Assembly (NCBI GenBank): GCA_965208615.1
Contig: CBDBPB010000007.1
Location: 160,001 to 224,000 of the forward strand
Origin: Spirochaetota bacterium
Lineage (GTDB): Bacteria > Spirochaetota > UBA6919 > CBDBPB01
DNA length: 64,000 nt
Direction of reading: 5' to 3'
In this document: positions 1-64,000 of the stretch, piece by piece
How positions within the stretch are numbered: position 1 is the stretch's first letter
Layout of the letters: each line of letters begins with the position of its first letter
Notes under the pieces: model-generated
Told to the model about the DNA's origin: nothing
The model's database searches: none
The model's input: only the letters and a program-made list of their open reading frames with translations
Program-made: the position numbers and the translations under genes

Positions 1-24
1 AACGAGTTGGATTAGTCTTTTTAT

Positions 25-432
25 TTATTTACTGGATATTTTAACATCACCGAGTACAGTAAAGTCAATACTAGTTTTGTCATCAGCTGTTTTACCAAGA
101 TTATATCCGTCATTGCTAAAGCGAGCTTGTTTTATCTCGACTTTTCTACCTTGATCGTCTGTAGCAGTGATATCACAAATTAGATCAGACAGTGTACCGT
201 CAGTTGATCCTAGTTCTTCAGCAATAATAAGTTTTTCACTTTGTTCTAAAGATATTTTACCCTTATTACTTTCCACAGCACTCGCAGTACTAACCACTTT
301 ACCATTTCTAAAAGTGTTAGCCTCTTTTAGAGTTTTTGTCCACTCAAGACTTTCGATAGTTACAGTCTGTTTTCCGTTTATGAGTACATCGGTTTTATCT
401 AAATCAAACTTTTTATATATTTGTTCAGCCAT
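25..432 (-). CDS. Putative contractile tail tube protein
   Basis: 135 aa, beta-rich, directly downstream of the sheath-like gene; strong SD AAGGAGGT. Confidence 0.65.
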   Translation of the reverse strand: MAEQIYKKFDLDKTDVLINGKQTVTIESLEWTKTLKEANTFRNGKVVSTASAVESNKGKISLEQSEKLIIAEELGSTDGTLSDLICDITATDDQGRKVEIKQARFSNDGYNLGKTADDKTSIDFTVLGDVKISSK

Positions 433-443
433 AATTCACCTCC

Positions 444-1616
444 TTAACTAAGTTTTGGCATTGCATACATTGCATCAAATGTCATACTCTCAATATGACT
501 ATTTTCATAAAGCTTAAAAGTTCCCTCTAGCTTACCCTTTATGATAAGTTCAGCCAGGTCAGCCACTGTCGTATTAGGGTTGTCAATAGCAGGTATATCA
601 ATTTCATAACCATTAATCTCATCCCTACCCATCATACCGTCTAATGCAGTCTCCATTTTAAGCTTTAGATTTAGGATACCAGCTTTAGAACCAGCTACTA
701 ACTTTGAACTTCCCTGATTAGACCTCAAAAATGGGAATACTGCATTATGTATTACTCTTAATGCCTTATCCATAACCCGTCCTGAGCTAATCTTTCTGAA
801 ATCGCTTTTTGGCGGAGCCTTTAATAAACCAATACCAAAAAATGGATATTTACCAGCGGCTTCTCCATCTTCATAATAAAGACTGTTAAAGTTTTTATCA
901 GTAAGAGCACTGTGATTATCTCTTATAACGCTGTCCCAGTCTTCAATACTAATTACGTCGTCTTGAGGGAATGCACCTGTCCATCCAATACTCTCTTGTA
1001 CCTTAGCCCTGCTTAGCGTTGCAAGAGCATGATTAGCAACACTAGTAGTCTCATTTAGTGTTTTTGACTTAACATCTTGATAGAATAAGGCTATATTCTT
1101 ACTATCAAGGCCGGCAAGATCTTTTAGCTTATCAATATTATCTTTACTCTCCACTTTATCCACACTAGCAATAGCCCTAACCCAACGCTTAGATTGACGC
1201 ATTTCCTTTATTTTAGTGTCTAGGGTTTTAAAAAAACTAGTGTCTATCTTAGGAATACTGGAATCAATAATAGGGTCTACAATGTGTATTATCCTAACTT
1301 CCTTAGCACTTTCATCATCTTTAACGGCTTTCAATGCATTAATTAAACTACCAGTATTTAGTTCATTACCCTCTAACCTAACACAATATAAGGTTGACCC
1401 CCCTAATGCAAAGTGCAATAAACATGATTTGTGTAGTGAACTATCTTTTCCATAAAGCTTTTCTGCATAGGATGCAGAAGTAACTTTTTCAACTTTACTA
1501 GTAGTAGTGTCTCCATTGTTTGCAGTACCAATCTTAGCAAAGATATTATCAGCACCTGCCACTAATGAATTACGATCACTTTCTTTAACTACAAATTTAA
1601 TTTTACTATCACTCAT
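444..1616 (-). CDS. Phage tail sheath protein (DUF2586-like)
   Basis: C-terminal SDFRKISSGRVMDKALR and ETALDGM-GEINGYEIDIP motifs resemble DUF2586-type sheaths. ATG at 1616 has SD AAGGAGGT; the ORF track start at 1640 is the alternative. Confidence 0.75.
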   Translation of the reverse strand: MSDSKIKFVVKESDRNSLVAGADNIFAKIGTANNGDTTTSKVEKVTSASYAEKLYGKDSSLHKSCLLHFALGGSTLYCVRLEGNELNTGSLINALKAVKDDESAKEVRIIHIVDPIIDSSIPKIDTSFFKTLDTKIKEMRQSKRWVRAIASVDKVESKDNIDKLKDLAGLDSKNIALFYQDVKSKTLNETTSVANHALATLSRAKVQESIGWTGAFPQDDVISIEDWDSVIRDNHSALTDKNFNSLYYEDGEAAGKYPFFGIGLLKAPPKSDFRKISSGRVMDKALRVIHNAVFPFLRSNQGSSKLVAGSKAGILNLKLKMETALDGMMGRDEINGYEIDIPAIDNPNTTVADLAELIIKGKLEGTFKLYENSHIESMTFDAMYAMPKLS

Positions 1617-1665
1617 ACTTACCTCCTTTTGTTGAGTCATAATTAAACTTTAGATTTCTTTTCAT
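1609..1665 (-). CDS. 18-aa leader peptide overlapping the sheath start (MKRNLKFNYDSTKGGKYE)
   Basis: SD AGGAGG just upstream of the ATG at 1665; its stop TGA overlaps the sheath ATGAGTGA. Confidence 0.4.
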   Translation of the reverse strand: MKRNLKFNYDSTKGGKYE

Positions 1666-1738
1666 TTTTCCTCCTGTCCACAAAATGGACTATCTATTAT
1701 TATTTTTTTAAAACGAACATTATCTGTTTTAAAACCTT

Positions 1739-2389
1739 TTACGAACTATCTTTCTTTTCATCTTTCAGGACTATTTCAAGTTTTTCCACAAGATGTATTG
1801 TCTCTTTTTCGTATATCCCTGTTTTGATAGCAAAATCCAGGATAATTTCTGTATGGCTTTTTGGAACTTCATTAGCCTTATCAGGTCTTTTTGTGTAGTG
1901 GTGATAATATCCGTGGAAGTCCCTATTACGGGTTATCGATATTATATCATAGTACCTAACTGTGCCGCTTTCTCTTTTGTGATAGGTTTTATTGTCGTGT
2001 TTTCTTTCGTATCTTAGGGATGGCGTTATATTTTCAGTAATCCTGCCTATGGTATTAGGTTCACCATATCGGTTATATAGAGCGCTGAAAAGCTTGTATA
2101 GAATATCGTCGTAGTCCTTATCTTTATTTATAATCAGCCTCAGCCTTAGGTTGTATAGAACTTCTAAAACTTGCTTTTCTACAAACTGATATTTTTTATC
2201 ATCGTCAATATCTTCAATACTTATGGGTCTAGTTTTTTGTTTAACTTTGCCATAAACGTTTAGGAACTCGGCCAAAGGACTTTTGAGATTATCATTAGAC
2301 CAATTATCCTGTTCGTGATAAAAAACATTTGCGTCTGTAAAGCCTATTTTAGTTAGCTTTTCTTTGATTAACTTTTTAACAGCCTGCAT
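1739..2389 (-). CDS. Phage protein, probable tail completion/terminator
   Basis: 216 aa, SD AGGAG, first gene of the tail operon upstream of the sheath; function assigned from position. Confidence 0.45.
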   Translation of the reverse strand: MQAVKKLIKEKLTKIGFTDANVFYHEQDNWSNDNLKSPLAEFLNVYGKVKQKTRPISIEDIDDDKKYQFVEKQVLEVLYNLRLRLIINKDKDYDDILYKLFSALYNRYGEPNTIGRITENITPSLRYERKHDNKTYHKRESGTVRYYDIISITRNRDFHGYYHHYTKRPDKANEVPKSHTEIILDFAIKTGIYEKETIHLVEKLEIVLKDEKKDSS

Positions 2390-2410
2390 ATTTTACTCCT
2401 ATTACAAAAA

Positions 2411-2471
2411 AAGTTAATACCTAAACTCTATTAGGCAAGGACAGTTATGCTATATATGCTATTTGTGCTAC
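2411..2471 (-). promoter_or_regulatory. Tail operon promoter with triple 9-bp-pitch activator repeats
   Basis: On +: GGCAAG 2434-2439 and TGCTAT/TGCTAT/TGCTAC at 2448, 2457, 2466. On -: TTGCCT-N16-TAACTT. Same repeat layout as 7913-7974. Confidence 0.6.
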
Positions 2472-2703
2472 CTATCTGAAAAAAGTTAGGAAAAAGCTGG
2501 GTATTCCATGAAAAACCTTGACTGACACAATAATGCTGAGGGTTTGGATAAAAAAATATTTTTATTTTAGCCAGAAATTGTATACCGAGAATATAAAAAA
2601 ACTAATTATTAAACAATTGCTATCTAGTTTGGCTATATGATATTATCTTTTAAAAAGAGAAGTAACTAGTCAAATCCAGCAAGTTGAGATTACTGACGTT
2701 AAA

Positions 2704-2943
2704 ATGGAAAAGCTTAAAAATGAGATAACTGGTGCTGAATCAAGGCTGAGAGTGGAGTTAAAAGCAGTCGAAAATAAAATATTAGCTGTGGAAAATAAGC
2801 TTGACAGTAAAATATCAGATGTCGAAAATAGACTTGATAATAAGATTAGTAAACTGGAAGGCATGATGAAGGTTGTTATAACGATAACATCGGCTACAGC
2901 AATAGGAATTGTCATGCTAATGCTTAAGGATATTTTTAAATAG
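2704..2943 (+). CDS. Bdr/DUF1640-like coiled-coil membrane protein, copy 1 (5'-truncated or frameshifted)
   Basis: Homology to the other copies starts at 2651; the ATG at 2637 is out of frame by one T of a T4 run. Confidence 0.6.
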   Translation: MEKLKNEITGAESRLRVELKAVENKILAVENKLDSKISDVENRLDNKISKLEGMMKVVITITSATAIGIVMLMLKDIFK

Positions 2944-2980
2944 CCCGCTTGACAGTGCTATACCTCAAAAGGAGAGAAAT

Positions 2981-3301
2981 ATGATAACGGATGACCTAAG
3001 ACAGGAGATAAAAAGAGAAGTAACTAGTCAAATCCAGCAAGTTGAGATTACTGACGTTAAAATGGAAAAGCTTAAAAATGAGATAACTGGTGCTGAATCA
3101 AGGCTGAGAGTGGAGTTAAAAGCAGTCGAAAATAAAATATTAGCTGTGGAAAATAAGCTTGACAGTAAAATATCAGACGTGGAAAATAGACTTGATAATA
3201 AGATTAGTAAGCTGGAAGGCATGATGAAGGTTATTATAACGATAACATCGGCTACAGCAATAGGAATTGTCATGCTAATGCTTAAGGATATTTTTAAATA
3301 G
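2981..3301 (+). CDS. Bdr/DUF1640-like coiled-coil protein with C-terminal TM anchor, copy 2 (106 aa)
   Basis: SD AAGGAG; KISDVENRLD-type repeats; hydrophobic C-terminus VIITITSATAIGIVMLML. Confidence 0.85.
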   Translation: MITDDLRQEIKREVTSQIQQVEITDVKMEKLKNEITGAESRLRVELKAVENKILAVENKLDSKISDVENRLDNKISKLEGMMKVIITITSATAIGIVMLMLKDIFK

Positions 3302-3338
3302 CCCGCTTGACAGTGCTATACCTCAAAAGGAGAGAAAT

Positions 3339-3659
3339 ATGATAACGGATGACCTAAGACAGGAGATAAAAAGAGAAGTAACTAGTCAAATCCAGCAAGT
3401 TGAGATTACTGACGTTAAAATGGAAAAGCTTAAAAATGAGATAACTGGTGCTGAATCAAGGCTGAGAGTGGAGTTAAAAGCAGTCGAAAATAAAATATTA
3501 GCTGTGGAAAATAAGCTTGACAGTAAAATATCAGATGTCGAAAATAGACTTGATAATAAGATTAGTAAACTGGAAGGCATGATGAAGGTTGTTATAACGA
3601 TAACATCGGCTACAGCAATAGGAATTGTCATGTTAATGCTTAAGGATATTTTTAAATAG
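3339..3659 (+). CDS. Bdr/DUF1640-like protein, copy 3 (106 aa)
   Basis: Same architecture as copy 2. Confidence 0.85.
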   Translation: MITDDLRQEIKREVTSQIQQVEITDVKMEKLKNEITGAESRLRVELKAVENKILAVENKLDSKISDVENRLDNKISKLEGMMKVVITITSATAIGIVMLMLKDIFK

Positions 3660-3696
3660 CCCGTTTAGCAGTGCTATACCTCAAAAGGAGAGAAAT

Positions 3697-3963
3697 ATGA
3701 TAACGGATGACCTAAGACAGGAGATAAAAAGAGAAGTAACTAGTCAAATCCAGCAAGTTGAGATTACTGACGTTAAAATGGAAAAGCTTAAAAACGAGAT
3801 AACTGGTGCTGAATCGAGGCTGAGGCTGGAGTTAAAAGAAGTGGAAAATAGACTTGATAATAAGATTAGTAAACTGGAAGGTATGATGAAGGTTATTATA
3901 ACGATAACATCGGCTACAGCAATAGGAATTGTCATGTTAATGCTTAAGGATATTTTTAAATAG
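3697..3963 (+). CDS. Bdr/DUF1640-like protein, copy 4 (88 aa, shortest stalk)
   Basis: Same as copy 2 without the extra modules. Confidence 0.85.
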   Translation: MITDDLRQEIKREVTSQIQQVEITDVKMEKLKNEITGAESRLRLELKEVENRLDNKISKLEGMMKVIITITSATAIGIVMLMLKDIFK

Positions 3964-4000
3964 CCCGCTTAGCAGTGCTATACCTCAAAAGGAGAGAAAT

Positions 4001-4366
4001 ATGATAACGGATGACCTAAGACAGGAGATAAAAAGAGAAGTAACTAGTCAAATCCAGCAGTCTGAGATTACTGACGTTAAAATGGAAAAGCTTAAAAATG
4101 AGATAACTGGTGCTGAATCAAGGCTGAGAGTGGAGTTAAAAGCAGTCGAAAATAGACTTGATAATAAAATATCAGACGTGGAAAATAGACTTGACAGTAA
4201 AATATCAGACGTGGAAAATAAGCTTGATAATAAAATATCAGACGTGGAAAACAGGCTTGATAATAAGATTAGTAAGCTGGAAGGTATGATGAAGGTTATT
4301 ATAACGATAACATCGGCTACAGCAATAGGAATTGTCATGTTAATGCTTAAGGATATTTTTAAATAG
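4001..4366 (+). CDS. Bdr/DUF1640-like protein, copy 5 (121 aa)
   Basis: 88 aa plus 3x11 aa. Confidence 0.85.
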   Translation: MITDDLRQEIKREVTSQIQQSEITDVKMEKLKNEITGAESRLRVELKAVENRLDNKISDVENRLDSKISDVENKLDNKISDVENRLDNKISKLEGMMKVIITITSATAIGIVMLMLKDIFK

Positions 4367-4403
4367 CCCGCTTAGCAGTGCTATACCTCAAAAGGAGAGA
4401 AAT

Positions 4404-4757
4404 ATGATAACGGATGACCTAAGACAGGAGATAAAAAGAGAAGTAACTAGTCAAATCCAGCAAGTTGAGATTACTGACGTTAAAATGGAAAAGCTTAAAA
4501 ATGAGATAACTGGTGCTGAATCAAGGCTGAGAGTGGAGTTAAAAGCAGTCGAAAATAAAATATTAGCTGTGGAAAATAGACTTGACAGTAAAATATCAGA
4601 CGTGGAAAATAAGCTTGATAGTAAAATATCAGATGTCGAAAATAGACTTGATAATAAGATTAGTAAACTGGAAGGTATGATGAAGGTTATTATAACGATA
4701 ACATCGGCTACAGCAATAGGAATTGTCATGTTAATGCTTAAGGATATTTTTAAATAG
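4404..4757 (+). CDS. Bdr/DUF1640-like protein, copy 6 (117 aa)
   Basis: 88 aa plus 7 plus 2x11 aa. Confidence 0.85.
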   Translation: MITDDLRQEIKREVTSQIQQVEITDVKMEKLKNEITGAESRLRVELKAVENKILAVENRLDSKISDVENKLDSKISDVENRLDNKISKLEGMMKVIITITSATAIGIVMLMLKDIFK

Positions 4758-4794
4758 CCCGCTTGACAGTGCTATACCTCAAAAGGAGAGAAAT

Positions 4795-5193
4795 ATGATA
4801 ACGGATGACCTAAGACAGGAGATAAAAAGAGAAGTAACTAGTCAAATCCAGCAGTCTGAGATTACGGATGTTAAAATGGAAAAGCTTAAAAATGAGATAA
4901 CTGGTGCTGAATCGAGGCTGAGAGTGGAGTTAAAAGAAGTCGAAAATAGACTTGATAATAAAATATCAGATGTCGAAAATAAGCTTGGCAGTAAAATATC
5001 AGATGTCGAAAATAAGCTTGACAGTAAAATATCAGATGTCGAAAATAAGCTTGACAGTAAAATATCAGATGTCGAAAATAGACTTGATAATAAGATTAGT
5101 AAACTGGAAGGTATGATGAAGGTTATTATAACGATAACATCGGCTACAGCGATAGGAATTGTCATGCTAATGCTTAAGGATATTTTTAAATAG
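4795..5193 (+). CDS. Bdr/DUF1640-like protein, copy 7 (132 aa)
   Basis: 88 aa plus 4x11 aa. Confidence 0.85.
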   Translation: MITDDLRQEIKREVTSQIQQSEITDVKMEKLKNEITGAESRLRVELKEVENRLDNKISDVENKLGSKISDVENKLDSKISDVENKLDSKISDVENRLDNKISKLEGMMKVIITITSATAIGIVMLMLKDIFK

Positions 5194-5227
5194 TACTATG
5201 AGCCTGCATTAAACCTGTAAATACATA

Positions 5228-5740
5228 TTATAAACTATATCCAATGCCGACTAACCAATAAAAATCCCCTTTATGTTTATATATATACTCATATCCCCCT
5301 GTCAGGAAGAAGTTAAAGCTTTTCAAAGCCTTAAAAGGACTAATACGTACAGAGGCCTCTGTTCTAAGTTTGTCATTGCTTACTCCAAAATTAATGGACA
5401 TGCTTATCCATTTGTGAGCAAACTTTTTATTTCTTAACTTTTCGTATTCCTTTATCCAAAAGGTTTGCTTATCCAGACTGTTGTTTAGCTTAGTCCTTAC
5501 AGCAATAAGCTCATTAGTAATCTCTATACTCTGCTTTAGCAAAGCCTTATACCTTTTTCTGAGATTATAATTAACCTGCCTTAGCTCTATTATAACCCTA
5601 TTGGCATCCTCAAGTCCTTTATACAGGTCTATAGCGGCCTTTTTGTGATTGTTTTCATTATTTGCCTGTGCTATAGTGCTTATAACGCTCAAGGAGATTA
5701 TTAATATCCACTTTAGAGCGAACTTTTTTATTTTTCTCAA
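5228..5740 (-). CDS. Exported coiled-coil protein with C-terminal beta-strand anchor; candidate outer-membrane spanin subunit
   Basis: Signal peptide ending AQA, coiled coil, about 4 amphipathic strands ending VGIGYSL; last gene of the lysis cassette. Confidence 0.5.
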   Translation of the reverse strand: MRKIKKFALKWILIISLSVISTIAQANNENNHKKAAIDLYKGLEDANRVIIELRQVNYNLRKRYKALLKQSIEITNELIAVRTKLNNSLDKQTFWIKEYEKLRNKKFAHKWISMSINFGVSNDKLRTEASVRISPFKALKSFNFFLTGGYEYIYKHKGDFYWLVGIGYSL

Positions 5741-5939
5741 ACTCTATTTCCTCTTTTTTAAGTTCATTTAGCTTTATTTTAATGGTTTTGATTTTTGAGT
5801 TATTATCTTTTTTATTTTTTTTAATTTCTTTTTTTCTTTCTATAAGATTATGCCAATTTAACTGGCTGTTCTTGTTTACCATAAAGAAAATAGCAATAGC
5901 TATTATAATAGCTATTGCGATAATTATAAGTTTTTTCAT
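5658..5939 (-). CDS. N-terminal TM plus coiled coil; candidate inner-membrane spanin
   Basis: MKKLIIIAIAIIIAIAIFF anchor, Lys-rich helix; overlaps the next gene by 83 nt. Confidence 0.5.
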   Translation of the reverse strand: MKKLIIIAIAIIIAIAIFFMVNKNSQLNWHNLIERKKEIKKNKKDNNSKIKTIKIKLNELKKEEIEFEKNKKVRSKVDINNLLERYKHYSTGK

Positions 5940-5954
5940 TGTACTAGCCTATTG

Positions 5955-6062
5955 TTATCCAGCGTATAGTAATAGTACAGCTAAACAAATAGCACCTATG
6001 GTAAGGGCTATTATTTTCCAATGTTTAGCTAGTTGACCAAGTATTGTCTTGACGCTTGTCAT
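5955..6062 (-). CDS. 35-aa single-TM peptide (MTSVKTILGQLAKHWKIIALTIGAICLAVLLLYAG)
   Basis: Read manually; fills the gap in the operon; below the ORF-track size cutoff. Confidence 0.45.
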   Translation of the reverse strand: MTSVKTILGQLAKHWKIIALTIGAICLAVLLLYAG

Positions 6063-6318
6063 AGTTTTTACTCCTTAAATTAAAAGTTAGATTTTCTATA
6101 AAACTATCCTTATTCTTCATAGAGAATTTTCTTAGATAGAAGTCGAAAAACTCGAAAGAACCATCTTTATCCGCAGAAAAATATTTACTATTATTCTTCC
6201 AGACATCTTTTTCATGACCCCCGAATTCTGACCACTTTTTTATTAGAGTGTTCTTAGCTTTTTTGAGATTTTCATTGTACCACAAAAATTCACTTTTAAA
6301 GCTTAATTTTTTAGCCAT
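6025..6318 (-). CDS. Hypothetical phage protein
   Basis: SD GAGGT; abuts the upstream gene and shares a KKWxE...W helix motif with it. Confidence 0.6.
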   Translation of the reverse strand: MAKKLSFKSEFLWYNENLKKAKNTLIKKWSEFGGHEKDVWKNNSKYFSADKDGSFEFFDFYLRKFSMKNKDSFIENLTFNLRSKNYDKRQDNTWSTS

Positions 6319-6741
6319 TTATAACCACCTCATAGTTTTTCTATCCTTATATTTTAGTGATGACCCAGAAGTTAGACCAGTTGGTTTAACATTAGTTCCG
6401 AGTTTTGATGTATAAGCTGTCATAAAGTATGTTAAAAACAGCAAATACGTACTCACTGACCTACCGAGGGAGCTTTCCAGTTGTTTAGCTCTATCTTGCC
6501 AAGATTTCAGCTGTTCCTTAGTTATTTTAAGCTCATCCCATTTTTTAACTACGATAGAAAAGGCAATTTGGATGTTCTTATGCCTAATGTCGTTCATTTT
6601 AGTTTTGGTGTATTTTCTAATGTATACGTTACTTCTAAGGATAGAGTCGTCAACCATCTCTTTTTTAGTTTTTACGTATACGATATTCCCCACTCTACCG
6701 CTTATAGCAGAGACTGGGTAAGCTAATTGTATTTTAGCCAT
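6319..6741 (-). CDS. Basic hypothetical phage protein (ISGRVGNIVY motif, possibly DUF6266-like)
   Basis: SD AGGAGG; 140 aa; family assignment tentative. Confidence 0.6.
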   Translation of the reverse strand: MAKIQLAYPVSAISGRVGNIVYVKTKKEMVDDSILRSNVYIRKYTKTKMNDIRHKNIQIAFSIVVKKWDELKITKEQLKSWQDRAKQLESSLGRSVSTYLLFLTYFMTAYTSKLGTNVKPTGLTSGSSLKYKDRKTMRWL

Positions 6742-6919
6742 ATATATCCTCCTATATTTTTTTTAGAATAACCTTTTTATAAGGTTATTAAGATCCTTAT
6801 TTAATAAGGCAGTGTTAAGTTTTTTAGTCTTACTGGGATATCGTCTAATATATAGTTTATTTTTTCTATTTACTAGTACGAACTTTCTTATATCGTTTTT
6901 GTTGAATGCAAACTCTATA

Positions 6920-7132
6920 CTAGCCATTATTGCTGTCCCTATTATCTAAATAGCTGTTTAATCCGTTGTGAGCCACATTACCCACGATATAACTAGCGCC
7001 AATGACCTCCACAACATCCACCCAGTTATCGCTATTTATTATATTATTCATAAGCAGTATGGTAGCGGATATTATAATTATAATAGTTACAATGAACTTT
7101 CTGCTTATGATAGAGCCAATTTTTTTATTCAT
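6920..7132 (-). CDS. Putative holin
   Basis: 70 aa, SRKF motif followed by two hydrophobic segments; overlaps the endolysin stop. Confidence 0.65.
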   Translation of the reverse strand: MNKKIGSIISRKFIVTIIIIISATILLMNNIINSDNWVDVVEVIGASYIVGNVAHNGLNSYLDNRDSNNG

Positions 7133-7590
7133 AGATAATTATTAGGCATAATGCCTTCCCAGAGTTTATAAGACCTCTTATTTTTTATGGGATAGCTTAC
7201 CATTAAGACTTTCCCGCCATAATCTTTATAATTTCTGTCTATGTGGAACCAAGGAATGCCGTCTATTCTGCCATTCCACTCCATAATAACTCTAAAACCG
7301 TTATTGGTGCTGAATTGGAACCAGTTCATAGATAATTTATATAATTTTATATTGTCCTCATAGAATTGTATATCTATAGCCTTACCCAGCCCGTGCGACC
7401 CCTTATCCTTTGGCCTATAGGTGCTATTAATCCTAATAGGTTCTTTTATGTATGACCTCAATTTTTGTATTAGTTCCATAGTGTGTATGAGGTTTCTTTT
7501 AATTTTGCCTGGCAGTTCCAGCCAATTATACGGGCAGTCATCAAGATTAGGGTTAACTATTTCGTTTATGGTAAAGTTAGTCCAATTCAT
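7129..7590 (-). CDS. Endolysin, peptidase M15A family
   Basis: INSTYR, SHGLGKAIDI and WFHID Zn-peptidase motifs. Confidence 0.85.
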   Translation of the reverse strand: MNWTNFTINEIVNPNLDDCPYNWLELPGKIKRNLIHTMELIQKLRSYIKEPIRINSTYRPKDKGSHGLGKAIDIQFYEDNIKLYKLSMNWFQFSTNNGFRVIMEWNGRIDGIPWFHIDRNYKDYGGKVLMVSYPIKNKRSYKLWEGIMPNNYL

Positions 7591-7874
7591 TTAAGAGCCT
7601 CTTTTGCGAACCATGCAATAAGTGCTAAACAGCCGGTTAACAATCCCCCTAATACTATTTCCATAATGCGTTTCCCCGCAGTCCTTGTATTAGTAAGGGT
7701 ATTAAGAGCTATACTATGTTCGTCGAGTTTTTTAAGAATTTCGTTATCAGTTATTTTTTGCTCGTTTACAGCCAGTTTAACATATTGCAAATCTTTTTTA
7801 ATTTCAGTTTGTCCAATTTGTAATAGTTTTATATCTTTTTCAGCTTCTTTTAGCCTTTCTTCAGGATCAGTCAT
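7587..7874 (-). CDS. Coiled coil plus C-terminal TM protein (XhlA/holin-like)
   Basis: First gene of the lysis operon; 4-nt overlap with the endolysin start. Confidence 0.6.
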   Translation of the reverse strand: MTDPEERLKEAEKDIKLLQIGQTEIKKDLQYVKLAVNEQKITDNEILKKLDEHSIALNTLTNTRTAGKRIMEIVLGGLLTGCLALIAWFAKEALK

Positions 7875-7912
7875 TTTGGAACCTTTATTTTTAAATATTT
7901 TTTACTATTGCA

Positions 7913-7974
7913 AATATATGTTCAGAAAAGCAATACGGCAAGTCTAAGAATGCTATAACTGCTATAAATGCTAT
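7913..7974 (-). promoter_or_regulatory. Lysis operon promoter with triple 9-bp-pitch activator repeats
   Basis: On +: GGCAAG 7937-7942 and TGCTAT at 7951, 7960, 7969. On -: TTGCCG-N17-TATATT. Confidence 0.65.
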
Positions 7975-8053
7975 TAGTGTTATTCTTTTTTAAAAAAGCC
8001 ATTATTTTACGGAATAGCTATAAGATAACTATTGGCATTTCGTTAATTCATTT

Positions 8054-8239
8054 ATGGCAAACAAAAAGGAACTTTTAACAATAAAAGAGGCAGAGCTGAA
8101 GTACAGGATAGGGCGTAATACTTTATACAGTCTATATGAAGATGGGCTGATTAAGGGTTATAAGCCGGGCAAAAAGAAGATTTTTCTTTATAAGGATAGC
8201 ATAGAAAAATATTTGTTAGGCAAGTCGAACATAAATTGA
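8054..8239 (+). CDS. Excisionase/MerR-like winged-helix DNA-binding protein
   Basis: LLTIKEA-IGRNTLY-GLIKGYK-IFLYKDSIEKYL pattern, 61 aa. Confidence 0.85.
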   Translation: MANKKELLTIKEAELKYRIGRNTLYSLYEDGLIKGYKPGKKKIFLYKDSIEKYLLGKSNIN

Positions 8240-8322
8240 CAATAGTTGTCATTTTCTTCATTTTTTTATTACGAATCTTTTTCTTAAAGATTCGTATATA
8301 AGCTAGTTAAACTTTATTTTTT

Positions 8323-8354
8323 AATAAAGCCCCTCTATATAGAGGGGTTTTATT
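8323..8354. terminator. Bidirectional intrinsic terminator
   Basis: aataaagcccctct-atat-agaggggttttatt between convergent genes. Confidence 0.75.
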
Positions 8355-8612
8355 TTATTAAGGAAAGTATAAATTGTTAATTACAAGGCATTTATAATAT
8401 ATACTTTATAGCAGTTATGCAAAAACAGCTCTCACTCTTTAGAGCAGGAGTTTAATCAAAAAGACAAAAAAACTAAAGAAATCATTTTTATATAAACAAG
8501 CAAATTTACAGCCGTATTCTTTCAAAAAATAGCTCCCTCTCCCAGAGGATTAGGAGCTTATGTGTCAAGTAATGCAGAGTTTTTTTTATAAATTTAGTAA
8601 TATTTCTAACTG

Positions 8613-9041
8613 CTAAGCGAGTTTTAGCATTACATCTATTTGTTTTTTATCGGCATTTTGTTCTTCTTTTTTATAGTGTAGAAAAAGGTTTACAATTTGC
8701 TCAGCCTTTTTCATTGGATCAATTTTAGCATTTAATTCTACGCATGCTTTTTCGGATAAATATATAATTTCAGTGAGTAAATCTATATCATTATTGTCAA
8801 TTTCATTATTTTCTTCATTGACAGCAAACATGGTACCAGAGCCAGTTAGGAGCCAATTTATACTTACGTTATATGTTTTTATGAGGTCAGCAAGCTGATG
8901 GAAGTTTAAGACACTTTCTCCACGTTCAACTCTGCTCAAGAAAGTCTGTTTTACCTTTATAGCATTGGCAACTTCTTCTTGTTTTATGTTTAGCATTTTT
9001 CTAAAATATTTAATTCTGTATCCTGGGTTCATACTATGCAC
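8613..9041 (-). CDS. XRE/CI-like repressor
   Basis: RIKYFR-QEEVA-QTFLSRVERG-NVSINWLLTGSGTM HTH signature. Confidence 0.9.
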   Translation of the reverse strand: MHSMNPGYRIKYFRKMLNIKQEEVANAIKVKQTFLSRVERGESVLNFHQLADLIKTYNVSINWLLTGSGTMFAVNEENNEIDNNDIDLLTEIIYLSEKACVELNAKIDPMKKAEQIVNLFLHYKKEEQNADKKQIDVMLKLA

Positions 9042-9080
9042 TCAAAATGTAAAAAAAAAAGAATTTATACACAAAATCCC

Positions 9081-9139
9081 TTGACTTTTAGAACTTAAAG
9101 TTATATATTAACAACTTCTTAAGCTTTAGAAATTTAAGG
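9081..9139 (+). promoter_or_regulatory. Early promoter with two candidate operators
   Basis: TTGACT-N17-TATATT (9081-9109); related imperfect palindromes CTTTTAGAACTTAAAG (9085) and CTTTAGAAATTTAAGG (9124). Confidence 0.6.
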
Positions 9140-9150
9140 TCTAAAATAAC

Positions 9151-9184
9151 TTCTCATTATGTAATCTAATTCTCATTATGTAAT
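9151..9184 (+). repeat. 15-bp direct repeat x2 (ttctcattatgtaat)
   Basis: Copies at 9151 and 9170. Confidence 0.8.
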
Positions 9185-9243
9185 GTAACCTAATATGCCA
9201 GAAAAGCAAGTTATTTTTTTTAAAAATAAAATATGGAGGTTAT

Positions 9244-9339
9244 ATGAGTTTTTATAGCTATAAAAAATATAAGAATACAAAGGGCAAAAAGTGTATTAAC
9301 CATAAGATATTACTAATTTTAATCATGCTTGTAATCTAA
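9244..9339 (+). CDS. 31-aa basic peptide with hydrophobic C-terminus
   Basis: SD GGAGGT, then MSFYSYKKYKNTKGKKCINHKILLILIMLVI; read manually. Confidence 0.35.
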   Translation: MSFYSYKKYKNTKGKKCINHKILLILIMLVI

Positions 9340-9354
9340 TATATTTTTTTAACC

Positions 9355-9774
9355 ATGTTTTACCAATTAAAACTAAAAAAAACTAAAATATTAAAAAAAT
9401 ATAACCTAATCAGCTTGCTACAAAAAGAATTAGGTTTATCCGCCAGTAGCTGTTATAAATTTCTTTTAAAAAAAGAATCTATAGGTTTTCTGAAAAAGAA
9501 AAACCTCTTAAACAAAGAAATCGAAATCTTGAACACTCCAATATTAAAAGAAGGATCTCTTAAAAAACAGGAGCGTAGCTTTTTAACTATTTGTCTTATG
9601 GATTTGTTAAACAATAATCCAAAGATTTTCTCTAAAGAAGAGTGGAAGAGACTTATAAAAATACGCCTTAGAAGGGCTAACCTTAAATATGATAGTAAAA
9701 TAGATGATTGCTCAGAAAAAGAACTACACGAGCTTTCTGAAAAGCTTTATCTAAAAGGATATAAAGGAGAATAA
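9355..9774 (+). CDS. Hypothetical phage early protein
   Basis: 139 aa basic ORF coupled to the next gene. Confidence 0.5.
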   Translation: MFYQLKLKKTKILKKYNLISLLQKELGLSASSCYKFLLKKESIGFLKKKNLLNKEIEILNTPILKEGSLKKQERSFLTICLMDLLNNNPKIFSKEEWKRLIKIRLRRANLKYDSKIDDCSEKELHELSEKLYLKGYKGE

Positions 9775-9775
9775 C

Positions 9776-10627
9776 ATGGAAAATGATACTGTGAATAACG
9801 GTTTAATAGTAGACGGCCTTATAGAAGGCGTTATGGAAGAGGATATTACAGATGATATAACGGAGAGTTCTATTGAGGAACAGGCAAAGCATACTATAAA
9901 AGATAGCCTAACGGATGGTTTAGTGTTCCATCCTGATAAAACTGCGGGAATAATAAGGGAACTCCATGCTAAAACGCTACTCAGCATTCTCGAAATTGGA
10001 AGGCATTTACTGGTCGCCAAAGAGCGTCTTAATCACGGTGAGTTCGGCCGCTGGATAGAGGATCGATGCGGATTTTCTTATAGCACGGCTAGGAGCTATA
10101 TGCAGATGACCAAGATAGGCTATCTACATAAAAATGAGATAGTTAACATGAAGGCAAGTGCATTTAGGTCAATAGCGAAGGGCAAACTGCCCCCTGATCT
10201 TTTTGGTGAGGTCATGAAAACGGGTATGATAAACGATAAGGAGATTTCTAATATGTCTACAAAAGAGATTGAAAATGAGATTGAAAAATTAAAATCCGAG
10301 ATTGACAAAGAGATAGACAGGCGTATGGATGCTGAAAAGACTTTGGAGATCAGTAAAAACATCTTAGAGGAAAAGGATAAGGAAATATCTAGCCTGGAAA
10401 GCAAGCTGGATAAGCTAAAGAGCCCTGATAAGCAATACGAACTCCACTTTGAACAAACTCAGGATATTATATCCGAGGCGATTTTTAACGTCCAAAAGGC
10501 GAGTTTAAAGTCTCCAAAGCCTAATGACGCTCTTAGTCTTCTGTCTTCCTTAATCATAGCGACAAACAGGCTGGGGGAAGAGTGGGGCGTTAAATGGGAC
10601 GATAAAAGTTTTATAAGCAGAAATTAA
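9776..10627 (+). CDS. DUF3102-like phage protein with coiled coil
   Basis: EIGRHLLVAKERLNHGEFGRWIE-FSYSTARSYM motif. Confidence 0.8.
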   Translation: MENDTVNNGLIVDGLIEGVMEEDITDDITESSIEEQAKHTIKDSLTDGLVFHPDKTAGIIRELHAKTLLSILEIGRHLLVAKERLNHGEFGRWIEDRCGFSYSTARSYMQMTKIGYLHKNEIVNMKASAFRSIAKGKLPPDLFGEVMKTGMINDKEISNMSTKEIENEIEKLKSEIDKEIDRRMDAEKTLEISKNILEEKDKEISSLESKLDKLKSPDKQYELHFEQTQDIISEAIFNVQKASLKSPKPNDALSLLSSLIIATNRLGEEWGVKWDDKSFISRN

Positions 10628-10654
10628 GTGTTAAAAGGGTTATAAGGGGTTATT

Positions 10655-11023
10655 ATGCCTATGATGAACTCTATAACCAGCAAGCAAATAGCCAAAATAT
10701 GGTCTTATTCCAATGAGCTTGGCCTAAGCCTGGGTGAGTTGCATAATATAGTAAATACCTTCTTCAGAAAGCCTCTAAGACAGCTATCCGAGGAGGAGGC
10801 ACATAGGCTTATGACATTATTATCTAAATATAGAAAGCCTAATAAGATAGTTAATTTAATTAGTCCCACACAAAGAAAAAGGATACTCAATCTTAAGTCC
10901 AGCCTTAGCTGGACAGAGAATGAGCTAAACTGCTTCTCTATAAAGCTGACTGGTAAACCTTATAGTAAGCTTACCCAAGAGAAGGCATATAGACTAATAA
11001 AAGGTTTAAAATCTTTGTTTTAA
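10655..11023 (+). CDS. Mu GemA/gp16 (DUF1018)-like regulatory protein
   Basis: ITSKQIAKIW-LGL-LRQLSEEEAHRLM unit duplicated as ISPTQRKRI-LTQEKAYRLIKGLK. Confidence 0.7.
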   Translation: MPMMNSITSKQIAKIWSYSNELGLSLGELHNIVNTFFRKPLRQLSEEEAHRLMTLLSKYRKPNKIVNLISPTQRKRILNLKSSLSWTENELNCFSIKLTGKPYSKLTQEKAYRLIKGLKSLF

Positions 11024-11264
11024 AAAACTTATTTGATTTTAACCATTTATATATAAAAACAAAAATAAATGGATCTTTATTAGTAAAAAAGTAATTTTTT
11101 TTATTTTTATCAAATTGATAAAATTTATCATTATGAATTCTTGATGTATTTTTGTACGGTGGATAACTTGTTATATTTATAATAAGTTAGCTTAATCTTT
11201 TATAAAAAAAAACAAAGTTACGCTGATATTTATTAGCAAAAAAAAATAAAATTACAAATTTTAG

Positions 11265-11293
11265 TTGACTTTAATGTTATATAGTTATATAAT
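11265..11293 (+). promoter_or_regulatory. Sigma70 promoter for the RNA/tRNA operon
   Basis: TTGACT-N17-TATAAT. Confidence 0.8.
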
Positions 11294-11390
11294 AAATATA
11301 TTAATTTATATACATAGTTAAATATACTAATAAAGAAATAGTGTTTACGTGTTATTATGTGTATGATTAATATGTAGTTAGAGAGAGGTT

Positions 11391-11568
11391 CAGGCAGTTT
11401 ATGCCTGCTTACCAATGGGTAATCCTAACGCTTACCGATAGGCGATATGGCTAATCGTTTACAGCGAGGCAACTGTGCGATTAGTCAGCTTTTTCAGGGA
11501 ATATCCTGCTTACCGATAGGACAATATTTCCCTTAGTGACAGATTGTTAAAGAGGGTTTGTTTACTGA
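11391..11568 (+). ncRNA. Candidate structured RNA with three GCUUACCRAURGG repeats
   Basis: GC-richer island with several stems using G-U pairs; repeats at 11407, 11430 and 11508; no family recognised. Confidence 0.5.
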
Positions 11569-11593
11569 TAATGTTTTATTAGTGAAATTTAGT

Positions 11594-11666
11594 CGGGGTG
11601 TAGCTCAGTTGGCAGAGTGCTGGTTTTGGGAACCAGTTGTCGGAGGTTCAAGTCCTCTCACCCCGA
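11594..11666 (+). tRNA. tRNA-Pro(TGG)
   Basis: Cloverleaf; anticodon arm ctggt-tttggga-accag. Confidence 0.95.
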
Positions 11667-11671
11667 AAAAA

Positions 11672-11745
11672 GGGCCGGTAGCTCAGCTGGATAGAGCAAC
11701 AGCCTTCTAAGCTGTGGGTCGCAGGTTCGAATCTTGCTCGGCTCA
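11672..11745 (+). tRNA. tRNA-Arg(TCT)
   Basis: Anticodon arm acagc-cttctaa-gctgt. Confidence 0.95.
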
Positions 11746-11749
11746 GTAT

Positions 11750-11821
11750 GGGGAGTGTAGTTCAATGGTAGAGCATTAGATTGTGGTTCTAATAACGCGG
11801 GTTCAATTCCCGTCATTCCCC
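11750..11821 (+). tRNA. tRNA-His(GTG)
   Basis: Anticodon arm ttaga-ttgtggt-tctaa; G-1/C73. Confidence 0.95.
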
Positions 11822-11827
11822 CAGTAG

Positions 11828-11901
11828 GCCTTCGTAGCTCAACTGGATAGAGCATCTGACTTCGGATCAGAGGGTTGAAGGTTCAAATCCTTCCGAGGGT
11901 A
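11828..11901 (+). tRNA. tRNA-Arg(TCG)
   Basis: Anticodon arm tctga-cttcgga-tcaga. Confidence 0.95.
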
Positions 11902-11903
11902 GA

Positions 11904-11976
11904 GGGCCGTTAGCTCATTTGGTAGAGCAACTGACTCTTAATCAGTTGGTGGGAGGTTCGAGCCCTCCACGGCTCA
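11904..11976 (+). tRNA. tRNA-Lys(CTT)
   Basis: Anticodon arm actga-ctcttaa-tcagt. Confidence 0.95.
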
Positions 11977-11980
11977 AAAA

Positions 11981-12061
11981 GCGAGAGTGGTGGAACTGGT
12001 AGACACGCAAGACTTAGAATCTTGTGCCTTTGGTGTGTGGGTTCAACTCCCACCTCTCGCA
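11981..12061 (+). tRNA. tRNA-Leu(TAG)
   Basis: Anticodon arm caaga-cttagaa-tcttg; long variable arm. Confidence 0.95.
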
Positions 12062-12062
12062 T

Positions 12063-12134
12063 GCGGGAATAGTTCAGCGGTAGAACAGTACCTTGCCAAG
12101 GTGAAGGTCGCGGGTTCAAATCCCGTTTCCCGCT
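12063..12134 (+). tRNA. tRNA-Gly(GCC)
   Basis: GCGGGAA acceptor stem; anticodon loop ttgccaa. Confidence 0.95.
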
Positions 12135-12203
12135 ATTTGCTTTTTTTTTCCAAAAATGAATTTTCTTCGGTATAAAAATTAAAAATTATTTGTTATTAAT
12201 TAT

Positions 12204-13514
12204 ATGCTATCAAACATGATTGAAACTAAAATTGAAAAAATGGATAATGCCAAAGTTAAGCTCTTTATCAACGTTCCAGCCGAGATCGTTAATAGAGAAT
12301 TCTCTAATGGCTGTATGAATATCGCTAAAAAGATTAGTATGCCAGGGTTTAGACGAGGAAAAGTCCCCAGTAATATTATCAAAAAACGATTCGGGGATAA
12401 TCTTAAAATTGAGGTTTTTAATAATATTGTCAATCTCGCTGTGACAGAAGCTTGCAAAAAAGAAAACCTTAGTTTTATCAACATAGATCTCGTTGATAAC
12501 TCTGCCTTTACTAAACTCGATGAAAACTGCCCCCTGCCCATAGAAGCCGTTTTGGAACTCTATCCATGGGTCGACGTTGCACCCTATACTAACTTGAAAA
12601 TCGAAACTTCTAAATATGTGTTCAACGAAAAAGACGCCCTGAACAAACTTAAAGAGTTTCAGGAAAAGGCATCCGAAATAGTTAAGAGCGAGGATCCTGT
12701 TGAAGACAGCAATATACTGGATATTAATTATAAGTTCTATCTCGTAGATAAAAGTGAACCCTATGAAAATATCGTCTGGAACATGAATGAAGATAACTGG
12801 CTCTCTGAAATCAAGACTGAGATTATTGGTATGAGGATTGGTCAAGAAAAAAATATTGCTATAAAAATCCCCGATACCTGTAAGGATGAAGGTCTTAGGG
12901 CTAAGCAGGGTTTTGTTTACATTAAGATTAGCGGTGTGGAAAAGATAGTCTTGCCTCCTATTAACGATGATCTGGCTCTGGACTTCGGTTTTGACAATAT
13001 AGAAAAGGCTAAAGCTTCTATAGAAGACTCATTAAAAGATATTTGTGATCGTGAAACTCGTAATCTTGCATACAAAAAGATAATGGAAAAAATAACTGAT
13101 GAATCGACCTTTAGCATTGGGAATAAGGCTATAGACTTCCAGGTTGACAGCTATATTGATAGGCTTAAATCAAACTTCAAAAGCGAGGATGACTTTCAGC
13201 TCTACTTAAATAGTATAAATAAGTCCATGAATAACCTTAGAAGCGAAATTAAAGATGACAGCGAAAAGAATATTAAAACTAGCCTGATTAGGGATAACAT
13301 TATCAAAGATAACTCCATTGAACTAAACGATGACGACCTCTCTAAAATACTCTCGGATTATAAATATAATATATCCCTGGATGAGGCAAAATTATCCAAC
13401 TCTGGCGACATGAAAACTATTAAAGAATTAAAACTTTATGATAAACTAATGGATTATTTGCTAAATAACAATGAAATAGAATATATAAATGAATTATCCA
13501 TCTCTAAGGTCTAA
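12204..13514 (+). CDS. tig: Trigger factor
   Basis: PGFRRGKVP ribosome-binding motif, FKBP-like middle domain, 436 aa. Confidence 0.92.
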   Translation: MLSNMIETKIEKMDNAKVKLFINVPAEIVNREFSNGCMNIAKKISMPGFRRGKVPSNIIKKRFGDNLKIEVFNNIVNLAVTEACKKENLSFINIDLVDNSAFTKLDENCPLPIEAVLELYPWVDVAPYTNLKIETSKYVFNEKDALNKLKEFQEKASEIVKSEDPVEDSNILDINYKFYLVDKSEPYENIVWNMNEDNWLSEIKTEIIGMRIGQEKNIAIKIPDTCKDEGLRAKQGFVYIKISGVEKIVLPPINDDLALDFGFDNIEKAKASIEDSLKDICDRETRNLAYKKIMEKITDESTFSIGNKAIDFQVDSYIDRLKSNFKSEDDFQLYLNSINKSMNNLRSEIKDDSEKNIKTSLIRDNIIKDNSIELNDDDLSKILSDYKYNISLDEAKLSNSGDMKTIKELKLYDKLMDYLLNNNEIEYINELSISKV

Positions 13515-14782
13515 CTTTTTTTAATTTGTCTGCCTTCAAACTAAAAACTTAAACTATACTATAACACTTTTATTATAATAAAATAGAGCGTTTAATAATA
13601 ATGTTATTTAATTATTAAGTGTTATTTTTTATTTATAAGCTCCCCATAAAAAATATTAAGGATTCACAGTGAAAATAAAAGTTAATTATATGAACTTATT
13701 ATATTTATTATTTATTTTATTATATCTAATCGGCTGTAAGCCTATAGATATGAGACCAACTATAGAAGTAGATGTTACAAATATAGATAACGTAACATTA
13801 AATAAAGTCCAACAAACAAAACTATACGACTATACAAAGAATGCTGTTAAAGCATGGGAATCAAATATACCTAACGCTAACTATACTACAAAAAGGATGC
13901 TTATAAAAAAAGGTAATAATATGCATTTAAGGCCAAGCTTTTGGGTTACTTTAGCAGATTATCATTGTAATGGTCATGGAATATCAGAGCTAGAAAAAAA
14001 ATACTGTAACTTTACTCCTAAGACACTGGGGATAACAGTAATAACCACTTACGGCAACATAATAGACAGTGCAACTGTTATAATAAATAAGGCAAAGTTT
14101 GAAGAGTTTGAAAATGAAAATGAAAATAAAAATAAAAATAAAAATCAAATAATAATGACTCATGAAATAGGACATCTTCTTGGTTTACGACACCCAAACA
14201 GGCTTCCCCCTACCCGTACCCCTATCCCTAGTTTAGAGTCACTATCTGGCCTAATAGACCTTAGAAGTCTTATTATGTATAGCCATTTAAGTCCAGCTAT
14301 CCCTAATATACCCCATGACTACGAACTTCAAGCAATAAAAGGAGTTTATGGTGGTAATGGTTATACACAATACCCGGGTTATAAAACTATTAATATTAAT
14401 AAACCTATTAATAATATAAATGTATTTATCAAAGATTTTTATTATCAATTTTATGAATATCCTTATTATCATCCCTGGCGTATAAAAACAAAGCCGCAGA
14501 TTTATGTATATGGAAAACCAAGTCGAACAAAAAGGTCTGCTAAACTCGAAGATAGTTATATAATAGATGATAGCCTTAAGGATAAAGAAAGAAAGGTACA
14601 CGTTATAGATAACTAGTCTATTAAAAAACCTACTAAAATTGACCTTTTTTAAGGTCTAACTTTTTTTAAATATTTCTACCTTAAAACTAAAAACTTAAAC
14701 TATACTAGAACGTTTTTATTATAAAAAAATAGAGCGTTTAATAATAAGATTATAGTCTATTAAAAAACCTACTAAAATTGAC
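13505..14782 (+). repeat. Interleaved direct repeats A (13505-13601, about 14650-14747) and B (14614-14643 = 14753-14782) around a protease gene
   Basis: A is about 97 bp and imperfect; B is an exact 30-mer, tagtctattaaaaaacctactaaaattgac. Confidence 0.85.
13669..14616 (+). CDS. Lipoprotein zinc metalloprotease (metzincin/matrixin-like)
   Basis: Lipobox LIGC; HEIGHLLGLRH; Met-turn SLIMY. Confidence 0.85.
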   Translation: MKIKVNYMNLLYLLFILLYLIGCKPIDMRPTIEVDVTNIDNVTLNKVQQTKLYDYTKNAVKAWESNIPNANYTTKRMLIKKGNNMHLRPSFWVTLADYHCNGHGISELEKKYCNFTPKTLGITVITTYGNIIDSATVIINKAKFEEFENENENKNKNKNQIIMTHEIGHLLGLRHPNRLPPTRTPIPSLESLSGLIDLRSLIMYSHLSPAIPNIPHDYELQAIKGVYGGNGYTQYPGYKTININKPINNINVFIKDFYYQFYEYPYYHPWRIKTKPQIYVYGKPSRTKRSAKLEDSYIIDDSLKDKERKVHVIDN

Positions 14783-14871
14783 TTTACCTAAAAAATATTA
14801 TATCCTTATTTTCTAGCTTCTAAAAAAACAAGCTAGAATAAATATTTACACAAACAAATATAGAGAGATAT

Positions 14872-16071
14872 ATGACCATAGAACAAGAGCTAAATGTTTT
14901 AACAAGAGGAGTAGTAGAGGTTATCCCAGAGAATGGCCTTAAAGATAAGCTTATAAAGGCTAAAAAAGAACAAAGACCTCTTATTGTTAAGTTGGGAGCT
15001 GATCCTACTGCTCCGGATATACACCTAGGGCATACTGTAGTTTTAAAAAAGCTAAAAGACTTTCAAACTTTTGGTCATAAGGTTATATTCCTAATTGGCG
15101 ACTTTACCAGTATGATTGGTGATCCAAGTGGAAAGTCTAAGACGAGAAGGCCCCTTACTAAAAAAGAAGTTGAGGAAAATGCTAAAACTTATGAGAGTCA
15201 GATTTTTAAGATACTTGATCCTAAAAAAACACAGATACGCTTTAACAGCGAGTGGAACGCTAAATTAACCTTTGAGGATGTTATTAGATTAACTTCTAAT
15301 ACTACCGTAGCCCAGATGCTGGAAAGGGATGACTTTAAAAAGCGTTATCAAAAAGGTAATTCTATTACTATTACTGAGTTTTTATACGGCATTATCCAAG
15401 GATATGATTCTGTTGCACTTAAGGCTGATATAGAGCTTGGAGGCACGGATCAGAAGTTTAACCTGTTATTAGCAAGAGACCTACAAAGAGAACTCAATCA
15501 GGAACCACAAACTGCCGTTATTATGCCAATATTAGAGGGATTAGACGGTGTAAATAAGATGAGTAAATCCCTTGATAATTATATTGGGATTAGTGATTCA
15601 GCTGATGATATGTTTGGTAAGATTATGTCTATTAGCGATGACATGATAATTAGATATTTTACTCTTCTCACCGATGTTAGCTTATCAGAGATTGATAGGC
15701 TTAATAACAGTATGAAAAATGGAACTAATCCCAGGGATATAAAAGTTATGCTGGCTAAAGAGGTTATTACTAGCTATTATAACGAAAAAGAGGCTAATCA
15801 GGCTTATAATAATTTTAACAAAGTTTTTGTAAAGAAAGCATTACCCAGTGAAATACCAGAGTATAAAATCGAAGAAGACGAAATATGGATAATTGAACTC
15901 CTTAATAAAACTGGTATAACGTTGTCTAAGAGCGATGCAAGACGCTTAGTAAAACAAGGCGGGGTATATATAGACAGTAAAAGGGTTAGTGATGAGAAAT
16001 TAATTCTTAAAATAAAGAGTGGAATGGTTATTAAAGCCGGTAAGAGAAGGTTTTTAAGGTTGATAAAATAA
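14872..16071 (+). CDS. tyrS: Tyrosine--tRNA ligase
   Basis: DPTAPDIHLGH, KMSKS, C-terminal S4 domain. Confidence 0.97.
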   Translation: MTIEQELNVLTRGVVEVIPENGLKDKLIKAKKEQRPLIVKLGADPTAPDIHLGHTVVLKKLKDFQTFGHKVIFLIGDFTSMIGDPSGKSKTRRPLTKKEVEENAKTYESQIFKILDPKKTQIRFNSEWNAKLTFEDVIRLTSNTTVAQMLERDDFKKRYQKGNSITITEFLYGIIQGYDSVALKADIELGGTDQKFNLLLARDLQRELNQEPQTAVIMPILEGLDGVNKMSKSLDNYIGISDSADDMFGKIMSISDDMIIRYFTLLTDVSLSEIDRLNNSMKNGTNPRDIKVMLAKEVITSYYNEKEANQAYNNFNKVFVKKALPSEIPEYKIEEDEIWIIELLNKTGITLSKSDARRLVKQGGVYIDSKRVSDEKLILKIKSGMVIKAGKRRFLRLIK

Positions 16072-16101
16072 GGCTTATATACAAATGTTCAGGAATAAAA
16101 A

Positions 16102-17145
16102 GTGAGTTATAAAAAAGAGGCTCATCTCATTAGTCTGTTTAACAGTTGGAGTAGTAAATATGCAAATAACATTATTCTTCTTCCAGAGTCTGGCTCATAC
16201 AGGGAGTATTATAGAATAGAAAGTGATAGTCATAGTGCTGTTGGGGTTTTAAATAATGATAAAAAAGAAAATACTGCTTTTATAGGGCTAACTAAACACT
16301 TTATAAAAGCTGGATTATCTGTCCCGAAGGTCTATAAAGAGGATTTAAGTAATAATGCATATCTTATAGAGGATTTAGGGGATACTAGTCTATTTTCTTA
16401 TATTAGCAGTATAAAGAACACTGAAAACCATTTACAGAAAACTATAGCTATATATAAACTAATTATAGATGAGCTTACAAAATTTCAGATATTAGCTAAT
16501 AAAAATCTTGATTATAGTATTTGCTATCCCAGACCAGCTTTTGATAAGCAGTCTATGATGTGGGATTTAAATTATTTTAAATACTATTTTTTAAAGTTGG
16601 CAAAAGTTCCTTTTGATGAGCAAAACCTTGAGGATGATTTTAATAATTTTTCTGATTATCTTTTGGAATGCGATTCTAACTTCTTTTTGTATAGAGACTT
16701 TCAGTCTGCTAATATTATGCTTTATAATAATAAGCCGTACTTTATTGACTATCAAGGAGGTAGACGGGGGGCTTTGCAATATGATATTGCATCCCTGCTT
16801 TTTGACTCTAAGGCTAACATACCACACAATATAAGGGATATATTACTGAATTATTATATTGACGTAATAAGGGAATTATACCCTATAAACGTGGATAGGT
16901 TTATTCATTTTTTTTATGGCTTTGTGTTAATAAGGATTATGCAGGCTATGGGTGCCTATGGATTTAGAGGGCTTTATGAGAAAAAGAAGCATTTTTTATA
17001 TAGCATTCCCTATGCTATTGGGCATCTTAAAAGTGTATTAGAGATTATTGACTTATCAGTTTTTAATAACGGTTGTAAAACTTTAATAAATACCCTAAGT
17101 TTGCTTGTGGAGGCTGATCATATAAGGCGGTTAACAGCGGAGTAA
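16102..17145 (+). CDS. APH-family phosphotransferase, AmgK-like anomeric MurNAc/GlcNAc kinase
   Basis: GSYREYYR, EDLGD, YRDFQSANIM and IDYQG motifs; adjacent to a nucleotidyltransferase. Confidence 0.8.
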   Translation: MSYKKEAHLISLFNSWSSKYANNIILLPESGSYREYYRIESDSHSAVGVLNNDKKENTAFIGLTKHFIKAGLSVPKVYKEDLSNNAYLIEDLGDTSLFSYISSIKNTENHLQKTIAIYKLIIDELTKFQILANKNLDYSICYPRPAFDKQSMMWDLNYFKYYFLKLAKVPFDEQNLEDDFNNFSDYLLECDSNFFLYRDFQSANIMLYNNKPYFIDYQGGRRGALQYDIASLLFDSKANIPHNIRDILLNYYIDVIRELYPINVDRFIHFFYGFVLIRIMQAMGAYGFRGLYEKKKHFLYSIPYAIGHLKSVLEIIDLSVFNNGCKTLINTLSLLVEADHIRRLTAE

Positions 17146-17240
17146 GCTTATTTTACTATATAAGGATTTTTTTATGTCGGCTTATAGATTTATGGGTTTG
17201 CATATTTTTAAATTATTTTATTTATATAAAAAGGCATACT

Positions 17241-17942
17241 ATGAAAGCTATGATACTTGCCGCTGGACTAGGAACTAGATTAAGGCCTATTACTAATAAA
17301 AAGCCTAAGGCTTTGATTGAGCTTGGGAATACTCCAATAATTGAGCATCTTATTAACAGGCTCAAGTTATTAGGTTTTGATCAGATAATAATTAATGTTC
17401 ATCATTTTGCTAATATGGTTATTGACTTTTTGCAGTCTAGGAACAACTTTGGAATTGATATAGCTATATCTTATGAAAATCAGCTTCTGAACACAGGAGG
17501 CGGCCTTTATAAGGCTAGATGGTTTTTTGATTCGGAGCCTTTTTTACTACACAATGTAGATATTTTTTCCAATATTAATATATTGGATATGTATAAAAGT
17601 CATGTTGATAATAATTCACTGGTAACATTGGCTGTACAAAAGGAATATATAGACAGGGTTTTACTTATTAATAAAGAAAGGCGTATTTGTGGCTGGAGGA
17701 ATGTAAAGACTAACGAAGAGAGAATTAGTTTTTTTTCTAAGGAGTTGTATTTAGTTAGTTTTTGTGGGTTGCATATTATTAGCCCAAGTATTTTTTCTTT
17801 AATTAAAGATAAAGTTTTTTCTATAATAGATTTATACTTACAATTGGCTAAGGATCATCCGATTAGGGCTTATTATTGCGAGGATATGTGTATTGATATT
17901 GGAACCCATGATAACCTGGATAAGCTAAAAGAGTTATATTAG
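17241..17942 (+). CDS. Sugar-phosphate nucleotidyltransferase, MurU-like
   Basis: MKAMILAAGLGTRLRPIT-KPKAL, LLNTGGGL, DIGT. Confidence 0.85.
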   Translation: MKAMILAAGLGTRLRPITNKKPKALIELGNTPIIEHLINRLKLLGFDQIIINVHHFANMVIDFLQSRNNFGIDIAISYENQLLNTGGGLYKARWFFDSEPFLLHNVDIFSNINILDMYKSHVDNNSLVTLAVQKEYIDRVLLINKERRICGWRNVKTNEERISFFSKELYLVSFCGLHIISPSIFSLIKDKVFSIIDLYLQLAKDHPIRAYYCEDMCIDIGTHDNLDKLKELY

Positions 17943-17986
17943 TTAATAGGGCTGTATTTGAATTATAATAGTATTGGTAAATAACT

Positions 17987-20029
17987 ATGATAAACAAGAT
18001 ATTAACTTGTATTTTTTTGTTAGTTATAATAATATTTACTACCACTTATCACACATCTGCCAATAGGTATTACGCTAAGGGATCAGTTCATTATAATAAT
18101 AGGCAGAAGTTTTCCTACTACAACATAGATAGTTATGATAGAAATACTGATAAACTTATAAAAACAAGGCAAATAGATGAGTTTAACAGGTTAATATCTT
18201 ATAGTAAGTATGACTATAGTTCTGACGGTTTATTAATAAAAAAAACGAAGTATTCCTCTAAGGATAAGTTTTTATCTAGCACCTCATATATATATAACGA
18301 TAAGAATAAGCTTAGTAAGTCTGTAGAGCATCGTGTTAAGAGTGAGGCTCTCACTAAGTATTTTACTTTTAAGTATGCTAATAATAGGTTATTATACAAG
18401 GAGATATTTGCTTTTAAGGGTCTTGTAAGAAAAAAGAAGAATTTTGACTATGTTAAGCGTATAACCTATAACTTAAATGGTTATCCAAAAAGGGTGGAAT
18501 ATTTTAAACCTCTTATTATGGATAATAAAAAAATAAAATTAAGATTAATATGGTATGAGGATATTATTTATAAGTCGGGTAGAAGGCACTATGTAATACG
18601 CTTTGGGGATGATGAATATATAAGGGTATTGGTGAAATATAAATATGACAATAAAAGGCGTATAGCTAATATTATAGTTTATGAGGGTTATACACGTTTT
18701 ATCGGATATAGATATGATTATAAGTTAAAGCTTAATATTAGTCAGAGAATTAAATTTGCGTATATAAAGCCTAAGACTAAAAAGCCAAAAAAGATTATAA
18801 AGATTAAAAAGCCAAAAAAGATTATAAAGATTAAAAAGCCAAAAAAGATTATTAATAGAAAAAAGCCAAGTTATATTGAGATAATTTTTGATGACCTATT
18901 AGAAGATGATAGTATAGAAATTATTGAGGAAAGTAGACAAAAGATTAAAAAGCCTAAAAAGGTGGATAAGCCAATAGTTAAGGTTAAAAAGCCTAAAGAG
19001 GCGGATAAGCCAATAGTCAAGGTTAAAAAGCCTAAAGAGGCGGATAAGCCAATAGTTAAGGTTGAAAAGCCAAAAACTAAAGAATTATTAGAATGGGTAC
19101 TTAATATTAATAAGGCATTTACGTCTAAACCATATTATTATAACTCTGCTATTTACTTAGGTATTATTGGGAATAAGTTAATAAGTATTTCAAGGTCTGG
19201 AAGGGTTAAGTGGGAGATAACTGTTGAGGGGGATGTAAAAAGTATTATTGGGAATAAAGGTTTAATTTATATTGGAACTAATAAGGGATTAGTTTATAGA
19301 GTTAGGCCTATGAATGGAAAAGTAGTATGGAAAAAGAAAAACAGTTATTCTAAGGGTTTTTATATTTATAATTCAAGGCTTATTACTATTAATAAGGATA
19401 ATGAGGTTATGGCCCTTAGGTTAAAAACTGGAAAACTCTTATGGAAGCTTAAGTATAAAGATAATATTGTGTACTCCCCTATAGGGAGGAAAAATATAGT
19501 AATGGTTTTTTCACGGAATATGGGTTTAGCTATTGACGTTAAAAACGGTAAGAGGTTATGGAAGAAAAAGTATACTAATAGTATAATTAATCAGCCTGTT
19601 TTGATGGGTGATAATATAATAGCTGGTTTTAATAATGGGTTAGCCGCTTGGAGTTATAATAATTTTTCTAAGCAAAAATGGTTTATAAAGGATATAAATA
19701 TAACATCTTCTATTTTTGTTTATAAAAATAGTATTTATTTGGGTACTGATGAAGGAAAGCTCCTTAAGATTAGGACAAAAGATGGCTACATTTATTGGGA
19801 AAGGCTTACTAATAAGGTTAATTTTTATTTAACTATTGATAACAAGTTTATTTATATGACTCATAAGGGTGATAACATAACTTTAATTAATCATAATGGT
19901 ATTGAGGATAATAATTATATTGGTATTTATGGTGAGGCTATTATTACCCCAGTTATAGTTGTGGATAATGGTAAAACAGTTTTTTACGGAACTAGTTCAT
20001 GGAAGCTATATAGGGGCAGGATTTACTGA
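17987..20029 (+). CDS. Exported protein: YD-like beta repeats, Lys/Pro repeat linker, PQQ-like beta-propeller
   Basis: Signal peptide; repeated GKxxW propeller motifs in the C-terminal half. Confidence 0.7.
   Translation: MINKILTCIFLLVIIIFTTTYHTSANRYYAKGSVHYNNRQKFSYYNIDSYDRNTDKLIKTRQIDEFNRLISYSKYDYSSDGLLIKKTKYSSKDKFLSSTSYIYNDKNKLSKSVEHRVKSEALTKYFTFKYANNRLLYKEIFAFKGLVRKKKNFDYVKRITYNLNGYPKRVEYFKPLIMDNKKIKLRLIWYEDIIYKSGRRHYVIRFGDDEYIRVLVKYKYDNKRRIANIIVYEGYTRFIGYRYDYKLKLNISQRIKFAYIKPKTKKPKKIIKIKKPKKIIKIKKPKKIINRKKPSYIEIIFDDLLEDDSIEIIEESRQKIKKPKKVDKPIVKVKKPKEADKPIVKVKKPKEADKPIVKVEKPKTKELLEWVLNINKAFTSKPYYYNSAIYLGIIGNKLISISRSGRVKWEITVEGDVKSIIGNKGLIYIGTNKGLVYRVRPMNGKVVWKKKNSYSKGFYIYNSRLITINKDNEVMALRLKTGKLLWKLKYKDNIVYSPIGRKNIVMVFSRNMGLAIDVKNGKRLWKKKYTNSIINQPVLMGDNIIAGFNNGLAAWSYNNFSKQKWFIKDINITSSIFVYKNSIYLGTDEGKLLKIRTKDGYIYWERLTNKVNFYLTIDNKFIYMTHKGDNITLINHNGIEDNNYIGIYGEAIITPVIVVDNGKTVFYGTSSWKLYRGRIY
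18779..19063 (+). repeat. In-frame tandem repeats: 27 bp x about 3 (KKPKKIIKI) and 39 bp x3 (KKPKEADKPIVKV)
   Basis: At 18779-18852 and 18947-19063. Confidence 0.85.
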
Positions 20030-20355
20030 TAATATATTACTCTTATACTTGTTAATAATTTTGCCTAACTTATTATGAATAAAGATGTTATTCGGCTTTT
20101 TTAGATGTCAAGTAAAAATGCTAAAAAAAAATACATCTTTTAAAAAGTGCTTGCCTTTTTATAGCTTTTTAGTATATTATATTTCAATTGTTGGTTTCAG
20201 GGGTTTGTTAATAATATTTTTATTGTTAGCAATATCTAAGGAAAATTGTTTATAATCATACTGCGGAGTAGAACGATTAATTTTGCTCTTTTGTATGGTA
20301 ATAAAATTATGAGGATAGTGTATCCTCAAAAATTAAATCTTAAGGAGAATTTATT

Positions 20356-21435
20356 ATGCGGAAAAGTTTAGTTTTTGTGCTTAGTGCCATATTGCTTTTC
20401 ATTGCTAGTGCTGTAACATTTGCTGCTGATGTAAAAGTATTTGGACGAGTTAATTTTAGGTATGACCATAGTATACAAGTACCTGATGGCCAAGAAGGTG
20501 GTTCTTTTACTGCTACGAGCATACGTCTTGGAGCAAAGGGAAAGCTTGCTGACTCTGTTAGCTATTACGTGCGTTTTAGTGCCAAAGGTAGTGCGACATC
20601 ACTAAATGCTGGGCTTGACTATGCATTTATAGGCTTGCATTTTGCCCCAGTTAATATTATTGCTGGTGTTATCCCTAGTGGCTTTACCAGGGCTGTAAGC
20701 AATGGTACTGTTTTTGCTGATGATAGTCTTGCTTATGCAGTTGTTGGGCTTCACAGAATAGCTGGTTTAAAGGTAGGTACTTCACTTTTAGACAAAAAAC
20801 TTCATATTGGTCTTTTCTTTGGTAACTCACCAGCTGCAACTTTAAATGCCTCACCAAGTACGGCTGACTTTAAGTTAGGTAAGGATGATAACTATTTAGT
20901 TGGTCTTAACCTACGTTTTGATCCTTTAGGAAAATGGGGTGGTGGAGAGTGGCTTCAAACTAGTGATATGAAAGCAACTGTTGGTGTTGGTCTTGTTTTT
21001 GTACCAATGATGGGCAGTGAGACTGTTGCTGCTAAAGATGGAAATGGCACTCTTAAGCTTACTGCTGATGTAGGTTTTACTTATAGCTTGCTTTTCTTAT
21101 CTGTAGACCTATATGTAAACATGGATAATTTACAAGACGATGCTGATAGTATGACTGACTTGGGCTTAAAAGTTGATTTAGGCGTAACAGTTAATATGCT
21201 TCCAGGTATCGACATTGTTCCTGCTCTTAGGTTTACATGGATTGACAGAGATCTTAACAAAAGCGAAGTAAAAAATGCTGATGATTTTATGAGATTAACT
21301 ATAGCTATTGCTTTATATCCAGGTAAGTTGGGTAATAAGCTTGCTATTACTCCAGAGTTTGGTTTTGATCTTGCTAGAGAAGCTGATGCTGTTAAGCAAT
21401 CATACGCTAGAGTAAACTTTATGCTTAATTTCTAA
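20356..21435 (+). CDS. Outer-membrane beta-barrel porin (OprO/OprP-like)
   Basis: Signal peptide, KVFGRVNFRY, SIRLGAKG, terminal Phe. Confidence 0.75.
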   Translation: MRKSLVFVLSAILLFIASAVTFAADVKVFGRVNFRYDHSIQVPDGQEGGSFTATSIRLGAKGKLADSVSYYVRFSAKGSATSLNAGLDYAFIGLHFAPVNIIAGVIPSGFTRAVSNGTVFADDSLAYAVVGLHRIAGLKVGTSLLDKKLHIGLFFGNSPAATLNASPSTADFKLGKDDNYLVGLNLRFDPLGKWGGGEWLQTSDMKATVGVGLVFVPMMGSETVAAKDGNGTLKLTADVGFTYSLLFLSVDLYVNMDNLQDDADSMTDLGLKVDLGVTVNMLPGIDIVPALRFTWIDRDLNKSEVKNADDFMRLTIAIALYPGKLGNKLAITPEFGFDLAREADAVKQSYARVNFMLNF

Positions 21436-21477
21436 GCGTTACAAAGACGTTATTTATTTATCAAAGTATATATAATA

Positions 21478-21507
21478 GACCTTCGTCTGAATGGGCGAAG
21501 GTTTTTT
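21478..21507 (+). terminator. Intrinsic terminator
   Basis: gaccttcgtct-gaat-gggcgaaggtt followed by a T run. Confidence 0.8.
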
Positions 21508-21601
21508 AGTGTTTCAGTCTTAGAGAGAAGTTTTAGTTTTTATTATTATACAAAAAAGTAGTTATCTATGGCCATGGTAGTGTTTTTTTATATAGGAGGC
21601 C

Positions 21602-22147
21602 GTGGTTTTTATGATAACTAAAATGCTTATGATTTTTTTTACTGTGTTTTTTGTTCAGCTAAGTTTTATTAGTCTGTACGGGATGAAAACTAAAACTTTT
21701 GATAGATATGGCATTCAATTTGAGTATCCAGATTATTATATATTAAAGGATAATCAAAAGAAAAGATATCACGAGGTATTTTTAAAACAGCAAGGTAGGT
21801 CGCATATATCTGTACAGATTTTTAGTGGTAATTTAAATGAGATATTTAGAAGGGGTTTTATAGGGTCATTTTCTAAGACTCTTGAGAATTCTGGTTTTGA
21901 GAACGTTAAAAGAGAAAAGGTTAAGAAGAGTATTAAGGTAAAAATATCCAGTGATGAATATGCGACTGTAAAGGCGGTTAAGTTTGAGATGTCTTTTCTC
22001 CATAATAATGGGAATAGGATAGATACTTCTTTATTCTTTTTTTCTTATGGCGGCAGGGGATATACAATTGGCTTTAGTAGTTTTGGAAGTAAAACGGTAG
22101 AGAAAGATTTTAGGGTAATACAAAAGTCATTTACTATAACAGAATAG
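21602..22147 (+). CDS. Exported hypothetical protein (PsbP/Mog1-like fold possible)
   Basis: SD AGGAGG, signal-like N-terminus, GIQFEYP motif. Confidence 0.55.
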   Translation: MVFMITKMLMIFFTVFFVQLSFISLYGMKTKTFDRYGIQFEYPDYYILKDNQKKRYHEVFLKQQGRSHISVQIFSGNLNEIFRRGFIGSFSKTLENSGFENVKREKVKKSIKVKISSDEYATVKAVKFEMSFLHNNGNRIDTSLFFFSYGGRGYTIGFSSFGSKTVEKDFRVIQKSFTITE

Positions 22148-22220
22148 CCAATATTTTAAAACTAAAATAATAAATTTGTATATACTAAAGTTAAAAATAT
22201 TTAGATATAAATATTTTAAG

Positions 22221-22266
22221 CACAGCTAATATATTATTACAATAATAGTTAGCTGTGGATTTTTTA
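22221..22266 (+). terminator. Long hairpin, probable terminator
   Basis: cacagctaatatattatt-ac-aataatagttagctgtg followed by a T run. Confidence 0.55.
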
Positions 22267-22465
22267 ATAACTTACATTTTCTTATAAGCATTTAACAAAA
22301 AAATACTATTCAACTTTGAAACTTATTATTAATATTTGTTGTTTTAGATTTGAGCATATTTTATAACCTTTATGGTTATAAAGGATAAGTATTTTTTTAT
22401 TATACAGTTAGTTATAAATATCATAATAAGTTTAATATTTACAAGAAAGTTTAAGGGAGTGTTTT

Positions 22466-23734
22466 ATGCAACTAACGGGTTTACTGTGGGGGTACAAACT
22501 ACTTGATTATGTTGGTTTTCCTCACTCGGATGTTTTAGGTCCTAACGCCTCTGTGGAAAGTATAAGGGCATTAATTGATAAGAACAAAGAGGTTTTTATT
22601 AAGCCTATATTCAAGGGTGGTATTGGTAAAAAGGGAAAGTCTGGTTTACTTGGTCGGGCTAATAACGTTACTGATGCCTTAAAAGAAAAAGAAAGGCTTT
22701 TTTTTGTAGAGCATATTGTAGGTAATACCAGTGCTAAGGCAGAGGGGGTTACTTTTGAGGGGAGTGTTCCTGCAAAGTACGAGGTTTATTTTTCTATTAC
22801 TGATGATACTAAGTTTAGGGCTCCTGCTATTACTATAACCCATCATGGTGGGGTTGATATTGAGGAGCTTGATAAGGATAAGATTCAGGTAATACCGTTT
22901 GACCCTCTAACTGGTTTTAAGGGTTTTATAGTATCCAATGCCTTACGTAGTCTTGGGGCGCCTGCTGAGATAATTAGTCCATTAGTACAGCAGTTACCAA
23001 AGTTATGGGATTTATATCATAATTATGGTATGACAATGTTGGAGCTAAATCCAATTAGGATGAAGAAGGTTGGTGGGAGACTATTACCTGTGGCATGCGA
23101 TTTTAAATGTGCTTTTGACATTGATGATCCCAATTGGCAAAGGCTTAATTTGCCGAGTCATTTATTTGCCTCTAACTATTCTGAGTTTGAGCAGGAAATT
23201 AATCAGCTTAGAACATATCAGGGTCAAAGTGATGTTTTTGTTATTAACGAAAAGGGTTCTATTACGGCTATGACATTTGGTGGTGGTGCTAATGCCCTTG
23301 TGACTGAGCTACTTGGGGATTATGCTACTATTTCGTCAGATTTTGGTGGTAATCCTCCTTATCAAAAGATGAAGCTTGTGTCTGAGATTGTTTATAAATA
23401 TTGGCTACCTCAGAGTCATGTTTTATTTATTATTGGGGGAAAGGCTAATAACACTGATATTTTTGAGACCTTTAGAGCTATGGCAGATGCCTTGCGTGAA
23501 TTCTTCTCTAAAAATGGTGCAAAACCTCTTTATGTTGTGGTTGGTCGTGGTGGGCCTAATCTAGTAAGAGGTATGGGCTATTTAAGGGATACTCTTGATG
23601 CTATTGGTTTACCTTATAGGTTTTTTGGTCATGATAGTGCTATGAGTGAGGTTATTAACTATGCAAAGGCTGCTAATGACTGGATGGAAGAAGAAGGGAT
23701 CGATTTATTAGCTAAAAACTTAGGAATTAAATAG
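22466..23734 (+). CDS. aclB: ATP-citrate lyase beta subunit
   Basis: ATP-grasp motifs (GGVDIEE, LELNP) plus citrate-binding FGGGAN, DFGGNP, GGKANNTDI and GRGGPN. Confidence 0.85.
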   Translation: MQLTGLLWGYKLLDYVGFPHSDVLGPNASVESIRALIDKNKEVFIKPIFKGGIGKKGKSGLLGRANNVTDALKEKERLFFVEHIVGNTSAKAEGVTFEGSVPAKYEVYFSITDDTKFRAPAITITHHGGVDIEELDKDKIQVIPFDPLTGFKGFIVSNALRSLGAPAEIISPLVQQLPKLWDLYHNYGMTMLELNPIRMKKVGGRLLPVACDFKCAFDIDDPNWQRLNLPSHLFASNYSEFEQEINQLRTYQGQSDVFVINEKGSITAMTFGGGANALVTELLGDYATISSDFGGNPPYQKMKLVSEIVYKYWLPQSHVLFIIGGKANNTDIFETFRAMADALREFFSKNGAKPLYVVVGRGGPNLVRGMGYLRDTLDAIGLPYRFFGHDSAMSEVINYAKAANDWMEEEGIDLLAKNLGIK

Positions 23735-23746
23735 TGGAGGACATAT

Positions 23747-26497
23747 ATGCATCCTAATGGGGTAACAAAATTTGATAAATACTATGTTGGAATTAATTCT
23801 TTAGAAGAGATTGCCATAAAAGATGATAAGGTATGTGTTTTAAACATACTTGGGGGTGAGAGTAGGGGTGTAACGCCTACGAGTCATGCTTTTTCTGGTG
23901 GTAATGTAGTTTTTGGTACATCTCCTGGCAGGTCTGGGCAGGTGCTTGAGACGCCAATTGGTAATATTCCTGTATATAACAACATATCCGAGGGTATGGA
24001 GGCTGGACATAAGTTTAATACTGCGGTTATTTATTTACCTCCTGGTGGTGTTAGAGATGGTGTTACAGAGGCTATTAGGGTTAACCCTGACCTTAAAAAG
24101 GTTATTATACTAACTGAGAAAGTACCTCTTAAGGACGCTCGGATTATTAGGGCATTAGGCCAGATGAGGGGTATAGACATATTAGGTGCTAATTGTCTTG
24201 GTGTAGCCGACTCATACAACCGTATTAGGATTGGGGGAGCTTTAGGAGGGAGTAATCCTACTGAATCGCTTATACCTGGTTCTGTTTCAATATTTTCTAA
24301 TTCTGGTAATTTTACTACTACTATTGGCGTATACTTACTGAGTCAGGGCTGGGGTACTACTACCTGCGTATCCAGTGGTAAGGATGTTTACATACACTAT
24401 TCAGCACCAGAATTTATTCATGCTTTTGAGAATGATCCTCGTAGCAAGGGCGGCTGTTATGTACATTGAGCCTGGTGGATATTATGAGCATGGTCTTGAG
24501 TTTACTAAGCCGGTTTATTGCTTGTATAGTTGGTCGTTGGAAGGCAAAATTAACTAAGGCAGTTGGTCATGCTGGTTCACTTGCTGGGGCTGGGGATGAT
24601 GCTATAGCAAAAGAAAAGTGGTTTATGGACTACTTTGGTGTGGATGGTATTTTTACACCGGCTAAACCTATTTTTTCTAAGAAGGGTGCGGTAGTTACTA
24701 ATATTAGTCATATTCCTGAGGCTATGACTAAGGTTATTGGAGTTAAATGGTGTAGACAGGGACTTTCCATCAAAGGGGACTTTATCATTAAAGCCGTGGT
24801 TTGGTAATAGTCAGGGTTTAGACTTGCCTGATTTTCTTGATTTACCTGTTGTTGAGGCGGTTAAGCCTTATAATGAGCAAGTTTCTGTTATTAACAAGCA
24901 GATTGGTTCTGTATTCCCAAGGCAAAACCTTAAGGATGCCAGTGGTGCATCCATGATGGACCCTAAAACTCAGGTTACAAGGCTCCATAATATATCCGTT
25001 TTGGATGCCAGTAAACACTTCCTTTGAGGAAAACTTAGTTTTTGCTCTTACTAAAGGATTATCCTAATGAGTTTAGCACTAAGGCTCACAAATATTATTT
25101 TGAATGCTTATGTTAATTTACATGGTGACCCTATGTTGATTGCCTCTGACTCGTCTAGAGAGAGTGGTAATTCACCTAATACTGTTTTGAGTTCTGCCAT
25201 AGGTATATTGGGTAAGAATAGGGTTAAGTCTGCACAGAAAGCGGTTGAGGTGTTGATTGATGCTTTTCAATTTTCTGGATTAGATGATCCAACTAAGGGG
25301 TAACTTTAACTTATAAGGAACAGTTAAAGTCGGTTGATAGTAAATATCTTCTTGGCAAAAGTGAGGATGACTTATCAGATAGTCGTGCTGAGGCTTAGTA
25401 CTTAATGCTATTGATAAGCTTGATGGCAGTTCTATATTCATAAACTTTTTAAAAGACTTATCTAAAAAGGAAGGCAAGGAGATATCACCTTGTGCATTAT
25501 TGGCTGCTTTTACGACTACTATTTCTTGGAAATCTCTTATGCGTAAGAGGTTATCTAAGTTAACTCTTATTAACTTGCCGTGGTATTTTAAGTTATATAG
25601 TGCTATGGTTGGCTCAAGTACGAAGTCCAGTTGTCATGGGGCTAATAGTTTTTGTGGAATTAGTAATGACGACTTAGTTAGTAACTATGCATTTGGTGAG
25701 ACTGCGTTTTTAGCATTGGTTAATAGACGCCCTAATTCAGAGGAGCTTTTTACATTTAACATACTTATGGGACTTTTGGTGAGCAATGGTCCTGGTACTA
25801 TTTCTGCACAAGGTGCTAAGGGTGCCGTTAGTGCTGATGGCTCAGAGGATCCTTTTAGGGTACAGATTAACAAGGCTTTTATTGGTTTTATGACTCATAC
25901 TGGTTTTGCCCATGGTGGCAACGGCTATGAGGGTATGGCATTTTAATTGAGCAATTTAGGGATAGTGGGTCTTAATGATCCTGGCAATCCTAATCATGCG
26001 TTTAGATATAAGGTCTATTGCTCGTAAGTATGCTAAAAAACTACGCTGGATATAAGACTCAGCAAAAAGAACTGGGTAATATAGCCTATGCCAAGATTCC
26101 TTGTATTAATCACCCTGTGTTTAAGGGTAAGGATGTTAATTTTGATCCGAGAGAGGTTTTTATAAGGGAGCTTTTTGATAATAGGGGATCATATAACATT
26201 TTTCTTTCATTTTACCATGAGATGGTTAAGGCATTGTATGAGTCTGGGGTATCTAAGAACGTATACTGTGTTAATGTTGATGCAGGTTATAGCAGTATCT
26301 TTGCTTAAGGTATTGTGGGGTTCTTTTGCTGATGGTAGTTTGAGTGAGTCGGATATGGAGTCTGCTGCATTTTACTACCTTTTTGTATGCTCGGATGATA
26401 GGTTGTGCGGCGGAGATTGAGGGATCACATTAACCGCGGGGCGTAATATGGATACTAGGACTCGCCTGGCTAGTAAGTGTTCTATTTTGTTAATTAG
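23747..26497 (+). CDS. aclA: ATP-citrate lyase alpha subunit, long form (about 900 aa), broken by many frameshifts
   Basis: GANCLG, SNSGN, EPGG, phospho-His VGHAG, NGPGTISAQGAK, HGGNG and NVDA motifs fall in successive frames; end approximate. Confidence 0.8.
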
Positions 26498-26526
26498 TCT
26501 ATTATTAATTTATAGTTAATATAATG

Positions 26527-26558
26527 AGGTAGTCTATTTATTGGGCTACCTTTTTTTT
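26527..26558 (+). terminator. Intrinsic terminator after aclA
   Basis: aggtagtcta/tgggctacct stem followed by T8. Confidence 0.7.
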
Positions 26559-27332
26559 ATACTCTTTAGATGGCTCCATGACTTTGTGGAGTATTTATTT
26601 TTTATTAGACAGTTAAGGTTTGTAATTTCGTTATTGTTAAGTTTGGATGGTATTAGTTTTATATTTTGTGATATACCTTTTAGAAAGGGTATTAATTTTT
26701 CATTTTATTAGTTTTTGGTTGATATGATTATCTGTATTACTTATTGGGCTTGGGTTTATATATTGGTTAATATCTTTATAGGAGTTAGTTAGAGGTATTG
26801 AGCCTTGGTATAAGTATATTATTTTTTTGAATTAGCAATGCACTGCCCACTATTTTTTTGTTTATGCTCGTTAATTATTTCGTGTACAGATGTTGTATTA
26901 AAGCAGTTAGGATTTTTGTGATTTCCTTTTATTTTTGGGTTAATGGATGCGTTTATGCCTAGAGCATTAAGGCCATTTATTATTATTTTAGAGAGTTCAT
27001 AAAACACCTCTTTTTTATTGGTTATGGGTTTATTAGCCTTAATCGACATGGAATATGTTATTTCGTTTGTATGGAGTACGGCTCTACCTCCTGTGATTTC
27101 GTCTTATTACTGGTATATTATTATTAATACAGTTAGTTAGGTTTAGGTCATGTATTTTTTGAAAGTAACCTATAGTTATACTTGGTTTTATCCAGCCGTA
27201 TAGTCTAAATACCGCTTTTCTACTGCTGTTTTTTATGCTGCTATATATAACTTCGTCCAAAGCCATATTTACATAACCATGGTTAATTTTGTATGGTATA
27301 AAGTCAAATTTGTCTATATTCAATGAGTTCAT
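26546..27332 (-). CDS. Lipoate-protein ligase / LipM-family protein, frameshifted
   Basis: NMALDE, RLYGW-PSITIGYFQ, VIRR-TGGRAVLH, NCF; end approximate. Confidence 0.75.
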
Positions 27333-27621
27333 TTTCTGTAGTAGTAAAATTGATATTAAAACTTTGTCTTAGTTAGAAAAGTTGTTAATAGGGAATATAA
27401 TTAACACTAAAGTTTTATAACAACATTTTTTTTGCAAAGGCGTAAACTTGTTAAAGTTAACTACTGTTACTAATTAATATTAAATAAGTTAACATATAGT
27501 AAAAATAAAATTAATTAGGGTTGTCAGTATAAGCCATTTTTATTATCATATTCCATAATATAATAAGGCTATAATTCTAAAATTAGATTCAAGTTATAGT
27601 TATACTAATTTTGTATTATAA

Positions 27622-29316
<1,695 letters not shown>

Positions 29317-29326
29317 TATTCTTTAT

Positions 29327-29346
29327 GAGGCTCTTTTTTGAGCCTC
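29327..29346. terminator. Hairpin between convergent groL and folB
   Basis: GAGGCTC-T6-GAGCCTC. Confidence 0.55.
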
Positions 29347-29382
29347 TCTCACCTGTTAATCTGCTTATATATAGATAATTAC

Positions 29383-29733
29383 TTAATCTCTTTTTATAGT
29401 ATGTCTAACAGAAACAGAGTCTGCCAAACGTATGGCATTAGGTTTATCTATTTCTACAACGGCTTTTTTTATTTTATCATATTCCATAATGATTTTTATT
29501 ATGCTGTCTGCCAACCTTTCTATCAAATAGAACTTTGATGTTGTAGCCTCACAGGTAATCTTTTGTTCTAGAACATAATAATCTATTGTATCACTAAGGT
29601 TATCGCTATTAGCGGCTAAGCTAGAGTCGAAGTCTAAAAATACGTTAATTATGAGTTCTTGTGGTTTAAGCCTTTCTTTTTCGTTTACGCCAATAGTAGC
29701 TTTTACTTTTAGATTTTTAATATGTATTTCCAT
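29383..29733 (-). CDS. folB: Dihydroneopterin aldolase/epimerase (FolB/FolX family)
   Basis: IGVNEKER-Q, SDNLSDTIDY, LIERLA, KPNA. Confidence 0.85.
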   Translation of the reverse strand: MEIHIKNLKVKATIGVNEKERLKPQELIINVFLDFDSSLAANSDNLSDTIDYYVLEQKITCEATTSKFYLIERLADSIIKIIMEYDKIKKAVVEIDKPNAIRLADSVSVRHTIKRD

Positions 29734-29773
29734 TATATTTACGTTATCCTTTTATAGATTTAATAATGTTAGT

Positions 29774-30938
29774 TTAGATAGTATTATTTTTTTTAAACTC
29801 CAGGTGAACATGGACAATACTAATACCATCAATGTTTGTGAGTCCTTTTTCTAAGAGGTCGGCAATGTCATGTCCTTGTTTAACAGATATATAAGGATTA
29901 ACAGCAATATCCAAGTTAATCTCTATGCCACCATGGACATAATGAATACGAATATTATTAATACAGTCAACTTCCTTAATTTTGCTAATATAACGCCTAA
30001 TAGCATTTATTATATCTGCTTCTAGGGGGTTAGTTTTGCTGGTATTTTTTGCAGGTTCAACATGGATAATTATTTCTCTTATATGATTTATAGAATTATA
30101 AATATTATCCTTTACAGTCTCAGATATTGCATGTGCTTGATCTATACTAAGAGCAGGATTAACTCTAATTTCCATATCCACCATACTCTCACTTCCAATA
30201 TACCGCGTTCTAACTTTATCAATTTCTAATACTCCCACGGTATTACTTGCAATATTTTTTATGTTATTTAATAATTCTTCACTTGCGGAGCTTTCGACCA
30301 GAGCCATAAAAGTAGGTTTTAATACCTTAAAGCCCATATGCATTATAAATACTGCCACTACTATAGCGGATAAAGGGTCCATAAAGGATAGAGAAGGATG
30401 TATTACCGTAAAAGTAATTCCAATAAGCACTCCTATTGATGAATAGCTATCAGAACGATGGTGATAGGCATTTGCCTTTAACGCTGAACTATTAAACTTT
30501 TTTGCATAATGCATTGTATAAAAATATAGCCATTCTTTAATGCCTACAGATAAAGTTGCCGCTATGAATGCCAAATAATAGCTATTTTGAACAAATGTAC
30601 CTCCATATGTTATATTAGCTATAACGTTAATGCCTTCATAAACGAGATACATACCCGTAAGAATAAGGGTAACACCTACTAACATAGATGCAAAGGTTTC
30701 AAACTTACCGTGTCCATAGGGGTGATTTTTATCAGGAGGCTTGGATGAGAGTTTTAATCCGATTATAATAACGAGGTCGCTAACATAGTCTGATACTGAG
30801 TGAGTGGCATCTGATATAAGAGCACTACTACCGGTAATAACTCCAATGGTATATTTTATTATTGTAAGAGCTAAATTAATAGCTGTACCTATTAGGGTTA
30901 CTTTTCTTTTTTTTAAAATAGTTGTTATTTTTTATCAT
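29774..30938 (-). CDS. Cation diffusion facilitator transporter with duplicated C-terminal dimerisation domain
   Basis: SALISDATHSVSD, KPPDKNHPYGHGKFE and HHRSD motifs. The frame is open upstream of 30685; ATG 30938 is off by one base at an A run. Confidence 0.85.
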
Positions 30939-31112
30939 ATTATATAATTATATAAAAAAAAACACTTTACTTAGTATATGCTGACAAACGTTAAGAAATA
31001 TAATAAAAAGTGTTCTAATGCGTTTGTTATAGGCATTAATTTAGGTTTATAATTTTATACATAAGTCGGTATAGTCTTTGATGTTATATCTTTTTCTATA
31101 TAGACCAAATAA

Positions 31113-31817
31113 TTATATCTTCTTAAGAACTAAAAATAAGACTATATATTCGAAGTTTTTATTTTTACACCTGTTAGCCAACTCATCCAACTTACATTTA
31201 GTGTAGTTATCCTTTGAAGGATTAACCGTAGTACCTGTATAATGAAAGTATTTAATCAGGTCTATTCCAGAGAAAGGGATTTTAACTTTTATTGTTTTAT
31301 CTACAATAACCTTTAGATTAAACTGACCTATAATGTCGTATAGGTCATGAGCATTGGGAAAAGGAAATCTAAATTCTGGGATACTACCATTTATAGGTAT
31401 TGCAATAAATATATAATCAGATGTTATTCTTATCATTTCAGATAGACTTTTTTTAATATTTGTCCAGTGTAGAGAAAAACTTGAGAAGGAATGATTAAAA
31501 CAGTTATCTACAAAAGGTAATAACTCCATATCACAATGAATACTATTAGGATTAATATGTTCATAATGGCTTAACATCTTAGTTGATATATCAATTCCAG
31601 TAATATTTAGGCTGGTAAAACGTTTCATAAGGCAATTAGTTATGAGTCCAGTACCGCATCCAATATCAACAGCATTACCATTTAGGTTTATATTGCTAAA
31701 AGAGATAAGCTTTTTTGCTACCTCATCTTGAGGGATAGCCCAGTTATTGTAGGTTTTAGCAGACTTAGAAAAAGAGTTTTTTATTCTATTTTTAAGTATA
31801 TAGCTTGTTTTTATCAT
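31113..31817 (-). CDS. SAM-dependent methyltransferase, BioC-like
   Basis: FSKSAKTYNNWAIPQ, DIGCGTG, SLHW. Confidence 0.75.
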   Translation of the reverse strand: MIKTSYILKNRIKNSFSKSAKTYNNWAIPQDEVAKKLISFSNINLNGNAVDIGCGTGLITNCLMKRFTSLNITGIDISTKMLSHYEHINPNSIHCDMELLPFVDNCFNHSFSSFSLHWTNIKKSLSEMIRITSDYIFIAIPINGSIPEFRFPFPNAHDLYDIIGQFNLKVIVDKTIKVKIPFSGIDLIKYFHYTGTTVNPSKDNYTKCKLDELANRCKNKNFEYIVLFLVLKKI

Positions 31818-31960
31818 AATTCAGTTATTAGTAAAATAATTTTGATTAGCATTTATATGCAAGCTTTGAAAGGTTAATAATATAACCGTATTAGAAATAT
31901 AATAAATATACTAATACTAAAATTAATTAAAGACAAAGCCTTACTAACAATCAAATATAG

Positions 31961-32500
31961 CTATTTTTTAAGAAGCTTATCCAGCATAACGTTAATGGAC
32001 TCATCAATTAGCTCGCCTGATATCAAAGACCTATCCCCATGATAGATATAGCGAACAGTAGATAGCTTTTCTCCATTTGGACTAAATAAGTTTAAGTGTA
32101 CAATAATATAATTTTTATCATCATAAAGAGATCTATCCACCTCATAAATTATACCCTGAATGAATAAAGAAAAAGGTATTTCTTTAGAGACATTTATAAT
32201 TTCATTAGGAGTTAGATTTTTATTAAAATTAATATTATTATTTTTATAATATTGTTTTATTTTATTGTTCTCAATAACATTATAGCTCTTTTTAAGAAGG
32301 TGATATTCTAACTGTTCTTTGAAGTTAAACCTTATATAAGGAGTATTTGTTCGCACATTAAAATATCCTATAGCTATCTTTGCATTTTTTGCTATGCTAT
32401 AACCCTGCTTAATATAAACATCAGTTTTTGTTAGCTCAGTACACCCCATAACAAATAGGGAAAAACTAATAACTATTAAATACAGCTTAAAACCCTTCAT
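31961..32500 (-). CDS. Lipoprotein (CsgG/LpoB-like alpha-beta fold possible)
   Basis: Likely start 32500 (SD GGAGG), MKGFKLYLIVISFSLFVMGC lipobox; overlaps the CHAT gene stop. Confidence 0.7.
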   Translation of the reverse strand: MKGFKLYLIVISFSLFVMGCTELTKTDVYIKQGYSIAKNAKIAIGYFNVRTNTPYIRFNFKEQLEYHLLKKSYNVIENNKIKQYYKNNNINFNKNLTPNEIINVSKEIPFSLFIQGIIYEVDRSLYDDKNYIIVHLNLFSPNGEKLSTVRYIYHGDRSLISGELIDESINVMLDKLLKK

Positions 32501-34775
32501 ACAATATAAAACCTCCATAGAAAAATAAAGACTTATACTTTTCTTTTGTAGTATTATAGGCATAGTTAAAAGCTTTTTTCTTATTAGCAACTTCTATATA
32601 CTTTTTAAAAAATGCAACCATAAAATCTTTACTGGATTGATCTTCTATATCCCATATGGTAGCTAAAATAGAAGTTACACCTGCATAAAAAAAACCTCTT
32701 ACTAAACCGACTAACTCTTCCCCTTTATACCTGGTTGATAGACCAGAAGTGCATCCGCTTAGAGATAGAAAGTTAACCTTACTTAGGTTTAACTTATATA
32801 TTTCTTTTAAGAAAATTTCATTACTATCATCTAAATAACCAGCCTTATTATGATTATTGTTGTCAACATGACTACACTCAAGATAAGAATAAAGAGGTTT
32901 ATTTAAATTAAATCTAATATGTCCACTATAATGAATAATTGAATGAAAGGCAAATTCTTTTAAAATAATTTCTTTTTTAGCATTTCCCCCGATTAATGCA
33001 GAAGAATTATGGAATAAGTTTTTAATGGTATTAGCTTCTTCTAGAGAGCCTTTAAGGTTATTTCTTGGATCTCCTATTATCATGGGATTATCATCTATTA
33101 ATGATTTTGCCTTAAGTGTGCTAATAGATTGAAGGTTAGGCATATAAGAAATTAAAAGCTCTTTTTTGACAGAAAGAAATAAACTATGAACCGGAAAAGA
33201 ATGCAATATATTATAAGGGATTATAATTAATTCTTTAATACTGTCCAAATAGCTTAGTATGGGGTATACCAATATGTTAAGGGCTTTATTCTCATAAAAT
33301 GAGTTGATAAAGTCATCGTTTTTCTTTACGGCATTAAGATAGCCGGTTATAATAGCTTCGAGTTCTTCTGCCTCATAGTCTATATATATGCAGTCAAATA
33401 TTTTATTTCCGATTAAAAATATATAAATCTTATCATCATAATAAAAATACTCTAAAACCAATCCATTATTTGGTATGTGATTTTGAATCTCTATCAAAGA
33501 GTTAAACTTAAACTCAACAAAAGCTTTATAGCCACCTTTTATTGATACAATTTTCTCATCGCAGTAGTACAACATTTTTTCTATGGTGTTAATTTCGTCA
33601 AGGTTATCCAAATAGTCTTTTTTGGAATATAGTTTTTTAAGTTTTTTAACTATTTTATGCCTTTCTTTTAGCAATGAAGAGGATATACCTAAATTTTCAT
33701 GTCTTCCTGATAATATATTTTCCATAAAAAGCTTTGATCTAAAACTTTCAAACAGCTCAAATCCCTTTTTAATATTAGAGGTAATATTAGGGTCATCCAA
33801 TAAAGCGGATATAGCTTTTAAATATATTTCTTCTTTATCTTTGCTACTCAAGAATGAATGCATATTGCTTTCAAGTTTGACTCCCCATTTACTAAGATTT
33901 AACAGGGAGATAGCATGAAGATAGTTATCCTTAGCAGTTTTTTTATCATTTATAGTTTCTAAATAGTTAGCCAATAAAGCGTAGTATTCATAAGTATAAT
34001 AATTTAATTTATCAAAAATCTGATTACTATAGTCCAAATATGCCTTACCCTCTTGGAACATAGATAATTTAAAATAGCTTTCGCAAAATAGTATATAAAC
34101 ATTTCCCAAAAACTTTTTGGCATCTTTCGTATTCTGGCTGATAAAACAGTTTGCAGCTTTTTTAAGATAGTAAAATCCCTTATCGTATTTACCATGCTGC
34201 AATAATAAACCAGCCAATACTTTATTAGCCTGTCCCTCTTCTATCCTAAGGTTATAAGACCTACTAAGGTTAATAGCATTTTTAGCATAGGCAATAGCCT
34301 TATCAAGGTTGTTAGCAAAACCATAATTGATAGCTAATCCAAAGTCATTTTTGATTTTAGACTTTATTATATTTTTATTATTCGATTTGGAAATTATATT
34401 ATCATATATCCCATTAGCTTTTATATTATGTTCAAGAGTAGTTTTACCGAGATTATATAAGGCAATTGCTAAGCCATTATATGCCTTAGCTTGTTTAAAA
34501 TGCAAGTCTAAGTCATAAAACCTTTTAAGAGCATCATCAATCAGGTTTATGGTATATTTTGCTAAGTATTCCATAAACTCAAATTGTGATTCACCATAAG
34601 CAGCCCAAATTCCATTATAGCTTGCTTTTAGTAAAAGAGCTGAAATATTATTATTGTGTGAAAGGTTATATACCTTTTCTAGTAGTGGAAAGGCCTGTAA
34701 AGGGTGTTTATTATCCAAATACTTTTTAGCCTTTTCAATTAGTTCATCGAGGTTTAGCTTTTGACTATTTTGCAT
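32487..34775 (-). CDS. TPR-CHAT caspase-like protease
   Basis: N-terminal TPRs; LIIIP-LHSFP, IIHYSGH (His), LSGC (Cys), GLVRGFFYAG and ATIWDIED motifs. Confidence 0.92.
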   Translation of the reverse strand: MQNSQKLNLDELIEKAKKYLDNKHPLQAFPLLEKVYNLSHNNNISALLLKASYNGIWAAYGESQFEFMEYLAKYTINLIDDALKRFYDLDLHFKQAKAYNGLAIALYNLGKTTLEHNIKANGIYDNIISKSNNKNIIKSKIKNDFGLAINYGFANNLDKAIAYAKNAINLSRSYNLRIEEGQANKVLAGLLLQHGKYDKGFYYLKKAANCFISQNTKDAKKFLGNVYILFCESYFKLSMFQEGKAYLDYSNQIFDKLNYYTYEYYALLANYLETINDKKTAKDNYLHAISLLNLSKWGVKLESNMHSFLSSKDKEEIYLKAISALLDDPNITSNIKKGFELFESFRSKLFMENILSGRHENLGISSSLLKERHKIVKKLKKLYSKKDYLDNLDEINTIEKMLYYCDEKIVSIKGGYKAFVEFKFNSLIEIQNHIPNNGLVLEYFYYDDKIYIFLIGNKIFDCIYIDYEAEELEAIITGYLNAVKKNDDFINSFYENKALNILVYPILSYLDSIKELIIIPYNILHSFPVHSLFLSVKKELLISYMPNLQSISTLKAKSLIDDNPMIIGDPRNNLKGSLEEANTIKNLFHNSSALIGGNAKKEIILKEFAFHSIIHYSGHIRFNLNKPLYSYLECSHVDNNNHNKAGYLDDSNEIFLKEIYKLNLSKVNFLSLSGCTSGLSTRYKGEELVGLVRGFFYAGVTSILATIWDIEDQSSKDFMVAFFKKYIEVANKKKAFNYAYNTTKEKYKSLFFYGGFILYEGF

Positions 34776-34805
34776 ATTGTTTTAATGCACTTCTATTTAT
34801 TATAA

Positions 34806-36068
34806 CTATTTATTATAACTATAATAGTTAGCAAGCATCTTATTATTTAATTTATTAAATTGGCTATCACTAAGGCTCTTAGAATTGCTATTTAGAATAT
34901 CTTTTATTTTTAATAAAGTTTTATCGGATAACTCATTACCGTTTATAAGATTATTAAGCTCGTTTATTGATAGATTATATTTTTCTTGCACTTTTTCAAT
35001 GGATAATCCAAGGGATTTTACTTTGGATAAAAAGTCATTAGGTTTATTAATATTTTTTTTATCATTAAACATTAAGTGGATAGAAATTATAAGACTATCT
35101 AGTTTTTTATCCCCTGTGGTTGAGGATCTTCTAAGGTTAAGGTTTGTGGATATATTATCTATATCGTTTATAAACTGAATTACGTCATCTTTGTTGGGAC
35201 TCATATTACCTCCTTGTCTAAATAAAAGGTTTTTGTTTTTTAAGAGGCTAAAGACTTCGAATATCCCTTGTTGTATAGAGGATTTAACCTCTTCTATTGG
35301 TTCATCTATTTTTTTAGCAATAGATTGGGGGTCTTCTTTAGCAAAAAAGAACTGTTCCAAGATTTTTCTTATTTTATGTTCTTTTATTTGGTTTAGGGTA
35401 TCATGTTTTATTTTAAAAGATTCCTCTTTTATAAATGAATTAAGGTCATCGAAGTCGAAGGGTATATCGTGGAGCTTGATTATAGCCTTTAGTTCTAGTA
35501 TACCCCTATAAAGCCATGTAGAATAAACAGAAGCTTTACAACCAATGATCTCTGCAATTTCTCTGTTGGAGAGGTTAATAGGAATACACAGTTTAAATAT
35601 TATGGCATTTCTATGATTTTCATTTTTAATTGAATATAGTACTTTTCTAAAAAAGTCTTTAATTTCATCTTTTATCAATGATATATTATTATCCACTGGC
35701 GCTTTTAATATGGATGTAATATTACTGGCATTTGGGAGGTTTTCATCTAAGGAAAACTTAATTAGGGATTTATTTAATTTTTTATTTTTATAAAAGCTAA
35801 AAAACCTTAGTAATATTATATGTTTAATATAGTTTATAAATCTTTTTGGAGAACTTGTATCATACTTTTCTATGGAGTTTTTAAACTCAAAAACGAAGTA
35901 GTTTTGCAATAAATCTTCTGCATCTTCAACATTCATTTTTTTAGCTAATAAAAAGTTAAGTAGATGCCTATTACATTTGGTAAAAATAATTTCAAAGGCC
36001 TCATTAGAGTTTGTTTTTCTATATATGTCAATTAGTTTTTCTATTTCAAGCTCTTGAAGGTTAACCAT
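34806..36068 (-). CDS. Extended ECF-type sigma-70 factor (sigma2, sigma4, second sigma4-like, XRE-like HTH)
   Basis: EAFEIIF-DAEDLLQ-FINYIKHI; LSNREIAEIIG-STWLYRG; about 220-aa C-terminal extension. Confidence 0.75.
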   Translation of the reverse strand: MVNLQELEIEKLIDIYRKTNSNEAFEIIFTKCNRHLLNFLLAKKMNVEDAEDLLQNYFVFEFKNSIEKYDTSSPKRFINYIKHIILLRFFSFYKNKKLNKSLIKFSLDENLPNASNITSILKAPVDNNISLIKDEIKDFFRKVLYSIKNENHRNAIIFKLCIPINLSNREIAEIIGCKASVYSTWLYRGILELKAIIKLHDIPFDFDDLNSFIKEESFKIKHDTLNQIKEHKIRKILEQFFFAKEDPQSIAKKIDEPIEEVKSSIQQGIFEVFSLLKNKNLLFRQGGNMSPNKDDVIQFINDIDNISTNLNLRRSSTTGDKKLDSLIISIHLMFNDKKNINKPNDFLSKVKSLGLSIEKVQEKYNLSINELNNLINGNELSDKTLLKIKDILNSNSKSLSDSQFNKLNNKMLANYYSYNK

Positions 36069-36309
36069 AGATAATATAAGCCTCCTTTAATATTTTTATA
36101 CAGTTAAGGTATTAATTTTCTTTCGCAAAAAGGCAAAAATAAAGTTTTTTTTTATATTAGTTATATTTGACGCTAATTTAAAATAATAAAAGCGGATTTA
36201 TTTTTTAGTTAGTATTTTAAAAAATAGTAAGTTTAGATTTTGAGTTCTAACTTAAAATTTGATTAATTTTAAGTTTCTATATATACTTGTTTAACATATA
36301 TTAATTTGG

Positions 36310-39300
36310 ATGATGATTATGAAATTAAAAGGTAAAACAGATATAATAATATTTACATATATAGTTTGTGTATTTGTAGTTAGTTTTTTAGGTATTATAA
36401 ATAACTTTGTAATAATAGCTAAATCGATATTTTTTAGTTTGAGCGATAGTTTTTTAATATTAAGCAGTATAATAACACTTCCATTTTTTATTTTTGGTTT
36501 TCTTAGCATATTTTGGATATATAAAAGGACGAAAAAGGGTTGGCATTTTAGTTTTTTTTACAGTTCATTTAGCATAATTATAAGTATTTTTTTTAGCTTT
36601 CTTTTTGTCAGTTAGTATAACTTATTATAATACGGATAGTAAGGCTGTAAATAAGCTTAATAGCAACTTAGCAAAAGATAGACATAATGAACTCGTTGAG
36701 CCAGGAATTAAAATAAAATATAGTTCTAATAATAGTGTTAAAAAGCTATCGTTTAAGATAATTTTTATAACAATAGTTATAACCACCATATTCACTAGTC
36801 TAATGGGTTTTTGGATATGGTATTTAAAAAAATCAGCTATTAGAGATTTGTTTGGCATAAGTCAAAGTGAATCTGAGTCTGGTGAAAGGTTAGTTATTTT
36901 GAGGCTTGAGTTGGCCAGTGTTATAATTATTTTATTGGGAGCTATTTATTTTGGTAGAGAATTAGGTTTTGCCATAAACGACCTTAGAACTGGTCATGAC
37001 ATAAAAAAGCTTGATGACTATAGTGCATACGAGTTACCAACTAAGGTTTTTGATATAAATGGAGAAAAAATAACAGAGTTCTTTTTGGCTAAGCGACAAA
37101 TTATACCTTATAATCATCTTCCGGATAGCCTAATAGGTGCGTTAATTGCTATGGAGGATAATAGATTTTATATTCATAGGGGAGTTGATAGTTGTGGAAT
37201 ATTAAGAGCTATGTTTAATAATGTTATAGCCGGAAGAATTGTAGAAGGGGGTAGTACTATATCCCAGCAGTTGGCAAAGCTTCTTTTTACAAAAAGAGAA
37301 AGAACTCTTGGACGTAAGGCTTTAGAAATATGGTTAACTGTTCAAATAGAGAAGAGGTATAGCAAACAAGAGATTTTAGAAAAGTATTTTAATCATATTT
37401 ACTTTGATCATGGTGTATATGGGGTAGAAGCGGCATCCAAATACTTTTTTGGAAAGTCTGTAAGGGATATAAATATTGCTGAATCTGCTATGTTGGTCTC
37501 TATACCACCAAGACCTAGGAAATACTCACCTTTTAGGAATCCTAAACAGGCAAATAAAAAGCAATATATTGTATTATCCAGCATGTTAAAGCATGGTATG
37601 TTGCCTAAAGAGGATATTGACAGTATACATAAGGATTTTTGGATAAAAATGAGTAATAGGCTTATTGAAAAGAATTATAGTTCTGCATGGCTTGATAGGG
37701 ATGATAAGGCTCCATATTTTTCGGAGTATGTAAGACAAAAAGTTAAAAGCTATCTCGAAAAGGAATATGGTGATAATAATTATATTAATACAGGTGGACT
37801 TAAAATCTATACTACCCTTGATATAAGTTTACAGAAAAAGGCTTTAGAGTTTTTAAGAGTACAATTGGCTAAGCAGGATAAGATATTTAAAGCTGGAACA
37901 AAAAACATTTATCGTAGGCTTAAAAAGGAATATACTAATATTTTTAATTTTATTGGCCTAAGCTTTTTGGATAATGGTTATAAGTTTCGTTATAAGCAAA
38001 ATTATCAAAAGGTGTTTGAGCAGGTTAATAAGGAGGTATCAACTTTAGGTTTTATAAATGGCGTATTTGGTCTTGATAGGATAAATCATATTTTGAATAG
38101 GTATAAAAAGAGTTTAGAAGAGGAAAATCTAAATCTAAAAACAGAGGGAGCTTTAGTTGCTATGGAGCCAAATACTGGTTATGTGATGGCTATGGTTGGC
38201 GGGAGAAGGTTTAGCACTAATAATCAGCTAAACAGAGCTTTATCAAAAAGACAACCCGGATCGGCTTTTAAAGCATTTGTTTATGGTGCGGCTTTTAAGA
38301 GTAAATTATTTTATCCTGCTAAGGTTATGTTTGATGATGTATATAACTATGATGATGAATGGATAATCCATAATGCCGAGGATAAGTATTCTGGGCCTAC
38401 TACTTTGAGAGAGGCTATTAAGTTTTCTAAAAATACTATTGCGGTTAAGGTGATAGCTAAATTGGGGGTAAAAAGGGTAATTGATTTTGCTTCTAGTCTT
38501 TTGGGGATTAAAAAAAATAGGTTGCCTAGTGATCCATCTATTGCTTTGGGTACAGGGGAGATCTCTCCACTAGAAATGACTAGGGGGATTAGTGTATATG
38601 CTAATGGAGGCAAGGCTGTAGAACCTATAACTATATTAAAGATTGTTGATCGTTATGGACATACTATAAAGGACTATAGAGCGGAAATTATTCAGAAGCG
38701 ACTGACTGAAAAAGAAAAAGGTAAATCTAATCAGATAATATCTCCCGAGTTAGCCTATTTGATGACTAACACCTTACAGGAGGTTATTGACGGAGGTAGT
38801 GGTTATGCAGTTAGGTCTAATGGATTTCAGCTTCCTGCCGCGGGTAAGACTGGTACCACACAAAGTAATAAAGATGCATGGTTTGCAGGATATACTCCTA
38901 ATTTGGCTGCTGTTGTATGGGTTGGCTTTGATAAGGGTGTATCCTTGGGTCATAATCAGTATGGGGGTACGGTAGCGGCTCCGGTGTGGAGTAAGTTTAT
39001 GAAATTTGCTCATAATATACCGCGGTATAAATATAAAAAACAACATTTTAACAAAGCAAAAAATATTGAATATCATAGAGTATGCAAAGTTACAGGCCTC
39101 CGAGTTAGCGATGAGTGTATAGAAGCAGGACATGAGTCTGTTCAGGATATATTTCTTCCAGGATCGTATCCCAAGGAAAAGTGTGAGGGACATAAAATAA
39201 ATGAAAATGACTCCCAGAATATTGATGATATATTAGACATGGCAAATAACGGTATTATCCAACAGGATGGGGAACCTGAAGATACGAGTGATAATAATAC

Positions 39301-39859
39301 CAAAGATGAGATACCTCAACAAAGTGAGGATAATACTCCTACACAGAATACCAATCCTAAAGATAGTCCTACACAGAATACCAATCCTAAAGGTAACCCT
39401 ACACAGAATACCAATCCTAAAGATAGTCCTACACAGAATACTAATCCTAAAGGTAACCCTACACAGAATACCAATCCTAAAGATAGTCCTACACAGAATA
39501 CTAATCCTAAAGCTAACCCTACACAGAATACCAATCCTAAAGGTAACCCTACACAGAATACCAATCCTAAAGGTAACCCTACACAGAATACCAATCCTAA
39601 AGATAGTCCTACACAGAATACTAATCCTAAAGATAGTCCTACACAGAATACCAATCCTAAAGATAGTCCTACACAGAATACCAATCCTAAAGGTAACCCT
39701 ACACAGAATACCAATCCTAAAGATAGTCCTACACAGAATACTAATCCTAAAGCTAACCCTACACAGAATACCAATCCTAAAGATAGTCCTACACAGAATA
39801 CTAATCCTAAAGATAGTCCTACACAGAATACTAATCCTAAAGATAGTCCTACACAGTAG
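36310..39859 (+). CDS. Class A penicillin-binding protein (PBP1A) with multi-TM N-terminus and repeat tail; one frameshift near 36600
   Basis: EDNRFYIHRGVD, GGSTISQQLAK, RKALE, SAFK, SKN and KTG motifs. ORFs 36310..36615 and 36605..39859 join at T runs. Confidence 0.85.
39338..39856 (+). repeat. 30-bp tandem repeat x17 plus a partial copy (PTQNTNPK-DS/GN/AN)
   Basis: acacagaata recurs every 30 bp from 39341 to 39821. Confidence 0.97.
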
Positions 39860-40025
39860 AGTGCCTATTTGATATTTTAGTATAATTAGTATTTATATTA
39901 TTTTTTTAGATTGCAACTGGATGTTTATGGTGTTAAATTTTATATAGATTTTAACCAATTGTTGTATATTTTAATCCTGATTAGGATCTATTATAATTCA
40001 ATGTTTAAATAATCCAAGGAAAGAT

Positions 40026-41582
40026 TTGTGTTCTATGAGTAGTATAAAGGATATTTCAAAAGTTTTAATTGTAAATGATTCCACCAGCGAGCAAGCTTTA
40101 ATTAGTGATATGCTAATTATTTTTCATACTAAAATTGTAGAAAATGAATTTCATTTATTTAATGTACTTAGCTCTTGGGAACCTAATATTATTATTATGA
40201 ATAATGTTCTAATTGACTCAGACGGATATACACTTGCTGAGAAGATTCGTTCTAATTCTAATTTTGATTATATTCCAATTATTCTAACAGCATCTCAGGA
40301 TCATCCAGTGGATATTCAAAGGGCTTATGAAGTAGGCTGTAATTCTTATTTGAACAAGCCTTTTTCTAAAGAGAAGCTTTTGGATACTTTTTCATCTTTC
40401 GGCTCTAAGCATAGGAGTATTTCTACCAATCTTCTTATAGTAGAGGATTCAAGGGCAATTCGTACTATTATATCGGCTCCATTTATGAAGAATCAATATG
40501 TTGTTGAAGAGGCAGAAAATGGTGAGCATGCTCTTGAGATCCTAAAAACCTTTACTCCTGATGTGATGACTGTTGATATTGATATGCCAAAAATGGATGG
40601 CTTAACCTTGTGTGATAGGGTTAGGAAGATCGAACGTTTAAAAGATGTACCTGTAGTTGTTATTTCTGGAACTATTGACCATGAAATCAGGAGTAAGGGA
40701 TATGAAGTGGGAGCTATTGAGTTTTTCCAAAAGCCTTTTAGCTCCGAGGATATATTTTATTATATTGATCAACTTGTAGAGAGTCTTAGGAGTGATAATG
40801 ATGTAAAGATTTTGGTAGTAGAGGATTCTCCTATGGAACAGCATATTATAAAGTTTGCTCTTATGAGGGGGGGGTATAGACCCTATGTTATACCTAGTGG
40901 TGAGGAGGCTATAGAGCTTGCTAATAATGTTGAATTTGATCTCATATTAATGGATATATTGTTAGAGGGACAAGATGGATTATCTACATGCCGTATGTTA
41001 AAAGAAAATCCTAAGACTAGGGATATAGCTATTATAATGGTTACAGGGATAACTGATTCTATATTACAGAGTTTTGATGTTGGTGCAAACGATTATATCG
41101 GAAAGCCTTTTAGTACTGAGGAACTTGTTAGCAGGGTAAAGATTAATTTGGATAAGGCTTTATCGGTTGAGAAACAAAAAAGTTATCAGCTTTCTGTTGA
41201 AAAAAACTTTGAGTATAATGTTAAAAAACAGGATATGATTATAAAATATCTCATAAATTATATTAATGATTTAGTTATAATCATAGACTCTAGTGCCGCA
41301 CTTATTTATTGTAATAATGCTCTTATAGAGCTAACCGGAAGTACAGAAAAACAGCTTAAGGAAGAAAACTGGATAAAAATATTATTCCAGGAGCTGGTTG
41401 AACTCAACTACTTTACAGAGTGGCTAAAAGAAGCTAGTGAGGGCAGTGGTATTAGAGAACGGCAACTTGATATTAGTATTAATAATTTTAAAAAAACCTC
41501 TGTCAGCTGGAGTATCTTTTTACTAAAGGATATAAACGAGGATATAGAGGCTTATTTTATTGTAGGCAAACTTCCTTCATAG
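40026..41582 (+). CDS. Response regulator with three receiver domains and a C-terminal PAS-like domain
   Basis: Three REC motifs with KPF; the first lacks the phospho-Asp (IIIMNN). Confidence 0.85.
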   Translation: MCSMSSIKDISKVLIVNDSTSEQALISDMLIIFHTKIVENEFHLFNVLSSWEPNIIIMNNVLIDSDGYTLAEKIRSNSNFDYIPIILTASQDHPVDIQRAYEVGCNSYLNKPFSKEKLLDTFSSFGSKHRSISTNLLIVEDSRAIRTIISAPFMKNQYVVEEAENGEHALEILKTFTPDVMTVDIDMPKMDGLTLCDRVRKIERLKDVPVVVISGTIDHEIRSKGYEVGAIEFFQKPFSSEDIFYYIDQLVESLRSDNDVKILVVEDSPMEQHIIKFALMRGGYRPYVIPSGEEAIELANNVEFDLILMDILLEGQDGLSTCRMLKENPKTRDIAIIMVTGITDSILQSFDVGANDYIGKPFSTEELVSRVKINLDKALSVEKQKSYQLSVEKNFEYNVKKQDMIIKYLINYINDLVIIIDSSAALIYCNNALIELTGSTEKQLKEENWIKILFQELVELNYFTEWLKEASEGSGIRERQLDISINNFKKTSVSWSIFLLKDINEDIEAYFIVGKLPS

Positions 41583-41705
41583 ACTAATTTTTACGCTAAT
41601 CAATATTGATAATTTATAATAATAAAATTGACAAATTTTATCATTTTGGATTAATTTAATATTTTTTTAAAACGAAATATCTTAAATAAACCGGATAACT
41701 ATATT

Positions 41706-43535
41706 ATGATAGCAAGAATAAATAATCTTACTAAGTCCTATGCCAATAAGGAAGTGTTTTATAACATATCCTTTTCTATTATGAAAAATAAAAAGATAGG
41801 TCTTTTGGGCAATAATGGTGTTGGGAAAACTAGTCTCATGAACTGTATTTCTGGTATGGATAAGGAGTTTAATGGTAGTATAGAATTTAAATCTGGTTCT
41901 AGTATAGCTTATCTACATCAGAGTTTATATTTAAATCCCGATAGAACATTGGCTGAGGAGTGTTTACTACATTTTGATCCTGTTATAGACCTTAGGAATA
42001 AGGTTAAGGATATCGAACTTAATATTCATAAGGATTCCTCATTGCATAAAACTTATGGCGATATGCTACACCTTATTGAGGCAGAAGATGGATATAATAT
42101 CGAAAATAAAGTAGAGAAAGTTCTTAGTGGGTTAGGCTTTAGCAAAGATCAAATGAATCAAAAAATATCTACTATGAGTGGCGGTGAACAACGAAGAGGT
42201 CTTTTAGGAAAAATACTATTATCCGAAGCCAATCTCCTACTGCTCGATGAACCCACTAATCACCTTGATATATTCGCTATTAAATGGCTAGAAAGCTTTT
42301 TAAAGGGATATAAAGGGGCTATATTGATGGTATCCCATGACGTTAACCTTCTGGACGGACTTGTAGATGAGATTATAGAAATCGAAAATAATGGTATATG
42401 CTCTTATGGAGGGAATTATCAGTTTTACTTAAAAGAAAAAATAAAAAACTCGGAAAGCCTTAAAAAAGCCTATGACTTACAACAAAAACAAATTAAAAAA
42501 GAAAACGACTTCATTAGAATTAATATTGCAGGACAAAAAACTAAACAAGCTCAAAGTAGACGTAAAAAACTCGATAAGATAGATAGAATTACCTATATAA
42601 ATAAACAAAAAGAATGGTCATTCCATTTTTCTAATGATGTAATGCACCATAGAAACATTTTAGAGCTTAATAATCTGTCAAAAAACTATGGAAATAAAAC
42701 TATATTTAATAACTTATCCCTTAAAGTTGAAAAAGGGGATAGAATTGGACTAATAGGACAAAACGGTTGTGGGAAAACCTCTCTTATAAATACTATCTTG
42801 GATGGTAATAATAAAGCCGTAAAACTCAATACTAATATCAGAATTGCTTATTTTTCTCAGGGTGGACTAAACCTGAATATGGATTTATCGGTTTTGGATA
42901 ATATACAAAATAGTAAAATAACTGAAACAGAGGCTAGGAGCTATTTAGGCTTATTCCAGTTTAGCGGGGATAACGTTTTTAAGCCTGTGAACGTGTTAAG
43001 CGGAGGTGAGAAAACTAGATTAGCTATTCTAAAAATAATATTGATGCCTTGTGATCTTCTAATCCTTGATGAGCCTACTAATCACCTTGATATAGTAACA
43101 AGGGGTATATTATCACGGGCTCTGAAAGACTATAAAGGGACTATTTTAGCTGTATCACATGATCGAGGTTTTATTGACCACTTTGCAAATAGAATAGTTT
43201 TAATCGCCTCTCAAAAAGCCTATTCCTTTTATGGTAGGTATTCTGAAAACGAAAAAGAAATACTTAAACTAATTAGAGAACCATTAAATAATAATAAGGC
43301 ATATCCTAAAGAAGAGACTAAGACTAAAAAGAAAAATATTAACATATACAAAATTGATAGAATCGAGAAAATAATCGATGAACTAGAGCAAAAAAAAAAT
43401 AAACTTACCTCTTTATTAACTGACCCATCAATATACTCTAACTATCTTAAGTTAACAGAAATACAAAAAGAACTTGATGAAATAAATACCCTGTTAAAGA
43501 ATAGATATTCGGAATGGGAAAAACTCCATAACTAA
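41706..43535 (+). CDS. ABC-F family ATPase
   Basis: Two GxNGxGKT, SGGE and LDEPTNHLD sets; no TM; Uup-like C-terminal coil. Confidence 0.93.
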   Translation: MIARINNLTKSYANKEVFYNISFSIMKNKKIGLLGNNGVGKTSLMNCISGMDKEFNGSIEFKSGSSIAYLHQSLYLNPDRTLAEECLLHFDPVIDLRNKVKDIELNIHKDSSLHKTYGDMLHLIEAEDGYNIENKVEKVLSGLGFSKDQMNQKISTMSGGEQRRGLLGKILLSEANLLLLDEPTNHLDIFAIKWLESFLKGYKGAILMVSHDVNLLDGLVDEIIEIENNGICSYGGNYQFYLKEKIKNSESLKKAYDLQQKQIKKENDFIRINIAGQKTKQAQSRRKKLDKIDRITYINKQKEWSFHFSNDVMHHRNILELNNLSKNYGNKTIFNNLSLKVEKGDRIGLIGQNGCGKTSLINTILDGNNKAVKLNTNIRIAYFSQGGLNLNMDLSVLDNIQNSKITETEARSYLGLFQFSGDNVFKPVNVLSGGEKTRLAILKIILMPCDLLILDEPTNHLDIVTRGILSRALKDYKGTILAVSHDRGFIDHFANRIVLIASQKAYSFYGRYSENEKEILKLIREPLNNNKAYPKEETKTKKKNINIYKIDRIEKIIDELEQKKNKLTSLLTDPSIYSNYLKLTEIQKELDEINTLLKNRYSEWEKLHN

Positions 43536-43549
43536 TAAAATATAGGTGG

Positions 43550-45142
43550 ATGATGTATAGCATAGAAATTAGTAAAAATGGCTATCCAACGTTAAAGTTC
43601 AATGAAAGTTATATACATAGTAGGTATAACCCCGTGTTAGAGGGACTCCGCCTTACTAAAACCCTTGATATTGATAATAAAAACTGTATTATTGTATTCG
43701 GAATGGGTCTAGGTTATCATATTATGCCTTTGCTGGAACTAGGTATTAGGATTCTTGTTATTGAGAAAAATCCTGATATTATTAACTGCTTAAGGCAGGT
43801 TGGCTATACTAATAGATTTAGCAGTATTCATTTATATACAGGGGATGTTTTGGGTATAGAGCTGTGGCTGTCTGATAGGGTTAGTGAGGGGGATAGTGTT
43901 ATATTTTTCGATCATAATCCGTCTAGCAAACTGGATACCCATTACTATAATACTGCTAAGAATATCGCTTATGGTATTATTAAGTCTAACATACACAGCT
44001 ATATTACTAGCTTGGGCTTTTCTAAAAGGTGGCATGAGAACGTTATTAAAAATGTTATACACCTAAATAGATTTTTAAAGGTTAATAAAAACGTTGATAT
44101 GCCTGTTTTTATTATTGGAAGCGGACCAACACTTGATCAGAATATAGACAAGCTGGCAAAAATAAAAAATAAAGGGATATTAATATGTTTGGCTCCATCT
44201 TATAGACGTTTACTGGCTTCGAATATAATACCAGACTTTGTTATATCAACCGATGGGGGTATAGCTAATCGAATGCACATTTCTGGCCATAGCTTTAATA
44301 ATAAATCCATTTTGATTACCAGCCTCTCTGTAAGCACTAATATAATTAATACCTGGAAAGGGAATATCCTCATTATTAATAACGGACTCACCATTGAGGA
44401 CTACCTATTAGACGATTTTATTAAAATACCTATGCAGGGTACTGTTGCATCTGCCGCCTTTTTGTTTGCTAAAAAGTTGTTTAGGGGATCTGTTTTTTTA
44501 TTTGGTATAGATTTTGCCTTTACTAATGGATTATATCATCATAAAGGTGCAGGGCTAGAGAGTAAGATACTTTTTACTACTAACAAACTAAGCCCTTTTG
44601 AAAATAAATATTATAAACTTATAACCGGATTTAATATTAGCACTGTTAAAAATTACAGCGGCAAGGATATATTAACTAGTTTACCTATGGAGTCTTATCT
44701 TAGATGGTTTAGCAGGGAAGTGCTTAATGGTGATAGGGATGTCTATGTTGTTGGTAATAACGGAGCTAAGATTGATGGTGTTAAAAATATTACTACTGAA
44801 GAGCTTTGTCTTAGGTATGATGATGTTGATAAGGACAAAATGTTAAAGCCTATGGTTAACTCTTTATCAATAAATGAGATCAATAGGATTAAGGAAAGGG
44901 TATTTAAACTTTATCAAGGCTATATGCAGATTAAAAAAGAAATCCGTAATAATTATGAGGCCATTTATTCTCTTCTGGAAAAGGATAGTGAAAAAGCTAT
45001 TGGACAAATATTCTCTTTTCAAAATATGAGACTAATCAAAAAGCTTAAAAGAAATAACCTTTCTACTGAGGATTATAACGATTTTTCCTATTCCATAAAT
45101 AGAACCTTAAACATATTAAAGAGGTCAATATCTGGCTGTTAG
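43550..45142 (+). CDS. Motility-associated factor (Maf) / MptE-like glycosyltransferase
   Basis: YIHSRYNP, FGMGLGYH, GSGPTLD, GTVA and GIDFAF motifs. Confidence 0.8.
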   Translation: MMYSIEISKNGYPTLKFNESYIHSRYNPVLEGLRLTKTLDIDNKNCIIVFGMGLGYHIMPLLELGIRILVIEKNPDIINCLRQVGYTNRFSSIHLYTGDVLGIELWLSDRVSEGDSVIFFDHNPSSKLDTHYYNTAKNIAYGIIKSNIHSYITSLGFSKRWHENVIKNVIHLNRFLKVNKNVDMPVFIIGSGPTLDQNIDKLAKIKNKGILICLAPSYRRLLASNIIPDFVISTDGGIANRMHISGHSFNNKSILITSLSVSTNIINTWKGNILIINNGLTIEDYLLDDFIKIPMQGTVASAAFLFAKKLFRGSVFLFGIDFAFTNGLYHHKGAGLESKILFTTNKLSPFENKYYKLITGFNISTVKNYSGKDILTSLPMESYLRWFSREVLNGDRDVYVVGNNGAKIDGVKNITTEELCLRYDDVDKDKMLKPMVNSLSINEINRIKERVFKLYQGYMQIKKEIRNNYEAIYSLLEKDSEKAIGQIFSFQNMRLIKKLKRNNLSTEDYNDFSYSINRTLNILKRSISGC

Positions 45143-45165
45143 AGCTATTAGTTAGAGTAGTTTTT

Positions 45166-45954
45166 TTATATTCCAAAGAGGTTAATAATAAAGGCGTTTA
45201 GTATATAGTCGGATAATATCATTGCAACGCTGGATAGTACAACTCCTTTAGTAGTTGATTTTCCTACACCTTCTGCACCGCCAAAAGTTCTAAATCCTTG
45301 TGTACAGCTTATTATAGCCATTAGTCCGCCAAAGAAAGAGGACTTTATAACTCCTCCAATAATATCCCCAAGGCTGACATAAAGACGAATCTGAGTCATG
45401 TAGGTATTAACGTTCTGATCAAACATACTAATGGCAATAATACCTCCGCCTATTATGCCAACAATATCAGCTATTATAGTTAATACAGGGAACATAGTAA
45501 TTGCGGCAAGAAATCTTGGTACAGCTAAATACTGAACAGGATTAACAGACAAAGTAACAAGAGCATCAATTTGCTCAGAAACCTTCATAGTACCAATCTC
45601 AGCGGCTATAGCTGATCCTATTCTACCAGTAACCATAAGAGAAGTAAATCCAGGTCCAAGTTCACGTACAAATGCAACCCCTACAATTGCACCCAAATAT
45701 TGAGCCGTGCCTTGTAATCTAGCCTCAAGAGTAAAGCCAGTTTGTAGTGCAAGGACCATCCCAATGGATAATGCGGTAATAAGTGCCACAGGTATAGAGC
45801 TGAAGCCTATTTTAACCATTTGTTCTAGTAGGTTTTTAACTGAAAAAGGCCTTTTAAAGCAGAAGATAATAGTTTGGTATGCTAGCTTACTCATTTCTCC
45901 AAGATGGATAAGGCTATTAGTAACTTTGTTTTCTATATGATCTAATATTTTCAT
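45166..45954 (-). CDS. mlaE: MlaE-family ABC permease
   Basis: RELGP, GRIGSAIAAEIGTMKVSEQIDAL, GGAEGVG. Confidence 0.92.
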   Translation of the reverse strand: MKILDHIENKVTNSLIHLGEMSKLAYQTIIFCFKRPFSVKNLLEQMVKIGFSSIPVALITALSIGMVLALQTGFTLEARLQGTAQYLGAIVGVAFVRELGPGFTSLMVTGRIGSAIAAEIGTMKVSEQIDALVTLSVNPVQYLAVPRFLAAITMFPVLTIIADIVGIIGGGIIAISMFDQNVNTYMTQIRLYVSLGDIIGGVIKSSFFGGLMAIISCTQGFRTFGGAEGVGKSTTKGVVLSSVAMILSDYILNAFIINLFGI

Positions 45955-45972
45955 GTATAGTTTTGGTTAAAA

Positions 45973-47325
45973 TTATCCACTTTTTGCAAGATTATCAAAC
46001 CTAGTTATGTTAGAATTAAAAGCTAGTTGCACTGTTCCAATAGGGCCGTTACGCTGTTTAGCAATAATTACTTCTGCACTACCTTTGTTATCTTCGTTAT
46101 CTGGGAAGTAATATTCATCTCTATAAATGAATGAAACAACATCGGCATCCTGTTCAATGGCTCCAGAATCTCTTAGATCAGAAAGCTTTGGCCTATGATC
46201 TCCACCTCTAGCCTCTACACCCCTGGATAACTGAGAAATAGCAATAACAGGGATCTCAAGTTCTCTTGCCATTGCCTTTAGTGAACGAGAAATAGATGCA
46301 ATTTCATTTTGTCTATTTTCAGACCTTTGAGTATTAGGAGAAGACATTAATTGTAAGTAATCAATAATAATAAGACTAATTTCTTCTCTTACCATAAGTC
46401 GTCGAGTTTTTGCTCTAATATCTAAAGTGGATAAAGAAGGAGAGTCATCCAAAAATATCTTTGCCTTAGAAAGCTCAGAAACTGCACTCGTAATTTTAGG
46501 AAAATCATTAGGTTTAATCTTGCCACTACGTAAAGCATTGGAACTTATTCTCGAATAAGAACTTATAAGCCTTTGACATAGTTGATGTTTATCCATTTCT
46601 AAAGAAAAAAAGATGATGCCCTGTTTATATCTCATGGCAATATTCTCTGTTATATTCAAACAGAAAGTGGTTTTACCCATAGATGGTCTTGCGGCAATAA
46701 TAATAAGATCAGACTTTTGGAATCCGCTAGTCATATTATCGAGTTCGGTAAATCCAGACGCTAAACCTGAATAACTACCCTTAAGATAATATCTTTGTTC
46801 TAATAGCTCTAATGTCTCATTAATAACTTGTTTTATGGGAATAATATCTTGTCTTATACGCTGTTTAGCAATCTCAAATATCTTTGACTCAGCCCTATCT
46901 ACTATTTCTGATGCCTCATCAGTACCATGGTATGCGTTGCTAACAATGTCGGTACAGGCAGTTATTAAGGTTCTAATTAGCCCTTTATCCTTTATGATTT
47001 TGATGTAATATTCAATGTTAGCAGATGTAGGTATGAATTCAACTAATTCATTTAAATATGCGGGTCCACCAGCTTTATTATAACTATGATTGTCTTTAAG
47101 GATATTATTAACAGTAACAAGGTCAATAGGTTCTTCTTTTTCGAAAAGATCTATCATAGCCTTGACAATATACTTATGAACCTCTTTGTAAAAAGAATCT
47201 ATATTTATTAGTTCAATAACTTTAGAAATAGCATTTTTATCTATGAGCATTGAGGCAATAATAGCTTTTTCTGCTTCAATACTTTGAGGAGGTGTTTTTT
47301 CTAATAAACTAGAGGTTTTATGCAT
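45973..47325 (-). CDS. dnaB: Replicative DNA helicase
   Basis: AARPSMGKT, DYLQLM, LRDSGAIEQDAD, KQRNGP. Confidence 0.98.
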   Translation of the reverse strand: MHKTSSLLEKTPPQSIEAEKAIIASMLIDKNAISKVIELINIDSFYKEVHKYIVKAMIDLFEKEEPIDLVTVNNILKDNHSYNKAGGPAYLNELVEFIPTSANIEYYIKIIKDKGLIRTLITACTDIVSNAYHGTDEASEIVDRAESKIFEIAKQRIRQDIIPIKQVINETLELLEQRYYLKGSYSGLASGFTELDNMTSGFQKSDLIIIAARPSMGKTTFCLNITENIAMRYKQGIIFFSLEMDKHQLCQRLISSYSRISSNALRSGKIKPNDFPKITSAVSELSKAKIFLDDSPSLSTLDIRAKTRRLMVREEISLIIIDYLQLMSSPNTQRSENRQNEIASISRSLKAMARELEIPVIAISQLSRGVEARGGDHRPKLSDLRDSGAIEQDADVVSFIYRDEYYFPDNEDNKGSAEVIIAKQRNGPIGTVQLAFNSNITRFDNLAKSG

Positions 47326-47877
47326 TTACTGTGTCTCTGTTTTATTTTCCTCAGTCTTGCCTTCAGTTTTGTTCTTAGTTTTGTCTTCAGTTTTGTTCTT
47401 AGTTTTGTCTTCAGTTTTGTCTTTTTCTTCGTTAATAACCTTAAGCTTGATAATAGCATATAGGTTTCCGTAAAACTTAATTTTAATGTCATAGTCTCCA
47501 ATTAGCTTAATGGGCTTTGTTAGTAATATTTGCCTTTTATCAAGATTATAGTTTTTTTCATTTTTGAGAATATTATATATATCCAGCTGAGTTATAGATC
47601 CGAAGAGTTTACCAGTATCTGATGCATTGGCTTTAAGTGTAAGTTCTAGGTTATTCACTTGTTCTACTAAAGACTTTGATGCATCGATTTTTTTAGATTT
47701 TCTATCATCAATTTCTTCTTTTTCTTTTTCAAGCTTGTTAAGATTAGCTTTAGTTTTTGCTACAGCAAAACCAAAAGGTAATAAATAATTTCTTGCATAA
47801 CCGGCAGTTACTTTTTTAATATCCCCTTCTTCTCCGAGTCCATCTATATCTTTTTTTAGAATTATATCTGTTGTCAT
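47326..47877 (-). CDS. rplI: 50S ribosomal protein L9 with a repeat C-terminal tail (TEDKTKNK, 24 bp)
   Basis: GYARNYLLP, GKLFGSIT. Confidence 0.96.
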   Translation of the reverse strand: MTTDIILKKDIDGLGEEGDIKKVTAGYARNYLLPFGFAVAKTKANLNKLEKEKEEIDDRKSKKIDASKSLVEQVNNLELTLKANASDTGKLFGSITQLDIYNILKNEKNYNLDKRQILLTKPIKLIGDYDIKIKFYGNLYAIIKLKVINEEKDKTEDKTKNKTEDKTKNKTEGKTEENKTETQ

Positions 47878-47921
47878 TATATTACCCCATAAAATAGTTA
47901 AATAACGTTAAGCTAGTATAC

Positions 47922-48236
47922 CTAATAAGATTGAGTAAAAGGTAAAAGTGCAACGGTTCTTGCTTTTTTAATTTCACGAGTAATAAGTCGTTGATGCTTA
48001 GCACAAGTACCATTTAGCCTTCTTGGTATAATTTTTCCTTTTTCTGTTACGAACTTCCTAAGTAGGCCGATATTTTTATAGTCTATGTTTATACTGTCTG
48101 AGCCACTATACATTTGACATATTCTACATACTTTTTTTCTATAATAAAAAACCCGTTTTTTTTGGTATGACTGCTGATAAGGCCTAGGTTGTTTCGAAGT
48201 TTTACTATCATTAGTATTGCTAGAATTAGTTTCCAT
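47922..48236 (-). CDS. rpsR: 30S ribosomal protein S18
   Basis: [24 protein letters not shown]. Confidence 0.97.
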
Positions 48237-48328
48237 AGATTTTCCTCATTTGTAATATTAAGTTATGTTATACATAAATATAATACAGATATTTATAGTA
48301 AACCCTTATAATTAAAAATAATTAATAG

Positions 48329-48757
48329 TTAAAAAGGAATGTCATCATCCTCGGGGAAAGGAGCATTAAAATCACCAGAATCTGTTTGTTCCGTAGATCT
48401 CTGAGTGTTATTAGGGCTTTGATTAGCTGAACCCCCTATGAACTGTATTTTATCAGCAATAATCTCTATCTTATAACGCTTTTGTCCATTTTGATCTTCC
48501 CATCGATTTTGCCTTAGATAGCCGCCAACAGCAACCTGCCTACCCTTTTGAAGATATTTATGACAGTTTTCTGCAGTAGGGCCAAAAGATACTATATCAA
48601 AAAATGAGACTTCATTATCTGATGACTCATCTCTTTTAGCTTTTCCATTAACAGCTATACTAAATGGACAAACTGCAAGACCAGATTTAGTATATCTTAT
48701 TTCTGGATCTTTAGTTAACCTACCAATTAATAAAACATTATTTATGTCCCAAGCCAT
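48329..48757 (-). CDS. ssb: Single-stranded DNA-binding protein
   Basis: INNVLLIGRLTKDPE; DDIPF tail. Confidence 0.98.
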   Translation of the reverse strand: MAWDINNVLLIGRLTKDPEIRYTKSGLAVCPFSIAVNGKAKRDESSDNEVSFFDIVSFGPTAENCHKYLQKGRQVAVGGYLRQNRWEDQNGQKRYKIEIIADKIQFIGGSANQSPNNTQRSTEQTDSGDFNAPFPEDDDIPF

Positions 48758-48806
48758 AATAAACTCCCTTAATAAAGCTATAGTATTACTTTTATTAGTT
48801 AAGCTT

Positions 48807-49169
48807 TTATTTGGTTTTATCAGTTTCTATATTAGTATGTTTTTCAGAAGGATCATTTTTTATTTCTTTCTTTTTCTTTTTTTTAGATAGTTTTTTATCT
48901 TTAATTATTGTTGTCATATACTTTAATACTTTTTCGTTTAGTTTGACATCGTTATTAATATCTTTGAGAGTAGAAGGATCAAGTTCTACTTCAGCCAAGT
49001 AATAGAATGCATTTTCTCGTTTTTTAATTTTATAGGCAAGTTTTTTTATTCCCATTTCTTCTTCTTTTAGGAAGTTGCATCCATATTTCTTTAGTAGTTC
49101 TTTTACATCTTCTTTTGTTTTTTGTTCTTCAAAGACGTCTAAAATAAACATTATTTCATATTTTCTCAA
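48807..49169 (-). CDS. rpsF: 30S ribosomal protein S6
   Basis: RKYEIMFI, GIKKLAYKI; TTG start. Confidence 0.95.
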   Translation of the reverse strand: MRKYEIMFILDVFEEQKTKEDVKELLKKYGCNFLKEEEMGIKKLAYKIKKRENAFYYLAEVELDPSTLKDINNDVKLNEKVLKYMTTIIKDKKLSKKKKKKEIKNDPSEKHTNIETDKTK

Positions 49170-49176
49170 TACAAGG

Positions 49177-49222
49177 CTCCTTTTGGACTTCTGTTCCTTA
49201 ACTAGATTAAGGACAAGGTAAG
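49177..49222 (-). promoter_or_regulatory. Probable S6:S18 ribosomal leader
   Basis: Minus strand cctt-gtccttaa-tctag-ttaaggaac-agaagtccaa-aaggag; the outer stem can sequester the rpsF SD; TTGACA upstream at 49255-49260. Confidence 0.45.
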
Positions 49223-49433
49223 ATAAATCTTAAATATAATAAAATTCATATATTTGTCAAGAAAATTAAATATTAGCTAAAGAATTAGTTATCATCAAGA
49301 TAGCTTTTAGTTATAGCGATAATCATATTATGATATTTTCTTTTTTGATAATAAAGCTTCATTTTTTTAAAATAAATTAATTTTATAAGGCTTTTATTTA
49401 ATATATAAAAATTATAATAAAAATCATAATATA

Positions 49434-49462
49434 TTGACTCAATGGTGTTAGCATATTAAAAT
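49434..49462 (+). promoter_or_regulatory. Sigma70 promoter
   Basis: TTGACT-N17-TAAAAT, about 360 nt before the NtrC-family gene. Confidence 0.5.
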
Positions 49463-49820
49463 GATAAAGAGCTGACTCTTTCAGTTGAAAGGCTATAACA
49501 AATTATTGTAACTTAAATATAATTTTATGGCGATATAGCTAAAAGTTGCATGACTAATTTACCGATAATAAGTAACAAGTTGAGCTATCTAGTTATATAC
49601 TAAATAGATAAGTTATGAGTTTGCTTTTATAATAACTAAGAGAGGAATTAATCATAAGCAAAATTATAACAATTGCTACTATACAACTCGCTGAAATACA
49701 GCTTTACTGTTCTAGTATATAAGGCATGGCTTCTAATTTTATATTAGTAATTATTTAAAAGGTCTATTTTGTTAATACTAATGACGTTAGTAAGTTCAAG
49801 TTTTTATATTAAAGCGGGGA

Positions 49821-51143
49821 ATGTTAATGAAAACAGTTTTAGTTGCTGATGACAATGAAAAACTACAGCAGACATTAACAAAATTCTTAAAATTAAATAA
49901 TTTTTGTCCTATTAATGCTTTATCTATTGGTAAGGCTATATCTCTATTTAAACAAAAACGTTTTTCTATAATACTATTAGATCAGAATATGCCTGATGGA
50001 AGAGGCATGAATGCAATTAAAAAATTCCAGGCAATTGATAAAGATATCCCTATTGTAATGATTACAGGATATGGAGATGTTACCACCGCAGTAGAGGCTA
50101 TGAAACTTGGAGCAAAAGACTTTATACCAAAGCCTATAAACTATAAAAGACTACTTGCAGTTTTGAATATATTAACTCATAATAGTGATTTTGAGGATAG
50201 TCAAAAAACAGATAATGAAGAGAAATTACTTTGTACTAGTAAGGCTTTTATAGATATAATAAACCAAGTTAACATTATTTCAAAGAGTGACTTTTCTATT
50301 ATTCTTGAAGGAGAAACTGGTACAGGAAAATCATACCTAGCTAACTATATACATAGCCGTAGTAATAGGTCTAAAAATCCTTTTGTTAAAGTTGATGTTG
50401 GTAGAATACCTGATTCACTGGTAGAAGCTGAGCTATTTGGATATGTTAAAGGTGCTTTTACTGGTGCTGATAAGGATAGAAAGGGATATTTTGAACTAGC
50501 TGATAAGGGGACTATCTTCTTAGACGAAATTGAGAATATGTCCCTTTATGTTCAGAGCAAGCTTTTATCCTTTGCGGAAGATGGAAAAGTTTATCCATTA
50601 GGCCAGTCTAATTCAATGGGACTTGATTTGCGTATTATTACGGCTACTAACCAGGATATTAAAACAAAGATGGTTGAAAGAGAATTTAGAAAAGATTTAT
50701 TTTATAGGATAGGTGAATTTGTTATTACTGTACCGCCTTTGAGGGAGCGTATAGAAGATATAGTTAGTTTGTTTAGGTATTTTCTTAAAAGTTCGGCAAA
50801 AAAGCTAAATAAGACTATAGAGGGCTTTTCTGAGGACTCTATGAGGCTATTAACTGGTTATAGTTGGCCGGGTAATATTAGAGAATTAAAAATGGTGGCT
50901 AATAGGGCTGTATTACTATGTAATAACAAGATTATTAGACCTAATAATATTGTATTAAGCAACTTAACTACAAAGAAGAAAGAAAGTGCATCTTTTTCTT
51001 TAAAAAAAGCTCTTGCCGAAATAGAAAAGGATATGGTAGAAAAAGCATTATTAGAGACAAAAGGGAATAAGTCAAAAGCCGCTTCTATATTAGAAATAGA
51101 TTATAAAACTCTTTTATCTAAGATTGCAAAGCATCACATTTAG
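49821..51143 (+). CDS. Sigma54-dependent NtrC-family response regulator
   Basis: REC, GETGTGKS, GAFTGA, WPGNIREL, Fis HTH. Confidence 0.95.
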   Translation: MLMKTVLVADDNEKLQQTLTKFLKLNNFCPINALSIGKAISLFKQKRFSIILLDQNMPDGRGMNAIKKFQAIDKDIPIVMITGYGDVTTAVEAMKLGAKDFIPKPINYKRLLAVLNILTHNSDFEDSQKTDNEEKLLCTSKAFIDIINQVNIISKSDFSIILEGETGTGKSYLANYIHSRSNRSKNPFVKVDVGRIPDSLVEAELFGYVKGAFTGADKDRKGYFELADKGTIFLDEIENMSLYVQSKLLSFAEDGKVYPLGQSNSMGLDLRIITATNQDIKTKMVEREFRKDLFYRIGEFVITVPPLRERIEDIVSLFRYFLKSSAKKLNKTIEGFSEDSMRLLTGYSWPGNIRELKMVANRAVLLCNNKIIRPNNIVLSNLTTKKKESASFSLKKALAEIEKDMVEKALLETKGNKSKAASILEIDYKTLLSKIAKHHI

Positions 51144-51275
51144 TCTACTTTTTAGCTTTGTAAGCTTATAGCTGAAAAACAACTCTAAAAATATATATAA
51201 ATTTAACTTTTAATATTATTTTGTAATTTTTTTAGGTTATCGCTGTATTATATAGTGTTAATTATTTTAGATAGT

Positions 51276-51392
51276 TTATGGAAGAATTCATAATGTTTAT
51301 GGAGTTTTTCCATAATTTAAAAAATATAATAAATTTTAACTTCTTGTTAAATAGTCAATAATATTAATAACAAAGTTGGCATAGTTATTGGA
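51276..51392 (+). promoter_or_regulatory. Candidate enhancer pair plus sigma54 promoter
   Basis: TATGGAAGAATTCATA and TTATGGAGTTTTTCCATAA about 21 bp apart; TGGCAT-N5-TTGG at 51377-51391 (the -12 element deviates from TTGC). Confidence 0.5.
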
Positions 51393-51466
51393 TATTATTA
51401 AAACAAGTATAACTATTATCTTTGTTTAGTATAGTTATAAGATTAAAAATAAAGAAGAGTAACTAA

Positions 51467-51709
51467 ATGACTAACAATATTACTAGTAATATAACTTATA
51501 AGAATAAACTATTATACTGTCCAAACTGTATGGAGAATACATATCACGAACCTCAACAGCCTGATAACGAAATTGATAATAAGTTGTTATGCTGGTCAAA
51601 GTTAGAGGTTCAATATAGTTGTAAGCAGTGTTATCAAAGTCAGAGTCGTAATGTCTATATATTTTTTCACATAGATAGTAATAATCCTTTTAAAGTAGGC
51701 TTGGGATAA
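51467..51709 (+). CDS. Small zinc-ribbon protein
   Basis: CPNC-H and CKQC. Confidence 0.55.
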   Translation: MTNNITSNITYKNKLLYCPNCMENTYHEPQQPDNEIDNKLLCWSKLEVQYSCKQCYQSQSRNVYIFFHIDSNNPFKVGLG

Positions 51710-51830
51710 GGTTATTAGTAATTGCCCTTCTATGGATAATAATTTTCTAACGTTGAATTCTAAGAGTCCTACACTACCTTATCGTAGTTATTTAATTAAT
51801 CTTAAAACTCTCTAACAAAGAAGGCTTAAG

Positions 51831-54019
51831 TTGAAAATTAATCGTCTTAAGGACAAGATTTTCGAAAGAGAACAGCTATATAAGGCCTTATTTGATTTTA
51901 TACCCGAAGCCGTTTTAGTAATACATAACTATAGTATTATAGATTGTAATCCTAAAGCATTAGAGCTATTCAACTGCGACTATGATCAAATTATTGAAAA
52001 GCCCATATCATTTATATCCCCTAATTATCAGTCGGACAATAGGGATTCTGCAGAAGAGCTAAATAGATATATTAAAACGGCAATCAATAATAAGACAACT
52101 TCTTGTGAGTGGGAGCATTGTAAATATGATGGTACAATATTTAAGGCAGAAATATCCCTTAAGAGCCTTGATATATCAAATAATAAGTATATATTGTGGA
52201 TTGTTTAAAGATATATCTTATGTAAAAAGTATTGAACAATCATTACAAATGCGGATAATATTTGAAAACGCTATAATGGCTATATCTAACTACTTTATTA
52301 ATCGTGATATATCAAAAAGTAGACTTTGTAGTTACTGAGGGACTCCACGCCATAGGAAACTTTATTAATGTAGATATTAGCTATTTGGGAACATTTTCAG
52401 AAGATAGAAAAAAAATATTTTGTTATCATTATTGGTCATCGAGTTATCCCTTTAATAAACCAGGCCATATCTTTTGTGATGAAATTAATTGGTGGATAAA
52501 AAAACTTTATTCCTTTGAGCCGGTTATTATTAATCAGATGTCTGACCTGCCTATAGAGCTTAGCAAAGACTTGGATATTTTTAATCCTATAAAGGCTAAA
52601 TCGCTATTAATGATTCCTATGGTATATAATGATAGTCTGTTAGGCTTTATGAGTCTTGTATCCATAAATAAACCAAGAATATGGACTGATGATATTATAA
52701 CCTCAATAAAGATTATTACTGGTATTTTTACTTGTGTTTTGGCACATAAAAAGGCAAAAAAAGCTCTAATAGAGAGTAAAGACAGATATAAAACCCTTGT
52801 TGATAATATTAATGAATATATTTATAGCTTTGAATACTATGATGATAGGTTTATTAGGGCTTATCACACTAGAAAGTGTTTTGACATTACTGGTTATTTA
52901 GTGGATGAGTATATTAAAAATTCCAATTTAATTTTTGATATAGTTTATCCAGATGATAAAAATAAAATTATTTTGTTTTTTCATGAAATAAAGAAAACAT
53001 TTAAATCATCTACCATAGAGTATCGTATCCTTCATAAGGACGGCTCTATTAGGTGGATATCAAATACGTGTACTACCAGAATTAAGGAGGCCAAATTAAT
53101 TGGTATAGATGGGTTTATAGTTGATATTACAAAACGTAAACATTTTGAAACGTCGTTAAAAAGGTCTAAACAGGTTTTAAATGATACTCTTAGTCATTTG
53201 ACTAAGGCTCAGAATAGGTTGATCCAGTCTGAGAAAATGGCATCTTTGGGAAAACTCTCTACTGGAATTGCTCATGAGATAAATAATCCCGTTAATTTTA
53301 TTTATACAGCACTACCCCCGTTTAAGGAAACACTAAATCATGTTTTTTCACTTTTTGATATATGTAAGGGGTTTAAATATAATAGACAGCAAAGTATTAA
53401 CGATATAATTAATCAGCTTAAGTTATACGAAGAAAAGAGTGACTTTAATAGTACTAAAAATGATATTAATTGTTTTTTTGATATTATTTCTGAGGGTGCT
53501 AACAGAGTTATAAAGATTGTTCAGTCTATGCAACAGTTTTCTTCTGGTAATAAGGTTATGGATAGAGCTAATATTAATGAGGCTATTGATTCGATTCTTA
53601 ACTTATTGTCTAATAAGATTAAAACAAGAATTAGTATTATTAAGGATTATACAGATAACTCTATTATTGAATGCAATTTAACTCAGATATCCCAAGTGCT
53701 TATGAATATTATATCTAATTCAGTACACGCCATTGACAATAAAGGAGAGATTAAAATTAAAACAAATAGAAAAAAGTGTTCTTTTTGTATTAACATCTCG
53801 GATACAGGTTATGGTATTAATAAGAAGATTTTAAATAAAATATTTGATCCATTTTTTACTACTAAAGAAGTGGGTAAGGGTGTTGGATTAGGGCTTTTTA
53901 TTAGTTACGAACTTATTAAAAAACACCAGGGGTCTATAAACGCTGTTAGTGAGACTGGAAAAGGTACAACCTTTCAAATCCAACTGCCTATTAAGCAAAA
54001 TGATACGGTGAAACCATGA
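51831..54019 (+). CDS. PAS-GAF-PAS sensor histidine kinase, frameshifted near 52205 and 52310
   Basis: QSEKMASLG-AHEINNP, FDPFFTTK-GVGLGL; upstream PAS fragments lie in other frames. Confidence 0.85.
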
Positions 54020-55212
54020 AACAAAAACCTAAAATACTTTATATTGACGATGAAGAAATGAATCTTAAGACTTTTGAGATGACTTTTAAAAATGAGTATA
54101 ATATTATAACATCTTTTTCTGGAGAGAATGCATTAGAGAAACTTAAAAATATTGGTGAAGTTCCTGTTATTGTTACGGATCAGCGTATGGTTGGTATGTC
54201 CGGAATTGATTTATTAGAGGTTATTCGTTGTATGTATCCAAATACTATTAGGATACTCCTGACCGCCTACACCGAAAAGAATGACTTTTTTGAGGCAATT
54301 AATACAGGAAAGGTATATAGCTATATTATTAAGCCGTGGAAAAAAGAAGAGGTAAAAAAGGTTTTGGATGATAGCATTGAAAAATATTCTCTTGTTAAAG
54401 AGAATGCAAAACTTTTTGCAGAGCTTACTATTAAGAATAGGGAACTTGAACTTCAGAATGAAAAGTTAAATAAGGTATTGGATGATCTTACAAAAACGCA
54501 AAAACAGCTTCTTAATCAAGAAAAAAAGGCTGTTGTAGGATCATTAGCCGCTGGACTTGTTCATGAAATAAGAAATCAACTTAGTCCCCTATCTTTTTTG
54601 GAGCTTGTAGAAGGTGATCTATCGCCAAAAGTAAAGGAGTATATAAAGTACATTTTTGACGGCAGAAGTCGTATATTAAATATTATAGATGAGGTAAAAA
54701 GTTTAGCTAAGGATGAGTCTGTACAATACCAATTTAGCAGATACGAACTTAACGATATTATTAATGAGTCTATACTACTATCTAAAATGGATTCTGAAAA
54801 TAAGCGTAAAAATATTATTTTTGAGCCTGATTTTAATGGTTATGTTTTGGTTAATAAGAATAAGATTATACAGGTGCTTATAAACCTTATTAATAATGCT
54901 ATTCATGCAATAGAGAATACAGAAAATGGACGGGTTTTAATTAAAACAATAAAAGTTAATGATCATGTTGTTATAAAAATTATTGATAATGGTCTTGGTA
55001 TAAATAGAACTTTGCTAAATAAGATCTGGAAACCTTTTTTTTACTACTAAAGGAGAAAAAGGTACTGGGCTATGTTTAGGTATAACTAAAACGGATTATA
55101 GAAGGACATCATGGAGAAATATTTTGTAATAGTAAGTTAGGAAAGGCGAGCTTCATTTAATTTTACTCTTTTAATAGATAATAATAATATAGTTAATTCT
55201 ATTATAGAATAG
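54016..55212 (+). CDS. Hybrid receiver-histidine kinase, frameshifted at the 3' end
   Basis: REC (TDQRM), HEIRN, N box; PFF-TTKGEKGTGL continues after a T run; end approximate. Confidence 0.85.
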
Positions 55213-55311
55213 ACTAAAATAAGAAAAATATTTTATTTATACATTAAATTTTAACTATCTTATATAAAAGACTATTCTTACTCAAAAAAAGCATTTTAAT
55301 TTAACAAATTA

Positions 55312-57014
55312 ATGAATAAATATTACAGTTTTTTATTAATAATAGGTCTTTTTATTCTGATGACTACTCATTTGGCCTATGATATAACATTTAATACAGT
55401 TAATCTAACTGTGTATATTAGTTTTTTCTTATTAGGTATAGTATTATTAAGTAGCCTTAGTTATTTATTGAAAAAGGTATTGGGCAATATAAATAAAAAA
55501 CCAGGACTGTGGAGATTTAGAAAAAACTATTGGAACGCTGAATAATAAGTTTACTGAGCTTAAGGATCAACTTAGGCTTGAGCTTTCTAACAGAAAGCTA
55601 AATGACACAGCTCTTAAAGAGATAAATATCCTTTATAATAACTTATTAAGCATTATGGACGAGGGGAGTTATAGCCTTTGATAAAGACTATATAATTACT
55701 TATGTAAATAATAAGTTATGTGATCTTATTGGATATAGAAAAAATGAGATTATTAATAGAACTCCTAATTTTTTTATAGATGGCCCTGATAGGCTTAGTT
55801 TTAGTCAGAGGAAAAGCAGTTCTTACGAGCTTATTTTAAGGCATAAAGATAATAGTCCAGTTTTTGTAAAAATATCCCCAAAAACAGTATTTGATAATAA
55901 CAATAATTTTATTTCTAATTTTGTAGTTCTTAGCAACATAACAAAACAAAAAAAGGTAGAAAGTTCTATTATAGAGAGTCAACAGTTTATTTTGGCATTC
56001 TTAAAGGCTATTCCAGGAACCTTTATTATTATTGATCCTTTGGGAAAGATAATCTCTATTAATGATGTAGGCGTAAAAAGGTTTAATAAACCTTTTAGTG
56101 AGATTATTGGTAAAAATGTTTTTGATCAATTTCCTTTATTTTTACCTAAAAAGCATTATCATCAGGTTATAAAAAATAAGACTTCTGTTTATTTTATTAA
56201 TAGTTACTGTGAAACCTATTTTTATAATACCATATATCCTATTTTGCTTGATGGTTATATAAAAGAGATTGCTATATTTGCTCAGGATATAACAGAGAAA
56301 AAGAGAATTGATGATAAAAAGATTAAAAGCCAAAAAGCTGACTCTTTAACTCTATTTGGAAAAGGGATTACTCATGATTTTAAAAACGTTTTTTTCTATT
56401 ATAAGTGGCGAGCTATCGCTGTTGAAGATATATTCAAAAGATGATGAGTTATTAACGGAATGGGCTTAATAATTTAGAGCTTGGACTTAAACAGTCTGAA
56501 AGCCTTCTTGAACAATTAGAAGGTTTTATTATGGATAATAAAATGTCTAAAGTTGTTGTAAATATCCCTAAAACTTTTAAAGGATTGTCTAAGATTTTAT
56601 TTAGAAAAGAGCAATATCTATGTAAAATTTAGTGTTAATATGGGCTTGTGGCCTGTATCTATAGACATGCATCAAATTAGACAAGTTATTAATAACATTA
56701 TTATAAACGCAAAAGAGGCTATGGATAATAAAGGAAATTTTGAAGTATATGTTTTTAATAAAATTGAGCGTTATAATCTTTATAGAGAAAGTAAAAGCTG
56801 GGTTGTCATAACATTTAAGGATTATGGAAAGGGGTTAGAAAAGAAAGACTTAGAAAGGATATTTGAGCCTTATTTTACAAAAAAACCCTCTGGCACTGGG
56901 CTAGGTTTAGCTATTAGCAGTTCTATAATTGATAATCATAATGGGAGGATTGAAGTTAGTTCAAATCTAAACTATGGAACTAGCTTTTCTGTTTATTTAC
57001 CTGCATATAATTAA
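55312..57014 (+). CDS. Membrane PAS sensor histidine kinase, multiply frameshifted
   Basis: 2 TM, PAS fragments, THDFKN, QVINNIIINA, FEPYFTKK-GTGLGL. Confidence 0.75.
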
Positions 57015-57067
57015 ATATCATTAGGTTAATAGATTTTATATTACTTATTATTAAATTAGGAGACTTT

Positions 57068-57527
57068 ATGAATATAGGTATTGGTTCTGATCACGCAGGA
57101 TTTTTATTAAAATCTAGCATTATTAACTATTTTAAAAAAAAAGCTATTAGTTATACGGATTTTGGTACCGATTCTGTAGAGAGTGTAGATTATCCAGATT
57201 TTATCTTTTTGGTTGCAAAGGCGGTTTCTGAAAACAAGGTTGATAGTGGAGTTGTAATTTGTGGTTCAGGTATTGGTGCATCTATTGTAGCCAATAAGAT
57301 TAAGGGTATTCGTGCGGCTAGGTGCGAGAATGAGTATGTTGCTAGGTTTTCAAGAAGGCATAATGATGCTAATGTTTTAGCCTTAGGAGAAAGGGTTATG
57401 GGTTCTGAACTGGCTATTGCTATTATAGATGTTTGGATTAATACTGGGTTTGATGGTGGACGGCATCAAAAGAAGGTTAAATAAGATTGCTGAGTTAGAA
57501 AAGCGATTTTTAAGTGATTTTGTATAA
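57068..57527 (+). CDS. rpiB: Ribose-5-phosphate isomerase B (frameshift near the 3' end)
   Basis: GSDHAG, DYPD, CGSGIG, RHNDANVL, GGRH. Confidence 0.93.
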
Positions 57528-57545
57528 TCATAATTTTAAATAATA

Positions 57546-58421
57546 GTGGTATTTAATTTGATTAACTCAAACAGTGAACTATATGGTATTATTGGACATC
57601 CGGTGAGTCATTCTCTATCGCCAATTATGCATAATGAGGCCTTTAAATATTTAGGTCTTAATAAAATATATCTCGCTTTTAATGTTACTGATGTTGAAAA
57701 GGCTATATTGGGTGTTAAAGGGCTTAATATTGGGGGACTTAGTATTACTATACCTCATAAGTCTGATGTTATGCCCTATCTTGACTGGATCGATGATATA
57801 GCTGAAAAGATTGGCTCAGTTAATACTATTGTTAATGAGGGGGGTATATTAAAGGGATATAATACTGATGGTTATGGTGCATATATGTCTATAACAAATC
57901 ATAGTATAGACCTTAATAACAAATCCGCTTTGATTATAGGGTAATGGTGGAACTGCAAAATCTATTGCCTATACGATAATTGATCGAGTTAATTTAGAAT
58001 GCCTTTATATATTGGGGCGAAGCAAAAAGAAACTTGATATTTTTATTAATAGGTTAAATAGGCAATTTTCCAGATCAAAAGATTATACCTATTATTGAAC
58101 AGGACTTATCATTATTGGTTGAGTCTACAGAAAAGAGTTCAATAATTATTAATACAACTCCTATTGGCATGGCTCCTTTTGAGGATAGAACCCCAATAGA
58201 TTTTAACCTTATAAAGTCTTAGGCATACTGTATTTGACGTTGTTTATAAGCCTTTTAGGACTAAGCTGTTAAAAGAGTCAGTTAAAAGGAATGCCCGTAT
58301 AATCGACGGACTAGACATGTTGGTTAATCAGGGTATTATTCAGTTTGAGCTGTGGACAAATAAAAAAGCACCCGTTGAGATTATGTATAAGACTGTTTAT
58401 GACTGTGTTAATGCTAAATAG
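57546..58421 (+). CDS. aroE: Shikimate dehydrogenase, frameshifted
   Basis: GHPVSHSLSPIMHN, TIPHK, NTDG, then NTTPIGM and DGLDMLVNQG in other frames. Confidence 0.9.
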
Positions 58422-58433
58422 TTAATAATGTTT

Positions 58434-58509
58434 TAGCGGCGCAGGGATTTGAAACCCCGGACACCGTGGATTATGATTCCACTGCTCTAACCAGCTGAGC
58501 TACGCCGCC
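58434..58509 (-). tRNA. tRNA-Met(CAT), elongator type
   Basis: GGCGGCG acceptor stem, anticodon arm gtgga-atcataa-tccac; extra base(s) in the T arm are probably sequencing error. Confidence 0.88.
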
Positions 58510-58588
58510 ATAAACATATATAATTTAGAGGTAAAAACAAGTTTTATTAGTATTATGTAGATCTGCATTGTTAATGGTTAGCTTATTT

Positions 58589-58662
58589 TAGCGGGGGCAG
58601 GACTCGAACCTACGATCTTCGGGTTATGAGCCCGATGAGATAACCAACTTCTCCACCCCGCG
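58589..58662 (-). tRNA. tRNA-fMet(CAT)
   Basis: CGCGGGG with unpaired C1; three G-C pairs in the anticodon stem (tcggg-ctcataa-cccga). Confidence 0.93.
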
Positions 58663-59227
58663 ATGTTGTTTTATTAAAATAATATTTTTATTATTTAAGT
58701 CAAGTAAATTTATAATTCTTAGCTAATTATATAGTTAGATGTCTATTATGCGTTAATAGTGATTAATCGTTATATAGTCATGGGTTATGCTTTGGAATAG
58801 AATATCTTTTTATTTGCTGTTTTCATTATATGTAATATTAAAACACTTATTTATTAAGTTTAGTTGGAGCAACATAAGGATATAGTGTGGGATTATGTTA
58901 GACAATAATGATTTTTAAGGACATTGGTTTATCTATATTCTGTTATGGTGGGCTATTAGATTGTTATAGTATGTATTAACTTGTTTTTTGTATATAGTTA
59001 TAATTTAGGCATAAAATGATAATTTGTATACCTTTGTTTTGCAAGATAATAAATATTAAAAAAAACTAAACCTTATAGAAGGTTACTAATATATATAACT
59101 ACATACATAACAAGTTGTTATGATGGTAATAGCTCGGTATATTGATTTGTTATAACGTTATATTTTTATTTTAATAAAACATAAAAATATTTTTTAAGAG
59201 ATAGTTTTACTTTTTTTTTAAGATAGT

Positions 59228-59256
59228 TTGACAAATTTATTAGTTGATGTTATCTT
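59228..59256 (+). promoter_or_regulatory. Sigma70 promoter
   Basis: TTGACA-N17-TATCTT with a TG extension. Confidence 0.6.
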
Positions 59257-59341
59257 AAAGTACAACTTATAGTATTAGGACTGCTCTATCCTAATCATAT
59301 AGGTTTAATATAAAATCATATTTAATAAGGAGAAATGCGTT

Positions 59342-62300
59342 ATGAACATGAAAAAAAGAATGATTTTTCTTTTTACGACGCTGATAGCACTCTTCTTTGT
59401 TACTATACTTGTATTCTCCCAAATAGAGGGTTCTGGAACTGTTGTTAGTCCGACAGAAGATCAAACTTATTTTAAGAAATCAAGGACTACTACTGGAAAA
59501 GGTCAGGCAGGACGAAGAGGTCCTTGGAGACAAGCTTCTTGGGAAAGACGAATACAACATTTTATCCAAGCTTTAAGAAAGGGTGATAGAAAAGCATTTC
59601 TTTATGTGGAATATTCTCTTTTAGCTGGATATGACAGTAACCTTGTAATGGGTTACCCTTCCAAAAACAGAAAAAGAAGTGGAGTAATATTAAGCTTACA
59701 AAAAGAAGCAGTTAATAAAAAAACGTCTATTATTAAGATTATTACTAAAAACGATCCTAAAATTAGAAAAAAGGTTATCCACGCAACACTTAGCGGACTC
59801 TTTAATAAAGATCCAAGGGTTAGGTTAACTGCCGTAAACTTTTTAAGAAGGCTAATACCAGATCCAATTATGATTAAAGATGTCAAAAGAGCCTTGTTAA
59901 TGGAAACTGTAACTACTGAAAAGGCTAAATGGAGACCTAAAGATATAGATATTCCAAGTATAGAGAATCCAAGACTTGGCTGGGGAGCAGTAACTTATAA
60001 AAATGGTGAACTAATTCCTCTAAATAGTAAATATTATGACGGTTATGGAGAGGGGGTTAGAGGTATACTTAATGGTAATGCTAAGGGTAGATACCTGTCA
60101 GAAGGCCTATATGGAAAAGGTGAAAGAAATGACTATCCAACTGATATTATTGTAAACTATCTCGGAGATGAGGCTAAGTGGAGAGTATGGACTAAAGCTT
60201 CACTGCTTAGATATGGAGCAGATGAAAAAATAAGTGGTTTTGAAAAAATGTATGGTCTTTCTGAAACTGAGAAAATGCCAAAGTCTATATATCTTTATAT
60301 GGAGCCAAGAGCTAAAACTGAAGCACTTTATACTGCTTATCATAGTGTATGGGAAGAAATGAAAAAGCTGGAACTCTTTATTAGTAGGGCTGTTTGGTTT
60401 AATAGAATTAAAAATGGTGACCTCAATGCTATGAAATATATTAGTAAAGATACTTTTAGGGTTTTAGCTGATCAAATTGATGGAGAGAGTTTAAAATTTG
60501 TACCTATGGCATTGGCTAAAACATCTTTTAGGAAAGGTGGAGCAGATTTAATACTTAAGAATAATAGGCATATCTTTACTGAGAGTGAATATCGACAAGT
60601 TGTTGTAGGATTACTGCATAATCGTGTTACTAGTACGAGAGAGGAGTGTGCAAGGTGGTTAAAAGGACTTTTTGAGTCAAGTTTGACTAGTCATGTTGTA
60701 AAAAAAGAAATTAAAAAGGCTTTAAAAGAGGCTAGAAGAAGAGTGTTAATTGGTGATACCATTCGTGGTAGGCATTTACACGCAGAAGTTGTAGCTCCTT
60801 CTGGTCTTGACGAAATAAGCAAATGGTGGGGCGAGCTTGATGAAGTTGATACTAGTAAATGGCCTGATGATCAGAAAAGAGAAATGTTGGAGCTTTATAG
60901 AAATCAAGTTGAATATCCAGAAGAGTCTGAGATATACTTTCATAATAAACGAAAACCAGGTCAAGAACAAGAAGTAAAAAAAAGAAGATGAAATTACTAA
61001 AAAAAAAGATGTAAAAAGCGAGACTGCTGAAAAAAAAGATGTAAAAAGCGAGACTGCTGAAAAAAAAGATGTAAAAAGCGAGACTGCTGAAAAAAAAGAT
61101 GTAAAAAGCGAGACTACTGAAAAAAAAGATGTAAAAAGCGAGACTACTGAAAAAAAAGATGTAAAAAGCGAGACTGCTGAAAAAAAAGATGTAAAAAGTA
61201 AGACTACTACTATTGAACAATCTGATGATACAACTACTATTATGGATGATGTTCATCCTCTAATTAGTTCAACTGGTAATAGGAAAGCTAATTCTAGTGA
61301 GATAGAAAAATATCTTCAAAAAGATAGTTTTATTTTAAAAATGGAAACTGGAATAGATATTAATGAGCGGCCTGATTTAAAAAAAGCCGCTTCTGAGGCA
61401 GTTTTAAAAGTAGATATTGGTACACCTGATAGTGGTTCAGATTTATCCACAAAGAAGTCTGATCCTTCTAAAACAGCTGAAGAAGTTGAAGAAGACTTTA
61501 CTAGTAAAGATGCTGGTGATGAAATGCGTCCTGGCCAATCACCAGGTATTATCCCAGAAGGAAAAAAAACTAAAACTGGTGAGATCTATAAGCAGACCAG
61601 GATGATAGAAACTTTATTTTCTCTTCTTCTTGGTGATGGTAAAGACCTTCTTGAGGCATCTTATATTGATGTACAGGATGCAGTTATTTTGTGGATACAG
61701 CTAATCTTGGATGAGAAGATTCGTTTTAAGTGGTCGGCTAAATCGCAAGCTAGTTTTCCAGTTGCTTTAAAGAAAGCTGAGTCTGCTAAAGGTTCTCCAT
61801 TGACCTCTGAAGAAAAGTTATATCTTAAAGGCTTAGTGTTATATGAAGCAAAAAAATGGGCTCGTGGTAAAGTTTTGAATGATCCTAAGTTAAGTACTGT
61901 TGGTGGGTATGAGTTTATGGAGTGGTTTATTTTAGGTTCTACTGTTGCCTATGCTAGTGGGAAAAGAAAGAGTCTTCCAACTGAATATAAAACAAAGGCA
62001 TTGAGAGTTGAGCTTTGGCGTGAAAAGAATGCTGCATCTAATCTAAAAAAGCTTTGGGCTCTTACTTTGGCTGTTAGGGGAAAGTATTCAGTTAATAAGA
62101 TTAGTACTCCTCCTAGTGGTGTGATTAGCAAGTCTAAAGAAGGTTATTATAAAGAACTTCCTAGTGATGCAAAGAAACCTCTTCCACCTGCAGGAGAGTC
62201 TAACACTAAAGATTTGGTTGATAGAAAAGTAATTACTTCAGGACATGGAAAAGGTGGTTATCTTAGGTTTCATGATATTCAGGTAGGGCTGGATCAGGCT

Positions 62301-63290
62301 CAGGAAAGCGACAGCATTAAAATTGCAAATCGTTTTTATAGTTATTCTGATAAGTGGTCAAGGCATAGAAAGAGAATGATAAGAGGTCTTCTTACGGGTA
62401 TTGGTGGCAGTTATTATTTAAAAGAACATAGGCAGGATATTGACCCTGTTTTTAGAGGGGATAAAGATCCACGTAAAAGGCTAATTTTTATTCATATGCT
62501 AAGAAGGCTAATTCCTGATAAGTCTATGTATGCTACTATATTAAGGCTTATTAGAGAAGTGGAAACAGTTGATCAAAGGCCTTATTATTATAAGGATATT
62601 GTTGCAAAGACTCAAATTAAGATTGTTTTTCATGAGCTTTTAAAGCTACAGCGTCTTATAATGAGAAGAAAGTTAGTAGAAAAGATTAGAAGGGCTGAAA
62701 ATAAGAAGTTATTGGCTGAGATACCAAAAGGGGCTTTTTTATCTCTTGTTGTAAGAGTTGATGCTGAATGGGATCCTTTTAGAATACCTCTTAGAAGTCC
62801 TCTTCCTAGGTTAGATAAAAGTGGTATTTTGGCTGGTGGATATAAAGGAATGTTTTTTAATGCAAGTGATATTGATATGATTGCTGCGGGATTAAATCAT
62901 AAAAACTTTTTAGTTCAGCGAGAGGTTGCCAGGTGGATAGTTACTTTTTATAATCAGAATAGGGGTACACATATTCCTTCACCTGATAATAGTGGTTCTG
63001 GTGTAATGTATACTACGCAGTTCCTTAAATATATTGCTGAGGCTGAAGCTAAAGATATTATTTATTACGAACGAAACTATGTTAAGTGGCGGTATACAAA
63101 GGGATATACGGGTGAGCATAATGTTTCTAAGGCAACTGAATATGTAGATGATAAAAATAAGCCAATTGCCAGAGATGCTAAAATAGGTACTCCTGTTGGG
63201 AGAATCCCTGTTAGAATTGGTAGCTGGGCAGATAGAGACTTATTTAGAAAGCTTGATAGAGATCGTATTCGATTTACCGAAAATAAATAG
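59342..63290 (+). CDS. Large exported protein (about 1315 aa) with two HEAT-like modules joined by a repeat linker; split by one extra A at 60976-60983
   Basis: Signal peptide; the frame of 61242..63290 is open back to 60984; KDPRxRL-LRRLIPD occurs in both halves. Confidence 0.7.
61001..61210 (+). repeat. 30-bp tandem repeat x7 (KKDVKSETAE/TTE)
   Basis: aaaaaaagatgtaaaaagcgagact(g/a)ctga. Confidence 0.95.
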
Positions 63291-63324
63291 TTATTTATCA
63301 CTTTAATTATAAAGTTAGAAATAT

Positions 63325-63469
63325 GGTGAAGTTTATCTTCACCTTCTACCCTATGCTAATAATGGAGTATTAAAATCGATTAAAACCTTTGTTAGAGTAG
63401 TTTTATACAAGAATTAAGGTATATATTAGTTGTTGGCATAAGGTAGAGGAAATCAAGTCGGTGACTTGA
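63325..63469 (+). ncRNA. Candidate structured intergenic RNA element
   Basis: 20-bp stem 63343-63362/63430-63449 flanked by two 7-bp hairpins. Confidence 0.4.
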
Positions 63470-63535
63470 CTCTATGTTGAAGTTAGGAAAGCTAATTTCA
63501 ATTGTTAAGATTTATAAGAATGGAGGACTCAAAAA

Positions 63536-64000
63536 ATGAAGAAGGTTATTTTTTTGACTTTACTTGTATTGGTTTTTGCCGTACAAAGTTTTGCTCAGTC
63601 CTTAGAGGATGACTATGATAGAAGAGAGGGTGCTGTTGATCCTTTTGAAAGCGAAGATAAAGGTACTCAGGACAAGAAAATTGAACAGATTATTGCAAGG
63701 ATTAATAGGGGTGATCAAACTGTATTAAGACTGGTTACTTTTGATACTTTTCAACTTGTTCATAATCGTTTACTTGCAAAGGCTAAGGCTGTTGGTGGTA
63801 GTGCTAAGTATTACCATATTGCTGGTAGTAGAAGGGCTCTTTCTGCTTATATTGGAGGTTTTGATAATCAAGACCCTAAGGTTCGTCTAAAATGTATTGG
63901 TTATCTTGGTGACTGGGTAGATGAAGTAGGAAAGGATTTGGGGTTAATTGAAAAAGAAATTGATAAACGTTTGAGTAGTAATATTGAAACAAGAAAAGAA
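63536..64000 (+). CDS. Exported HEAT-like repeat protein, runs off the right edge
   Basis: SD GGAGG; MKKVIFLTLLVLVFAVQSFA signal; NQDPKVRLKCIGYL motif. Confidence 0.75.
   Translation, partial: MKKVIFLTLLVLVFAVQSFAQSLEDDYDRREGAVDPFESEDKGTQDKKIEQIIARINRGDQTVLRLVTFDTFQLVHNRLLAKAKAVGGSAKYYHIAGSRRALSAYIGGFDNQDPKVRLKCIGYLGDWVDEVGKDLGLIEKEIDKRLSSNIETRKE

Follow-up and report, generated by a model that had tools for sequence, protein, structure and literature searches.

We analysed a 64,000-nucleotide window of contig C7 and found that its left end holds part of a phage-derived locus, here termed element A. Element A measures about 32 kb (C7:~139.3–171.1 kb; window coordinates about −20,700 to 11,100) and is bordered at both ends by housekeeping genes. 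To the left of the window it continues for a further 20 kb, where the tail module runs on in L001 (C7:140001–160000) with chaperones, baseplate and three fibre genes. On the minus strand, holin, endolysin and spanin-like genes are followed by a tandem array encoded on the plus strand, then by orf216, a sheath gene and a tube candidate, the array splitting the lysis operon from the tail genes. The order of lysis cassette, opposite-strand array and sheath, as described in an initial annotation of this DNA, was confirmed from the ORFs and family matches. A complete Mu-like prophage, here prophage B, lies 265 kb from element A on the same contig (C7:~424.9–460.1 kb) and was used for comparison.

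The contractile tail sheath (398 aa; 444..1640, minus strand) matches PF10758 (DUF2586, 1.4e-23) and phrog_907 (tail sheath, 1.3e-14). It is 67% identical to the sheath of B over residues 96–398, and it lacks a stretch of ~100 aa found in B's 502-aa sheath and in a 491-aa relative, P0003. The ORF directly after it (135 aa; 25..432, minus strand) had been called the tube; we retain it as a candidate tail tube from its position and its 81% identity to B's post-sheath ORF, whereas Pfam, PHROG and NCBIfam searches gave no family match and its AF2 model (pLDDT 36) was unusable. The ORF orf216 (1739..2389, minus strand), a putative tail-completion gene in the initial annotation, is the positional counterpart of a 183-aa ORF between Neck1 and sheath in B, with similarity in the N-terminal 26 aa only (46% identity, E 9e-6); it had no match in Pfam, PHROG, NCBIfam and other searches.

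The leftward lysis operon begins with a 95-aa coiled-coil protein carrying a C-terminal TM segment, a holin candidate (7587..7874, minus strand; 88% identity to B) that overlaps the endolysin and has no homology to the array proteins. The endolysin, an M15-like peptidase (7129..7590, minus strand; 63% identity to B), matches phrog_894 (1.2e-7), its Pfam M15_3 match (PF08291, 0.0073) lying below the cut-off. Next come a 70-aa TM protein with a hydrophobic segment, a second holin or antiholin candidate (6920..7132, minus strand; 67% identity to B), and three small ORFs without family match (6025..6927, minus strand; 54 aa at 6763–6927, 140 aa at 6319–6741 and 97 aa at 6025–6318). These three are mostly absent from B, where the sole match is to the C-terminal 31 aa of the 97-aa ORF. 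A 93-aa protein with an N-terminal TM segment (5658..5939, minus strand; 87% identity to B) is an i-spanin-like candidate and shares 83 nt, in a different frame, with the final gene of the block. The latter encodes a 170-aa secreted coiled-coil protein (5228..5740, minus strand; 92% identity to B), an o-spanin-like candidate with a signal-peptide-like N-terminus in translation, immediately after which the homology between A and B stops.

On the other side of the lysis operon lie a 61-aa HTH_17 DNA-binding protein (Ner/Cro/excisionase-like; 8054..8239, plus strand; PF12728, 1e-7; 73% identity to B's counterpart) and a 142-aa CI-like repressor (8613..9041, minus strand; PF01381, 3.1e-11; phrog_8, 6e-16), which is 41% identical to B's repressor and 57% identical to a copy on contig C3. 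The element thereby has its own regulator and lysis cassette (repressor, HTH_17, endolysin, TM proteins), as would be required of a tailocin. A remnant early operon (9355..11023, plus strand) comprises a 139-aa ORF, a DUF3102 gene (9776–10627; PF11300, 7.7e-12; 47% identity to B's DUF3102) and a GemA-like ORF (10655–11023; 39% identity to B's GemA, which matches PF06252 at 1.1e-9). The 28-nt gap between the last two is the site where B has a transposase, a MuB-like ATPase and a 127-aa ORF.

The tandem array (2651..5193, plus strand), delimited by TRF and from its translations, encodes proteins of the Bdr family, known elsewhere from prophage plasmids of Borrelia. It was counted as seven whole genes and one 5′-truncated copy, head-to-tail, with periods of 358–403 bp and 93–97% matches (TRF); the truncated copy lies at 2651–2943, and whole genes of 88–132 aa lie at 2981–3301, 3339–3659, 3697–3963, 4001–4366, 4404–4757 and 4795–5193 (all plus strand). 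Every array gene has a 33-bp (11-aa) internal repeat of variable copy number and encodes a C-terminal hydrophobic tail. In a tblastn search of plasmids with an array protein, 361 of the 386 matching records were from Borrelia or Borreliella, and the annotated rows among the matches listed read 'Bdr family repetitive protein'; BLASTP aligned an array protein end to end with a B. miyamotoi Bdr protein (38% identity, E 3e-18). No curated Pfam or NCBIfam model scored above cut-off, the Pfam CCDC90-like match (E 0.0011) reaching 19.3 bits against a cut-off of 33.5 and the NCBIfam matches being chance-level coiled-coil matches only. Full-length similarity, 11-residue repeats and hydrophobic tail together identify the family. 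Borrelia Bdr proteins from cp32 prophage plasmids and linear plasmids, as described in PMC10016077, likewise have the N-terminal region, variable 11-residue repeats (KISDVENKLDS in the array, NKIDTVENNLN in B. miyamotoi) and C-terminal hydrophobic tail, and are likewise multicopy and associated with prophage DNA. In contrast to the Borrelia genes described there, the array is chromosomal, in a spirochete outside Borreliaceae, and its eight head-to-tail copies are accompanied by six further bdr copies scattered among housekeeping genes. Going by sequence similarity, the probable spirochete host named in the initial annotation is supported both by the array and by GroEL, for which the best matches (70%) include two Spirochaetota MAGs in the top three.

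Comparison with prophage B defined exactly what the array replaces. DNA homology between A and B ends at C7:165224, the end of the last lysis gene (B 439186), and restarts at C7:161627, the sheath start (B 447562), so that 3.6 kb of A, the array and one ORF, stands where B has an 8.4-kb stretch that begins with TerL and runs up to a 71-aa ORF ahead of the sheath. The 8.4-kb block encodes TerL (PF03237, 3.2e-20), a Mu portal fused to MuF (PF06074, 5e-90), a protease, a scaffold, the major head protein (phrog_1005, 1.9e-48), an adaptor and Neck1, and its families and proteins were found nowhere else in the genome. Neck1, the tail-completion gene (phrog_26), is among the genes missing from A, and a TerS-like gene and MuA/MuB are cleanly absent. 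The transposase (phrog_310, 3.4e-35 in B) and MuB-like ATPase (AAA_22, 7.4e-23 in B) occur only in B and at C3:12.6–15.0 kb, with 99–100% identity. Genome-wide, PF03354, PF04860, PF05065 and PF00665 had zero matches, PF03237 and PF06074 matched B only, and both matches to PF00589 fell on contigs other than C7. The earlier observation that this locus has no terminase, portal, protease, capsid, transposase or integrase gene is thus borne out for the whole of element A by Pfam, PHROG and prophage B comparisons, which found no head, packaging, transposase or integrase gene. Of the genome-wide searches it had called for, that for TerL led to B alone; that for MuA found none in element A but did find the transposase in B and on C3.

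Every module loss in A ends at a gene boundary and leaves no gene fragments, a pattern that would be expected of selection for a tail-plus-lysis unit. The shared genes are collinear with those of B at 37–92% protein identity (repressor, HTH, DUF3102, GemA-like, holin, endolysin, spanin-like pair, sheath, tube, chaperones, hub and baseplate). Early genes and tail synteny place A with Mu-like phages; unlike B, however, it has neither the DDE transposase and MuB-type ATPase nor the TerS-like gene, T4-type TerL, Mu-type portal–MuF, protease, scaffold, major head protein, adaptor, Neck1 and TMP, and it carries a repeated upstream element that B does not have.

Left of the window, the order of DUF2586 sheath, LysM protein, hub and gp46/47/48-like genes is collinear between A and B. 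The chaperone pair, including its second-frame extension, is 76% and 82% identical to that of B; the three fibre paralogues have one N-terminal domain in common, 62–77% identical to that of B's fibre; and the hub protein is extended at its C-terminus by 330 aa that B's hub does not have. The A-specific element, located upstream of five tail-gene blocks, is intergenic and consists of three tandem TAGCATA(T/A)A 9-mers followed by CTTGnC. One copy (2441..2472, minus strand) lies upstream of orf216. Two of the three full copies have an identical 32-bp core, and a genome-wide search with the 32-mer, allowing up to 7 substitutions, gave 4 matches, 3 in A and 1 marginal on C2. Its position implies coordinated regulation of the tail genes independent of the lysis promoter. 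The initial annotation's view that tail, lysis and regulators were kept, and head and replication (here transposition) lost, is upheld with the baseplate and fibres to the left included.

Its statement that the ORFs are intact holds within positions 1–11023 only: farther to the left, the operon has two disabling baseplate lesions in the sequence as assembled. Baseplate-J is frameshifted: B's 409-aa protein aligns in two frames with a switch at a GGGG run, giving ORFs of 220 and 234 aa, the second of which begins at its own ATG. The next baseplate gene, gp48-like, has an in-frame TAA at C7:147594–147596 arising from paired +A/−T indels, and homology to B runs 41 codons past it. When the comparison was run the other way, B's genes showed no disabling lesion. 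An error of assembly or a tolerated split might account for the frameshift in the G4 run. Widespread assembly frameshifts are unlikely, since ORFs of 150 aa or more cover 81% of the genome.

The leftward sequence also has no recognisable tape measure by PHROG, Pfam, NCBIfam and representative-sequence searches. B's TMP matches phrog_28 at 2e-48, and this family matches B only. The corresponding slot of A holds four orphan membrane-protein paralogues of 552, 212, 566 and 292 aa with N-terminal hydrophobic segments. Pfam, PHROG, NCBIfam and PADLOC searches gave no match for them, and all four matched only their own genome among 1.84e9 representatives. The 552-aa protein occupies the exact TMP position and could be an unrecognisably divergent tape measure; the slot proteins aligned with B's TMP at an hhalign probability of 0.5%. 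It shares a conserved N-terminal 30-aa stretch with the 566-aa protein, whose model is mostly helical and too low in confidence for fold assignment. The A-specific element found ahead of the tail genes also precedes the 212-aa and 292-aa genes. Of the contractile-tail genes, sheath, hub and fibres are present, but not the complete intact set, tape measure and baseplate included, and the split J, the truncated gp48-like protein and the lack of a known tape measure together indicate that there is probably no functional tail now.

The low dN/dS values of A, computed against prophage B only, range from 0.07 to 0.44 in the 14 of 21 pairs with unsaturated dS, and about 23 kb of its tail genes are open apart from the lesions, with 88% under long ORFs in a genome of 32% GC. 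A 0.9-kb lysis segment (C7:165224–166119) is 91.6% identical in DNA between A and B, whereas its neighbours are 37–81% identical in protein, implying recent recombination between the two lineages; for this segment dS is 0.22 and omega 0.15. Among 41 genomes searched, this genome was the sole member of its family. One 53% relative was found, on a 3-kb contig; metagenome contigs yielded nothing and IMG/VR two weak matches.

We consider it somewhat probable that element A, derived from a transposable Mu-like myovirus prophage, is now defective, decaying rather than working as a tailocin. Decay is the more likely of the two because of the broken baseplate genes and the lack of a recognisable tape measure. 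The initial annotation's proposal of a domesticated, working particle is not supported, and the decayed baseplate or tape-measure genes it had named as contrary evidence are in part what element A contains. Relative to B, it has lost the TerS-like gene, the block from TerL to the 71-aa ORF, the transposase/MuB pair and any recognisable tape measure. Retained are the CI-like repressor, the small HTH protein, the holin–endolysin–spanin-like cassette, the sheath, tube candidate, chaperone pair, hub, baseplate and three fibre genes. Heads, DNA packaging and transposition would be beyond it, and functional tail assembly is probably no longer possible. Most likely it still expresses the repressor, which would give immunity against related phages, and the bdr genes from their own promoters; the lysis cassette may be expressed as well. 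Clean boundaries and low dN/dS suggest that selection acted until recently, and a tailocin-like stage may lie in the past of the element.

A working R-type tailocin built from the Mu-like tail is unlikely, though much in the gene content speaks for it. De-repression would then activate the lysis cassette and also, by way of the A-specific element, the tail genes in five transcription units; lysis would free contractile particles that have no head and bear as many as three types of fibre, and these would kill related cells. The precision with which head, packaging and transposition were lost while regulators, lysis and tail were kept, the low dN/dS, the dedicated upstream element, the fibre paralogues with one N-terminal domain and the conserved chaperone pair all fit this account. 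A precedent is the R-type syringacin of Pseudomonas syringae B728a, a tailocin from a phage with a Mu-like tail which, as described in PMC4542187, shows the same profile of loss and retention: a Mu-type tail kept in a chromosomal cluster, with replication, capsid and packaging lost. Deletion of its structural block (baseplate, spike, tail fibre, tape measure) abolished killing (PMC4542187). Unlike the syringacin described there, A has lesions in two successive baseplate genes (a frameshift in J, then a nonsense codon), lacks a recognisable tape measure, retains a fragment of the Mu early operon and has a Bdr gene array where head genes were. The missing Neck1 gene also counts against a working particle, as does the finding of no close relative, in the collections searched, that would show the locus to be conserved.

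Quite unlikely is a more far-reaching version, in which A encodes a contractile particle of Mu origin, without a head, that still functions or has only just been inactivated in a deep-branching spirochete. Its tape measure would be replaced by co-regulated orphan membrane proteins (a new length determinant or cargo), its operator would be the private triple 9-mer, and an expanding Bdr array would stand in for the head module. If true, this would tie the enigmatic Bdr family to the biology of phage tails far beyond Borrelia.

Very unlikely, too, is that A persists as a reservoir of parts on which B and other related Mu-like phages draw, its tail, fibre and lysis genes being exchanged with the active phage or complementing it. 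The 91.6% lysis segment and the fibre N-terminal domains are consistent with such traffic, but nothing points directly to exchange in the fibre tips, the lesions hit genes that would have to be donated intact, and a reservoir might simply result from decay instead of being selected for. An eCIS-like (Afp/PVC type) injection device, with the four slot paralogues as cargo or as a new length-determining system, is highly improbable: the shared upstream element, the common 30-aa stretch and the hub extension would suit it, but the ORFs of A scanned with Pfam include no AAA+ ATPase family and no toxin-domain payload, the slot paralogues have neither homologues outside this genome nor models adequate for a fold, and the same baseplate lesions apply. 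As to the lineage of prophage B itself, its TerL is 28.6–36% identical to the phage matches listed, including that of Pseudomonas phage B3 (28.6%).

The element that occupies the left part of the window, designated A, lies in the order that the initial annotation had proposed for the minus strand: ORF listing and family scans bore out a lysis block, then a plus-strand array and then tail genes. The lysis block opens with a holin candidate, a coiled-coil protein of 95 aa whose TM segment is C-terminal (7587-7874, minus strand); the end of its gene overlaps the start of an endolysin gene (7129-7590, minus strand; phrog_894, 1.2e-7; Pfam M15_3, 0.0073, below cut-off). The ORF listing places a 70-aa TM protein after the endolysin, followed by three small ORFs without assigned family and by an overlapping pair of 93 aa (N-terminal TM segment) and 170 aa (signal-peptide-like start), all on the minus strand; the pair looks spanin-like. 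Beyond the tandem array (2651-5193, plus strand; TRF and ORF listing), the minus strand carries an ORF termed orf216 (1739-2389), the sheath gene (444-1640; PF10758, 1.4e-23; phrog_907, 1.3e-14) and, in the tube position, a 135-aa ORF as tube candidate (25-432). An AF2 model of the tube candidate, built from a 2-sequence alignment, had a pLDDT of 36.4, too low to assign a fold. In PDB sequence searches, neither orf216 nor the sheath had a match and the tube candidate had chance matches only; the ESM Atlas gave no usable match for orf216. Right of the lysis block, a CI-like repressor and a 61-aa HTH_17 protein are followed by ORFs of 139 and 122 aa on either side of a DUF3102 gene.

The tail operon runs on into the 20 kb left of the window (ORF and family scans of C7:140001-160000, where C7 is the contig that holds the window at 160001-224000). 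This part encodes a chaperone pair (a 143-aa ORF and a 51-aa second-frame ORF), four ORFs without assigned family (552, 212, 566 and 292 aa) in the position of the tape measure, a LysM/DUF6046 protein and a hub protein (C7:150,978-152,834; phrog_4930, 1.9e-16). Next come two ORFs (214 and 136 aa), a Baseplate_J gene split in two, a further two ORFs (229 and 298 aa) and fibre genes of 479, 861 and 469 aa that share an N-terminal domain (Collar domain; phrog_1858, 2.2e-23). The three fibre paralogues (C7:139,527-147,440) differ at their tips, and two of them contain many beta-propeller (BNR/YCF48-like) repeats. Beyond C7:139.2 kb lie a thioredoxin-reductase-like gene, a class II tRNA synthetase, gyrB and dciA, and the right flank likewise holds housekeeping genes, with trigger factor at 12204 onward; A is therefore delimited to approximately C7:139.3-171.1 kb. 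Sequences common to the flanks of A and of a second element, B, were considered as Mu ends and rejected, being a short repeat dispersed on many contigs. This intergenic repeat family (window 11650-11980; further copies at C7:139,129-139,239 and C7:460,067-460,320) occurs at about 50 places genome-wide, on at least 8 of 9 contigs, and flanks both elements.

Element B was found by tblastn of A's proteins against the genome, inverted on the same contig at approximately C7:424.9-460.1 kb, and Pfam and PHROG scans identify it as a complete Mu-like myovirus prophage. Its early genes encode GemA, DUF3102, a MuB-like ATPase of the AAA_22 family and a transposase of 532 aa (phrog_310, 3.4e-35; rve below cut-off), and its regulators are three P22_AR_N antirepressors, HTH_17 and a repressor. 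A Terminase_5-like protein (172 aa), a spanin-like pair and candidates for holin and endolysin accompany TerL (PF03237, 3.2e-20; PF17289, 3.1e-16), a Mu portal that is fused to MuF (991 aa; PF06074, 5e-90), the protease, scaffold and major head protein (phrog_1005, 1.9e-48), and an adaptor and Neck1 (phrog_26, 5.1e-26). ORFs of 183 and 71 aa precede the sheath (502 aa), and the tail genes further comprise the tube, chaperones, a 919-aa tape measure (phrog_28, 2.4e-48), a LysM protein, a hub, a baseplate J that is intact at 409 aa, a gp48-like protein of 272 aa and a fibre. Among the 15 phage matches listed for B's TerL, identity is 28.6-36%; the match in Pseudomonas phage B3, a Mu-like transposable phage, stands at 28.6%. 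In B, the early and late operons are divergent, a sigma-70-like gene overlaps GemA, and the three antirepressor paralogues stand in tandem.

Comparison of the two elements bore out the headless, transposase-less layout that had been claimed for A: the head, packaging and transposition modules are absent, with sharp boundaries relative to B. DNA homology stops directly after the last lysis gene (A 165224, B 439186) and restarts at the sheath start (A 161627, B 447562), so that 8.4 kb in B, beginning with TerL and ending with the 71-aa ORF that precedes the sheath, correspond to 3.6 kb in A comprising the array, a 260-bp spacer and orf216. Where B has its transposase, ATPase and a 127-aa ORF, A has a gap of 28 nt between its DUF3102 and GemA-like genes, and no counterpart of B's 172-aa gene lies between A's HTH gene and holin candidate. 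None of the replacement boundaries retains gene fragments. This architecture is real and cleanly defined, and A and B on one chromosome form a natural before-and-after pair for how phage tails become stand-alone clusters, or decay.

A search of the whole genome for TerL and transposase, as the initial annotation had suggested, located TerL in B only and the transposase in B and on another contig, C3, but not in A. Matches to PF03237 (TerL), PF06074 (Mu portal) and phrog_28 (tape measure) are likewise confined to B; PF03354, PF04860, PF05065 and PF00665 have zero matches genome-wide, and PF00589 (tyrosine recombinase) matches two genes of about 306 aa each, on contigs C4 and C8. In tblastn of B's proteins against the genome, with the rows for the B fibre and the ORF after it left out, the head proteins had no second match. 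The same approach revealed a further copy of B's early region at C3:9,839-15,821 (92-100% protein identity), containing the repressor, a 344-aa ORF, DUF3102, the transposase (99.4%), the MuB-like protein (100%) and GemA (97%). No tail or head genes of the Mu-like type adjoin this fragment, which represents a truncated prophage or else one end of a different element.

The ORFs of A had been described as intact, which holds within the window (1-11023) and fails to its left, where two baseplate genes are broken. Residues 1-188 of B's baseplate J align to A in frame +1 and residues 195-381 in frame +2, with the switch at ...AAATGGGGCAATGATAACA...; the gene in A thus consists of ORFs of 220 and 234 aa overlapping by 38 nt, the second with its own ATG start. 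The gp48-like gene of A reads ...RNKEN, a stop, and then KDSHEYKLKSKPN..., compared with ...RNKETKKVHMNIKLKSKPN... in B. Its in-frame TAA (C7:147594-147596) is created by the gain of one A and the loss of one T some 20 nt apart, an indel pair located by eye from the DNA and protein alignment. Homology to B extends for 41 codons beyond the TAA, and the reading frame past the stop continues into the 298-aa beta-propeller ORF as an in-frame fusion. The reverse test found no disabling lesions in B's genes. ORFs of at least 150 aa cover 81% of the genome, so the assembly is not generally frameshifted; with B free of disabling lesions, we rejected a frameshift-ridden assembly as the source of the lesions in A, for which single assembly errors are possible.

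In the tape-measure slot, homology between A and B ends with the chaperone extension and restarts inside the hub gene. A's hub is 618 aa long, compared with 326 aa for B's; beyond a K/D/Q-rich linker it carries 330 additional C-terminal residues without any family match. The four slot ORFs are mutual paralogues (23-30% identity; the 212-aa ORF matches part of the 566-aa one at 75%) with hydrophobic N-terminal segments, and have no match in Pfam, PHROGs, NCBIfam or PADLOC. The PADLOC scan of A's proteins detected no defence family, only one coiled-coil chance match. A slot protein matched 4 of 1.84e9 representatives, namely itself, two A paralogues and one 127-aa protein that probably originates from C4 of the same genome. 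Alignment to B's tape measure with hhalign gave a probability of 0.5%, the AF2 model of the 566-aa protein is mostly helical but of too low confidence to be decisive (pLDDT 42.5, 5-sequence alignment), and the ESM Atlas had no usable match for the 552-aa protein (best 0.77).

Against the domesticated, working particle envisaged earlier stand a frameshifted baseplate J, a TAA in the gp48-like gene and the lack of a recognisable tape measure. Two disabling baseplate lesions and the missing tape-measure signature make a currently working particle less likely, and we lean, by a little over an even chance, towards A being a defective prophage in early decay. It would then be an ordinary defective prophage of modest practical importance. 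A functional tailocin is a doubtful but serious contender, against which the same lesions and slot count. In its favour, A resembles known tailocins in its loss and retention profile, including one derived from a Mu-like tail (PMC4542187). A and that tailocin share the loss of replication, capsid and packaging genes, whereas A has baseplate lesions and lacks a recognisable tape measure.

Selection also speaks for a functional tailocin. For 21 A/B gene pairs (Nei-Gojobori; 7 with saturated dS), omega was 0.07-0.44. The least diverged genes are those of the lysis segment, which the sequences indicate to have been recently exchanged between A and B; their omega of 0.15-0.16 at dS 0.22-0.35 is hard to reconcile with neutral drift of one copy since the exchange. 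For the distal baseplate and fibre block, omega of about 0.4 could reflect either relaxed constraint or ordinary fibre evolution. That A is instead a reservoir of parts for prophage B is improbable, and that it is an eCIS-like device highly so.

A further point for the tailocin is a private repeated element upstream of blocks of tail genes. Absent from B, this intergenic element lies on the coding strand and is built from TAGCATA(T/A)A 9-mers in tandem (two or three of them), a CTTGnC box and a conserved run of AT-rich sequence. It precedes orf216 and the genes for the LysM, 212-aa and 214-aa proteins, and its promoter-proximal half also precedes the 292-aa gene. A 32-mer of the element, with up to 7 substitutions, has 4 genome matches (3 in A and 1 marginal on contig C2), and all 3 genome copies of an exact 16-mer are in A. 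With an upstream element of their own, the tail genes are probably independent of transcription entering from the lysis operon, which the convergent array would stop. Mu has several activator-dependent late promoters; by analogy, the element may simply have been inherited from A's phage ancestor.

The array consists of units of 358-403 bp with 93-97% identity (TRF). The products of its seven whole genes (88-132 aa) are distinguished chiefly by how many copies of a 33-bp (11-aa) repeat they contain. The same spacer, including AGGAG, stands upstream of each gene, and the first codons are missing from the leftmost copy. In tblastn against plasmids, 386 records matched (343 Borrelia, 18 Borreliella and 25 others), and among the annotated rows listed the label was 'Bdr family repetitive protein'. 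BLASTP against one B. miyamotoi Bdr gave 38% identity (E 3e-18), collinear from the N-terminus to the hydrophobic tail; the gene for this Bdr neighbours, on its plasmid, one annotated as tape measure. No curated Pfam or NCBIfam model matched the array proteins above cut-off, and all 7 matches in a word-indexed search of 5.8e9 proteins came from this genome. Sequence comparison found no relationship between the array proteins and the 95-aa holin candidate, and we rejected them as its paralogues. Six dispersed Bdr-family genes, single or paired (C2:104,366-104,692; C5:29,013-29,297; C4:380,532-381,663; C1:279,498-280,075), lie amid housekeeping genes (tsaE/thiF, pstB/phoU, clpA-like, gyrA), giving about 14 copies per 2.46 Mb, array included, in a host outside Borreliaceae. 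In the account of PMC10016077, all cp32 prophages carry bdr, and Bdr proteins are inner-membrane associated, with a function in Borrelia that is still unknown. The array extends the range of the family to a distant spirochete, with bdr within prophage DNA here as in Borrelia. On B. miyamotoi plasmid NZ_CP024379.2 (519-5872), two bdr genes directly adjoin an annotated tape measure gene, a further case of bdr in phage-tail surroundings.

No close relative turned up in the collections searched. The best GroEL matches, at 70%, are three loci, two of them labelled Spirochaetota, and the 41 genomes searched include no other member of the host's family. Against those 41, the A sheath gave two weak matches only; among 5.8e9 proteins it has a single relative, at 53%, on a contig of 3 kb. 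A sheath alignment found no relatives among metagenome contigs and two weak partial matches in IMG/VR.

Elsewhere in the window, an ATP-citrate-lyase alpha-like gene (23747-26400; CoA_binding, Succ_CoA_lig) is split into at least 5 pieces by several frame changes between intact neighbours, and looks like a true pseudogene. In a low-GC stretch at 32487-36068 (minus strand), a 762-aa CHAT-domain protein adjoins a protein of 420 aa that has an HTH_3 domain at its C-terminus.

Follow-up and report, generated by a model that had tools for sequence, protein, structure and literature searches.

The closest described counterparts of the proteins studied here are the Bdr proteins of Borrelia and the DUF1640 (CCDC90-like, PF07798) proteins. 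Both groups are widespread and without agreed function, Bdr in the Lyme and relapsing-fever spirochaetes and DUF1640 including the mitochondrial proteins MCUR1 and CCDC90B. DUF1640 proteins are said to be trimers, a result credited to Adlakha et al. 2019. Bdr is described in one account (PMC10016077) as inner-membrane associated and of unknown function, and the bdr genes, whose repeat number varies between strains, are placed by Casjens et al. (PMC3303823) among the 'lysogenic conversion' genes of cp32. In DUF1640 proteins the stalk starts with a beta-layer motif, [aliphatic]-A-T-K-[polar]-[DE] (eLife 2016, PMC4786415), while a review (PMC8224590) divides MCUR1 into head, neck, stalk and anchor and states that the length of the stalk matters for its interaction.

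Here a tandem gene array in a 64,000-nucleotide stretch of a Spirochaetota genome (the window, to which all coordinates refer) was compared with these systems. We favour, at slightly better than even confidence, the reading that its products are inner-membrane, tail-anchored hendecad rods whose genes were amplified by unequal crossing-over, whose lengths arose by repeat slippage and which are carried as cargo by a defective Mu-like prophage. The features of the region are listed below, copies 2 to 7 being delimited by ORF and module split.

1640 to 5208, no strand: segment absent from the sister prophage (216-aa gene plus array), from tblastx synteny and the PHROG names of the sister genes
1739 to 2389, − strand: gene for a 216-aa protein without a family match, oriented divergently to the array
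2617 to 2646, + strand: promoter-like site TTGCTA-18-TATTAT with TG, from a consensus scan alone (9/12 matches), function not implied
2637 to 2943, + strand: copy 1, degenerate at its 5' end, unit homology from 2651, stalk as in the 106-aa copies
2981 to 3301, + strand: copy 2, 106 aa, heptad plus one hendecad module
3339 to 3659, + strand: copy 3, 106 aa, heptad plus one hendecad module
3697 to 3963, + strand: copy 4, 88 aa, zero extra modules
4001 to 4366, + strand: copy 5, 121 aa, three hendecad modules
4404 to 4757, + strand: copy 6, 117 aa, heptad plus two hendecad modules
4795 to 5193, + strand: copy 7, 132 aa, four hendecad modules
2944-2980, 3302-3338, 3660-3696, 3964-4000, 4367-4403 and 4758-4794, + strand: six 37-bp spacers, each with AAAGGAGAG 7 nt 5' of the ATG
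5228 to 5740, − strand: 170-aa signal-peptide-like protein, from ORF and tblastx against the sister prophage

An earlier note on this DNA had counted seven genes. Seven tandem units do occupy 2637-5193 on the + strand and six of them hold intact ORFs (106, 106, 88, 121, 117 and 132 aa), but copy 1 is not intact: replacement of a short 5'-proximal stretch has put its ATG at 2637 out of frame, and the first in-frame ATG (2704), which lacks a Shine-Dalgarno site, would give 79 aa. The promoter-like site lies immediately 5' of this degenerate copy and overlaps it, and a scan of 2300-5400 gave no terminator-like site. The near-identical spacers that the note had reported were confirmed, all six measuring 37 bp with a Shine-Dalgarno site in each and with mutual differences at 1-3 positions. 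Tandem Repeats Finder gave a 358-bp period at 2651-3850 (97% matches, score 2302) and a 403-bp period at 3837-5054 (93%) together with nested 33-bp repeats; this periodicity is far beyond chance. The ORFs of 63-107 aa that run antisense through every copy were rejected as genes and are explained by composition, because in 22-70% of trials synonymous-codon shuffles left frames open for as long as those observed, and this for 12/12 genes.

Each protein is composed of a constant 47-aa N-terminal part, the residues 'xV', the modules and a constant 39-aa C-terminal part. The stalk is xV followed by zero or one ENKILAV (21 nt) and zero to four EN(K/R)LD(S/N)KISDV (33 nt), and splitting the proteins into these modules bore out the previously proposed arithmetic, with lengths of 88 plus 18, 18, 0, 33, 29 and 44 residues in a non-monotonic order along the array. 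The coiled-coil register is kept as had been expected, the hydrophobic stripe running continuously up to the anchor with a spacing of 4-4-3 in the hendecads and 4-3 in the heptad. Such lengths are no sign of a selected register or of selected length diversity, because slippage of 21- and 33-nt repeats must yield them. Unequal crossing-over between 358-bp units, each a gene with its 37-bp spacer, would have built the array, and 33-nt repeats added or dropped in frame would have altered the lengths; the 21-nt module, identical at 18/21 positions to the 33-nt module minus 12 nt, would be a single derivative of it. The variable sites are mosaic, with all four combinations present at tail sites 2 and 41, so the copies are probably still exchanging sequence. 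The simplest view of the spread of lengths is that this mutational mechanism produces it as a side effect.

The copy number was taken from the assembly alone. The sole public sequencing run that holds the stretch (X1) gave short contigs, none of which crossed the whole array and which left several array bins uncovered, and because their depth was 3-5 in the unique flanks and 12-17 in the repeat pieces, the array DNA is multi-copy, seven being the number in the assembly; next to nothing of the array was found in runs X2 and X3, and no RNA run was listed as containing the stretch. The low depth, the lack of a spanning read and the uncovered bins would all suit an artefact in which mixed-strain alleles of one or two genes were strung together. 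We consider such an artefact very unlikely, since six exact 37-bp spacers, seven in-frame units, five lengths among six intact copies and unique SNP combinations were found, contigs link the left flank to unit 1 and the last unit to the right flank at a repeat depth 3-4 times that of the flanks, and the genome assembly consists of 9 contigs and is 99.4% complete. In addition, assemblers tend to collapse and not to expand repeats of this kind.

The AlphaFold2 monomer of copy 2 (106 aa) is one continuous helix over residues 4-105 (pLDDT 95.3). The C-terminal transmembrane anchor predicted earlier was located as a 19-residue hydrophobic window with a Kyte-Doolittle mean of 2.0, 5 residues from the C-terminus and followed by KDIFK. 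The separate head of the supposed head-stalk-anchor plan had to be abandoned: the model is a single helix, Pfam matches begin at profile position 61 or later, and the NCBI model of the Bdr head was not matched. Each protein is thus pictured as a single long alpha-helix made of a charged, conserved N-terminal segment of ~47 residues, a hendecad stalk with at most one heptad and a C-terminal transmembrane segment. The helices are probably parallel and would form rods that are straight or have a slight right-handed twist, probably trimeric by analogy with DUF1640, anchored in the cytoplasmic membrane with their soluble part of 64-108 residues (~10-16 nm) toward the cytoplasm. The conserved N-terminal segment would keep a partner at a set distance, as a membrane scaffold.

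The charges flanking the anchor are +2/-1 on each side, and because they are equal the positive-inside rule leaves the topology undecided. These charges are compatible with an exported N-terminal rod that spans the periplasm and sets a distance there, and spirochaetes have a structured periplasm. However, the N-terminal 64-108 residues before the anchor include 26-45 charged residues and lack a signal peptide, which makes membrane crossing unlikely, and C-terminal anchors normally leave the N-terminus cytoplasmic; we therefore judge a periplasmic spacer to be highly improbable. Assignment as an i-spanin (Rz-like) or holin was rejected, the sole hydrophobic segment being C-terminal and the PHROG lysis families giving no match; an i-spanin has an N-terminal transmembrane segment and a periplasmic coiled coil, and a holin is a small protein made up mostly of 1-3 transmembrane segments.

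The earlier note had proposed that Bdr and DUF1640/CCDC90 proteins share the architecture of the array proteins and had named HMM and HHpred searches as the check. The outcome was divided: similarity of stalk and anchor was recovered by profile and sequence tools, whereas the head is absent. PF07798 scored 24.1, 18.1 and 17.3 bits for the 132-, 106- and 88-aa copies, below its gathering cut-off of 33.5, and covered profile positions 61-173 or 86-164 of 175, the head (~1-60) being unmatched. The best match in a PF07798 scan of the whole genome G000 was 20.7 bits, and among the 46 marginal hits scanned 15 were above the PF07798 cut-off and 21 were at E<1e-5. By contrast, hhalign of the family alignment A1 against 16 DUF1640-like proteins gave 98.2% (E 5.8e-14, 61 columns, query 42-102). 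Architecture alone does not give this match, because an unrelated tail-anchored coiled coil of the same element, used as negative control, reached 0.1%. Like DUF1640 proteins, the array proteins have a hendecad stalk and then one C-terminal transmembrane helix, and prokaryotic DUF1640 members carry 11-residue repeats of the same type, for example P0034 with VEQKLDSKIDSVEQKL; unlike them, the array proteins have no head and stay below the Pfam cut-off. The A-T-K beta-layer motif was absent from alignment A1 by inspection, and the near-invariant E-I-T-D-x-K that is present there may be a remnant of it or unrelated; a beta-layer would not be visible in a model of the monomer. Similarity between repetitive coiled coils can also be convergent.

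As for Bdr, tblastn against 72,556 plasmids returned 386 records, 361 of them Borrelia or Borreliella bdr, and with the 106-aa copy as query 50 of the 51 records were from Borrelia. Pairwise alignment with a B. miyamotoi Bdr showed 36/92 aligned positions identical (39%, E 6e-13), partly in the N-terminal region, and hhalign of the array family against Bdr gave 88.8%. NF040499 (Bdr_N_group1, a 52-residue N-terminal domain with a cut-off of 40 bits) scored 94.1-98.1 bits on three Borrelia Bdr proteins, but had no match in the 88-, 106- and 132-aa copies and the paralogues P0006 and P0007 of the same genome at E<=1 or in the 117- and 121-aa copies at E<=0.01. The KID repeat (PF02524) was not reported for the array copies at E<=0.1, and a true Bdr is itself below its cut-off (17.2 vs 20.8 bits). 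The central 11-residue repeats are much alike in sequence and can be aligned, with ENKLDSKISDV in the array and LDNKIDSVEN in Bdr, the array having K-I-S and not K-I-D. Both families share a spirochaete host, multiple copies, a variable repeat number, a C-terminal hydrophobic anchor and phage genes as neighbours. They differ in that the array family is shorter (77-132 aa vs 135-323 aa in the Bdr examples), lacks the Bdr N-terminal head, is chromosomal and not plasmid-borne, and includes seven copies in strict head-to-tail tandem. Comparison of Bdr with the DUF1640 set by hhalign gave 99.5% over 170 columns, which links the two, as putative relatives, over the whole length; no paper naming both was found in a literature search. 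Judged from these profile and sequence comparisons, the array proteins, which lack the head, are remote relatives of Borrelia Bdr and DUF1640 proteins.

Relatives had been expected to be dispersed and not tandem, and this held in the examples examined. On B. turicatae lp48 other genes lie between the bdr genes, a Bdr-type gene of B. miyamotoi lp70 adjoins a tape-measure gene on the opposite strand, and a Thermus plasmid match is a single gene. No two PF07798 matches in separate ORFs were neighbours among those listed for 150 further genomes in the phylum, a small sample, and no described tandem ladder of such genes was found in a literature search that covered few subscription journals. The expected distinction is blurred by the array genome itself, which also has dispersed copies.

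In that genome the family has 18 matches that make up 13 genes, six of them outside the array (77-110 aa) and four of these six forming two pairs. According to gene names read from translations, the six paralogues stand in ordinary or housekeeping operons: between pstB and phoU, beside tsaE/thiF-like genes, and upstream of gyrA/parC-like and clpC-like genes. The family is therefore not confined to phages, and its carriage as 'prophage cargo' may be a coincidence. Spread of the dispersed copies as a mobile cassette was rejected, as their flanks have only a Shine-Dalgarno-like stretch in common; within the C4 pair and within the C1 pair, local flanking sequence is duplicated. Between pairs of array copies there were 1-7 synonymous and 0-3 non-synonymous differences (dN/dS 0-0.25, dS 0.02-0.17), and between loci dN/dS was 0.07-0.37 (0.07-0.22 without the C4a-C4b pair) with dS from 0.14 (C4a-C4b) to saturation. 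The family is under purifying selection, and it is old in this genome, since the loci have diverged almost to saturation at synonymous sites.

The age of the array copies and the selection on their constant parts, together with five distinct in-register lengths among six intact copies and the MCUR1 stalk effect described in the review cited above (PMC8224590), could speak for a selected set of rulers. Rods of discrete lengths, with steps of ~1.0 and 1.6 nm and a range of ~6.5 nm, would then place the N-terminal segment at graded distances, or length-sorted homo-oligomers would meet different partners. We think this unlikely, since slippage of 33-nt repeats yields such lengths without selection, one length is common to two intact copies and the degenerate copy, and the dispersed paralogues vary in length as well without forming an array.

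The element that carries the array is related to a complete Mu-like prophage found elsewhere on its contig and has neither head genes nor a transposase. The segment 1640-5208 stands at the place of the terminase, portal, protease and capsid genes of this sister. Within it, the 216-aa gene is a positional analogue of the gene directly upstream of the sister's sheath gene, with 42% identity over 26 aa only (E 0.25). The 170-aa gene is convergent with the array, with 35 bp between the stops; it ends the lysis-side block and has 86-93% aa identity to the sister copy. The array does lie, as previously stated, on the strand opposite the phage late genes, being opposite to both tail and lysis genes by ORF and PHROG listing. 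Kinship with a 95-aa tail-anchored coiled coil before the endolysin (7587-7874) was rejected (hhalign 0.1%). Like the 'morons' of prophages, the array is a small, independently oriented gene block amid late-gene modules; unlike typical morons, it has paralogues outside prophages and its element is defective.

This position between lysis and tail genes would fit a moron that acts on phages in the lysogen, by superinfection exclusion at the inner membrane or by modulation of the adjoining lysis cassette, and the Bdr-type genes beside phage genes in lp70 and, 27 bp 3' of a terminase large subunit gene, in the Borreliaceae genome G219, as well as bdr among the cp32 lysogenic-conversion genes (PMC3303823), point the same way. 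Against it, such a gene is missing from the complete sister prophage, six paralogues belong to housekeeping operons, and PHROG families of known function were unmatched, with weak coiled-coil-type matches only. To our knowledge, no exclusion or lysis role has been assigned to Bdr or DUF1640, and we regard a phage-facing function as improbable. On the favoured reading of membrane rods carried as cargo, the array would have taken the head-gene place in the defective prophage, its transcription would diverge from that of the tail genes, and it probably forms a putative single operon with expression independent of the late genes, analogous to bdr on cp32.

A wider proposal, to which we give rather little credence, is that spirochaete prophages have long and repeatedly carried Bdr-like stalk-anchor proteins as cargo and that the array is a natural 'length series', an operon for inner-membrane rods whose lengths differ by steps of 7 and 11 residues and which would present one shared N-terminal binding segment at a graded series of distances from the membrane. 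A Mu-like element, which has lost its genes for the head and for transposition, would have acquired this operon. If the length series were real, it would offer a first handle on the role of the Bdr/DUF1640 stalk, namely distance-setting at the membrane. The locus supplies a minimal head-less version with only stalk and anchor, places Bdr-like proteins in a remote lineage of spirochaetes with phage genes again adjoining, and provides six natural length variants in one putative operon as a ready-made series for tests of stalk length.

The array genome is that of a deep-branching spirochaete, with 8 FlaA matches against none in 14 control genomes. The family is rare: a search of 5.8 billion clusters gave 7 matches, every one from the array's genome, and among 1.84 billion representatives the 1 match below 1e-10 was a paralogue from the same genome. 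Matches were obtained in six of 400 further genomes from the phylum (best E 3e-7), and no related locus was confirmed in genome, metagenome and viral contig scans. An NCBIfam scan of the array proteins gave weak sub-threshold coiled-coil-type matches, none near cut-off. The sole sequence outside the array genome with family-specific motifs, TDIKVEKLRNEI and ISKIEGMVKVIV, was P0018 (E 3e-5), a 99-aa hypothetical protein on a 2,565-bp metagenome contig; its N-terminus is unlike that of the array family. Solved structures searched by sequence gave three weak matches, the best being the reovirus sigma-1 coiled coil (E 0.0024).

The locus at 2637-5193 is a real and unusual tandem array, made up of genes from a head-less, Bdr/DUF1640-like family and located in a decayed Mu-like prophage. 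As assembled, it consists of seven head-to-tail units on the + strand, with six intact array ORFs in the ORF listing:

2981-3301, + strand, intact ORF of 106 aa
3339-3659, + strand, intact ORF of 106 aa
3697-3963, + strand, intact ORF of 88 aa
4001-4366, + strand, intact ORF of 121 aa
4404-4757, + strand, intact ORF of 117 aa
4795-5193, + strand, intact ORF of 132 aa

The earlier note had counted seven genes, six of them complete; the seven units stand, and unit 1 is incomplete and 5'-degenerate. Unit homology begins at 2651, replacement of a short stretch near the 5' end has put ATG 2637 out of frame, and the first in-frame ATG (2704, 79 aa) is without a ribosome-binding site. Tandem Repeats Finder reported a 358-bp period at 2651-3850 (97% matches, score 2302), a 403-bp period at 3837-5054 and 33-bp repeats nested within the array. 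All six spacers are 37 bp and carry AAAGGAGAG ahead of the ATG, with 1-3 variable positions, in agreement with the Shine-Dalgarno spacers described earlier. Perfect TTGACA is present in three of the six spacers (2944-2980 and others) and TTAGCA at the same place in the other three; no matching -10 element follows these sites at the right distance, and they are therefore probably not internal promoters.

From N to C, the proteins were divided into a constant 47 residues, 'AV' or 'EV', a heptad module, hendecad modules and a constant 39 residues. The heptad module ENKILAV (21 nt) occurs 0-1 times per protein and the hendecad module EN(K/R)LD(S/N)KISDV (33 nt) 0-4 times, and by this division the claimed 7/11-residue length arithmetic proved exact. 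The 21-nt module equals the 33-nt module minus 12 nt (the codons for LDSK), with identity at 18 of 21 positions; seen as a coiled coil, this is a hendecad from which a four-residue 'stutter' is missing. The hydrophobic residues of the stalk follow a 4-4-3 spacing, unbroken up to the anchor (4-3 in the heptad module), which corresponds to the 11/3 periodicity given for hendecad coiled coils in a passage of PMC4786415.

The AlphaFold2 monomer, predicted using a 13-row family alignment, was a single unbroken helix spanning residues 4-105 (mean pLDDT 95.3) without a globular head, which does not support the 'heads' of the earlier note. The most hydrophobic 19-residue window, KV(I/V)ITITSATAIGIVMLML, has a Kyte-Doolittle mean of 2.0 and lies five residues before the C-terminus, while the soluble part comprises 64-108 residues (~10-16 nm as helix). 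Since the charges flanking the anchor are the same on either side, we only infer a cytoplasmic N-terminus, from the absent signal peptide and the tail-anchor layout. DUF1640 proteins are reported to be trimers. By analogy, the array proteins are predicted to form parallel oligomeric rods, probably trimers, which would be anchored in the inner membrane, point into the cytoplasm and display the conserved N-terminal segment.

In public reads, the array was found in one run only, stored as short contigs. At the left edge one contig connects the flank to unit 1, and at the right edge another connects the last unit to its flank; depth was 12-17x for repeat pieces versus 3-5x for the flanks, and no piece in that run spans the whole array.

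The family is almost unique. A word-indexed search of 5.8 billion clusters returned seven matches, all from the source genome, and among 1.84 billion representatives a profile search found one match below 1e-10, a paralogue from the source genome itself, together with 52 marginal matches (5e-7 to 1e-3). A Pfam scan took 46 of these 52, leaving out six proteins of 320-3006 aa; the CCDC90-like/DUF1640 cut-off was passed by 15 of the 46, and E<1e-5 was obtained for 21. One marginal match, the metagenome protein P0018, is a 99-aa singleton on a 2.5-kb contig with family-specific motifs.

The resemblance to Bdr and DUF1640 noted earlier was recovered in profile and pairwise comparisons, but the array proteins stayed below the PF07798 cut-off (17-24 bits vs 33.5, profile positions 61-173 only) and gave nothing with the NCBI Bdr model (52-residue head), which scored 94-98 bits on three Borrelia Bdr proteins. 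Profile-profile alignment of the family with 16 DUF1640-like proteins gave 98.2% (E 5.8e-14) over 61 columns of stalk and anchor; a control from the same element, likewise a tail-anchored coiled coil but unrelated, scored 0.1%. With the 132-aa copy as tblastn query against 72,556 plasmids, 361 of 386 records were Borrelia bdr, and with the 106-aa copy 50 of 51 were; the best pairwise alignment, to a B. miyamotoi Bdr (36/92 positions identical, E 6e-13), included the N-terminal part. Borrelia Bdr proteins (loci L016, L028 and L035) themselves score 21-24 bits on PF07798, under the cut-off, and align with the DUF1640 set (alignments A2 and A3) over 170 columns, head through anchor (hhalign 99.5%); no paper naming both was found in the literature searched. 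The simplest picture is one superfamily, DUF1640 including Bdr, with the array family as a head-less offshoot; less probably, the likeness would reflect convergence between repetitive coiled coils.

The surrounding phage element covers window positions 1-11023 and positions 139500-160000 of contig 7, and its genes are arranged as follows:

Before the window start: baseplate hub, wedge and tail-fibre genes
Left of the array, - strand: 216-aa gene, tail sheath (PHROG 907, DUF2586), tube-sized gene
Right of the array: 170-aa signal-peptide-like protein, Rz-like protein, M15-type endolysin, HTH gene, cI-like repressor

It retains sheath, tube, baseplate, fibres, lysis genes and repressor, and three fibre-like genes have their N-terminus in common. 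A complete transposable (Mu-like) prophage, the sister, lies at 425-460 kb of this contig (425000-460000) with transposase, DNA transposition protein, terminase, portal, minor head protein, protease, major head protein and tape measure. By tblastx both elements are collinear, and their sheaths are 71% identical; the window's element has neither the transposition genes of the sister nor its segment at 439.2-447.6 kb (head module), and the latter is replaced by window 1640-5208 (216-aa gene and array). The sister gene immediately upstream of the sheath gene probably has its divergent counterpart in the 216-aa gene (42% identity over 26 residues, E 0.25), in which case only the array occupies the place of the head genes. 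The window's element has no recognisable tape measure; the tailocin reading was therefore set aside and the element is called a defective prophage. A 95-aa protein (7587-7874, -), which has a coiled coil at the N-terminus and a hydrophobic segment at the C-terminus, is encoded directly upstream of the endolysin gene and overlaps it; it is 89% identical to the sister's copy, has no family match, shows no relation by hhalign to the array family (0.1%) and may be a lysis-associated membrane protein.

Six further paralogues were found in the source genome (2.46 Mb, 9 contigs, 99.4% complete; the window is contig 7, 160001-224000):

Contig 2 (C2): 110 aa
Contig 5 (C5): 95 aa
Contig 4 (C4): pair of 106 and 95 aa, ~850 bp between them
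Contig 1 (C1): adjacent pair of 77 and 95 aa

Their lengths fit 77 + 7a + 11b. One C1 copy (279788-280075, -) has ATA in place of the ATG start and is either a pseudogene or the user of an unusual start codon. The dispersed paralogues are presumably co-directional in ordinary operons, between genes that we take, from reading translations, to be pstB-/phoU-like, between tsaE-/thiF-like genes, and upstream of gyrA/parC-like and clpC-like genes. Nei-Gojobori counts on the 73 codons common to all copies gave 1-7 synonymous versus 0-3 non-synonymous differences per pair within the array (dS 0.02-0.17; dN/dS 0-0.25); between loci, dS was 0.14 for the C4 pair and otherwise 0.45 up to saturation, with dN/dS of 0.07-0.37 (0.07-0.22 without that pair). 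Array and paralogues are therefore genuine coding genes and evolve under purifying selection. Within this lineage the family is old, and the array is either younger than the family or its copies are kept alike by exchange. Antisense ORFs of 63-107 aa, rich in S/L/F/I, lie one per copy at 2670-5165 (-) and in every dispersed paralogue; synonymous shuffles reproduced them in 22-70% of trials, and they were rejected as genes and taken as a by-product of composition.

Variable sites are mosaic, with all four combinations present at two tail sites, which points to recombination among array copies. The array probably arose by unequal crossing-over, and its lengths were probably altered by slippage at the 33-nt repeats. 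As the DNA repeat is also the structural repeat, register-preserving lengths arise automatically and by themselves are no proof of selection for a 'ruler'. The length variants might nevertheless, with lower probability, have been selected as one, as stalk length is reported to matter in the interaction of MCUR1 with its partner in a passage of a review (PMC8224590). The function of Bdr proteins is given as unknown in PMC10016077, and a passage of PMC3303823 on cp32 prophages lists bdr among lysogenic-conversion genes, with repeat number varying between strains. The array is chiefly valuable as a natural series of lengths in a superfamily of unknown function.

The host is a deep-branching spirochaete: the flagellar sheath protein FlaA gave 8 matches versus none in 14 control genomes, and in the species set no other genome belongs to its family or genus. 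Family-profile matches were found in 6 of 400 other genomes of the phylum, the best (E 3e-7) being a DUF1640-type protein of 125 aa that has five repeats of 11 residues; another, a gene of Bdr type, lies 27 bp downstream from the gene for a terminase large subunit (L028:1387-3179, genome G219). The PF07798 cut-off was passed in 6 of 151 genomes sampled, the source genome counted, and a survey for arrays in related genomes found no neighbouring PF07798 matches in separate ORFs among the matches listed. In B. miyamotoi lp70 (L035:4914-9444), a Bdr-type gene adjoins the tape-measure gene on the opposite strand. Public run X3, from another sample of the same study, contains hardly any of the array's words; a 151-nt contig in it (window 3203-3285 and 4137-4176) resembles the C2-type paralogue (…VKITFENR…), and a related organism may be present in that sample.
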